Sequence record: SRR20825010_277
Reading direction: 5' to 3' (one strand)
DNA length: 44,892 bases
The position numbers and the translations under genes were made by a program. Positions 1 through 44,892 of this stretch are shown piece by piece; the first letter of the stretch is position 1; every line of letters begins with the position of its first letter. A model generated the notes under the pieces. The model saw only the letters and a list, made by a program, of their open reading frames with translations, was not told where the DNA came from and made no database searches.

Positions 1-608
1 ATCATCTTGTACTGGCCGTTTTTCCAGTCCTTGAACTGCGGTGTAACCAGGCGACCTTCAAGGTCCTTTTTGCGAACGCTCTTGAAGTATTCGTTAGAGG
101 CCAGGTTTACCAGCACGCCATCATCAGCCTTCAACAAGCGGTTAAGCTCATCGGTGACCTTGCTGCCCCAGAAAGCGTACAGATCTTTGCCCCGGCGGTT
201 CTCGAACTTGGTACCCATCTCCAGACGATAGGGTTGCATCAGGTCCAGCGGCTTGAGCACACCGTAGAGGCCGGACAGAATTCTCAGCCGCTTCTGGGCA
301 ATCTCGAATTCTTTCTCACTGAAGCTTTCCGCATCCAGGCCGGTGTAAACATCGCCCTTGAAGGCAAGCACCGCCTGGCGGGCGTTATCTGGTGTGAAGG
401 GGGTGTGCCAGGTGCGAAAGCGTTCAGCATTGAGCTGACCGAGCTTGTCGCTGATCCCCATCAGGTTGCTGATGTCATGGGGTTCCAGGTCTTTAAGCTG
501 GTCTATCAGTTCACAGGCATCGTCGAGAAAGTCCAGCTGGGTTGTCTTTTGGGTCGCCAGCGGGCTCTCGTAGTCCAGTGTCTTGGCGGGGGATATCACC
601 ATCAACAT
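1..608 (-). CDS. yaaA: Peroxide stress protein YaaA (UPF0246/DUF328), 3' end outside window
   Basis: Absent from the ORF track because it runs off the window edge. Manual translation from ATG at 608 gives [14 protein letters not shown]..., and later ...[26 protein letters not shown]..., typical YaaA motifs. Confidence 0.92.
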
Positions 609-620
609 GTCGGGCTGTCC

Positions 621-854
621 TCATCGAAGAAAATTCATTAACTGGTCACTGGTGAACGGCCAGTCCAGTTCTTCACCGGTATCGTTACGGCGCAACACCG
701 GAATCCGGGTGCCATAGCGTTCAACCAGTTTTTCGGACTGGGCAATGTCCACGGCGTCCACGGGCACCGGCTCCGGCATGGGCGTTCTGACCAATAGGGC
801 TTCCGCCAGTTCGCACAAGTGGCATTGGGACGTGGTGTAGAAAATCAGTTCCAT
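621..854 (-). CDS. Glutaredoxin-like protein (DUF836 family)
   Basis: 77 aa with CHLC (CxxC) and YGTRIPVL...LDWPF; start overlaps the yciK stop. Confidence 0.85.
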   Translation of the reverse strand: MELIFYTTSQCHLCELAEALLVRTPMPEPVPVDAVDIAQSEKLVERYGTRIPVLRRNDTGEELDWPFTSDQLMNFLR

Positions 855-1603
855 TATTTCGGCTGTGCGTCTATTTGTTGGCCATTCACGTCGTGGCTGT
901 CCTTACCCATCAGGTACAGATACACCGGCATCAATTCCTCCGGTGCTGGATTCTGGTCCGGGTTCTCAGCCGGGTACGCGGTGGCTCTCATATTGGTACG
1001 GGTGGCGCCGGGGTTAAGACTGTTCACGCGGACGTTGTGGCGGTCGTCATCCAGCTCCTCTGCCAGCATCTGGCTCAGGCCTTCGATGGCGAATTTGGAA
1101 ACGGCGTAGGCGCCCCAGTAGGGTTTGGCCCGGCGTCCGACGCCGGAGGCGGTGAAAATCACCGACGCATCGTCGGATTTGCGCAGTAACGGAATCATCG
1201 CCCGGCTCAGCAGGAAAGGCGCGGTGGCATTGACATGCATGACCTTGTTCCAGATTTCCGGATCGTACAGTTCGATCGGGCTGCGAGTGCCCAGAATGGC
1301 TGCGTTGTGGAGAAGCCCGTCGATCCGGTCGAAGTTGTCTTCAATGGTCATGGCCAGCTCTTCATACTCCTTCACCGCGGCGCCTTCAAAATTCAGCGGT
1401 ACGATGGCTGGTTTGGGATGACCGGCCGCTTCGATCTCATCGTAGACGGATTCCAGTTTGGAGACGGTGCGGCCGACGAGAATGACGGTAGCGCCGTGAG
1501 CCGCATAGGCCTTTGCTGCAGCCCTTCCTATCCCGCTGCCGGCACCGGTCACCATGATGATGCGTTCTTTCAGTAGGTCGGCCGGTGCTTGATAGTCCTG
1601 CAT
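854..1603 (-). CDS. yciK: YciK-family short-chain dehydrogenase/reductase
   Basis: TGAGSGIG NAD(P)-binding motif, YAVSK catalytic motif, NPGATRT. Start placed at ATG 1603 (MQDYQAPADLL); the longer ORF overlaps the upstream gene. Confidence 0.88.
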   Translation of the reverse strand: MQDYQAPADLLKERIIMVTGAGSGIGRAAAKAYAAHGATVILVGRTVSKLESVYDEIEAAGHPKPAIVPLNFEGAAVKEYEELAMTIEDNFDRIDGLLHNAAILGTRSPIELYDPEIWNKVMHVNATAPFLLSRAMIPLLRKSDDASVIFTASGVGRRAKPYWGAYAVSKFAIEGLSQMLAEELDDDRHNVRVNSLNPGATRTNMRATAYPAENPDQNPAPEELMPVYLYLMGKDSHDVNGQQIDAQPK

Positions 1604-1650
1604 TCTGAGTCTCCATTTGGGAAATGCTGAAATAGTGCTGCCATCGGCGC

Positions 1651-2337
1651 CTATTGTAACAGTTTTGCCAGGTCGCTGACGGTGTCCGCAATAAGGTCGG
1701 CTTGCCACAGGTCAACGGTTTCCGGCTGCTCGATATAACCGTACCGAACCGCAATGGTTGTCATCCCGGCGTTGCGCCCGGCCTCGATATCGCGCTCATG
1801 GTCGCCCACGTATACGCCCGTTGTCGGTTCGACGCCCACTTCCTTGCAGGCAAGAAACAGAGCTTCTGGATGCGGCTTGCGGTGGGTGACATGGTCGGGG
1901 CAGACCACCGCTGCACAGCGGTTTGCAAGTCCCAGGGCTTCCACCAGCGGAACGGCGAAGCGAACCGGCTTGTTGGTGACAATACCCCAGGGGATACCCC
2001 GTGCTTCGAGGCTTTTCAGCAGGTTGTCCATGCCCTCGAACAGAGTGGTTTCCACGGCGACGCCGGCCTCGTAAAGGTCGAGAAACGCGGTGTGTTTTTC
2101 CAGGTAGTCGGGATGGTCCGGGTCGAGCCCGAAGCCAATCTTGATCATGGCCCGGGCCCCGTTGGAGACAGAGCGCCGTATATGCGGTGCGGGCAGGCCT
2201 GGTAAACCGTGAGAGAGTCGCAGCTCATTCAGGCAACGAATAAAGTCCGGTGCGGTATCGATCAAGGTACCGTCCAGGTCAAACAGGACGGTCGACGGGG
2301 TTGCTGGCATGGCTGACTCTGGGGGTGTGGCGTTCAC
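1651..2337 (-). CDS. mupP: HAD phosphatase, MupP/Gph family (N-acetylmuramate-6-P or phosphoglycolate phosphatase)
   Basis: [18 protein letters not shown] and GDHERD HAD motifs; the ubiG-HAD-yciK order is that of pseudomonad mupP. Start may be 2310. Confidence 0.75.
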
Positions 2338-3062
2338 GACGGCGTACTGTCCTCTCGTGTGTCCATGGCGTGCATCATGTAGTTCACGTCCACATCCCGC
2401 CCCAAGCGGTAGGCTTTGGTAATCGGATTATAGGTCATGCCGGTCAGGTCGCGGATGTCCAGGCCAGCGTGGCGGAGATGGTCGGACATCTCGGACGGCC
2501 GGATAAACTTGCGCCACTCATGGGTGCCCTTGGGCAGCAGGCGGAGCATATATTCCGCGCCGACGATGGCGAACAGGAAGGATTTTGGATTGCGGTTGAT
2601 GGTAGACACGAACAGATGCCCGCCCGGTTTGAGCATGGTGGCGCAGGCACTGATCACCGACGCCGGGTCGGGCACATGCTCAAGCATCTCCAGGCAAGTC
2701 ACCAGGTCGTATTGGCCCGCATGTTCCGGGTCTTGCGCCAGCTCTTCCACAGTGATCTGACGGTAGTCCACCTCAATGCCGCTTTCCATACCATGGAGTC
2801 TGGCGACGGATAGCGGTGCTTCTCCCATATCAATGCCGGTGACATGGGCACCGCGCAGTGCCATGCCCTCGGAGAGCAGGCCACCGCCGCAACCGACATC
2901 CAGCGCCCGCTTACCGGCCAGGGGCGCGCGTTCATCGATGTAGTTGAGTCGCAAGGGATTGATGTCGTGCAGAGGCCGGAATTCGCTAGTGGGGTCCCAC
3001 CAGCGGCTGGCCAGTGCCTCGAACTTGGCGATTTCGTTCTGGTCTACGTTGTGGTTACTCAT
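2334..3062 (-). CDS. ubiG: Ubiquinone biosynthesis O-methyltransferase
   Basis: [30 protein letters not shown] and [11 protein letters not shown] motifs. Confidence 0.96.
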
Positions 3063-3096
3063 GTGCCGTTCTGCCTGGTCGCTGAGAGTGTGAGCG

Positions 3097-4437
3097 TCAA
3101 CTGGTTTGCTGTTCGCGAATACGGTCGGCCCAGCCCTGGACGCGTAGCATCAGGTCCGGGACGTCAATGCGGGTGAGTTTGCCTTCCTGCACCTGGGGTA
3201 CGCCGTTGATCCAGCTATGGCTTACCTGGCGGCCATGGTTGCTGTAAACCAGATGGGAGGCAGGATCATACACTGGCTGCAGGAACGGGTCGCCGAGATT
3301 CACGGCGATAATGTCCGCCAGTTTGCCAGCGGCCAACGATCCCAACTCATGATCGCGCCCAAGAGCTCTGGCGCCCTGGATGGTCGCCATAGCCAGTGCC
3401 TCGTGGGCGGACAGTGCCGAGGCGTCGTCTGCGACCACCTTGGCCAGCATGGCGGCGGTGTTAAGCTCGCCGAACAGGTCCAGGTCATTGTTACTGGCCG
3501 CGCCATCCGTGCCAATGGCGACATTGACGCCGGCCTTGCGGAATGTTTGCACCGGGCTCAGGCCGCTGGCCAGTTTCAGGTTGGATTCCGGGCAGTGGAT
3601 AACGTGGGCACCGGTCGCCTGGAGCAGCGCTATGTCTGACTCATCAATCTGCGTCATGTGCACGCACTGGGTGTTGGTCCCGAGTACTTTCAGCTCCGCC
3701 AGGCGGGCAGTAGGGCGCTTGCCGGACTTTTCCATGGCGTCCGCAACTTCGAAGGCGGTTTCATGCAGGTGAATCTGGATCGGGGCACCCGTCGCCTCCG
3801 ATAGCGCTACGGCTTTTCTCAGTGGCTCGTCGGATACGGTGTAGGGCGCATGGGGGCCAATGGCCGGCATGATGAAGGCGTTGTCCTGCCACTGTTTTAT
3901 GAATGCTTCGCCTTTGGACAGGTATTCATCCGGCCCGCTCCCCCAGGGTGTGGGGAAGTCCAGCAGCGGAAAGCAGATCTGTGCGCGCATGCCGGCGTCG
4001 TGCGCAAGCTGGGCAACGATTTCCGGGAAGAAGTACATATCGGAAAACGTGGTGGTACCGGTGCGCAGCATTTCCGCCATGGCAAGCTGGGTGCCATCGG
4101 CAATGAATGCTTCGCTGACAAACGCGCCTTCGGCAGGCCAGATATGGTCGTTAAGCCAGGTCATCAGGGGCAGGTCATCGGCCAAGCCACGGAACAGTGA
4201 CATGGCGGCGTGGCCGTGCATATTGATGAGGCCGGGCAGCACCACATGGCTGGGAAGGTCGATCACTTCCTTGGCACGGAAGCGGGCATCCGCTTCGTCC
4301 TGCGATACGATGGCGGCAATCCTGTCACCCTGGACGAGAACCGCCTGATGTTCCAGAACCACATCGGCGGGCTCGATGGGAATCAGCCAGCGTGCGTTGA
4401 TGCGAATGTCCGCTGCGGTAATGGTGTCTGCCGTCAT
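3097..4437 (-). CDS. mtaD: 5-methylthioadenosine/S-adenosylhomocysteine deaminase (TRZ/ATZ amidohydrolase)
   Basis: [32 protein letters not shown] and GTDGAASNN motifs; divergent from mtnA. Start at ATG 4437. Confidence 0.88.
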
Positions 4438-4596
4438 TAACCCTACCTTTGTACGTGCAGCCTGGAACGGAGCCACGCTGTCTTGAAATGTAGCCCGAAA
4501 GTATAGCGACCGGCCCGGTTGAGAACTACCCTGGGGGCTGAGTTTACCGTATTAACACAGGTATACTGCCGTTTTGTAACCCTCAGGAGTTAATGA

Positions 4597-5661
4597 ATGA
4601 GTCGCGCCCCTGTTTCATCTGGTGACCGTGCTATCGGCACCGTAGCCATTCGCTGGCATGGCGGAAGTCTTGAATTGTTGGATCAGCGGCTGCTGCCGGA
4701 CCAGGAACACTGGATCACGCTGGAGGGCTCCGCCGGGGTGGCTCAGAGTATCCGCAATATGGTGGTGCGTGGGGCGCCGGCGATCGGAATCAGCGCCGCG
4801 TACGGTGTTGCCCTTGCAGCCCGGCACGCTGGTGGCGGTGACTGGAAAGCGGAGATCAAGCAGGCCATTCGCGAACTGGCGGCCTCCCGGCCAACGGCGG
4901 TGAACCTGTTCTGGGCGCTGCAGAAAATGGAGCAGGTGTTCTCAGAATGTCACTCCCTGGAGGAGGCGGTAAAGCGCCTCTCCGAAACGGCGGTTCAAAT
5001 CCATAAGGACGACCTGTCCGCCAATCTGGCAATGGCGGACTATGCACTGGCCCATATGGATGCCAGCAAACCGTTTTCGGTTCTGACCCACTGCAATACC
5101 GGGGCGCTTGCCACCGGCGGCTACGGCACAGCGCTGGGAGTGATCCGGCGGCTGCATGAGAAAAAGCTGTTGAAGGATGTGTTTGCCGATGAGACCCGGC
5201 CGTGGCTTCAGGGTAGCCGATTGACCGCCTGGGAACTGGCAAGGGATGGGATTCCGGTGACGCTCAACGCAGATGGGGCGGCGGCGTCGATACTTGCGGC
5301 GGGTCATGTGCGTTGGGTGATTGTCGGCGCGGACCGAATTACGGCCAACGGTGATGTGGCCAACAAGATTGGCACCTATAGCCTGGCGGTCCTGGCCCGG
5401 CATCATAAAGTCGGTTTTATGGTGGTGGCACCGTCCAGTACGGTGGACATGGCCCTCGCGTCGGGCAAGGACATCCCGATTGAAGAACGCGAGGGGGAGG
5501 AGCTCAGGCAGGTTCGGGGCGTTCAGATCGCCCCCGCTGGCGTGAAGGCGTTTAACCCGGTGTTCGATGTGACGCCGGCCAGTCTGATCGACGTCATCGT
5601 CACTGAGAAGGGTGTGGTCAGCACCCCGAACCTGACCGGTATGGCGGGATTGTTTAGCTGA
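4597..5661 (+). CDS. mtnA: S-methyl-5-thioribose-1-phosphate isomerase
   Basis: [35 protein letters not shown] and NKIGTY motifs; AGGAG RBS upstream. Confidence 0.96.
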
Positions 5662-5667
5662 AACCCT

Positions 5668-7806
5668 TTACTGGCCCGACTTGCCGCTCAGCGTATCCGC
5701 CTGGGCGGTGATCTGCTTGGGGGCCAGGATGGACGCCATGCGCTGATCCAGCTCAAGCATATCCGCCATGATGTTACCGCCTTCGCGGATAATGAAATCC
5801 AGTTCGTCGTCTGCGCTGTCTGGTTCCGCCGCCTGCTCGTCCTGCCAGTCGTCGAGCGCATCCAGGCTTTCGAAGGCTTCTTCACCGTGTATGGCGCGGC
5901 GTGCGTTGGCGATGGTCAACCGGGTGCTCTCAATCTGTGACTGATATTCCTTGCGCTTTTCAAGGTTCAGGCTCACGTATTCCTGTTCGCGTTGTTGCTT
6001 CAGGAATTCAATTTCCTTCTGCAGCAAGCTGAACTCGGGGTTTTCCTCAAACCGGGTGTCGTGGCGCTTCCGGAGTTCATCGATAACACCGCTGAAGTCG
6101 AAGTAGCGCGCATGTGGCACGGCTTCAATCTGGTCCCAGGGCAGGGCGTGGTCCAGCGCATCCTCGCCGATACGGGTCTTGTCCACGCGCGACGGAATTT
6201 CAATGTCCGGAATCACGCCTTTGTGCTGGGTCGAGCCGCCGGACACCCGGTAGAACTTGCTCTGGGTGATTTTCAGCTGGCCGTGATTCAGCGGCCGAAC
6301 AGCCTGTACCGTGCCTTTTCCGAAGGTTTGGGAGCCAACCACAAGGCCCCGGCCATAATCCTGGATGGCACCGGCAAAAATCTCCGAGGCGGAGGCACTC
6401 ATTCGGTTGACCAGCACCACCAGCGGCCCGTCATAGGCAACGGATGGGTCCTCGTCGTTGAGTACCTGTACGTCGTTGTTGGAGTTGCGAATCTGTACCG
6501 TGGGGCCTTCCTCGATGAACAGGCCGACCAGGTCGTTGGCTTCATGAAGTGCGCCGCCGCCGTTATTGCGGAGGTCCATCACCACACCATCGACGCCATC
6601 TGCCTTCAACTCGTCGATCAGTTTGCGAACATCCCGGGTGGTGCTTTTGTAGTTGGGATCGCCATCCTGCATCGCCTTGAAGTCGGCGTAGAAGGTGGGA
6701 ATGTTAATGACGCCGATGCTGTAAGTGGTATTGCCGCGTTCGAACTCGATGACTTCCTTGCTGGCGCTTTGTTCCTCCAGCTTCACTTTGTCCCGCTCAA
6801 TGGCGATGGTTTCAGTGACGGTTTCATCCGGGGCATCGGCGGGAATGACTTCCAGGGTCACCGTGGATTCGCGGGGGCCGCGAATCAGATCCACTACCTC
6901 GTCGAGGCGCCAGCCGATGACGTTGACGGGCTTTTCCTCGTCGTCCTGTTTGACCGACACGATACGGTCTGCCGGCTCAAGCTGGCCTTGCTTTGAGGCA
7001 GGCCCACCCGGTACCAGGCGAACCACCTTGGTGTATTCGTTGTCTGATTGCAGCACTGCGCCGATGCCCTCGAGGGACAGGCTCATGTTGATATTGAAAT
7101 TCTCGGACGTGCGCGGTGAAAAGTAGGAGGTATGCGGGTCCCACATGCCCGCGAAGGCGTTCATGTAAGCCTGGAACGCGTCCTCGCTACGTGCCTGGTA
7201 GGCGCGCTTCAACTGGCCTTCATAGCGCCGCTGCAGAGCCTCCTTGATGGATTCGTCATCGGAATCGTTGAGGCGTTGTGCCAGAACGGCGTTCTTGATC
7301 CTTTTTACCCACAGGTCGTCCAGTGCTTCCCTGTCGGCGGCCCAATCGGCGTCGGAGCGGTCCAGCAGGATGCGTTCGTCGGCACTGAAGTCGAGCTTGT
7401 CGATGCCGTTGTCGATCAGGTCGAGAGCGAACTCGAGGCGTTCAATGATGCGTTGCTGAACCAGGTTGTAGATATCAAAACCCGGTTGCAGTTGACCGGT
7501 TTTGAGCGCCGATCCGAGCCCAAGCCGAATCGCACTGAGCTTGTCGATGTCTTTCTGTGTCAGGTAGACGCGCTGGCCATCCAGGTAGTCAAGATAAGCG
7601 TCAAACACATCCCCAGACAGCGAGTCGTTAATGCTCAAATCGCGGAAGTGGGTGAACTGCAATTGGCGGGCAATCAATATGTTGGCGCGGGCCTGCTCCA
7701 CCGTTGGAGACACCGGCTGGTAGACCTTGTCGGTATCCAGCTTGGCCGATACAGGCACAGCGAGTGCGAGCGTGAGAGCCAGGGCAAAGGTTTTTTTGCC
7801 GGGCAT
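5668..7806 (-). CDS. prc: Carboxy-terminal processing (tail-specific) protease
   Basis: Signal peptide, DPHTSY, PDZ region GIGAVL, DLRNNGGG, SASASEI and TFGKGTVQ. Start 7806 or 7860. Confidence 0.93.
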   Translation of the reverse strand: MPGKKTFALALTLALAVPVSAKLDTDKVYQPVSPTVEQARANILIARQLQFTHFRDLSINDSLSGDVFDAYLDYLDGQRVYLTQKDIDKLSAIRLGLGSALKTGQLQPGFDIYNLVQQRIIERLEFALDLIDNGIDKLDFSADERILLDRSDADWAADREALDDLWVKRIKNAVLAQRLNDSDDESIKEALQRRYEGQLKRAYQARSEDAFQAYMNAFAGMWDPHTSYFSPRTSENFNINMSLSLEGIGAVLQSDNEYTKVVRLVPGGPASKQGQLEPADRIVSVKQDDEEKPVNVIGWRLDEVVDLIRGPRESTVTLEVIPADAPDETVTETIAIERDKVKLEEQSASKEVIEFERGNTTYSIGVINIPTFYADFKAMQDGDPNYKSTTRDVRKLIDELKADGVDGVVMDLRNNGGGALHEANDLVGLFIEEGPTVQIRNSNNDVQVLNDEDPSVAYDGPLVVLVNRMSASASEIFAGAIQDYGRGLVVGSQTFGKGTVQAVRPLNHGQLKITQSKFYRVSGGSTQHKGVIPDIEIPSRVDKTRIGEDALDHALPWDQIEAVPHARYFDFSGVIDELRKRHDTRFEENPEFSLLQKEIEFLKQQREQEYVSLNLEKRKEYQSQIESTRLTIANARRAIHGEEAFESLDALDDWQDEQAAEPDSADDELDFIIREGGNIMADMLELDQRMASILAPKQITAQADTLSGKSGQ

Positions 7807-8153
7807 GACTCCACCCATGGTCGTGCTGTAACGGGTGACAAATCGTTCCGCGATGCTCATAAGCTTTGTTACCTGACGGTGTGGACGATACCCTGCGCTG
7901 CGGAGAGGGACCCATGATGAGCGGCCGCTGGCAGTTGATTAAGCGCTTTTTGGGTATCGCTGGATTGGCTCATGGTTTTATTGTAGGCAAGCACAGAACC
8001 GGTTGCCATAGTGGGGAAGTTTCGATACGTGACAATCTGTCCATGAAGTCGTCAGATTTGTGAACGCGGGGGCCGGCGGAAAGCCAGCGAGAAACCTTTG
8101 GTGACCCCCTTGACGGAGCGCGCAGGTGCAGCTCCGGCAAGGGATGGGGTTGA

Positions 8154-10304
8154 TTACTCGAAGACCGCGTTGCGTTCTGCCTTGTCCAGCAACAGACGGG
8201 GTGGGTTGAATCGCTCACCAAAGCGCTCGGCCAGGACTTTTGCCCGCTCTGCAAAGGCTCTGACACCGTATTGGTTGATGAACTGGATGGCACCGCCGGT
8301 CCAGGGGGCAAAACCAATACCGAATATACTGCCGATGTTGGCGTCTTCAACGGTCCGGAGTACGCCTTCTTCCAGGCAGCGTACGGTTTCGATGGCCTGG
8401 ATGAACAGGATGCGGTCTTTCAGCTCCTGGAGGTCCGTGTTCCGGGCTTTTTCCCGATCGACAAACAGTGTGTCCAGTTCCGGCCAGAGGTGCTTTTTCC
8501 CGGATTGCGGATACTCGTAGAAGCCGGCACCGGCGGCCTTGCCCTTGCGGTCGTGGCTGCCGACCATCTGGTCGATGACGGCTTCCGCCGGGTGCGCGTT
8601 CCAGGTTTGACCGGCCGCTTCCGTGTCTTTTTTGCTCTGGTCGCGGATATGTTGCATAAGGGTCATGCTGACTTCATCAGAAATCGCCAGCGGGCCGACC
8701 GGCATGCCGGCCAATACGCCTGCGTTTTCGATGCTGGACGGATGGATACCTTCACCCAGCATGGCGATGCCTTCATTGACGAAGGTGCCAAACACCCGTG
8801 AGGTGAAGAACCCGCGGCTGTCGTTGACCACAATGGGGATCTTGCCGATCTGCTGGACGTAATCAAAGGCGCGGGCGAGGGTGTCGTCAGATGTTTTCTC
8901 ACCCACGATGATTTCCACCAGTTGCATCTTGTCCACCGGCGAAAAGAAGTGCAGCCCAATGAATTTTTCGGGCCGAGCCGAGGCCTTGGCCAATTGGGTA
9001 ATGGGAATGGTGGAGGTGTTGGACGCAAAGAGACCGTTCCCGGCCAGTTTCGCTTCCGCTTCCTGGGTTACTTTTGCTTTCAGGTTGCTGTCTTCAAAAA
9101 CGGCCTCGATGACCAGATCGCATCCTTCCAGGTCGTCCGCGGAACCAGTGGCCTTAATGCGGTTCAATATCTCGGCTTTCTGTTCTTCCGTCATGCGCCC
9201 ACGGCTGACTTTTTTCGCCAGCAGTTTCTCGGAATAGGCCTTGCCTTTTTCCGCGTTTTCCGTGGAAACGTCCTTGAGGACCACATCCAGGCCTCGGGTT
9301 GCGGTGGAGTAGGCGATGCCCGCGCCCATCATGCCGGCGCCAAGGACGCCCACTTTGCGGAAGGTTTCCTTCTCAACACCCTGCGGGCGGCTTTCGCCGG
9401 CGTTGACCGCGTTAAGCTGAAACCAGAAAGTGCCGGTCATGTTCTTGGCGACCTGACCAATAACCAGTTCCGCGAAATAGCGGGTTTCGATCAGGCTGCC
9501 ATTGTCGAAGTCCACTTGGGCACCTTCCACGGCGGCTGACAGGATACGCTCCGGGGCGGGGTAGCAGCCTTTGGTTTTCTGCTTGAGCATTGCCGGCGCA
9601 ATAGCCAGTTTCTGGGCCATGGCGGGGTGGTGAGGCGCGCCGCCAGGAAACTTGAAGCCTTTCTGGTCCCAAGGCTGCTGGCTCTTTGGATTGGCGTCGA
9701 TAAAGGCCCGTGCCTTGGCCATCATGTCGTCGGTGGACGAGGCCAGTTCATTAACAATGCCGGCCTTAAGCGCCGCTTTTGGGTTTACCTTTTTGCCTTC
9801 CATCAGGAAGGGGAAGGCCGCTTCCAAACCGATCATACGGGGCAGGCGTTGAGTGCCGCCGCCACCGGGCAACAGTCCAAGGGTGACTTCCGGAAGGCCC
9901 AGTTGAATCTTGTCTTCGTCCAGAACAACCCGGTGATGGCACGCCAGGCAGATTTCCAGACCGCCACCGAGGGCAGAGCCATTGATGGCTGCCACGATGG
10001 GTTTGCCGCTGGTTTCGAGGACGCGCATCTCGGCTTTCATGCCGTTGACCATGTCTTCAAAGGCACCGGCGTCCTCCCGGGTTACTTTGTACAGCTCTTT
10101 CAGGTCACCGCCGGCAAAGAAGGTTTTCTTGGCGGAGGTGACAATAATGCCGCGGATATTGTCGAGATCGCTTTTAACCTTGCCCACTGTCTCCGTCAGT
10201 GCCGCTCGAAAATCGGCGTTCATGGTGTTGGCGGACTGGCCGGGCATGTCGATGGTCAGGGTCAGGATCTGGTCTGAACCCAGGTCGTAGTGAATGGCGC
10301 TCAT
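8154..10304 (-). CDS. Fatty-acid oxidation multifunctional enzyme (enoyl-CoA hydratase / 3-hydroxyacyl-CoA dehydrogenase), FadJ/FadB-like
   Basis: Crotonase domain (AGGDL, GGGLE, GLPEV) plus GAGMMG, ASNTS and HFFSPV dehydrogenase motifs. Confidence 0.93.
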   Translation of the reverse strand: MSAIHYDLGSDQILTLTIDMPGQSANTMNADFRAALTETVGKVKSDLDNIRGIIVTSAKKTFFAGGDLKELYKVTREDAGAFEDMVNGMKAEMRVLETSGKPIVAAINGSALGGGLEICLACHHRVVLDEDKIQLGLPEVTLGLLPGGGGTQRLPRMIGLEAAFPFLMEGKKVNPKAALKAGIVNELASSTDDMMAKARAFIDANPKSQQPWDQKGFKFPGGAPHHPAMAQKLAIAPAMLKQKTKGCYPAPERILSAAVEGAQVDFDNGSLIETRYFAELVIGQVAKNMTGTFWFQLNAVNAGESRPQGVEKETFRKVGVLGAGMMGAGIAYSTATRGLDVVLKDVSTENAEKGKAYSEKLLAKKVSRGRMTEEQKAEILNRIKATGSADDLEGCDLVIEAVFEDSNLKAKVTQEAEAKLAGNGLFASNTSTIPITQLAKASARPEKFIGLHFFSPVDKMQLVEIIVGEKTSDDTLARAFDYVQQIGKIPIVVNDSRGFFTSRVFGTFVNEGIAMLGEGIHPSSIENAGVLAGMPVGPLAISDEVSMTLMQHIRDQSKKDTEAAGQTWNAHPAEAVIDQMVGSHDRKGKAAGAGFYEYPQSGKKHLWPELDTLFVDREKARNTDLQELKDRILFIQAIETVRCLEEGVLRTVEDANIGSIFGIGFAPWTGGAIQFINQYGVRAFAERAKVLAERFGERFNPPRLLLDKAERNAVFE

Positions 10305-10336
10305 AGTTGGTTCTCCTCTCAGAATCAGTCGTCGGC

Positions 10337-11545
10337 TCAGACGCGCTCAATGATGGTGGCAATACCCATTCCGCCACCCACACACAGGGTGGCCAGGCCG
10401 TAGCGCAGTTCTCTCCGCTCCAGTTCGTCGAGCAGGGTGCCCAGGATCATAGCGCCAGTGGCCCCCAGTGGGTGGCCCATGGCGATAGCACCGCCGTTCA
10501 CGTTCACTTTTTCGTCCGGAACCGACAACTCCTTCTGGAAGCGCATCACCACGGAGGCAAACGCTTCGTTTACTTCGAACAAATCGATCTGGTCGACTGT
10601 CATGCCGGCTTTTTCCAGCGCCTTGCGAGCCGCCGGGGCAGGGCCGGTCAGCATGATAGTGGGGTCGGTGCTGGTGACCGCTGTGGCCAGGATACGTGCT
10701 CGGGGTTTGAGCCCCATGGCCTTGCCCTTGGCTTCGCTGCCAATAAGGAGCGCCGTGGCGCCATCCACAATACCGGAGGAGTTGCCGGCATGATGTACGT
10801 GATTGATTTTCTCCACGTAGTGGTATTTTTCCCGGGCGACGCCGTCGAAGCCCATTTCACCCATCATCTGGAACGAGGGCTTGAGGCTGGACAGGGATTC
10901 CACCGTGGTGTTGCCGCGTACATGCTCGTCACGATCCAGGATCATCCCGCCATTCTGGTCGGTAACCGGAACGATGGACTTTGAAAAATAGCCTTTTTCC
11001 CAGGCGTTGGCGGCCTTTTGTTGTGACTTCACCGCAAACCCGTCTACATCCTCCCGGCTAAAGCCTTCCAGTGTCGCAATCAGGTCCGCGCCGATGCCCT
11101 GTGGCATAAAGCCAGTGTGCAGGTTGGTGGCCGGGTCCGTGGCCCAGGCACCGCCATCGGAACCCATGGGGACACGGGACATGCCTTCAACACCGCCGGC
11201 AACCACCAGGTCTTCCCACCCGGAACGAACCTTCATCGCCGCCAGGTTGACGGCCTCAAGGCCGGATGCACAGAAGCGGTTCAGGGTGACACCGGCTACA
11301 ACTTCGTCCCAGTCCGCGGCCAGGGCGGCGGTTTTGGCAATATCCGCACCCTGGTCGCCAACCGCGGTCACGCAGCCCATAACGATGTCGTCCACCTGGG
11401 CGGTGTCCAGACTGTTTCTCTCCTGTAGCGCCTTGAGAACGGTGGTCAGCAGGGTAATGGGTTTAACGCTGTGCAGGGCACCGTCTTTCTTGCCGCGCCC
11501 CCGGGGCGTACGAACCGCATCGAAGATATAGGCTTCGGTGGTCAT
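10337..11545 (-). CDS. Acetyl-CoA C-acyltransferase (thiolase)
   Basis: [20 protein letters not shown] and LCVGGGMG motifs; start ATG 11545 ([14 protein letters not shown]). Confidence 0.95.
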
Positions 11546-11733
11546 TTCCTGTCCTCTGTTGGTCGTTGACTCAGTAATAGCATCGCGAAGGGTAACCATA
11601 GCGGGTCCTGACGGGTAAGCGTAATGACGAGCACTGCCAATCGAATTGGCGAAACTGCTCAATCCCGTCATGACAATTTCAGGGTAGGGTTCTATGGTGT
11701 AGACAGGTACCCATCACAAGCAGGAGCAAAGCG

Positions 11734-12000
11734 ATGTCCCTGAGAGATGCCATCGATAACTTTTACGAGCCGCTGGTTGCGGAAGCCATTGATGAAACAA
11801 GAGGGGATGGTGACAGCCAGGACTACCTGACCGACGTGATGTGTGTGGCGCTGAATCGGCTACCAGCCAAATATTACCGCCACAGCATCGATATGATGTT
11901 CTACCTCGCCGACGGCGAACTCGAAACCATGAAAAAACAGGCCCTGACCGCCGTTCGGGAGGCCAGGGAGTTTGTAAAGACCCATCAGCGGGACGATTAG
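11734..12000 (+). CDS. ComFB-family (late competence development) protein
   Basis: 88 aa with NFYEPLV...DVMCVALNRLPAKYYRH, the ComFB signature; AGGAG RBS. Confidence 0.85.
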   Translation: MSLRDAIDNFYEPLVAEAIDETRGDGDSQDYLTDVMCVALNRLPAKYYRHSIDMMFYLADGELETMKKQALTAVREAREFVKTHQRDD

Positions 12001-14462
12001 CTCTCGCTCAGTACAGCCTCCAACGCCTTGCCAAGCCGTTCAGCCAGGGGCTCACTGACAACATCCACTGGTTGAACCACACACCAGTTGGCAACCAGCA
12101 TTTCCAGTTGCCTTGATTTGTCGCTGTCCGAAGAAGCGTTGCCCATGCCTTCGGCAAGTCGCTGTACCTGAATTTCCATGCGACGGCCCTGGTCTTCCGC
12201 CGGTGACGGCACTTCCGCCAGTATCTCCGCCCGAATAACCAGTTCTACCGGGTCTGGCTGGCCCACATCGGCAGCCAGACCGGCCCAATGCTGTGGCAGT
12301 GCCTCGCTGTCCAGGGTGCTTGAACTCCGGGCGTTGATCCAAGTTTTCCAGGTATCTATCTGATCCTGCAGCTGGCGGGTCGAAACCAGCCCTGAAAGGC
12401 GACTGCGTTCCTGGCTGACTCGCTCTTTGCTGCCCGCAGACAATGGCTCGTTTCTGAGCGAGTCAAGTTCAGCCAGTGTCGCTTTGAGCACATCAAGGCT
12501 GCTATCGGAGCCCGCCGATTGGCAGGCTTCAAGCACCGGCCCCGCTTTTTCATCCGCCTCACGGGAAAACTGTTCCTGCTCATTCTTGCGGGCATCCCTT
12601 CGCGCGAAGATCTGGTCGCAGGCTTTGCGGAACGCTTGCCACAGTTTTCGGTCTTCGCGGTGTCGGGTAATGCCAATGCTCGTCCACTCTGTTTGCAGCG
12701 CTTTCGCCTGGCTCATGGCATCGCCCAGGGGCTCGTGTTCAATCAGGGCTTCCGCTCGCTCAACAACGCCCTGTTTAAGAGCTTCGTTCTTCTTACGCTC
12801 GGTATCCAGCGGCGCCTCGAGCTGTTTCAGCAGGTCGTCGAACCGTTTCTGAACCGGGCGATTGTCGCGAAATTCCACGGGCCAGGCCGCTTTCCACTCT
12901 TCACGTGCGGTCTGGTGTATGCGTTCGGCCGCTTTCCAGTCAATGTTATTCCAGTCGGCGTTGTCGAGGAATGTGCCCAGCTGATCGCAAATCGTCTTGC
13001 GGGTTTCGAGGTTTGCCTGTTTCAGCCCGGACTTGGCAGAGAAATAGGCCTTGCAGGGCTCATACGCCTGATCCGAGGCCTGCTTGAACCGTGACCACAA
13101 GTCGCGATCGGAAGAACCTCCCAAACCCCGCCACTCATTCTGCAGTTCCTTGATTCGCTCAGCCTTGGCTTCCGGTTCCATGGGCTGGTTTGCCAGGTAT
13201 TCCATCTGTTCGCAGAGCGACTCCTGTTTCGGGCGCGTTGCAAAGCCCTGCCAGTCTGTCAGTTCGCGAAGCTGGCCTCCGAGCAGGTGCATTCGTGGTT
13301 GCAGTGATTTGCCGTGGCGATGATCAAGGCCTTTTGCGAGTTGTTGTGCGGCCTTGAAGTGCTGGCGGGACTCCTTCAACTGCTTGGATTCGAGAGCTTC
13401 CTCCAGCTTATCCAACACCTGCCGAAGCGAATCAGCCAAGGCCTTCTGTTCTTCCGAATCTGGCTTGTTGGTTTTTGCAGGGCGGGGTTTTCCCGCAAGG
13501 CGATTCAGAGCGTCCAGCAAGGTGGGGCGCCTGAAATCGCGGGGCCAGTCGACGGTTTCCAGTATCACCCTGGCTTGATCGGTCTGCTTGCTATCATCGG
13601 TGTCACTGCTGTCGGTGGCCTGCAGTGCCATGATCTCGTCGCGGTGCTGGCCGAGGCGCTTGACTGCGGATATATAACTCCGCAGCGACTGCATCAGGTT
13701 CTCGTAGGTTTTCTGTTCCTGTTTCTCCACCTGGGTGTCCCGGGTGGCTTCCAGCCAGCGGTTCTCCTGGGTTTTCTGCAAGGCATCCAGGGAGGCCAGG
13801 GAGGGTTCCAGGTCCGGATCCTGATGTTTCAGTTCGTCAAGGGTGTCTTCCAGTAAGGACAACGTTTCCGCCCGTTGGCTCTTTTGCTCTTGCTGATGCC
13901 TCAGCTGATCCTTTTCGGCCTGCATCTCGCGTAGCCGTTCGCGGCACTGGTGAACAGCCTGCAGGAACTCCGTGGTTTGTTCCTGTGAGGCCTGAGTTTC
14001 CACATCAGCCCACTTTTGGAGGAGTGCGTCCAGACGCGCCTCAAACAACTTCGTGTCGTCGCTGCGGGCCTGCTCAACCGCATGACGCACGATGGTTTGA
14101 ATGGTTTCGGCCAGTTTTCGTTGTCGATCTTCGTCGTCGCGAATACGTTGCAGCTTCTGGCGAACGATTTGATAGACCCCTTTGTCCTTGCCTTTGGCAA
14201 GCTTCTGGACGCGCTGCAGGGTGGCTTTTTCTGTCAGTGCTTCCGCCGCCTCGCTGCGTATACCTGCTGTCAGGCCGCCAATGGCCAGTTCCTCGAGTTC
14301 GCCTTCGGACGGGTTGGCTTTCAGTGCTTCTGCCTGCAGCTCTCGTTGGTCATCCTGCCTGCTTGTCTTGTCGGCCTCTTCCTTCGTAGCTTCCTTGCGA
14401 GGGGTAACGGCAGTCGCGGTTGCTTTGCGATTTCCAAACAGTTTCTGGATGAATGCGGCCAT
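11997..14462 (-). CDS. DUF349-domain coiled-coil protein
   Basis: Repeated helical units (LQNEWRGLG...LWSRFKQASD; LQTEWTSIG...LWQAFRKACDQIF) typical of DUF349. Start ATG 14462 with AAGGA RBS. Confidence 0.8.
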   Translation of the reverse strand: MAAFIQKLFGNRKATATAVTPRKEATKEEADKTSRQDDQRELQAEALKANPSEGELEELAIGGLTAGIRSEAAEALTEKATLQRVQKLAKGKDKGVYQIVRQKLQRIRDDEDRQRKLAETIQTIVRHAVEQARSDDTKLFEARLDALLQKWADVETQASQEQTTEFLQAVHQCRERLREMQAEKDQLRHQQEQKSQRAETLSLLEDTLDELKHQDPDLEPSLASLDALQKTQENRWLEATRDTQVEKQEQKTYENLMQSLRSYISAVKRLGQHRDEIMALQATDSSDTDDSKQTDQARVILETVDWPRDFRRPTLLDALNRLAGKPRPAKTNKPDSEEQKALADSLRQVLDKLEEALESKQLKESRQHFKAAQQLAKGLDHRHGKSLQPRMHLLGGQLRELTDWQGFATRPKQESLCEQMEYLANQPMEPEAKAERIKELQNEWRGLGGSSDRDLWSRFKQASDQAYEPCKAYFSAKSGLKQANLETRKTICDQLGTFLDNADWNNIDWKAAERIHQTAREEWKAAWPVEFRDNRPVQKRFDDLLKQLEAPLDTERKKNEALKQGVVERAEALIEHEPLGDAMSQAKALQTEWTSIGITRHREDRKLWQAFRKACDQIFARRDARKNEQEQFSREADEKAGPVLEACQSAGSDSSLDVLKATLAELDSLRNEPLSAGSKERVSQERSRLSGLVSTRQLQDQIDTWKTWINARSSSTLDSEALPQHWAGLAADVGQPDPVELVIRAEILAEVPSPAEDQGRRMEIQVQRLAEGMGNASSDSDKSRQLEMLVANWCVVQPVDVVSEPLAERLGKALEAVLSES

Positions 14463-14647
14463 GGGGTTATCCTTTGATATTGAAACCAGTTCCCGGTGCC
14501 GGCAAAGTAAGCAGGCACCAGCCATCGGCGTTGTCCGGAGTTCCGGGTGCCGGGTACGTCAGCTGATCGATCCATGGAATTGAACGGTCAGCTGTATTAG
14601 GTGGGGGCTAGTCTAGCGTTTTGTCGGCATTTGCGGGAAGAGTCTGA

Positions 14648-15115
14648 ATGGGAAAAGCATCAAATCCGGAAGATCAGGACCACAAGGCGCGTTCCGCCGC
14701 GTTGCGACTGCTCGCCAGACGGGAGCACAGCCGTTTGGAACTCGCGCTTAAGCTCAAGCAGAGGAAGATCGAATCGGATGTTATTGAGCAGGTTCTGGAC
14801 GACTATGAAACCGAAGGTTGGTTGAGTGATGAGCGATTCGCGGAGGTCTATGCCCGGCAGCGGATGGATCTGGGCTACGGGCCGCTGAGAATCCAGGCTG
14901 AACTCCAGCAAAGGGGTATCCAGGAGCCGCCGTCCTGCGTCCGGGAAATGAACGACACGGACTGGTCCGACCGGGCGACGCTGCTTCGGGAGAAGCGGTT
15001 CGGGCTCAGCGATATCCGCGATGACTGGGATGAAAAAGCTCGCCAGGCCCGCTTTCTTGCCCGTCGGGGGTTTTTCTCCGAGCACGTGGAAAACGCGCTT
15101 GAGCAACGGCTATAG
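14648..15115 (+). CDS. recX: Regulatory protein RecX
   Basis: ALRLLARREHSRLEL, LSDERFAE, GPLRIQAELQQRGI and RFLARRGF. Confidence 0.93.
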   Translation: MGKASNPEDQDHKARSAALRLLARREHSRLELALKLKQRKIESDVIEQVLDDYETEGWLSDERFAEVYARQRMDLGYGPLRIQAELQQRGIQEPPSCVREMNDTDWSDRATLLREKRFGLSDIRDDWDEKARQARFLARRGFFSEHVENALEQRL

Positions 15116-16627
15116 CGTTGGTGGGACGAAACCGAATTCCTCTGGCAGCGACGCCCTGATGTCGCTGTTGTTTTCCTTGCCATCGACGGGGCCGACAATC
15201 TTTTCCATACCCTCCAACTCTTTGAACCAGGGCTTTTCCTCAGTTTCCGCTACCTTTGTTGGCTCCGTCAGCCAGGCCAGGAAATCGTAGTAGCGGCGTA
15301 TGTTCTGAACGTAAATCACCGGTTCATGCCCCCTGGCGTAGCCAAACCGCGTTTTGGAATACCATTCCTTCTGGGCTAGCAGAGGCAGGAATTCCTTGAC
15401 GTCCATCCAGCGGTCAGGGTTTCTGCCGGCCCCTTCGGTCAGCCTGCGGGCATCCTCCACGTGCCCCCAGCCAACGTTATAGGAGGCGAGTGCAAACCAG
15501 GTCCGGTCCGGTTCGGGAATGCGATCGGGGACCCGGCTATGCACGATGGTGAAATACTTTGCGCCACCCTGGATGCTTTCCTCGGCATCGAGGCGATTAT
15601 TGATGCCGATATGGCTGGCTGTATTCCGCGTTAACATCATCAGTCCGCGAACACCGGTCGGCGAGACTGCATTAGGGCGCCAGTGGGACTCCTGGTAGCC
15701 CATGGCGGCCAGCAGTCGCCAGTCCAGTTCGTAGGTCTTGGCGTAATCGCGAAACAGGCTTTCGTACTTGGGCAGGCGGTTTTCCACGTGATGAACAAAG
15801 GTCCGCGCGCCAACATAGTCCAGGCGGTCGAGATGACCGTAGAATCGCTCGGAAATATGCGCCAGTGTGCCGTCGTCCCGCAGCTCCTGAATAAACTGTT
15901 CGGCGGCATTGGCCAGGCTCTGGTCCTGCTCGCTGGGAAAGAGCCACAGTAATGGTTCGGGCTCTCCGAGGCTGAACGCGCTCTTGACCTTCGGGAAGAA
16001 CACATGGTTCAGCTCGAGTTCGTTGGAGGATACGATGGCCAGCGGGAACTCGCCGGACTCCACGCGTGAGAGGATGCCAGCCGCGTCCAGGCCGGCGTGC
16101 ATGGTCCACTGCAGGCCGCTGTTGTTGGCGCTGAACTGTTCCAATTGGTGTTCGTGATTGCTGTCCGCCACCAGATGGATAGTCTGCCCCTCAAGATCCT
16201 CCAGGGATTCCGGGCGGTCAACTTCGCGGTTATAGACCACCACGGATTCGGCTTCGATGCCGTTGGCAACCTTCTGGTAGCGCTGCTGAAAATCGGGGCG
16301 CGAGGATAGCCCTGCCAGACCGATGTGGGCGTAGTCCTGATCGAGTATCGACAGCACGCTGGTGTTGTCCTTCGCAACGCGAACCTTGAGCTCAACGCCC
16401 AGGTCCTCTGCGAACAGGCGCGCCAGTTCGTAGTCATAACCAGTGGGGCCATCACGGCCTTCAAAATAAACCGATGGCGCATTCCGGGTGATAACGTGGA
16501 GCACACCCTCGGAACGGATCTCCTGAAGAGTACTTGGCCTTGAGCATCCTGCAACTGTCAGGATTATTGACAGTAGGCAGGTGTATTTCGCGATGGCCGT
16601 GTACGGCTGACGACGGTTCTTAGGCAA
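15110..16627 (-). CDS. mltF: Membrane-bound lytic murein transglycosylase F
   Basis: N-terminal solute-binding domain plus SLT domain (YQESHW, GLMMLT, ASYNVG); divergent from purL. Start proposed at TTG 16627 with AAGGGAG 9 nt upstream (alternative GTG 16690). Confidence 0.92.
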   Translation of the reverse strand: MPKNRRQPYTAIAKYTCLLSIILTVAGCSRPSTLQEIRSEGVLHVITRNAPSVYFEGRDGPTGYDYELARLFAEDLGVELKVRVAKDNTSVLSILDQDYAHIGLAGLSSRPDFQQRYQKVANGIEAESVVVYNREVDRPESLEDLEGQTIHLVADSNHEHQLEQFSANNSGLQWTMHAGLDAAGILSRVESGEFPLAIVSSNELELNHVFFPKVKSAFSLGEPEPLLWLFPSEQDQSLANAAEQFIQELRDDGTLAHISERFYGHLDRLDYVGARTFVHHVENRLPKYESLFRDYAKTYELDWRLLAAMGYQESHWRPNAVSPTGVRGLMMLTRNTASHIGINNRLDAEESIQGGAKYFTIVHSRVPDRIPEPDRTWFALASYNVGWGHVEDARRLTEGAGRNPDRWMDVKEFLPLLAQKEWYSKTRFGYARGHEPVIYVQNIRRYYDFLAWLTEPTKVAETEEKPWFKELEGMEKIVGPVDGKENNSDIRASLPEEFGFVPPTL

Positions 16628-17041
16628 ATTCCTGAACTCCCTTGATGCAGGACGCTGAGTGTTACGGTGTTTCCCCTGATGTCCGATCACTCCCTGCTAC
16701 CTCGCTCGCACTTCTTGCGTTACTGAAAAAAGCAGCAAGTGGCATGCCAGCACAGCTTTGGAGAGTTTAACCGATGTTCACTCAATACGGAGCCTCCCTG
16801 GCTCAACTGTAATGATCCCCGGTCATACTGGGGTGGTCAATGAATCTGCTCGGTTAATGTGCAAAACAATGTAAATTATAGCGGCCGGTTTATAACCTTT
16901 TGACGCTGTATCCCGGTGCGTGTTTCAAGTATCATTGCGGCCTTTCAGATGGCCGGCCTTTTCCTGTTTGCCTTGTACTCCGTCGATACGGAACACAGGA
17001 TGCTGCACCGGCTCCCAGTCTCGCGCGTACAGGTTTTGATC

Positions 17042-20000
17042 ATGCTTGAACTTCGCGGCGCTCCCGCGCTCTCGCCCTTTCGTTCCCGCAAGCTGCATAC
17101 TCGCCTCCAGGACATCGTGCCTGCGGTGGAACATGTGTATGCCGAGTTCATGCACTTCACGGATCTTGAGTTCCCGCTGTCCGAATCCGATCAGGCGGTA
17201 CTTGATCGCCTGTTGACATACGGTCCCAGTGTTTCCGCTGAAGAGCCTGATGGCGTGCTTTTCCTGGTGGTTCCGCGCCCGGGCACCCTTTCACCCTGGT
17301 CAAGCAAAGCGACGGACATCGCCCGCAACTGTGGCCTGCGGCAGATTCGGCGGATTGAGCGGGGTATCGCCTATTACGTGAAAGCCAACCGCAAGCTGAG
17401 CCTCGAGCAGCGGGAGAAGATTGCGGCGTTGCTTCACGACCGCATGACCCAGAAAGTCTTCCACGAGATGGGCGGTGCGGAATTGTTGTTCCATACCGAC
17501 GAGCCGCGCACCCTTAACCGAGTTCCGGTGCTTTCTGGTGGGCGTCAGGCACTGGTAGATGCCAATCGCTCACTGGGCCTGGCGCTGGCTGAAGATGAGA
17601 TCGATTACCTGGTGAAGTCCTTCTCGGACCTGGAACGTGATCCCACCGATGTTGAGTTGATGATGTTCGCGCAGGCCAACTCAGAACATTGCCGCCACAA
17701 GATTTTCAACGCCTCCTGGGATATCGACGGCGAAGGGCAGGAGAAATCCCTGTTTGCGATGATTCGCAATACCTTTGAGATGAACAGCGAGGGCGTGCTT
17801 TCCGCTTATAAGGACAACGCGTCGGTCATCGCCGGCAGCTGTGGGGGGCGTTTCTTCCCGGAGCCCGAAACCGGTGTGTATCGCTATCATGAGGAAGATA
17901 TCCATATCCTAATGAAAGTGGAAACCCACAACCATCCGACCGCGATAGCGCCGGCGGCTGGTGCTGCAACCGGTTCTGGTGGTGAGATCCGTGATGAAGG
18001 GGCAACCGGGCGTGGTTCCAAGCCGAAGGCGGGCCTCAGCGGGTTCACGGTATCCAACCTTAACATCCCGAATGACCCGCAGCCCTGGGAACTTGGTTAC
18101 GGGAAGCCGGAACGAATTGCCTCGCCTCTGGATATCATGATTGAAGGTCCCATTGGCGGTGCTGCCTTCAACAATGAGTTCGGCCGTCCCAATCTCGCCG
18201 GGTATTTCCGGACCTTTGAGGAAGTGGCGCCCGGTGCCGGTGGCGAAGAGGTACGCGGTTATCACAAGCCCATCATGATCGCTGGCGGCCTGGGTAATAT
18301 CCGGGCGAACCATGTGGAGAAAGGCAATATTCCTGTGGGGGCCAAGTTGATCGTCCTCGGCGGCCCGTCCATGTTGATTGGTCTGGGCGGCGGCGCTGCA
18401 TCGTCCATGGATTCCGGATCCAGCAACGAGAACCTGGACTTTGCGTCGGTCCAGCGGGATAACCCGGAAATGGAACGTCGCTGCCAGGAAGTGATTGATC
18501 GTTGCTGGCAAATGGGCGACGACAACCCCATATGCTTTATTCATGACGTGGGAGCTGGCGGCCTGTCCAACGCCATGCCGGAACTGGTCAAGGACGGTGG
18601 TCGCGGTGGCCGTTTCGAACTGCGTGACATTCCCAGCGACGAGCCGGGCATGTCGCCCCTGGAGATCTGGTGTAACGAATCCCAGGAACGTTACGTGATG
18701 GCGGTGGCGCCGGAGAACCTTGAACAGTTTGATGCCCTGTGCCGCCGTGAGCGTTGCCCCTATGCGGTGATCGGCGAAGCCACCGAGGCCCACCATCTGG
18801 AACTCGGGGATTCGTATTTCGACGACCGCCCGGTTGATCTGCCGATGGACGTTCTGTTCGGCAAGCCGCCCCGCATGCACCGCAGCGTGTCACGCTCCTC
18901 ATTCACTAAGCCCATATTTGATTCCACAAAAATTGATCTGAACGATGCGGTAAGCCGTGTTCTGAGGCTGCCGTCGGTGGGCTCAAAGAGTTTTCTGATC
19001 ACCATTGGTGACCGGACCATCACGGGGCTTGTCGCGCGTGACCAGATGGCGGGCCCCTGGCAGGTGCCTGTCAGTGATGTGGCGGTTACCTCGTCGTCTT
19101 TTGATGTGAAAACAGGCGAAGCCATGGCCATGGGTGAGCGCACACCGGTTGCGGTTATCGATGCGCCTGCATCCGGGCGCATGGCAGTGGGCGAAGTGAT
19201 TACCAACCTGGCGGCCGCCCCTGTCGCCAAATTGTCGGATATTCGGCTGTCCGCCAACTGGATGGCCGCGGCAGGGCACCCGGGTGAGGATGAAAACCTC
19301 TATGAAACCGTTCGTGCGGTTGGTATGGAGCTTTGTCCTGCACTGGGTATCACCATTCCGGTGGGCAAGGATTCCATGTCCATGAAGACGGTCTGGGAAG
19401 AGGATGGCGGCGAGCAAAAAAGTGTTACGGCCCCGTTGTCGCTGATCATCAGCGGTTTCGCACCGGTGACGGATGTGGACAGAACATTGACCCCTCAGCT
19501 GGCGACAGATGCGGGCGATACGGATCTGATTCTGGTTGATCTTGCGGCGGGACAGAACCGCCTCGGTGGTTCAGCACTGGCACAGGTTTACCGGCAGGTA
19601 GGTGCGGTAGCACCGGATCTGGACGACCCGGAAGATATCAAGGCGTTTTTCGCGGTTATCCAGGGCCTGAACGCAGACAGCAAGCTGCTGGCGTATCATG
19701 ACCGTTCGGATGGTGGCCTGTTCGTCACCCTGGCTGAGATGAGCTTTGCCGGGCACACCGGTATCGACATCAAACTCGATGGTCTTGCGGAAGATGCGTC
19801 CCAGTTCGCTCGTGAGCTCTTCAACGAGGAACTTGGCGCCGTGATCCAGGTTCGTCGGGAGGATACCGGGTTTGTACTACAGCAGTTTTCGGCAGCGGGT
19901 CTTGGTGACCACACCTCGGTAATCGGTACCGTCAACCAGGACGACCACATCCGCTATACCTTTGAGGGACAGTCGGTCATATCCCGACCGCGGGCGGACC

Positions 20001-20947
20001 TGCAGCGTCTTTGGGCGGAAACCAGCTATCGCGTGCAGTCGCTCCGTGACAACGCCGATTGCGCTCAGGAGGAGTTCGACAACCTGCTGGACAGCAGTGA
20101 CCCGGGGCTTCACGCGGAACTGACGTTCGACCTCAACGACGATGTTTCCGCGCCATACATCAACACCGGGGCCAGTCCTCGGGTGGCGGTGCTGCGGGAG
20201 CAGGGTGTTAATGGACAGGTTGAAATGGCCGCCGCCTTTGACCGTGCCGGGTTCGAGTCCGTGGATGTTCACATGAGTGACCTGCTCTCCGGCCGGGTTT
20301 CCCTGGAAGGGTTTAACAGCATGGTTGCCTGTGGTGGCTTCTCTTATGGGGATGTTCTGGGTGCAGGTGAGGGCTGGGCCAAGTCCATCCTGTTCAATGA
20401 TCGGGTTCGTGATCAGTTTGCCGCATTCTTCAACCGTCAGGACACCTTGGCACTTGGCGTTTGTAACGGTTGTCAGATGCTGTCCAACCTGCACGAACTG
20501 ATTCCCGGCAGCGAAGGCTGGCCGCGTTTCGTACGTAACCAGTCGGAGCAGTTCGAAGCCCGGCTGGTGATGGCGGAGGTGCCCGCTTCTCCGTCGGCGT
20601 TCATGGAAGGCATGGCCGGCTCCAGGATGCCGATAGCGGTTGCCCATGGTGAGGGCAGGGTTGAGTTCCCGGCTGGAACGTCTGCAGACCAATTGAGTGA
20701 TAGCGAGCTGATCGCGCTGCGCTACGTGGATAACCGCGGCGAGGTCACCACACGTTACCCATGGAACCCTAACGGATCTGAGGCGGGCATAACCGGTGTG
20801 ACCACAAGGGATGGACGGGTCACCATCTTGATGCCCCATCCCGAACGGGTATTCAGAACCTCCCAGCTTTCGTGGCACCCTGCCGATTGGGGTGAAGACG
20901 CGCCATGGATCCGAATGTTCCGTAATGCGAGGCGTTGGTTCAGCTAA
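17042..20947 (+). CDS. purL: Phosphoribosylformylglycinamidine synthase (large type)
   Basis: [29 protein letters not shown] and MPHPER; start ATG 17042 ([11 protein letters not shown]). Confidence 0.98.
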
Positions 20948-20963
20948 AGCCATAGCCTGAGCT

Positions 20964-21019
20964 AAAAAAGCCGGCCCCGGACGCACCATAAAGGTGACTC
21001 ATCCAGGGCCGGCTTTTTT
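20964..21019. terminator. Bidirectional Rho-independent terminator downstream of purL
   Basis: AAAAAAGCCGGCCC (20964-20977) ... GGGCCGGCTTTTTT (21006-21019): perfect 14-bp inverted repeat giving U-tracts on both strands. Confidence 0.85.
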
Positions 21020-21266
21020 GTTTCTGGCGACGGGAGTTTTCAAGAATTTTCAAGGGAAATTTTTGTTTATAAGTGCGAAAATCCCCTTGACTCAAACGGT
21101 TTATGCACATTCCTGGTGCCATGCTGTGTGCAATGTGCACAAAGCACTGGGTTTAGGTTCATTTTTTGTTCGACAACTATAACTATATGAAATATAAGAA
21201 CTTAATTAAGTAGGTGAATTTGTCGCCAATTTAACAAAAGTGCAGTAATTCCGGGGGATGGGGGCA

Positions 21267-21313
21267 TGTTCCCCAAAACTTTCCCCAGAGTTATCCACAG
21301 ATTCTGTGGGTAA
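21267..21313. promoter_or_regulatory. DnaA-box cluster (DARS-like)
   Basis: TTATCCACA 21291-21299; inverted TGTGGGTAA 21305-21313; degenerate boxes CTTTCCCCA 21279-21287 and TGTTCCCCA 21267-21275 at 12-bp period; further TTATGCACA at 21101-21109; AT-rich flank. Confidence 0.7.
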
Positions 21314-21414
21314 GTAGCTAAATGCTTAATCTGTACAAAAATTATCCGTTGGAAGGGTGTCGGAATGGCCCGATTCTGTTCTGACACAACGGTGTTCAAG
21401 GGAGGATCTGACGA

Positions 21415-21726
21415 ATGTACAAGATGTGTTATTTCGTGCCTGAGAGTCATCTTGAAACGACCAAAAGCGCCCTTTTTGAAGTGGGTGCCGGGCGTATTGG
21501 AGATTACGATTGCTGTGCCTGGCAATGTAAAGGTCAGGGGCAGTTTCGTCCGCTGGATGGCAGCCAGCCTTTTTTGGGCCAGGCAGGGGAAATTGAGCGT
21601 GTGGACGAATTCCGCGTTGAGCTGGTGTGCAAGGACGACCTTATTCAGGCGGCACTTCGAGCATTGAAACAGGCGCATCCCTATGAAGAGCCCGCCTATG
21701 AGGTGTTTCGTATGGAAGCGCTGTAG
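21415..21726 (+). CDS. YqfO/NIF3-related small protein (PII-like insert domain)
   Basis: GAGRIGDYDCC, GQGQFRPLDGSQPFLG and AHPYEEPAYE; GGAGG RBS. Confidence 0.88.
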   Translation: MYKMCYFVPESHLETTKSALFEVGAGRIGDYDCCAWQCKGQGQFRPLDGSQPFLGQAGEIERVDEFRVELVCKDDLIQAALRALKQAHPYEEPAYEVFRMEAL

Positions 21727-21746
21727 CGGCGGCCAGGCGTGGATAT

Positions 21747-22295
21747 TTAGGCACGAGGCCCCATCCGGTACCGAATGTCGTCCACATGCACTGGGAAGTG
21801 CTCATTGCGAACGTCTTCCACATAGAGCTCAAGGGTGCGACGGACAGTGGGGAACGACAGCTCATCCCAGGGAATGTCTTCCAGCGCAAACAGCTGGGTT
21901 TCCAGCGACTCTTCGCCGGCCCCGAAGTCTTCGCTGGTGAGGGTGGCGCGATAGAACATGTGTACCTGATCAATGTGTGGCACATGAATGATGGTGTAGA
22001 GATTGTCCACCGTCACTTCTGCAAGCGCCTCTTCCCGGGTTTCCCTGGTGGCCGCTTCGAGGGTGGTTTCCGAGTTTTCCATAAACCCTGCAGGCAGCGT
22101 CCAGTAACCATAGCGGGGCTCGATAGCGCGGCGGCATAGCAGAACCCGCCCTTTCCAGACGGGAACCGTACCGGCGACGATGCGGGGATTCTGGTAATGT
22201 ATGGTTTCACAACTGATGCACACGTAGCGGTGGCGATTGTCGCCTTGGGGGATGCGCTGTTCGACAGGATGGCCGCATGTGCTGCAGTATTTCAT
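21747..22295 (-). CDS. Nudix hydrolase with N-terminal zinc ribbon
   Basis: CSTC...CISC, YQNP and Nudix box GFMENSETTLEAATRETREEA. Start 22295 or 22307. Confidence 0.9.
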   Translation of the reverse strand: MKYCSTCGHPVEQRIPQGDNRHRYVCISCETIHYQNPRIVAGTVPVWKGRVLLCRRAIEPRYGYWTLPAGFMENSETTLEAATRETREEALAEVTVDNLYTIIHVPHIDQVHMFYRATLTSEDFGAGEESLETQLFALEDIPWDELSFPTVRRTLELYVEDVRNEHFPVHVDDIRYRMGPRA

Positions 22296-22397
22296 CTGTT
22301 TCACCATATACTGGACAAATGTGTGTTGGTAGCAAGTGTAACTATCTGCGCTGCCGGTGTCTCATTCAACAGTCAGAAGTCTTAACGGAGCCGTGTT

Positions 22398-22985
22398 TTG
22401 CGCGATCTTCTCACCAAACGCCTGTCAGGCTATGTACCCCGTTTGTTGACATTGGATTACCCCGAAGCAGCCGTACTCGTCCCGGTCACCAATGACCACG
22501 GAAACCCTGAAATCGTGTTTACCCTGAGGTCGGAAAACCTGAGTACCCACCGGGGGCAGGTGTCTTTCCCAGGCGGGCGGCGCGATCCGGAAGACCATTC
22601 CCTGGCCGATACCGCGCTGCGCGAGACCCACGAGGAAATCGGGCTGCCACCAGACCAGGTGGAACTGATTGCGCCGCTGAGCCAGGTCATGTCGCTGCAT
22701 CAGATTCTCGTAACGCCTTACGTAGGGGTGATACCCGGCGATCACCCTCTTCAAGCCAATCCTGCGGAAATCGATAGTATTTTCCGGGTGCCCGTTGAGT
22801 TTTTCCTGGACGACAATCGAGAACGCACAGATCCGCTCAACTTCCTCAACAATACCTTCTATGTCCCCTGTTATCGCTGGGAACGCTATCAGATATGGGG
22901 CCTGTCTGCGGTCGTTCTGGTGGATTTCCTCAATGCGGTTTACGACGCCGGTATTGATTTGCTGGAGCCGCCGCCGAAACGCTGA
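22398..22985 (+). CDS. nudL: CoA pyrophosphatase (Nudix, NudL-like)
   Basis: AAVLVP, LSTHRGQVSFPGG, ALRETHEEIGL and IWGLSA. Confidence 0.88.
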   Translation: MRDLLTKRLSGYVPRLLTLDYPEAAVLVPVTNDHGNPEIVFTLRSENLSTHRGQVSFPGGRRDPEDHSLADTALRETHEEIGLPPDQVELIAPLSQVMSLHQILVTPYVGVIPGDHPLQANPAEIDSIFRVPVEFFLDDNRERTDPLNFLNNTFYVPCYRWERYQIWGLSAVVLVDFLNAVYDAGIDLLEPPPKR

Positions 22986-23036
22986 CCAGCGTCTCCTGAC
23001 CCCTCCTTTCGAGTTCTCCTCTTTTTTTCGCGTTTA

Positions 23037-23073
23037 TCAGCGGGCCCATTTCTTGGGCCCGCTGACGTTTTAT
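23037..23073 (+). terminator. Rho-independent terminator after nudL
   Basis: Perfect 12-bp stem TCAGCGGGCCCA/TGGGCCCGCTGA with a 5-nt loop, followed by CGTTTTAT. Confidence 0.75.
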
Positions 23074-23141
23074 GTGTCCCTGAATGCTCAAGTGTTAGAC
23101 AAAGGTCTAATATGCTTGTAAATCGATCAGGTATTACATGG

Positions 23142-23156
23142 TGAATACTGTATGCA
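23142..23156. promoter_or_regulatory. Putative GntR operator
   Basis: Imperfect palindrome TGAATAC-T-GTATGCA immediately upstream of the GntR gene. Confidence 0.5.
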
Positions 23157-23192
23157 AACGACAAAAAGGAGTTGCGTCGTGGGGTGCGATCA

Positions 23193-23885
23193 ATGAAAAA
23201 AATTCAAACCGAGAAAAACCTGCCGGAGTTGATTTACGACTCTGTGGTCAATGCGATCGTTGAAGGTTTGCTTAAGCCGGGTGAGCGGGTCACACAAGAG
23301 ACGCTGGCCGAGAGACTTGATGTCTCGCGGTTGCCGGTAAGCCAGGCTATGCAGCGTCTGCGTGATGACGGGTTTCTGTCAGCGGTAGGGCGTCGGGGCC
23401 TGATGGTGTCGGTGCTTGATGAGAGTTTTGTGGCGCAGCTGTACGAATTCCGGTGTGGGATCGATCTGGTGAGTGCCGGGCTTGCCGCCCAGCGAGTGGA
23501 TGCCGGGGCGCGAAAGCGAGGTGAGGACATCATTGCCGAAGGTTTCGCGGCAGGGAAAGCACATGATCTCCCCGCTCTGATCGATGCTGACATGCGCTTT
23601 CATGGCTTCATCTACGAGCTGGCGGGTAACACCTTCATCCTTGACTCAATGGAGGCGCACTGGAACCACGTAAGGCGCGTCATGAGTGACATTCTCATTG
23701 TCGAGAAAAACCAGAAACAGATCTGGGAAGAGCACGAGGCAATACTGAACGCGGTATTGGCCGGTGATGCACGGACTGCTGAAACACTTGCCAGAGAGCA
23801 TGTGGAAACCGCATCAAAATGGCTTCAGAAAGAGATTCAAATCTGCCGTGAACCCCTGAAAAGAAGCGGGAGCACGATTAGTTAA
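23193..23885 (+). CDS. GntR-family (FCD domain) transcriptional regulator
   Basis: wHTH LKPGERVTQETLAERLDVSRLPV; FCD motifs DMRFH, EHEAILNA, EHV. Start 23193 (alternatives 23172/23184). Confidence 0.92.
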   Translation: MKKIQTEKNLPELIYDSVVNAIVEGLLKPGERVTQETLAERLDVSRLPVSQAMQRLRDDGFLSAVGRRGLMVSVLDESFVAQLYEFRCGIDLVSAGLAAQRVDAGARKRGEDIIAEGFAAGKAHDLPALIDADMRFHGFIYELAGNTFILDSMEAHWNHVRRVMSDILIVEKNQKQIWEEHEAILNAVLAGDARTAETLAREHVETASKWLQKEIQICREPLKRSGSTIS

Positions 23886-23900
23886 TCCAAGGAGAACGCG

Positions 23901-24326
23901 ATGCAAAACAATGACAAAAATGCAGCTGTGATTCGGGTAATGTTGGCAAAAATCGGTCTGGATGGTCACGATCGCGGCATTAAAGTGGTCGCTCGTGCTC
24001 TGCGTGATGCCGGCATGGATGTGGTCTATACCGGACTGCATCGCACGCCTGAAGAAGTCGTGGACGCTGCCATTCAGGAAGACGTGGACATCCTCGGCAT
24101 CAGCCTGCTGTCCGGTGCGCACATGCACATTTTCCCCAAGGTACTGGAGCTTCTGAAAGACAAGGAAGCTGAAGACATGATCGTTGCCGGTGGCGGTGTC
24201 ATCCCCGACGACGATGTCAAAGAACTCTACCAGATGGGCGTCCACAAGATTCTTCTTCAGGACACTCCTCCGCAAGAAATCATCGATTCGTTCCGGCAAA
24301 TGGTCGCAGATCGAGGTGCCCGATAG
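23901..24326 (+). CDS. hcmB: 2-hydroxyisobutyryl-CoA mutase small (B12-binding) subunit
   Basis: DGHDRG (DxHxxG), SLLSGAH and GGGVIP; in operon with hcl, meaH and hcmA. Confidence 0.88.
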   Translation: MQNNDKNAAVIRVMLAKIGLDGHDRGIKVVARALRDAGMDVVYTGLHRTPEEVVDAAIQEDVDILGISLLSGAHMHIFPKVLELLKDKEAEDMIVAGGGVIPDDDVKELYQMGVHKILLQDTPPQEIIDSFRQMVADRGAR

Positions 24327-24386
24327 TCAGGGCCGTGGCCGCAGATTTCCTCAGACGACAACCAATAACAATATCAGGAGTCTCCG

Positions 24387-25808
24387 ATGGAAGAGTGGAA
24401 TTTTCCCCCCAGTTATCGCAACGACTATTTTCCGGATACGAACAGTCCCTACTGGTTCCGGGACCGGGAGACGATGGACCCGGAAAAACGCGATGAGTTG
24501 ATTGTTGCGCGCATCCGCGAGGTGATGGCCTATGCCTACGACCACTCGCCATTTTACCAGCGCAAATGGGATGAGGCCGGTATAAAGGCCAATGACATCC
24601 GTACCCTCGCAGACTTCGAGGAAGTGCCCGTCGTCACCAAGCAGGAACTGCGCGATTCCCAGGCGAAAAATCCACCTTTCGGGGATTACCTCTGCTGTCC
24701 CGAAAGCGACATCCATCATATTCACGGCACTTCTGGTACCACCGGCCGACCCACCGCTTTTGGCATTTCCAGGCGTGACTGGGAAACCATTGCCAACAAC
24801 CATGCCCGGATCATGTGGGGGATGGGGTTGCGCCCCGGTGATACGGTATTTGTGGCGGCGATCCTGAGCCTCTACATGGGGTCATGGGGGGCGTTGATCG
24901 GGGCTGAAAGACTGGGTTGCAAAGCCTTCCCCTTCGGCGCTGGTGCGCCCGGGATGACTGCGCGAGCGGTAACCTGGCTCGGAATGATGAAGCCAGCCGG
25001 GCTGTATTCAACGCCGTCTTACGCGTTAAGGCTGGCGGAAGTGGCCCGCGAGGAAGGGGTAGACCCGAGAGAATTCGGCATCAAGGTGCTGTTCTTCTCC
25101 GGTGAACCGGGCGGCTCTATTCCGTCCATCCGCGACAAGATTCAGCAGATCTACGGTGCCAAGGTAGTTGACTGCGGAACGATGGCAGAGTTGACCCCCT
25201 GGATGCATGCCTCCGGTAGCGCAGACACCGAGGGCATGCTGCTTTGGCAGGACATTGTCTACACCGAAGTGGCTGATCCCAACACCCATCGCCGGGTGCC
25301 ATACGGCGATCAGGGAACGCCGATCTACACCCATCTCGAGAGAACGTCCCAGCCGATGATCCGGATGGTTTCCGGCGATCTGACCCATTGGGTGATGGAA
25401 GACAATCCCTGTGGTCGCACCTATCCCAGGCTGCCCAAAGGCATCTACGGCCGGATTGACGACATGTTCCAGATCCGCGGTGAAAACGTGTATCCCAGCG
25501 CCATTGCGGAAGTTCTGGAAGGCCTGGCTGGTTATGGTGGCGAGCACCGGATCATCATTTCACGGGGTGGCTCTATGGATGAGCTGGCTGTCAAAGCGGA
25601 GTTTGATCAGGAGGTCGCAGGCAGGGGCCCGGATGCGATCAGATCTCTCGGTGAGAAAGCAGAGGCTGAACTTAGCCGGGTACTGGGCGTGCGCGCACGG
25701 GTCGTCATGGTTGACCCCGAGACCTTTCCTCGCACGGACTTCAAAGCCCAGCGTGTGGTTGACGACCGCGATCTTTACCAGAGCCTCAACCAGAAGCGAG
25801 GAGGTTAA
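24387..25808 (+). CDS. hcl: 2-hydroxyisobutyrate-CoA ligase (PaaK-like ANL family)
   Basis: HGTSGTTGRPT P-loop, FFSGEPG and GRIDDM. The MEEWNFP N-terminus and SLYMGSWGAL match my recollection of Aquincola tertiaricarbonis HCL; operon context agrees. Confidence 0.85.
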   Translation: MEEWNFPPSYRNDYFPDTNSPYWFRDRETMDPEKRDELIVARIREVMAYAYDHSPFYQRKWDEAGIKANDIRTLADFEEVPVVTKQELRDSQAKNPPFGDYLCCPESDIHHIHGTSGTTGRPTAFGISRRDWETIANNHARIMWGMGLRPGDTVFVAAILSLYMGSWGALIGAERLGCKAFPFGAGAPGMTARAVTWLGMMKPAGLYSTPSYALRLAEVAREEGVDPREFGIKVLFFSGEPGGSIPSIRDKIQQIYGAKVVDCGTMAELTPWMHASGSADTEGMLLWQDIVYTEVADPNTHRRVPYGDQGTPIYTHLERTSQPMIRMVSGDLTHWVMEDNPCGRTYPRLPKGIYGRIDDMFQIRGENVYPSAIAEVLEGLAGYGGEHRIIISRGGSMDELAVKAEFDQEVAGRGPDAIRSLGEKAEAELSRVLGVRARVVMVDPETFPRTDFKAQRVVDDRDLYQSLNQKRGG

Positions 25809-26789
25809 ATGATTAACCGCATACCCTCGATGAAGCTCGCTGAACGTGTGCGGGAAGGGCATCTTCGCGCCATCGCCAGACTTATTACCCGCGTTGAAAG
25901 CGGCGGTGATGCTGAGGTGCGCGAAGCCCTGGCCGAGCTTTACAAAAGCACCGGCAACGCCCATGTGGTGGGCATTACCGGTGTGCCAGGAGCCGGGAAG
26001 TCCACCCTTGTCACGCAACTGGTCCATGAGTACCGGGCCAGCGGCCGCAAGGTCGGCGTTGTTGCTATTGACCCGTCCAGCCCGTACTCCGGCGGTGCGA
26101 TCCTCGGTGACCGTATCCGCATGGGCGACCTGGTGTCCGACCCCGGCGTTTTCATCCGCAGCATGGCCACCCGGGGAACCCTGGGCGGCCTCGCCAGGCC
26201 AGCCCTGGATGCGGTTGATCTTCTGGATGCAGGCGGCTTTGACGTGGTCCTGATCGAGACGGTCGGGGTGGGGCAGGACGAGGTCGATATTGTCCGTGCC
26301 GCCCACACGACCGTGGTCGTCAACGCGCCCGGGCTGGGCGACGACATCCAGGCCATCAAGGCCGGCGTTCTGGAGATCGCCGATGTCCATGTGGTGAGCA
26401 AGGCGGACCGGCCGGACTCCAACAAAACCATTCAGGAACTCAAGGCCATGCTGATGATGAGCCTGGAGCCGGGCGAGGGAATCTGGCGGGTGCCCGTGGT
26501 GCCTACCAGTTCCGAAAAGAATACCGGTTTTGAGGACCTGATGGCCGCCATTGATCGTCACGCTGAGCACCTGGAAAAAAGCGGCGAAATCACCCAGCGG
26601 CGGCACCAGATTGCATTAACCCGGGTGGTAAAGGTTGCTGAAGAGATTGTCCGGGATAATTTTGCACGTGACAGCAGGTCGCAGACCGAAGAGCTGCTCA
26701 AGAAGGTTACCCAGCGCGAACTGGACCCCCATGGAGCCGCAGTAACCTTGTTAAAAGCCATGAAGGAGACCATTCATGAAGCGCACTGA
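25809..26789 (+). CDS. meaH: MeaB-family GTPase chaperone for the B12 mutase
   Basis: GVPGAGKST, DPSSPYSGGAILGDRIRM, ETVGVGQDE and SKAD. Confidence 0.9.
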   Translation: MINRIPSMKLAERVREGHLRAIARLITRVESGGDAEVREALAELYKSTGNAHVVGITGVPGAGKSTLVTQLVHEYRASGRKVGVVAIDPSSPYSGGAILGDRIRMGDLVSDPGVFIRSMATRGTLGGLARPALDAVDLLDAGGFDVVLIETVGVGQDEVDIVRAAHTTVVVNAPGLGDDIQAIKAGVLEIADVHVVSKADRPDSNKTIQELKAMLMMSLEPGEGIWRVPVVPTSSEKNTGFEDLMAAIDRHAEHLEKSGEITQRRHQIALTRVVKVAEEIVRDNFARDSRSQTEELLKKVTQRELDPHGAAVTLLKAMKETIHEAH

Positions 26790-28473
26790 CCAGTATGACC
26801 CCGCTGCACTCAAGCACATGGAAAAAGAGTTCGACCAGTGGGAACAGAACGAGGTGTCGTCCTTTATCAAGCGGGCGCCGGAGAGCAAGACGGAATACAC
26901 CACCGCCTCGGGAATGCCGACGAAACGTACCTACACGCCACTGGACCTGAAGAATACGCCCTTTGAGGATATTGGTTTCCCTGGGCAATACCCGTTTACG
27001 CGGGGGCCATACCCCACCATGTACCGGGGCAGGAACTGGACCATGCGCCAGATTGCCGGCTTTGGTACGGCAAGGGAAACCAACGGTCGCTTCAAGTACC
27101 TGATCGCCCAGGGCCAGACCGGTCTGTCCATCGACTTCGATATGCCGACGCTGATGGGTTACGACTCCAGCCATGCCATGAGCCAGGGTGAGGTGGGCCG
27201 CGAAGGCGTTGCCATCGACACCCTTGCCGACATGGAGGAGTTGTTCGACGATATTGATCTGACCAAGATCTCGGTATCCATGACCATCAATCCGTCCGCC
27301 TGGATTCTCTACGCCATGTACATCGCCTTGGCGCAGAAGCGGGGATACGATCTCAATGACCTGTCGGGCACCATCCAGAACGACATTCTCAAGGAGTACA
27401 TTGCCCAGAAAGAGTGGATATTTCCGGTGCGGCCGTCGGTTCGCCTGGTGCGGGACTGCATCCAGTACGGCTCCGAAAACATGAAGCGGTACAACCCTAT
27501 CAATATCTCCGGGTATCACATTTCCGAAGCCGGTTCGACAGCGGTCCAGGAAGTGGCGTACACCATGGCAACCACCATGGAGTATGTCAGGACCGCCATC
27601 GATGCGGGTGTGGATGTGAATGAGTTCGGGCCGCGCCTGTCCTTTTTCTTCGTCAGCCAGGCCGACTTCTTCGAGGAAATTGCCAAGTTCCGCGCAGCCC
27701 GGCGGGTCTATGCCAAGATCATGCGCGAAAAATTCAACGCCACCAAACCCGAGGCCAGCCGGCTTCGTTTTCACGCCCAGACTGCCGCGGCCACCCTGAC
27801 CAAGCCGCAATACACCATCAACCCGATCCGTACCGCGCTTCAGGCACTGTCTGCGGTACTGGGTGGCGCCCAATCCCTGCACACCAACGGCATGGATGAA
27901 GCGTTCGCTATTCCAACGGAAGAGGCGATGCGTATTGCCCTGCGAACCCAGCAGATCATCGCCTACGAGACCAACATCACCCAGGTGGTGGACCCATTGG
28001 GCGGTTCCTACTATGTCGAGAACCTTACCGATGAGATCGAGAAGGAAGTCTGGAAGATTCTCGACGAAGTGGAAGAGCTCGGCGGCACGCTCCAGTGCAT
28101 CGATGACGGCTACTTCCAGAGGGGCATCTCCGATTCCGCCTACGATTTCGCACTGCGCAAGGCCAGCGGTGAGCGTCCGGTTATCGGCGTCAACATGTTC
28201 GTGCAGGATGAAGAGGATGTTGAAATCGAAACCCATCCCCACGATCCGGAAACCGAACGCCGGCAGATTGAGCGCCTGAATAGGGTCAAGGACAATCGCG
28301 ACGAGGAGAAAGTCCAGGACATGCTCAGGCAACTGAAAGAGCAGGCCGAGGACGAATCGGCCAATCTCATGCCCATCACCATCGAACTGGTGAAAGAGGG
28401 CGCCTCGATGGGCGATATTGTTGAAACCCTGAAAGGGATATGGGGAACCTATCGCGAAAAACCTGTAATCTGA
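26776..28473 (+). CDS. hcmA: 2-hydroxyisobutyryl-CoA mutase large (substrate-binding) subunit
   Basis: Acyl-CoA mutase TIM barrel with RQIAGFG (Ile93, where MCM has Tyr and ICM Phe), GLSIDFD (Asp120) and KEYIAQKE (Gln in place of the MCM Arg). These correspond to Ile90/Asp117 of characterised HcmA. Confidence 0.9.
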   Translation: MKRTDQYDPAALKHMEKEFDQWEQNEVSSFIKRAPESKTEYTTASGMPTKRTYTPLDLKNTPFEDIGFPGQYPFTRGPYPTMYRGRNWTMRQIAGFGTARETNGRFKYLIAQGQTGLSIDFDMPTLMGYDSSHAMSQGEVGREGVAIDTLADMEELFDDIDLTKISVSMTINPSAWILYAMYIALAQKRGYDLNDLSGTIQNDILKEYIAQKEWIFPVRPSVRLVRDCIQYGSENMKRYNPINISGYHISEAGSTAVQEVAYTMATTMEYVRTAIDAGVDVNEFGPRLSFFFVSQADFFEEIAKFRAARRVYAKIMREKFNATKPEASRLRFHAQTAAATLTKPQYTINPIRTALQALSAVLGGAQSLHTNGMDEAFAIPTEEAMRIALRTQQIIAYETNITQVVDPLGGSYYVENLTDEIEKEVWKILDEVEELGGTLQCIDDGYFQRGISDSAYDFALRKASGERPVIGVNMFVQDEEDVEIETHPHDPETERRQIERLNRVKDNRDEEKVQDMLRQLKEQAEDESANLMPITIELVKEGASMGDIVETLKGIWGTYREKPVI

Positions 28474-28515
28474 CCGGCTTTGAATACTGACAGAACCGGT
28501 TCACGGGAGACATGA

Positions 28516-29073
28516 ATGGTCAGGCTCACCAAGATCTATACAAAAACCGGAGACAAGGGCGATACCGGTCTTGGCGACGGCAGCCGCGTCGCCAAGCATG
28601 ACCTGCGTGTGGAAGCCTACGGCACGGTGGATGAGGCCAACGCAGTGATTGGTCTCGCGCGGCTGCATGTGGACGACGAACTGGACGTGATACTGGCACG
28701 CATCCAGAACGACCTGTTTGATGTCGGGGCGGATCTGTGCACCCCGATCGTGGAGAACCCGAAATACCCGCCACTGAGGCTCGCCGAGGGCAAGACCGTT
28801 GAGCTTGAGCAGGAGATTGACCGGTTCAACGCGGATATTCCGTCGCTTCGCTCCTTTATCCTGCCCGCAGGCAATGCTGCGGCTACGCATCTCCACCATG
28901 CCCGCACGGTAACGCGGCGTGCTGAGCGCATCATTGCTCAGCTACAGGAAGAGCAGGACATCAGCCGGTTGGTGCTGGAATACATGAACCGGCTGTCCGA
29001 TTTGTTGTTCGTTCTTGCCAGACACGCCAACAACCAGGGTAAGGACGATGTGCTTTGGGTGCCGGGTGAATAA
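28516..29073 (+). CDS. pduO: ATP:cob(I)alamin adenosyltransferase, PduO type
   Basis: KIYTKTGDKGDT, EAYGTVDEAN, ARTVTRRAER and YMNRLSDLLF. Confidence 0.93.
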   Translation: MVRLTKIYTKTGDKGDTGLGDGSRVAKHDLRVEAYGTVDEANAVIGLARLHVDDELDVILARIQNDLFDVGADLCTPIVENPKYPPLRLAEGKTVELEQEIDRFNADIPSLRSFILPAGNAAATHLHHARTVTRRAERIIAQLQEEQDISRLVLEYMNRLSDLLFVLARHANNQGKDDVLWVPGE

Positions 29074-29101
29074 TGCTGGCCCGCGACCAGGGTACTGAAG
29101 C

Positions 29102-30121
29102 GTGAATTTGTCGCCGCTGGAACATGGTGGCCGGTTACGCGCCGCCGCGAAGAAGTGGGCGATTCCGCTGGATCAATGGCTGGACCTGTCCACCGGTATC
29201 AATCCGAGTGGGTGGCCGGTTCCGGCGATCCCGGAAGAGGTCTGGCGCCGCCTGCCGGACCCTGACGATGGCCTGGAGCAACTCATTAGGCAATGGGTAG
29301 GTGCGCCGGACGCCGCTGCTTGTATGGCCTTGGCCGGCAGCCAGGCGGCAATCATGCACTTGCCCCGTATACGAAAGCCGTGCCGGGTAGGTGTGCCCTC
29401 TCCGGGGTACCAGGAGCATGGTCACAACTGGGCTGTTGCCGGCCATCGGGTGATCGAGATTGGCAACGACCAGCGAGAGGACGATGACGAAAGTTGGCTG
29501 GACGAGCTGGACGTGCTGGTGTGGATCAATCCAAATAATCCCACTGGCCAGGTTGTTGATCCGGACCGGTTGCTGAGCTGGCATCAGCGGCTTCAACGTC
29601 GCGGTGGGTGGCTGATTGTAGACGAGGCGTTCGTTGATGCCACTCCGGAACTCAGTGTCGGGTATGCGACCGACAGACCCGGTCTTATCGTCATGAGATC
29701 CCTGGGTAAGTTTTTCGGCCTGGCGGGCCTGCGGGCCGGAGCTGCGGTGGGAGACCCGGATATTGTTCGCCGATTGAGCGCAGTGATCGGGCCCTGGTCA
29801 ATCAGTGGCCCTGCGCGATTTATCATGGGCCAGGCGCTGGCGGACACCCAGTGGCAGGCGGCGACGATGGGGCGGCTGCACAGTGAAAGCCAGCGGTTGG
29901 CGGACTGCCTGTCGCGGCACGGACTTGAAGGAGCCGCAGGAACTGCGCTCTTTCGATACGTTCGGCATGGCCGGGCGGCGGACATTGCAGGCGAGCTCGC
30001 ACGGCGGGGAATCCTCGTTCGGGCGTTTGAGAATCCTGCTGCACTGCGGTTTGGACTGCCCGGTTCGGAACCGGAATGGACCCGGTTGGACCAGGCACTG
30101 TATTTAAGTCATCTGTATTGA
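29102..30121 (+). CDS. cobD: L-threonine-O-3-phosphate decarboxylase (CobD/CobC)
   Basis: LEHGG, WLDLSTGINP, NPNNPTG, DEAF and PLP lysine in RSLGKFFGLAGLR. Confidence 0.9.
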   Translation: MNLSPLEHGGRLRAAAKKWAIPLDQWLDLSTGINPSGWPVPAIPEEVWRRLPDPDDGLEQLIRQWVGAPDAAACMALAGSQAAIMHLPRIRKPCRVGVPSPGYQEHGHNWAVAGHRVIEIGNDQREDDDESWLDELDVLVWINPNNPTGQVVDPDRLLSWHQRLQRRGGWLIVDEAFVDATPELSVGYATDRPGLIVMRSLGKFFGLAGLRAGAAVGDPDIVRRLSAVIGPWSISGPARFIMGQALADTQWQAATMGRLHSESQRLADCLSRHGLEGAAGTALFRYVRHGRAADIAGELARRGILVRAFENPAALRFGLPGSEPEWTRLDQALYLSHLY

Positions 30122-30164
30122 TTTAGCACATAAGGGCTGCTAGTTTGGCGCCCGATTCGATGAA

Positions 30165-30392
30165 CACCGTGTTCAGGTAACGCTTTTTGCGGTATATCCC
30201 CGCCGGAAAGCGTAAAACGGGAAGTCGGTTAAAGTCCGACGCTGCCCCCGCAACGGTAAGTGAGCTAAAGGCAATCGAAAAAGCCACTGTGCGTCATGCA
30301 TGGGAAGGTGATTGCCCCGGACCGGCCCATCGGCTGATCCACTCGCAAGCCCGGAGACCGGCCTGAATGCACACCGGAAGTTGCGGAGGGCG
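30165..30392 (+). ncRNA. Cobalamin riboswitch
   Basis: AGGT...AAAACGGGAAGTCGGT...GCTGCCCCCGCAACGGTAA...GCCACTG...GGGAAGG...AAGCCCGGAGACCGGCCT (B12 box) upstream of btuB. Boundaries approximate. Confidence 0.95.
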
Positions 30393-30525
30393 ACGGCGGT
30401 GGGAGAGTTGCGTCGGTCTCACACCCGTACCCTGACTCGTATCCTGCCTCCCCAATCTCATACTCAAACTCCGCAACACAATAACCATCACGCGGGTGCG
30501 CGTGGTTTGCCAGCGAGTGTTGATT

Positions 30526-32337
30526 ATGAGTTGTTCGAAGTCTTTGCCGGTTCTGTTTTCCGGCCTCCCCCTTGTGTTCCTGCCAGTTTCCAGTGCGCTA
30601 GCCGACGAAGAGGTAATGGTCTCGGCGCTTGACCCCATCGTTGTAACGGCCACGCTTGGTCCGAAGACCCGGGGCGAAAGTGACTCATCGGTCACGGTGA
30701 TCGATGAAGAGGCGATTGAACGCTTGCAACCTCAAACGTTCGACGAGCTGCTGATGGGCCAACCCGGCATTGATATCACCAGTAACGGCTCGTTCGGTAA
30801 GAACACCAGTGTCTACACCCGGGGTACCGGCAGCGAATCCACGGTTTTCCTGGTGGACGGCATTCGTTTGCGCTCGGCCACCAGTGGTAGTGCTGCCTGG
30901 CAGTATTTCCCGCCGCAAATGGTGGAAAGGGTAGAAATTGTTCGGGGTTCCCGCAGTAACCTGTACGGAGCCGATGCCGTGGGTGGCGTTATCCAGGCCT
31001 TCACTCACAGTGCGGAAAAGGGGCGTGAAGGTTGGGTTCAGGCCGGCGGCGGCAACTTTAACACCCAGGAATATGTGGCCGGGACGGCCGGTACTGAAGG
31101 CCGGATGACATACAGTCTGAGCGCAAGCCATCTGGAAACTGACGGCACGGCCATTGTTGAAGGGGGCGAAGACAAGGGCTTTCGTAACACCTCAGCCCTG
31201 GCGTCCGTTGCTCACCAGTTCGACTCCGGTGGGGAAGCCGGCGTTGTCCTCATGCGTGCCCAGGGCAATACCGAGTTCGAGGGCGGTGATACCGATTTTG
31301 CTATCCAAACCGTTGGTGTTCGTCTGGACGCGCCGATCAGCGACTATTGGCGGAGCCGTATCCTGTTAGCCGAATCCATTGATGAGCAGGATACACGGGA
31401 CGAATTTGGTGACAGCACCTTCGACACCAAAACCCGCAGTGCCCGTTGGGAGAACCAGATCAGTGTCGGCCGCCATGAGTACATCTTGGGCGGTGAACTC
31501 TTGATGGATGAAGTAGACAGCACCACCGACTTTGACGAAACCAGCCGCACCAACGCCGCTGTTTTTGGTCAGGCCCTGTTGAATTTTGGTCCGACGGACT
31601 TTCAGTTGAGTTTGCGCGCCGACGATAACGAGGCTTTTGGTCGTGAGGAAACCGGTGCGATCGCCATGGGTGTCGATATGGATCGCAACCATAGAGTAAG
31701 GGTGAGCTACAGCACTTCTTTCCGGGCGCCCACGTTCAATGACCTCTACTTCCCGAACTTCGGCAATGCGGATCTTCAACCGGAAACTGCAGGTAGCGTG
31801 GAGCTTGGTATTGGCGGAAATTACGCCCGTTGGTTCTGGGATGCCGCGATCTATCAGACAGACGCTGATGATCTGATTGTATTTGTCTTTAGGGACGGTC
31901 GGTTCGCACCATTCAATGTTAACGAAGCACGCATCAGGGGGGTTGAGCTGAGTGCTGGCCTGGAATTGGACGAATGGACCGTGCAGGCTGGGGCCTCGGT
32001 AACCGACCCCCGCGACCGTGAGACCGACAATAGAATTCGTCGCCGTAGCGCGAAACAGTTCCGGGTGGATCTGGATCGGGACTTCGGCCGAGTGTCGTTG
32101 GGAACCACCGTCAAGGGCCAGGGGTATCGTTACGACGATGCCGAAAACGAAGAGCGCCTCGCCGGCTTTGTCACTTGGGACCTGCGGGCAAAGTGGGAAA
32201 TCGACAGCCATTGGACCACCAATCTGACGGTCGACAACGTGCTGGACAGAGAATACGCCACGGCGCAGCGCTTTGATGGAAGTGCTTACATAGCCGCTGG
32301 CCGCACCGCAATGCTGACGATTCGCTACGACCTATGA
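30526..32337 (+). CDS. btuB: TonB-dependent vitamin B12 receptor
   Basis: Signal peptide, TonB box DPIVVTAT, plug motif VERVEIVRG...YGADAVGGVI, SFRAPTFNDLY and C-terminal YDL; downstream of the riboswitch. Confidence 0.9.
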   Translation: MSCSKSLPVLFSGLPLVFLPVSSALADEEVMVSALDPIVVTATLGPKTRGESDSSVTVIDEEAIERLQPQTFDELLMGQPGIDITSNGSFGKNTSVYTRGTGSESTVFLVDGIRLRSATSGSAAWQYFPPQMVERVEIVRGSRSNLYGADAVGGVIQAFTHSAEKGREGWVQAGGGNFNTQEYVAGTAGTEGRMTYSLSASHLETDGTAIVEGGEDKGFRNTSALASVAHQFDSGGEAGVVLMRAQGNTEFEGGDTDFAIQTVGVRLDAPISDYWRSRILLAESIDEQDTRDEFGDSTFDTKTRSARWENQISVGRHEYILGGELLMDEVDSTTDFDETSRTNAAVFGQALLNFGPTDFQLSLRADDNEAFGREETGAIAMGVDMDRNHRVRVSYSTSFRAPTFNDLYFPNFGNADLQPETAGSVELGIGGNYARWFWDAAIYQTDADDLIVFVFRDGRFAPFNVNEARIRGVELSAGLELDEWTVQAGASVTDPRDRETDNRIRRRSAKQFRVDLDRDFGRVSLGTTVKGQGYRYDDAENEERLAGFVTWDLRAKWEIDSHWTTNLTVDNVLDREYATAQRFDGSAYIAAGRTAMLTIRYDL

Positions 32338-32359
32338 TCAACCATGGAGAGGTAAGGGC

Positions 32360-35300
32360 ATGATTGAGCGCCTGTATAGGACTCTGAGACGCCCGTTGTT
32401 CGGCTGCCTTTCCGGGCTTTTGTTGATGCTGTCCCAACCAGTGTCCGGCGCCACGGTATTTGGGGTAGTGTCTGAGCGTTCCGCTGCGGAGATGGCTGCT
32501 GGTGCGGAACGCTTTCTAGCAGCCCAGCCAGATCACCGCATTATTCTGCGAACACCGGAGCAATTGGCAAACCTGGACAACAGCGCTCTCGACGATCTGG
32601 TGAGCCAGGCCGATGCCTTGTTGATGGCGGCGGTTTTCGGAGAGCAGGTGGGCCGGATTGAGCGTGCTGTGGGCGAGCAGGCCGCCGTTCGCGAGTTTGC
32701 GATTCTGGGGGTGAATGGCGACAGGGCGCTGACTGTGCTGTCACGGTTACAGGGGCGCAAGCCCCTGGAAGGGCTGGATGCCACGACCCTGAACAACCTG
32801 ATGAAAGCGCCGGACCCCGGCACGGACTTGAAAGCCCATCTGGCAGAGCTTAAGACCCGTTTCCCCGAACAGGAACCCTGGCTTGAAGGCCGGGCCCTAT
32901 ACCAGGGACGCACCCCGCAACACCTGGATGCCTTATTGCGTTGGTTGCTTGTTCAGGCGGGCGAAGAGCTTGACGTGCCGGAGTTGCCGCCCCGGTCGCT
33001 GATCCGCTATTACCGTAATGGTGAAGCCACAGATAACGCGGCGAACCTTAACCTGCAATCCGGCCCTGTGGTCGCGCTTCTGGACCTGGATAGCGGTGAT
33101 CGCCCCGGCGATCGGGCGCTGCTGGACGCAACCTGTGCAGCCCTGGAATCCAGAGGAATGCAATGCTTTGCAATCCTGTCCCGATGGGGTGGTGCCAGCC
33201 TGGAGGCTGTCCGTGCCCTGAATGAAACGGTAGGCCCGGCGACCCTGTCCGGTATTGTCAGTCTTCAGGACTTTATTATTGGAGGCGGCGAGGGTCGGCG
33301 TCAGGTCACGGAAGCGTTGGTCCGGTTGAATGTGCCGGTGATCAAGGGCTTGCGCCTGGCCTCCCGCACCACCAACCAATGGCAATTGTCGATCGATGGT
33401 ATTCCGTCTGACAAGGTGCACTACAAATTGGCGATGCCCGAGCTCCAGGGGGTCAGTCAGCCTATGGTGCTGGCTACGGCGGAGCCGGAAGTGATTGACG
33501 AAAACACCGGTGTGGCTCTGACGCTTACCCAGCCGGTGCCGGAGCGGGTGGACGCCGTTGCGGACCGCCTGAAACGCTGGCAGACGCTGCAAGCCAAGGG
33601 CAACGCCGACAAGCGCGTGGCCATCATCTACTACAATCATCCACCGGGCCGGCAGAATATTGGGGCGGACAATCTCGATGTGCCAGCTTCCCTATATGAA
33701 ATGCTGCACTGGCTTAAAGCCGAGGGCTACGAGACCGGCCCGCTGCCGGAGAGTCCGGAAGCCCTCACCGACCTCCTCCAGCAACGAGGCGTGAGCCTGC
33801 CGGATGATCCTCGCGCGCTGAGGGAAATGGCCGGTGACGTTGCCTCAATGGCGGGCAGAACCTATCGTCAGTATCTCGAAACCTTGCCCAGGGTTGTCCA
33901 GCAGGAAATGGTCCATGGCCCCCTGGGTTATTTGCATGAGCGACTTGAGCAGGCACATAGGTTGGGCGAGAAAGAATTGGCAACCGGTCTGTTGAGTCGG
34001 GGCATTCGTGACTTGCGGCACCTGCTTGAACACCTCCAGCACCCGAACCGAAAGGCGGCCCTGAGCCGACTGGACGAGTACGAAGCGCTCTGGCAAGCAC
34101 GTCTCGATGAAGGTGGTCACAGTGGGGAACTGGATGACAGCCGGGTTGCGCTGGCCGATACGGGCATTCCCGGACTAAAGGGGTGGGGAGAAGCGCCGGG
34201 CCAGTCCATGGTGGTTGATGACAGGCTGATTTTCCCTGGGCTTCGATTCGGTAATATTTACATCGGTCCGCAACCGCCCCGGGGCTGGGAAGTGGATGAA
34301 GAATTGTTACACGCCAATACCACCTTCCCCCCGACCCACCAGTACGTGGGTTTCTACCACTGGTTACGGGATCACTACCAGGCTGATGCGCTGGTCTACG
34401 TTGGGCGCCACTCAACCAGGGAATTTCTGCCACGCCGCCGTGCTGGTTTGACGGGGGATGACTACCCGGACCTGCTGGGGGGTGACCTGCCATTGATCTA
34501 CCCTTACATCGTCGACGGTGTGGGTGAGGGCATCCAGGCCAAGCGCCGGGCGCTGGGAGTCATGATCAGTCACTTGACGCCGCCGCTGGCCGCAACGGAG
34601 CTTTATGACGAACTGCTGGAGCTCCGACAGCTCGTGGAAACCTGGGAATCCGCCAATGAGCCCGACAGCCCTACCAGGGAGCGGGCGCTGAAGATGCTGC
34701 GGGAGGAAATCCAGGTGCTGGATATCTCCGACGATCTCGAACAGGAAATCGCTGGCGAGATGGGGTTGTCGGTGGAAGAGGTGTCGCTCGATGAACTTTC
34801 ACCCGACCTGCTGGTTCACGAAGCCGGCCACTACGTCACCGATATGCAGGAACACTTTATGCCCCTGGGGCTGCACGTGTTTGGGCGGGATTGGAGCACA
34901 GACATGGTGGACACCATGCTCGACTCCATGGCGGGTAAGGCCGGCAAGCCAGAACCGGCCTGGCGCACCGATCTTGAAGCGTCTCCTGCTTCTGAGCGCA
35001 CCAGCTTTCTCAACGCGTTGAATGGCCGGTTTGTTGCTCCGGGGCAGGGCAACGATCCATTGCGAACGCCGGCGGTATTGCCAACGGGGCGCAATTTTCA
35101 CGCCTTGTCGGATGACCTGATTCCAACCCGTGTGGCCTGGTCGCTGGCTGAAGAACTGGTCGAGGAGGCCAGGGCCACAAAAGACAGCACCTCAGAACAA
35201 AGCGATGCACTGGTGCTCTGGGCCTCGGATACGGTGCGAGACGAAGGGGTCATGATTGCGTTTGGCATGAAGCTATTGGGTGTGCGCCCGGTGTGGAACA

Positions 35301-36571
35301 GTCGGGGCATCGTGAAAGGCCTGGAGCGTTTGCCCGCCGGCCCGGGAACCGATACACCCATTCGTCGCAATGTGGTTTTCACCACGTCCGGCTTGTTCCG
35401 GGATCTTTATGAAAGCCAACTGGAATGGCTGGATATGGCATCGCGTTACGCCTTGGCGGGTGCGGCGGAATCCATCAGGGCCGAGCACCCGGAGCTAAAC
35501 GAGGCATTGGACCAAGCGTTATCGGTTCTGCCGGTCGACATGCGTAAGCCGGGCGAGGAATCCCTGTCCACCAACGGTGTTGCCGCCCACTGGGTCGCTG
35601 ATGCACGGGTATTGCTGGCCGCAGGTGCGTCGGCTCGGGATGCGGGGGCAAAGGCCGCTTACCGGGTCTTCGGTACGGCTCCGGGCGCATACGGTGCGGG
35701 GGTTAACCGGCTTGCTACCCGCACGGGCGCCTGGCAGGACCGGGAGCAACTGGGTGACGCTTATCGCCGGCGCATGGGGCACGTCTATGGCAAGGGCAGC
35801 CAGGGTGAACCGGCTCACGATGCTTTCGACCGACAATTGCGGTCGGTGAACCATACCTATCTTGGGCGGGCCAGCCACCTCTATGGCCTGCTGGACAACG
35901 ATGACGGTTTTGATTTCCAGGGCGGGCTGTCCAACGCCGTGGAGCACTTGCGCGGCGAGCCACCGCAGAACCGGGTGCTCCAGTACGCAGACCCGCGAAA
36001 TCCCCGGGTGGATTCGCTTCAGCGAGCGCTGCAGGTAGAGCTGAGAGCCCGTAATCTGAACCCGCAATGGTTGGCCCCACTGATGGAGCACGGCTATGCC
36101 GGTGCCCGCACCATGGGCAGTGATTTTCTCGACAACCTATGGGGCTGGCAAATCACAAGCCCACAAGTGCTTCGTTCCAGTGTGTGGGACGAGGTCAATG
36201 AAGTGTACTTTCAGGATCGCCACGGCCTTGGCCTGGATGACTTCCTGGCAGAGGGCCACAACGTGTATGTCAAAACCCACATGCAGGCGATTGCGCTCCT
36301 GGCCGCGAAACGGGGCTTCTGGGAGGCGGACGTCTTCACCCGTCAGGCCCTGGCACGTGACTTCGCCGGAAACATCATCGACCATGGCCTTCCCGGCAGT
36401 GGCCACACCCGTCCGGATCACCCCCTGATGGATTGGGTCGCGGACCAGTTGGACCCCCGGCAGCGGGAAGCCTTCGAGTCCGCGCGAAAAGGTGGGTCGG
36501 CCGACTTTCCCCCGTTAGGCGCTGCCAACGATGATTGTCAGACTCCCGGAAACCAGAGGGCCTCATGTTGA
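32360..36571 (+). CDS. CobN/Mg-chelatase-H-like protein with predicted N-terminal signal peptide
   Basis: IIYYNHPPG, LDVPASL, GPQPPRG, YPYIVDGVGEGIQAKRR, LPTGRNF, FTTSGLFRD, YGAGV and NPQW..LMEHGYAGA are CobN-family motifs; N-terminus is basic, then hydrophobic, then VSG/A. Confidence 0.88.
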   Translation: MIERLYRTLRRPLFGCLSGLLLMLSQPVSGATVFGVVSERSAAEMAAGAERFLAAQPDHRIILRTPEQLANLDNSALDDLVSQADALLMAAVFGEQVGRIERAVGEQAAVREFAILGVNGDRALTVLSRLQGRKPLEGLDATTLNNLMKAPDPGTDLKAHLAELKTRFPEQEPWLEGRALYQGRTPQHLDALLRWLLVQAGEELDVPELPPRSLIRYYRNGEATDNAANLNLQSGPVVALLDLDSGDRPGDRALLDATCAALESRGMQCFAILSRWGGASLEAVRALNETVGPATLSGIVSLQDFIIGGGEGRRQVTEALVRLNVPVIKGLRLASRTTNQWQLSIDGIPSDKVHYKLAMPELQGVSQPMVLATAEPEVIDENTGVALTLTQPVPERVDAVADRLKRWQTLQAKGNADKRVAIIYYNHPPGRQNIGADNLDVPASLYEMLHWLKAEGYETGPLPESPEALTDLLQQRGVSLPDDPRALREMAGDVASMAGRTYRQYLETLPRVVQQEMVHGPLGYLHERLEQAHRLGEKELATGLLSRGIRDLRHLLEHLQHPNRKAALSRLDEYEALWQARLDEGGHSGELDDSRVALADTGIPGLKGWGEAPGQSMVVDDRLIFPGLRFGNIYIGPQPPRGWEVDEELLHANTTFPPTHQYVGFYHWLRDHYQADALVYVGRHSTREFLPRRRAGLTGDDYPDLLGGDLPLIYPYIVDGVGEGIQAKRRALGVMISHLTPPLAATELYDELLELRQLVETWESANEPDSPTRERALKMLREEIQVLDISDDLEQEIAGEMGLSVEEVSLDELSPDLLVHEAGHYVTDMQEHFMPLGLHVFGRDWSTDMVDTMLDSMAGKAGKPEPAWRTDLEASPASERTSFLNALNGRFVAPGQGNDPLRTPAVLPTGRNFHALSDDLIPTRVAWSLAEELVEEARATKDSTSEQSDALVLWASDTVRDEGVMIAFGMKLLGVRPVWNSRGIVKGLERLPAGPGTDTPIRRNVVFTTSGLFRDLYESQLEWLDMASRYALAGAAESIRAEHPELNEALDQALSVLPVDMRKPGEESLSTNGVAAHWVADARVLLAAGASARDAGAKAAYRVFGTAPGAYGAGVNRLATRTGAWQDREQLGDAYRRRMGHVYGKGSQGEPAHDAFDRQLRSVNHTYLGRASHLYGLLDNDDGFDFQGGLSNAVEHLRGEPPQNRVLQYADPRNPRVDSLQRALQVELRARNLNPQWLAPLMEHGYAGARTMGSDFLDNLWGWQITSPQVLRSSVWDEVNEVYFQDRHGLGLDDFLAEGHNVYVKTHMQAIALLAAKRGFWEADVFTRQALARDFAGNIIDHGLPGSGHTRPDHPLMDWVADQLDPRQREAFESARKGGSADFPPLGAANDDCQTPGNQRASC

Positions 36572-37461
36572 AATCGTTCCGGCATACCGCTGCGTTGATG
36601 TCGTTAGCTCTGGCCATGTCACCGGGGGCTGTGGCCGGTACTGAGCGATGTGCAACCGACGATACCGGCCAGGAAGTCTGCCTTGAACAACCGGCCAGCC
36701 GGATCGCGGCCTTGTCTCCCGGAGCAACCGAACTTGTCTGGGCTGCAGGCGCCGGTGATCAGGTCATCGCGGTGGTTTCGTACAGTGATTACCCCGAGCA
36801 GGCGAAGCAGGTCACCTCTGTGGGTAGCCACACTCGAATGGACCTTGAGCGCCTGATGGCACTGAAACCTGACCTGGTCATTGGTTGGGTGACGGGCAAC
36901 CCGCCGGAACAGATTGCGGCCCTGAAGGACCTGGGGTTGCCGGTGTTTTCCATTGAGCCCCGGAGTTTTGAGGGCGTTTCAAGCACCATCGAACGGCTGT
37001 CGATTCTGGCGGGTACCGAAGATGAAGGCTTTGCCGAAGCAGATCGTTTCCGCAAGGGAATGGCTTCACTGGAAAAACAATATCAGGGTGCGGAGCCGGT
37101 CTCGGTGTTCTATCAGGTGTGGGATGAGCCTCTGATGACCGTGAACGACGAGCACCTGATTGGTAAGGTGATCACGCTATGCGGAGGCGTGAACGTATTC
37201 GGTGATCTTGATCGCCTGGTGCCGAGGATCAGTGCCGAGGCGGTTATCGGCGCCAACCCTGAGGCCATTCTGGCCGGTGGCATGGGTGAAGAGAACCGGC
37301 ACTGGCTGACCCGCTGGGAGGCTTTCCAGAGTATCGATGCCACCGCGAAGGAGAACCTGTACTTCGTTCCACCGTCGCTGATCCAGCGCCCGACGCCGCG
37401 TATTCTGAAAGGTTCACAACTGTTTTGCGAGAAACTGGATGATGCCCGTGCCAAACGTTAG
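36565..37461 (+). CDS. btuF: Periplasmic cobalamin-binding protein
   Basis: Signal peptide, RIAALSPGATELV, SDYPEQA and QRPTPR; ATG 36565 overlaps the stop of the CobN-like gene. Confidence 0.88.
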   Translation: MLKSFRHTAALMSLALAMSPGAVAGTERCATDDTGQEVCLEQPASRIAALSPGATELVWAAGAGDQVIAVVSYSDYPEQAKQVTSVGSHTRMDLERLMALKPDLVIGWVTGNPPEQIAALKDLGLPVFSIEPRSFEGVSSTIERLSILAGTEDEGFAEADRFRKGMASLEKQYQGAEPVSVFYQVWDEPLMTVNDEHLIGKVITLCGGVNVFGDLDRLVPRISAEAVIGANPEAILAGGMGEENRHWLTRWEAFQSIDATAKENLYFVPPSLIQRPTPRILKGSQLFCEKLDDARAKR

Positions 37462-37476
37462 TGGGAGACAGACCCC

Positions 37477-38448
37477 TTGAGCAGGCCTCTGACCATGCCA
37501 CTTGTGTTGTTGGCTCTGGCCAGCCTGGCCGCCATGATGTTGTCGGTGGGTGTTGGCAGTGTCAGCGTGGCACCGGGAGATGTTGTCGCCGTCATTCTGG
37601 GTGAGGGCAGCAACCTGCAGCAAACCCTGGTGCTGGAATTGCGCCTGCCACGGACACTGTCCGCTTTCGCAACGGGCGGTTTGCTGGCCGTGGCCGGGGC
37701 TCTGATGCAGGTGCTGTTACGCAATCCGTTGGCGGACCCCTACGTTCTGGGGTTGTCTGGCGGTGCTGCCGTCGGGGCCTTGTTTGCGATGTTGGCGGGC
37801 CTGGGTGGTTTGATGATTTCGGGATCGGCTTTTGCCGGTGCGTTGTTGGCCACACTGATGGTGTTCGGCCTGGCCCATGGGACCGGAAGCTGGACGCCGT
37901 CGCGTTTGTTGCTCACCGGTGTGGTGGTCGCCGCAGGCTGGGGCGCGGTGATTACCCTGATGCTGGCGATCAGCCCGGCCCAGCGCTTACCGGGAATGTT
38001 GTACTGGTTGATGGGCGATGTGTCCTACGCTAGAACGCCCTGGCCCGCACTGGCTTTCCTGGTGCTGGTGTGTCTTTTGGTGGTGCCCCTGGGGCGGAGT
38101 CTTAACGTACTGGCACGCGGCCCCATGCAGGCGGCAGCCCTCGGGGTAGCGGTGCGCCCCCTGGAATGGACGATCTATATCCTCGCCAGCCTGCTCACGG
38201 CCACCGCGGTCACCATGGCTGGCAGTATTGGTTTTGTCGGTCTGGTAGTGCCCCACATGTTGCGGCTGGTCCTCGGTAATGACCAGCGCCTGATCCTCCC
38301 TGCCTGTGCACTGGCTGGCGGCACGCTGCTGGTGCTGGCGGATACCCTGGCACGGGTGGTGATTGCGCCCGAGCAGTTGCCGGTAGGTGTGATTACGGCC
38401 TTGCTGGGTGTACCCACCTTCCTTTACCTGTTGTATCGGAGCCGCTGA
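37477..38448 (+). CDS. btuC: Cobalamin ABC transporter permease (FecCD family)
   Basis: LRLPR, LLRNPLADPYVLG and GSIGFVGLVVPH. Confidence 0.88.
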   Translation: MSRPLTMPLVLLALASLAAMMLSVGVGSVSVAPGDVVAVILGEGSNLQQTLVLELRLPRTLSAFATGGLLAVAGALMQVLLRNPLADPYVLGLSGGAAVGALFAMLAGLGGLMISGSAFAGALLATLMVFGLAHGTGSWTPSRLLLTGVVVAAGWGAVITLMLAISPAQRLPGMLYWLMGDVSYARTPWPALAFLVLVCLLVVPLGRSLNVLARGPMQAAALGVAVRPLEWTIYILASLLTATAVTMAGSIGFVGLVVPHMLRLVLGNDQRLILPACALAGGTLLVLADTLARVVIAPEQLPVGVITALLGVPTFLYLLYRSR

Positions 38449-39218
38449 TGAATCCGTTGCAGGCTAGACAGTTGGTCATCGACATTCCCGGGCGGGGCGA
38501 TGGGGAAGCGCTGAACTTTGCCGTGGAACCCGGGCAGATCTGGGGCGTTTTGGGGCCAAATGGTGCCGGCAAGACGACGCTCTTGCACACACTGGCGGGG
38601 TTGCGAGCACCACGTCACGGATCGGTTTGCCTGGGAGAGCATCCTTTGGCAGACCTGAAGCGCAGGACAATATCGCAACAACTGGGGATGGTTTTCCAGG
38701 AACGGCAGGACGGTTTTCCCGCGACGGTACTGGAAACGGCGCTGATCGGGCGCCACCCCTGGTTGTCACCCTGGCAGATGGAGTCCGGCGCCGATGAACG
38801 TCTTGCGAGAGGCGCTCTGGAACAGCTGGATGTGGGCCATCTCAGTGATCGGCTGGTGAACACACTTTCCGGCGGTGAACGCCAGAGAGTAGCCATTGCC
38901 ACAGTGCTGACCCAGGCACCTGATACCTGGCTTCTGGATGAACCCACCAATCACCTTGATCTGCACCATCAAGTGTCGGTACTCCAGTTACTGACCGAGC
39001 AGGCGCGTAGTGGGCGTTCGGTATTCATGTGTCTGCACGATCTGAATCTCGCGGCACGATGGTGTGACCATCTGCTATTGCTGTACCCCAACGGCGAAGC
39101 GTGCTGGGGGCCTGCAGAACGAATGCTCGTGCCGGCTGCACTTGAACGGCTTTATGATCAGGAACTTCTGACAGTGGACGTGGATGGTGCGCCGCTATTT
39201 GTCCCTGTTAAGTATTGA
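38448..39218 (+). CDS. btuD: Cobalamin ABC transporter ATPase
   Basis: GPNGAGKTT, LSGGERQR, LLDEPTNHLD and LHDLN. Confidence 0.88.
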   Translation: MNPLQARQLVIDIPGRGDGEALNFAVEPGQIWGVLGPNGAGKTTLLHTLAGLRAPRHGSVCLGEHPLADLKRRTISQQLGMVFQERQDGFPATVLETALIGRHPWLSPWQMESGADERLARGALEQLDVGHLSDRLVNTLSGGERQRVAIATVLTQAPDTWLLDEPTNHLDLHHQVSVLQLLTEQARSGRSVFMCLHDLNLAARWCDHLLLLYPNGEACWGPAERMLVPAALERLYDQELLTVDVDGAPLFVPVKY

Positions 39219-39231
39219 ACGTAGGAGCTAT

Positions 39232-40560
39232 ATGAAAGCAACCGTACCAGCCGCAATGATTACCGCACCAGGTTCTGGCCAGGGGAAGTCCATGGTGACC
39301 GCAGCACTGGCGAGATTGCATAGGAATGCCGGACGAAAGGTACGGGTGTTCAAGCACGGCCCGGATTACCTGGACCCGATGGTGCTGGAAGTCGCATCCG
39401 GACAGCCGGTGTACCAGTTACATCCGTGGATGACGGGCGAGGACGAGTGTCGCTGGCGTCTGATGGAAGCCGCGCAGGATGCCGACCTTATTCTGGTGGA
39501 AGGATCAATGGGATTGTTTGACGGTGACCCTTCCAGTGCGGACCTCGCCAAGCTGATGGGTATTCCCGCTCTGCCGGTCATTGATGCCCGCGGCATGGCT
39601 CAGACTTTTGGAGCGGTGGCTCTGGGATTATCAAAATTCGACTCCGCGCTTCCGGTTTATCAGGTGATTGCCAACCGCATCGGAAGTCCCCGACATGGGG
39701 CTATGCTGCGGGAGAGCCTGCCTGAAGGCATCAGTCTGCTAGGGGCCATTCCCCGAAACGAGGCCATGAGTCTTCCAAACCGGCATCTTGGGCTGGTTCA
39801 GGCCGGCGAGTTGGGCGATCTGGAGCAGCGTCTGGACGCCGCCGCTGACGTTCTTGCGGAAGCAGGGCTGGATGGCCTGCCGCTTCCCGTGACGTTGGAA
39901 GCTGAACCCCCGGAGTCCCCACCACCGTTGCTTGAGGGGGTTCGCATCGCCATTGCCCGGGACGCAGCGCTGAGTTTTATTTACCGCGCTAATCTGGACC
40001 TGTTGCAGGCGATGGGGGCAAAACTGTCTTTCTTCTCCCCGATGATAGATTCAGCATTGCCAGACGCCGACGCCCTCTGGTTACCAGGCGGGTACCCGGA
40101 ACTTCATGGTGCCACTCTGGCCGGTAACCGTTCGATGTTGGAGGCGATTCGCAACCACTACAGCGCCGGTAAACCCATGCTGGCCGAGTGTGGCGGGTTA
40201 ATGGCCTGTGTGGAGGAACTGGCGGACCACGACGGAGAGATCCACAACCTGCTCGGAATTATCCCCGGTCGCGTCAGTATGGCCGGCCGCCTGCAGGCGC
40301 TGGGTTTGCAGAGCCTGAATACCGAGCAGGGGCAGTTGCGGGGGCATACCTATCATCACTCGCGACTGGAAACTGACTGGCAACCCCTGGCCCGAACCCG
40401 CAAGGTTGCGGGCACCGAGGCTGAACCGGTGTATTGCCGGAAGGGGCTGGTGGCCAGCTATTTCCACGGCTATTTTCCCTCCGCCCCAGAACTGGTGGCC
40501 GGAATTTTTCGCGGGCAGGCCATTCGCCCGCTTATCGATAAGGAGCCTGACTATGCGTGA
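39232..40560 (+). CDS. cobB: Cobyrinate / hydrogenobyrinate a,c-diamide synthase
   Basis: SGQGKS, FKHGPDYLDP, VEGSMGLFDG, RHLGLVQ, LPGGYPEL and AECGG; ATG 39232 with AGGAG RBS. Confidence 0.92.
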   Translation: MKATVPAAMITAPGSGQGKSMVTAALARLHRNAGRKVRVFKHGPDYLDPMVLEVASGQPVYQLHPWMTGEDECRWRLMEAAQDADLILVEGSMGLFDGDPSSADLAKLMGIPALPVIDARGMAQTFGAVALGLSKFDSALPVYQVIANRIGSPRHGAMLRESLPEGISLLGAIPRNEAMSLPNRHLGLVQAGELGDLEQRLDAAADVLAEAGLDGLPLPVTLEAEPPESPPPLLEGVRIAIARDAALSFIYRANLDLLQAMGAKLSFFSPMIDSALPDADALWLPGGYPELHGATLAGNRSMLEAIRNHYSAGKPMLAECGGLMACVEELADHDGEIHNLLGIIPGRVSMAGRLQALGLQSLNTEQGQLRGHTYHHSRLETDWQPLARTRKVAGTEAEPVYCRKGLVASYFHGYFPSAPELVAGIFRGQAIRPLIDKEPDYA

Positions 40561-41164
40561 ACGCGCCAAAGACCCCGAACGCCATGCCCGCCGCATGGAC
40601 GCAAAGCAGAAGATCATGCAGGAGCGCATCGCCCGTGCCCAGAAAGAACAGGGTGTGCTGCTGGTGCTGACCGGCCCGGGTAAAGGCAAGAGCAGTTCCG
40701 GTTTTGGCATGGTGGCCCGGGCGCTCGGCCATGGCATGAAAGTGGGTATTGTCCAGTTCATCAAAGGCGCATTCAGCACCGGTGAAGAAGCGTTCTTCCG
40801 CGAATTGCCCAACGTGAGTTATCACGTGATGGGCCAGGGCTATACCTGGGATACCAAGAACCGGGAGCAGGACGTGGAGGCAGCCAATGCCGCCTGGGAT
40901 GTGGCCGCCAACATGTTGAAAGACGACAGCTACGACCTAGTCCTGCTGGACGAACTCAACATCGCCCTGAAGTACGACTATATTGATCTCGACCGTGTTC
41001 TGGACGACCTCCAGGGCCGCCCGGAGATGCAGCATGTGGTAGTGACCGGTCGGTCGGCACCACAGGAACTGGTGGACCTGGCGGACACTGTCACGGAAAT
41101 GGGCGTGGTGAAGCATGCCTTCAAGGACCAGGGTGTGAAAGCCCAGAAAGGTGTCGAGCTGTAA
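40553..41164 (+). CDS. cobO: Cob(I)yrinic acid a,c-diamide adenosyltransferase (CobO/BtuR type)
   Basis: TGPGKGKSSSGFG, VQFIKG, LLDELN, TGR and KHAF; ATG 40553 with AAGGAG RBS. Confidence 0.94.
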   Translation: MRERAKDPERHARRMDAKQKIMQERIARAQKEQGVLLVLTGPGKGKSSSGFGMVARALGHGMKVGIVQFIKGAFSTGEEAFFRELPNVSYHVMGQGYTWDTKNREQDVEAANAAWDVAANMLKDDSYDLVLLDELNIALKYDYIDLDRVLDDLQGRPEMQHVVVTGRSAPQELVDLADTVTEMGVVKHAFKDQGVKAQKGVEL

Positions 41165-41179
41165 CAGAGGCTGCTACCC

Positions 41180-42646
41180 ATGACCACGTTGATGATACAG
41201 GGAACGACTTCCGATGCCGGCAAAACGACGGTCGTCGCCGCCCTGTGTCGGTGGCTGGCGCGGCAGGGTGTTTCCGTGGCGCCTTTCAAACCTCAGAACA
41301 TGGCCCTAAACAGTGCGGTTACCGTAGACGGCGGTGAAATAGGCCGTTCCACGGCACTTCAGGCACTGGCCTGCGGGCTCGCCCCGCATAGCGATATGAA
41401 TCCGGTGTTGCTCAAGCCCCAGAGTGACTGCGGTGCCCAGGTAATCCTGCGAGGCAAGGTTCACGGCAATATGAACGCTCTGGATTACCATGCCTACAAG
41501 GCCGAGGCGATGGCCTCTGTGATGGAGGCATGGCGTGACCTGAGTGCCCGCTATGACGTAATCATTGCCGAAGGGGCTGGTAGCCCCGCCGAGATCAATT
41601 TGCGTGCGAATGATATTGCCAACATGGGCTTCGCCGAAGCGGCCGATTGCCCAGTGCTCCTCGTCGGCGATATTGACAAGGGTGGTGTGTTTGCCCAACT
41701 GGTGGGCACGCTTGAACTCATCACCGAGAGCGAACGAGCGCGCACGAAAGGCTTCGTTATCAACCGTTTTCGGGGCGATATTGCCTTGTTGAAGCCAGGC
41801 CTGGATTGGCTGGCCGAACGCACTGATAAAGCCGTAGCTGGCGTATTGCCGTATCTGCATGGCTTGGTGATTGACGCAGAAGACAGCGTTGGCACCAGTG
41901 GCACCCATGAACCCGATGCACTGAATGTGATCGTCCCGGTGTTACCTCGCATCAGCAACCACAATGACTTCGACCCCCTTCGTCTGCACCCGGGCGTCAA
42001 CCTCCAATTCATCGGCCCCGACCAGCGGATTCCTCCGGCTGACCTGATCCTGTTACCGGGCAGCAAAAGCACCCGGCATGATCTGCAATGGCTGAGATCC
42101 CAGGGCTGGCCTGAGGCTATTCAGAAACACCTCCGTTATGGCGGCAAGGTGTTAGGCATTTGCGGCGGCTTTCAGATGATGGGGCGGTCGGTATCCGACC
42201 CGGACGGCCTGGAAGGGGATGCCGGTACCACGCCTGGCCTTGAGTTGCTCAACATGACCACACGGATGGTTGCCGGCAAAACGCTGAAGGACGTTTCCGG
42301 AGAGTTAACGCTTGGCAGTGGAAGGCCGGGGTTCACAGGTTATGAGATGCATAACGGTATTTCCTGTGGCCCCGCGCTTGAACGCCCCATGGCGACGCTG
42401 AATGGACAGCCTGAAGGCGCAGTGAGTGGGGACGGTCAGATAATTGGAACCTATGTTCACGGCATTTTCGATCAGCCTGAAGCGACCCGTGAGATACTCG
42501 AATGGGCGGGCTTTGGAGCTCAGCATCAGGCCGTAGACTACAAGGCACATCGCCTGGAACAGCTGGATCGACTGGCGGATCTTGTTGAGGAGTGTCTGGA
42601 CACGGGGTTTCTGAAGCATTTGCTGGGACTCAACCGACGGCATTAG
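41180..42646 (+). CDS. cobQ: Cobyric acid synthase
   Basis: [40 protein letters not shown] and GYEMH. Confidence 0.96.
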
Positions 42647-42655
42647 AGGCAAAGA

Positions 42656-43378
42656 ATGATAGACGACAAAACCCACCGGCCAAACCAGAATCGCCCCTTT
42701 AGTGATGAAGAAACGAGCGGGCTTTATCGTGCGATCCATGAACGCCGGGATGTGCGCTCGCAGTTTCTTCCTGATCCGATTCCCCCTGATGTCCTTGCCC
42801 GACTGCTCGACGCGGCCCACCACGCACCCTCCGTCGGTTTTATGCAGCCGTGGGACTTTCTCGTGATCGATAGCAAGTCAGTGCGCAGCGCAGTGCTTTC
42901 CATTTTCGAGGAAGAAAACCGGAAAGCCGCGGAAAATTATGAAGGCGATCGCAATACACAGTATAAGAGTCTGAAGCTCCAGGGCATCCTGGAGAGCCCG
43001 ATTAATCTATGCATCACCTGTGACCGAAGTCGTGGTGGTAGCCATGTGCTGGGACGTAACTCGATCGTCGAAACGGATCTTTTCAGTACGTGCCTGGCGG
43101 TACAGAACTTTTGGCTGGCAGCAAGGGCTGAAGGGATCGGTGTGGGCTGGGTCAGTATTCTGGATCAGGAAAAGCTGGCGAAGACACTGAAGCTCCCCGA
43201 ACACGTATACCCGTTGGCCTATCTGTGCCTTGGCTATGTCAGCGAGTTTCTTGAACAGCCTGAACTACAGAAAAAGGGATGGCGCTCGCGGTTGCCTCTG
43301 GCTGATCTTGTGCATGGAAGCACCTGGAGTGAGTCGTTGACGGAACCGGCGTTAGAAGCAGAGATCAGGAAAGGTTAA
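42656..43378 (+). CDS. bluB: 5,6-dimethylbenzimidazole synthase (flavin destructase)
   Basis: RRDVR, APSVGFMQPWDF, LKLQGI and LAARAEGIGVGWVSI; in B12 operon. Confidence 0.92.
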   Translation: MIDDKTHRPNQNRPFSDEETSGLYRAIHERRDVRSQFLPDPIPPDVLARLLDAAHHAPSVGFMQPWDFLVIDSKSVRSAVLSIFEEENRKAAENYEGDRNTQYKSLKLQGILESPINLCITCDRSRGGSHVLGRNSIVETDLFSTCLAVQNFWLAARAEGIGVGWVSILDQEKLAKTLKLPEHVYPLAYLCLGYVSEFLEQPELQKKGWRSRLPLADLVHGSTWSESLTEPALEAEIRKG

Positions 43379-43411
43379 AGTAGTGGTCAAGACGTTAGGT
43401 GAGGTTGCGGA

Positions 43412-43594
43412 ATGAAAGTGGCTGATAAGGTGCGCTCGCCCTGTGTGAGTATTTGCGCCCTTGATGACAACGATATGTGTGTTGGGTGCCATCGCAGTGG
43501 TGATGAGATCACGCGATGGTCCCAGATGAGCAATGAAGAGCGCCAGGAAGTGCTGCGCAAAGTGGCCGAGCGTGAAAGCAAATTTTTGATCTAG
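43412..43594 (+). CDS. DUF1289 small Cys-rich protein
   Basis: SPCVSICALD...CVGCHRSGDEITRW. Confidence 0.88.
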   Translation: MKVADKVRSPCVSICALDDNDMCVGCHRSGDEITRWSQMSNEERQEVLRKVAERESKFLI

Positions 43595-43632
43595 GTCTTT
43601 GACCCCCGATATCAGGAAAGGCAGAAACTTTC

Positions 43633-44823
43633 ATGACTGACACAGTTCGTATTGGTACTCCGCTGAAAGGAAATGCTTTCAGGGTTCTCTTCTGTGGCTC
43701 GGGAGAGCTGGGCAAGGAAGTTGTGATTGAACTCCAGCGCTTTGGCGTGGAAGTTATCGCAGTTGACCGTTACGCCAACGCCCCGGCCATGCAGGTGGCC
43801 CATCGGAGTCACGTTGTCGATATGCTCGATGGCGCTGCCTTACGCAGCATTATTGAGGCGGAAAAGCCAAACCTCATCGTGCCGGAAATTGAGGCGATTG
43901 CCACGCCGGAGCTGGTAAAGCTTGAGCAGGAAGGCTATCGGGTGATTCCCACCGCAAGAGCCGTCAATCTCACCATGAACCGGGAAGGTATCCGTCGCCT
44001 GGCCGCCGAAGAACTCGGGCTTGCAACGTCACCCTATCGATTTGCCGAGTCGAAAGAGGAGTATCTTGCGGCCGTCGAAGCCATCGGAATGCCTCTGGTG
44101 GTGAAGCCCGTTATGAGTTCTTCAGGAAAAGGGCAGAGCACGGTCAAGTCCGCCGATGATATTGAGACCGCTTGGGATTATGCCCAGACCGGTGGTCGAG
44201 CCGGCAAGGGAAGGGTGATTGTCGAAGGGTTTGTGGATTTTGACTACGAAATTACCTTGCTGACCGTGAAGCACCGCGACGGTATTTCATTCTGTGATCC
44301 TATTGGGCACCATCAGGAAGACGGCGATTACCGTGAATCCTGGCAGCCGCAACCAATGAGTGACAAGGCGCTGGCCCGTTCCCGGGAAATCGCGGAAGCG
44401 GTTGCCAGCAATCTGGGTGGCTATGGTGTCTACGGTGTGGAATTGTTTGTGAAGGGCGATGACGTATGGTTTTCAGAAGTGTCGCCACGCCCTCACGACA
44501 CGGGGTTGGTGACTCTGGTTTCCCAGGATCTGTCCGAGTTTGCCTTGCACGCCCGCGCCATCCTCGGGTTGCCGATACCGGCGATCCGTCAACAGGGCCC
44601 CTCAGCCTCCGCAGTGATATTGCCGGAGGGTGATTCGGATGCGGTTGCCTATACAGGGCTTGAAAAAGCGTTGGCTCAACCTGACATCTTTATCAGGCTC
44701 TTTGGGAAACCTGAACTGAAGGGGCGGCGGAGAATGGGGGTCGCGCTTGCGTCCGGTAGCTCGATTGACGAGGCCAGGGAGAAAGCAACCCAGGCTGCGG
44801 CCGCTGTGAAAACCGAGCTTTGA
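43633..44823 (+). CDS. purT: Formate-dependent phosphoribosylglycinamide formyltransferase
   Basis: [31 protein letters not shown] and RRMGVALA. Confidence 0.97.
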
Positions 44824-44892
44824 CGATAAATCGTCAGGTTTCCTGAAAAAGTTATAACGAACCGTTGACAGTCGGAGTGAGCTCTGTAGAAT

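Follow-up and report, generated by a model that had tools for sequence, protein, structure and literature searches.

A marine bacterium encodes, amid genes for B12 import, what appears to be an exported protein related to the enzyme that inserts cobalt during B12 synthesis. The gene lies in a stretch of 44,892 nucleotides from sequence record SRR20825010_277, hereafter the window, in which a cobalamin riboswitch is followed by btuB, the CobN-like gene, btuF, btuCD, cobB, cobO, cobQ and bluB, in that order. The features of the region are as follows.

30169–30370, +, cobalamin riboswitch aptamer, operon leader (Rfam RF00174, 97.4 bits; gathering score 31.5)
30496–32337, +, BtuB-type TonB-dependent receptor with Plug and beta-barrel domains (TIGR01779 455 bits, below the cut-off of 599.7)
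32360–36571, +, CobN-like ORF, ATG start, 1403 aa, CobN/ChlH/HmuS family
32360–32449, +, signal peptide, residues 1-30, predicted cleavage after V-S-G (basic n-region, hydrophobic core, small residues at -3/-1)
32450–36571, +, predicted mature exported CobN-like protein (residues 31-1403) with stop codon (Pfam CobN-Mg_chel 799.5 bits)
34403–34432, +, GRHSTREFLP motif, with His684 equivalent to HmuS His-538 (phmmer alignment to 9d26)
34517–34543, +, GVGEGIQAKRR motif, with Glu723 equivalent to HmuS Glu-577 (alignment to 9d26)
35894–35905, +, D-N-D-D, residues 1179-1182, with Asp1182 at the position of HmuS His-1209 and the ChlH His (alignment)
36380–36421, +, HGLPGSGHTRPDHP, His-rich motif in a C-terminal extension, absent from canonical CobN
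36536–36568, +, C-terminal Cys-x9-Cys, replacing the linker and membrane helix of relatives
36565–37461, +, btuF, periplasmic corrinoid-binding protein (Peripla_BP_2; NF002894 BtuF 168.5 bits, below the cut-off of 234)
37477–38448, +, btuC (FecCD domain)
38448–39218, +, btuD (ABC_tran domain)
39184–40560, +, cobB, (hydrogeno)byrinic acid a,c-diamide synthase (NF002204 413.4 bits, above the cut-off of 254)
40406–41164, +, cobO, corrinoid adenosyltransferase (NF004637 273.8 bits, above the cut-off of 185)
41180–42646, +, cobQ (NF001989 652 bits)
42656–43378, +, bluB (TIGR02476 277 bits)

A preliminary description of this DNA had placed the CobN-like gene in a B12-riboswitch operon, 22 nt past the btuB stop and with its own stop overlapping the btuF start, and these statements are borne out by the aptamer score and by the btuF ATG at 36565, which is Met11 of the listed ORF and the point where the signal peptide of BtuF itself starts. 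The btuB and btuF neighbours had been named correctly, while cobB, cobO, cobQ and bluB, downstream of btuD, had been missed. The NF004637 match to cobO begins at residue 57 of the listed ORF, and the true start probably lies close to this residue. Contigs from RNA libraries span both junctions of the CobN-like gene. At E<=1e-40, this BtuB is the only BtuB-type match in genomes G001 (the nearest genome, a Marinobacter), G299 and G293, which puts the CobN-like protein, as had been proposed, on the B12 uptake route, here the only BtuB route of the cell.

The CobN-like ATG at 32360 is preceded by a Shine-Dalgarno sequence, GGAGAGG, 7 nt upstream, and this start together with the Pfam match confirms the earlier assignment of the 1403-aa ORF to the CobN/BchH family. 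The protein falls below every NCBIfam equivalog cut-off for CobN and BchH, and it contains an insertion of about 115 residues (about 491-606) that is found only in its own family and does not align to CobN, ChlH and HmuS. Its database name is 'cobaltochelatase subunit CobN', and the cluster 99% identical to it holds 235 member sequences, with the same length of 1403 aa. The ortholog in the deposited genome of M. salarius R9SW1 has a 1-base deletion in a G-run.

Complete N-termini were available for 120 homologues, among which a hydrophobic presequence of 12-50 aa occurs in 118 and small -3/-1 residues occur in 110; the presequences are not conserved in sequence, and the mature start is among the most conserved residues of the family. 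Such a pattern, kept while the sequence drifts, upholds the Sec-type signal peptide proposed earlier. Lipoboxes were seen by eye in two homologues, and the RR pair of the presequence is not conserved across homologues, which argues for Sec rather than Tat. No hydrophobic N-terminal segment was found at the start of the canonical CobNs compared (n=5). Furthermore, a C-terminal membrane helix followed by a basic tail, present in 55 of the 57 homologues from other genera, places the bulk of the protein outside, and HmuS has the same topology as these anchored relatives (PMC12583661). By our own sequence rules, used in place of SignalP or experiment, the CobN-like protein is predicted to be periplasmic.

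The CobN motif had been described as having altered flanks and a retained His, and indeed GRHST occurs in 121/121 listed homologues, while His684 does not vary across the 50 family rows and five canonical CobNs aligned; the equivalent His-538 is essential in HmuS (PMC12583661). Asp1182 is likewise constant among the 50 family rows, and 5/5 canonical CobNs have Asp there. The His-rich C-terminal motif noticed earlier is also present; the HGLPGSGHTRPDHP region is gapped in all five canonical CobNs, GLPGxGH occurs in 120 of the 121 homologues, and a role of this motif in a metal site is conceivable. His684, Glu723, Asp1182 and the His-rich motif are all invariant in Marinobacter.

The protein had also been called partner-less, which is true of the window but is a secondary state restricted to Marinobacter. 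At the non-Marinobacter loci, MotA/ExbB-like and DUF2149 genes follow the CobN-like gene in 41 of 44 cases, and 42 of the 44 proteins have a C-terminal membrane helix. Within the group of 66-99% identity, which is Marinobacter where the source names its members, this helix occurs in 0/63 proteins and a C-terminal Cys-x7-12-Cys in 51/63. The helix and the MotA/ExbB-like and DUF2149 genes were lost by Marinobacter together, in one secondary event. In the tree, the window protein nests inside the exported clade, separate from canonical CobN, in line with the distinction drawn earlier. The Marinobacter stem branch (0.086) is no longer than that of its sister (0.11), and the window gene compared with L010 gives a dN/dS of 0.077 over the whole length, indicating strong purifying selection; the evolution of the protein did not speed up after the loss of helix and partners. 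The exported CobN-like class is not new, being already known as the BtuS/HmuS-type module; within it, the window protein falls in a widespread clade linked to B12 riboswitches, the BtuS type, a cousin of the haem dechelatase HmuS.

The link to B12 extends to the relatives. A B12 riboswitch is present in 10 of the 12 non-Marinobacter loci tested, lying directly before the CobN-like gene in L084 and L071, and B12 uptake or late-pathway genes accompany 32/44 non-Marinobacter and 35/36 Marinobacter-type loci. In L022 and L026-L029 the genes run cobB, CobN-like, cobO, cobQ, matching the succession of steps in the aerobic pathway, and in L024 the series cobB, CobN-like, cobO is cut by the contig end.

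Like the preliminary description, our scan of the larger ORFs selected from the window found no cobS, cobT, chlI, chlD or ring-building gene, and the genome-wide search that it had proposed gave the same answer for G001, where no second CobN, CobS, ChlI, CobW or ring-synthesis genes were found and TP_methylase is limited to two loci. CobJ/CbiH is missing from 44 of the 52 genomes carrying the exported family. Seven ring-making genomes have the anchored type only, namely G003, G263, G264 (Thioalkalivibrio), G004 (Allohahella), G198, G260 and G271, and no second CobN-family match, CobS, ChlI or true CobW was found in these seven, of which G003, G260 and G271 are drafts or MAGs. In G003 the CobN-like gene abuts cobO-cobB-cobA-cbiD-cobG-cobH-cobI-cobJ-cobL, and neither CbiX nor CbiK was found; G004, the other of the seven covered by the CbiX search, has a small CbiX elsewhere in the genome. 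In the ring-making Marinobacter sp. DUT-3, the exported gene is immediately followed by cbtBA, genes for a ChlID-type motor, cobW and a canonical cobN, so the anchor-less form is no replacement for the cytoplasmic enzyme there.

The explanation that we favor, with a probability of roughly 45%, is that the window protein acts in the periplasm as a cobaltochelatase on metal-free corrinoids that enter through BtuB. Judged by its sequence, it would be a soluble, Sec-exported protein belonging to the BtuS-type branch of the class I chelatases (CobN/ChlH/HmuS superfamily), made from the B12-repressed operon that also encodes the only BtuB of the cell and BtuFCD. Corrinoids of the hydrogenobyrinic-acid type, still without metal, would enter via BtuB, the exported enzyme would put Co(II) into them in the periplasm, and BtuF and BtuCD would then import the cobalt corrinoid, to be completed by CobB, CobO and CobQ from the same transcript together with lower-pathway genes located elsewhere. 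In the relatives, the MotA/ExbB-like and DUF2149 proteins would presumably take the place of the ATP-driven CobST motor, powered by protons instead, and the Marinobacter enzyme, having lost the helix and the two partners, would work without a dedicated motor. What we infer is the periplasmic location, the substrate, the reaction direction and its energy coupling; if true, the scheme suggests that B12 precursors scavenged from outside may receive their cobalt before they reach the cytoplasm.

Among the three activities offered by the preliminary description, cobalt loading fits best and cobalt removal worst. Loading is favored because ring-less genomes retain cobB, cobO and cobQ, because the active site has the CobN-like Asp, and because the seven ring-making relatives have the BtuS-type protein as their sole class I chelatase; in addition, salvage of cobinamide or B12 alone would need neither the cobB nor the cobQ of the window. 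The Asp-versus-His argument is weakened by being a matter of a single alignment column. The cobaltochelatase reading itself is weakened because canonical CobN needs an AAA+ motor and the window protein has none, and because a canonical CobN set stands beside the exported gene in DUT-3. It is further weakened by HmuS, the only characterised exported member, which removes metal (PMC12583661). Since CobB is cytoplasmic, periplasmic insertion would have to precede a,c-amidation, unlike insertion by CobN.

It is unlikely, on balance, that the protein only binds corrinoids or hands them on in the periplasm, sorting them from BtuB to BtuF after metal transfer was lost with the anchor and the motor. 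The disappearance of helix, MotA/ExbB-like gene and DUF2149 in one event would suit such a role, as would the gene's place between btuB and btuF with the start/stop overlap, the sole BtuB route of G001, G299 and G293, and the full canonical chelatase set of DUT-3. However, the invariance of His684, Glu723, Asp1182 and the His-rich motif in Marinobacter argues against it, together with the whole-length constraint and the unaccelerated evolution after the loss; a 150-kDa enzyme scaffold would be a costly binder alongside BtuF, and the retention of cobB and cobQ in ring-less genomes would be left unexplained.

More doubtful is an HmuS-like dechelatase or metal-exchange enzyme, which would act in the periplasm and strip imported corrinoids or other metallo-tetrapyrroles of their cobalt or of a wrong metal. 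HmuS itself is motor-free and shares the His/Glu dyad (PMC12583661), PA1922-25, a cassette of this type, responds to zinc limitation (PMC4542158, PMC9431628), and BtuS was predicted for 'salvage of metalloporphyrins', as a passage of PMC6460266 cites Rodionov 2003. The control, however, is by a B12 riboswitch and not by iron or zinc, released cobalt would serve no B12-related purpose in the 44 of 52 carriers that make no ring, Asp replaces the His of the second HmuS dyad, as in CobN, and the alignment does not extend to the part of HmuS that contains its haem ligands Met-79 and His-254. Cobalt is not known to be removable from a corrin by mild treatment. Metal-free corrins have been produced by engineered biosynthesis (PMC7756841).

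With a still smaller probability, the chelatase scaffold may host other periplasmic corrinoid chemistry, for example axial-ligand removal or a redox step preparing the corrinoid for BtuF; the family-only insertion and His-rich C-terminal extension and the missed equivalog cut-offs would agree with this, but the metal-site residues are conserved, and superfamily members are known only for metal insertion or removal (PMC12583661). That the gene encodes a normal cytoplasmic CobN whose start was called wrongly, or is a remnant in decay, as the database name or the G-run deletion of M. salarius R9SW1 might suggest, is very improbable and was rejected, being contradicted by the Shine-Dalgarno sequence and the conserved residues right after the presequence, by the absence of motor, CobW and ring genes from G001, by the clade apart from canonical CobN, by the dN/dS and by the same-length cluster of 235 members.

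The periplasmic cobaltochelatase proposed here can be compared with several known systems. HmuS of B. thetaiotaomicron (PDB 9D26; PMC12583661), from the Bacteroidota hmuYRSTUV operon, belongs to the same superfamily (phmmer 334 bits), and by score the window protein is no closer to it than to CobN or ChlH (345, 335 and 334 bits). Both lie outside the cytoplasm, by prediction for the window protein, have no AAA+ motor and adjoin a gene for a TonB-dependent receptor, and the dyad His-538/Glu-577 corresponds to His684/Glu723; the N- and C-terminal anchoring and the MotA/ExbB and DUF2149 neighbours of HmuS are common to the relatives of the window protein. Unlike the latter, HmuS is linked to haem and iron rather than B12, has His-1209 in place of Asp, and binds haem through a region without counterpart in the alignment, whereas the window protein has no C-terminal helix or hmuTUV-like genes and falls in a separate clade.

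The BtuS-type module shares its signature motifs, riboswitch control and signal peptide with the window protein, which differs in lacking anchor and stator-like genes, in its Cys-x9-Cys end and in its placement between btuB and btuF. B. fragilis BtuS1 and BtuS2 have been studied for haem iron, not B12 (PMC6460266). The same cassette logic is seen in Pseudomonas aeruginosa PA1922-PA1925, with a receptor, the CobN-like PA1923, an ExbD/MotA-like protein and DUF2149 (PMC4542158, PMC9431628); this cassette, likened to the window clade by description only, is zinc-regulated as part of the Zur regulon. P. indica L084, a member of the exported clade, is under a B12 riboswitch.

Canonical CobN (PDB 9UK9, 7C6O; S. 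meliloti, Ralstonia, others) is only about 30% identical to the window protein, and the branch between the two is long, at 1.43 + 1.43 changes per column. They also differ by the signal peptide, extra His-rich C-terminal extension and missed equivalog cut-offs of the window protein, and by the absence of CobS/T, ChlI/D and CobW in G001. Nevertheless, the two share the same domain over their whole length, with like His, Glu and Asp-Asp active-site residues, and cobB, cobO and cobQ are the neighbours expected for a step between CobB and CobO.

The CobN-like gene lies in an operon that is led by a cobalamin riboswitch and whose genes are all on the plus strand, in the order btuB, the CobN-like gene, btuF, btuC, btuD, cobB (here the a,c-diamide synthase gene), cobO, cobQ and bluB. 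The features used below are:

23172-30121, B12-dependent acyl-CoA mutase cluster directly 5' of the riboswitch: GntR/FCD regulator, AMP-binding ligase, MeaB GTPase, 565-aa MM_CoA_mutase, PduO-type adenosyltransferase and CobD-type aminotransferase
30169-30370, cobalamin riboswitch (97.4 bits), leading the operon
30496-32337, plus strand, btuB, the first gene behind the riboswitch
32360-36571, plus strand, CobN-like gene, an ORF of 1403 residues

The CobN-like gene begins 22 nt past the btuB stop, after a GGAGAGG Shine-Dalgarno sequence, and its stop codon is overlapped by the probable ATG start of btuF (36565), whose product has its own signal peptide. The preliminary description had the operon right but overlooked cobB, cobO and cobQ; its claim that the gene stands between btuB and btuF with no cobS, cobT, chlI, chlD or ring-building genes in the window was borne out by a scan of the larger ORFs, chosen from ORF lists across the window. 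An hmuY/hmuR context and MotA/ExbB/DUF2149 genes are likewise absent from the window, where btuB and btuF are found instead. The mutase cluster adjoins the riboswitch operon, which places a B12 consumer next to the genes for B12 supply.

Contigs from RNA libraries (one seawater metatranscriptome, and three runs of a study on a relative roughly 98% identical) span nearly the entire btuB-btuF stretch and bridge both gene junctions; they indicate presence only and may include DNA carry-over. The contig depth (X5, X7, X8) was 28-48 over the riboswitch leader (30100-30670) and about 5-12 downstream (30700-37500), a drop that would fit riboswitch attenuation but, as contig depth is no measure of expression, is only a hint.

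Residues 1-30 of the window protein include a basic part and a hydrophobic core and end in V-S-G, ahead of Ala31. Export was compared across 121 proteins (the query and 120 listed homologues), 120 of them N-terminally complete, with signal peptides called by simple sequence rules of the analysis. A hydrophobic presequence of 12-50 residues occurs in 118 of these 120, with small -3/-1 residues in 110, and two homologues (P0104 and P0114) have, as judged by eye, a lipobox in place of such a site. The presequences vary freely, each ending right before a highly conserved mature start, whereas the N-termini of five canonical CobNs from annotated plasmids have no hydrophobic presequence. Tat export was rejected: the RR pair in the n-region of the window protein is not conserved among homologues, which points to the Sec route, as had been proposed before. 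The sequence rules support a protein that is exported and, unlike canonical CobN, would be located outside the cytoplasm.

The protein matches the Pfam CobN-Mg_chel family (PF02514) at 799.5 bits against a cut-off of 24.5, but it reaches none of the curated NCBIfam CobN/BchH equivalog cut-offs (best 551.8 versus 1619; TIGR02257 493.1 versus 822.05). Its phmmer scores against CobN, ChlH and HmuS, the haem dechelatase, are 345, 335 and 334 bits, so that by score it is equally distant from all three. The active site was compared through phmmer alignments to solved structures and a 55-row alignment. His684 and Glu723, both invariant, correspond to His-538 and Glu-577 of HmuS, the former being essential to dechelation (PMC12583661). 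A second dyad is Asp-1208/His-1209 in HmuS, Ser-His in ChlH and D/N-Asp in the exported family (Asp1181-Asp1182 in the window protein), and Asp occupies its second position also in all five canonical CobNs and in 9UK9. Thus, the active-site His, Glu and Asp-Asp of canonical CobN are all present in the window protein.

Outside the active site, the exported family differs from canonical CobN by an added C-terminal extension containing GLPGSGHTRPDHP. The phmmer alignment to HmuS starts at HmuS residue 261, so that the N-terminal part, where HmuS has its Met-rich insertion and the Met-79/His-254 haem ligands, is left unaligned. Some 115 residues specific to the family (residues ~491-606, nt ~33830-34177) were not aligned by phmmer to CobN, ChlH or HmuS. 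A C-terminal Cys-x7-12-Cys pair (window 36536-36568) is found in 51 of the 63 members of the group at 66-99% identity (P0001-P0064), and at least 80% of 50 family rows also share Cys259 and Cys269; each of these two pairs could form a periplasmic disulfide.

The CobN-like protein is no orphan, as 563 relatives were found, from which 80 loci were kept (44 non-Marinobacter and 36 Marinobacter-type). The window is 99% identical to M. salarius R9SW1 and 95% to M. algicola DG893; further relatives occur in Halomonadaceae, Alcanivorax, Thioalkalivibrio, Allohahella, Arhodomonas, Porticoccaceae and Pseudomonas indica, and others, at 47-53% identity, in Myxococcota, Verrucomicrobiota, Nitrospirota, Nitrospinota, Acidobacteriota and Binatia. 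In 41 of the 44 loci outside Marinobacter, the CobN-like gene directly precedes, on the same strand, a small gene of the MotA/ExbB family (PF01618) and one for a DUF2149 protein (PF09919); in 42 of the 44, the C-terminus of the CobN-like protein consists of an acidic linker, then a membrane helix, then a basic tail. The exceptions are two loci that run off their contigs (L046, L080), a frameshifted one (L087), and L066, where the helix is present and no stator-like genes occur within 9.9 kb. At the protein level, the helix was found in 55 of 57 homologues of other genera and in none of the 63 proteins of the 66-99% identity group (Marinobacter where the source is named); no hydrophobic stretch occurs in the tail of the window protein.

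The stator-like genes are absent from the window and from all 36 Marinobacter-type loci (in 32 of these, the downstream DNA extends for 2.7 kb or more), and no DUF2149 gene was found genome-wide in G001, the nearest Marinobacter genome. The label "partner-less" in the preliminary description consequently holds for the window and the Marinobacter loci and fails for the family at large. The C-terminus of the anchored relatives gave only weak, sub-threshold matches to known sorting domains, and a complex prediction that combined the C-terminal tail of a Halomonas homologue with the MotA/ExbB-like and DUF2149 proteins, run with no alignments and no controls, gave no answer (score 0.01).

A maximum-likelihood tree was built from 50 family rows and five canonical CobNs (LG+G4, quick search, SH-aLRT support only). 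Its outgroup consists of canonical CobNs only, with long branches that were flagged; how the family relates to HmuS and ChlH was judged from phmmer scores and alignments. A long branch divides the exported family from canonical CobN, in keeping with the earlier proposal, and the tree, together with signature motifs, places the window protein in the B12-riboswitch exported clade. The 13 Marinobacter rows group together in a single clade (support 98) that is sister to Halomonadaceae and sits deep among anchored lineages, a placement which implies that the helix and both small genes were lost once; the Marinobacter loss is thus one evolutionary event and not many independent ones. The Marinobacter stem (0.086) is not longer than that of its sister (0.11).

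The link to B12 extends beyond Marinobacter. Of the 12 non-Marinobacter loci tested, 10 have a cobalamin riboswitch upstream on the same strand, L066 and L082 being the two where none was found; it directly precedes the CobN-like gene in P. indica (L084) and Limisphaerales (L071), and in Methylophaga (L085) its end is 140 nt short of that gene. At least one B12 uptake or late gene (btuB, btuFCD, cobB, cobO, cobQ, bluB, cobU, cobT, cobC, pduO or the CobD-type aminotransferase) occurs in 32 of the 44 non-Marinobacter and 35 of the 36 Marinobacter-type loci, counted by a crude ORF clustering that undercounts. Furthermore, the order in loci L022 and L026-L029 is cobB, CobN-like gene, cobO, cobQ, and L024 shows cobB, CobN-like gene and cobO before its contig ends; this order is the sequence of the aerobic-pathway steps.

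Genome-wide statements come from G001 (97% complete, 6% contaminated), which shares 64% of words with the window and is not the window's own assembly, and from relatives. G001 has one CobN-family locus and only two TP_methylase loci. The absence of motor and ring genes described for the window extends to this nearest genome, where CobS, ChlI (27 bits), CobW (none at E<=1e-20) and CobJ/CbiH were not found. A CobS-like match (114 bits versus a cut-off of 558.55) was rejected as a CbbQ-type ATPase beside phage-like genes. This AAA+ ATPase of CbbQ/NorQ type, at locus L005 (G001:C1:4076110-4080063), is CobS-like over its whole length (113 bits), but its AAA_5 and CbbQ_C domains and its position beside a YqaJ-like recombinase and DUF3150 show that it is not CobS; the region looks like part of a mobile element. 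The operon's own BtuB is the sole BtuB-type receptor at E<=1e-40 in G001, and likewise in the comparison genomes G299 and G293.

Among the 52 genomes carrying the exported family, 44 have no CobJ/CbiH, although many are drafts or MAGs, so that some absences may be gaps. The family is therefore mainly a feature of ring-less bacteria that keep cobB and cobQ, two genes not needed for cobinamide or B12 salvage alone. CobJ/CbiH was used for co-occurrence because CobG, searched in 251 Gammaproteobacteria, cross-matched too much to sulfite/nitrite reductases, with only 3 of its 71 matches over the cut-off; G125 and G100 in this sample have CobG above the cut-off and no match to the window protein as query. 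The class samples include the unpublished genomes G045 and G147, in tallies only.

Eight of the 52 carriers are ring-makers, and seven of these have the anchored form: three Thioalkalivibrio (G003, G263, G264), Allohahella (G004), G198, an Alcanivorax MAG (G260) and a Thiohalorhabdus MAG (G271). All seven have CobJ, and CobG was found in G003 and G198. No second CobN-family gene (G198 searched with the window protein, the others with the family model) and no CobS, ChlI or true CobW was found in any of them, leaving the anchored exported gene, beside the ring cluster, as their only class I chelatase gene. In G003 (locus L090) the order is CobN-like gene, MotA-like gene, DUF2149 gene, cobO, cobB, cobA, cbiD, cobG, cobH, cobI, cobJ, cobL. 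Of the seven, the CbiX search covered G003 and G004; G003 has neither CbiX nor CbiK genome-wide, and G004 (L091) has a small CbiX far from the CobN-like gene. Judged by gene content, the hosts of the anchored form seem to have no other late chelatase. In Allohahella sp. A8 the cob/CobN-like region occurs twice (G004:C1 1,465,387-1,485,716 and 1,501,596-1,521,925), 36 kb apart and with identical scores; either the region is truly duplicated or the assembly is at fault.

The eighth ring-maker, Marinobacter sp. DUT-3 (G293), has the anchor-less form. Its locus (L013, 7999-24189 and beyond) is a co-oriented array of btuB, the exported CobN-like gene, btuFCD, cbtB, cbtA, a ChlID-type motor (TIGR02442, 470 bits), cobW (451 bits) and canonical cobN (1269 bits); cobJ follows after a few kb. 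Here the anchor-less form coexists with a full canonical set and does not replace the canonical enzyme.

The most economical model, to which we give a probability of about 0.45, is that the window protein is a periplasmic cobaltochelatase for metal-free corrinoids, acting between BtuB and BtuF. BtuFCD would import the cobalt product, and CobB, CobO and CobQ would complete the corrinoid; since CobB is cytoplasmic, the step order would have to differ from that of the aerobic pathway, a weak point of the model, as is its presupposition that metal-free corrinoids are available to these bacteria. Energy would be supplied in relatives by the MotA/ExbB-DUF2149 pair, in place of CobST and via the C-terminal helix, a coupling that we infer from co-occurrence and joint loss.

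The window protein, however, has no motor, and DUT-3 keeps its canonical system. Both facts weigh against cobalt insertion, and a non-catalytic hand-off role is an unlikely but serious alternative, against which stand the invariant His and Glu. A further weak point of the model is that HmuS works in the opposite direction, removing metal. A window protein acting as a dechelatase or metal exchanger has a rather low probability; the second dyad carries the Asp of canonical CobN. Some other chemistry on the same scaffold has a slim chance. A cytoplasmic or decaying gene is very improbable: beside the presequence stand a dN/dS of 0.077 at dS 0.24 against M. algicola (more distant pairs are saturated), by which the gene is still under strong constraint, and an intact window copy, whose 1403-aa length recurs in a 99%-identical cluster of 235 member sequences. 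In the deposited ortholog of M. salarius R9SW1, a one-base deletion in a G-run splits the frame (~12887 of locus L037, equal to window 35246; G001:C1 ~3006670), either a sequencing error or a strain-specific pseudogene.

B12 cobalt insertion is, in textbooks, cytoplasmic and ATP-driven. Building on the periplasmic cobaltochelatase model, it is possible, if tentative, that cobalt is also inserted outside the cytoplasm: a motor-independent exported CobN-like enzyme would let ring-less marine bacteria make B12 from scavenged metal-free corrinoids and seawater cobalt, and in some CobG-type de novo producers its anchored relatives would provide the only cobaltochelatase, driven via MotA/ExbB-DUF2149 by the proton gradient and not by ATP via CobST. 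If true, this would change the genome-based classing of B12 "salvagers", the account of why cobB and cobQ persist in ring-less bacteria, and the view of how B12 supply depends on cobalt-poor seawater; the exported chelatase family would also gain a second chemistry beside that of HmuS, the first of its members to be characterised, as late as 2025. Naturally soluble and free of anchor and motor, the Marinobacter form occurs in marine bacteria that are culturable and open to genetics, which makes it the easiest clade member to purify and assay, and DUT-3, with exported and canonical systems side by side, offers a ready-made comparison.

The set of CobN-like, MotA/ExbB-like and DUF2149 genes is the cassette described for Porphyromonas, hmuS-hmuT-hmuU (MotA/TolQ/ExbB)-hmuV (DUF2149) (PMC11681262, PMC10434189), and for P. 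aeruginosa, PA1922-PA1925 (PMC4542158, PMC9431628). Proteins of this kind were given the name BtuS, for a third type of CobN relative, by Rodionov et al. 2003, as cited in PMC6460266. A literature search, covering papers without their supplements, found none testing any B12-linked exported CobN-like protein; the superfamily map of PMC12583661 (Dataset EV4) may already show the exported clade.

Compared with canonical CobN, the window protein has the same domain and keeps the His, Glu and Asp-Asp, but it falls below the equivalog cut-offs and carries a presequence, and G001 has neither motor genes nor CobW. With HmuS it shares the His/Glu dyad (His684/Glu723), a predicted place outside the cytoplasm and the lack of an AAA+ partner, whereas it has Asp1181-Asp1182 in place of Asp-1208/His-1209, no C-terminal helix, and a btuB/btuF context instead of hmuY/hmuR with MotA/ExbB/DUF2149. 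Finally, it differs from the BtuS-type module in having neither the C-terminal anchor nor the adjacent MotA/ExbB-like and DUF2149 genes, but agrees with it in clade placement, signature motifs and riboswitch control.
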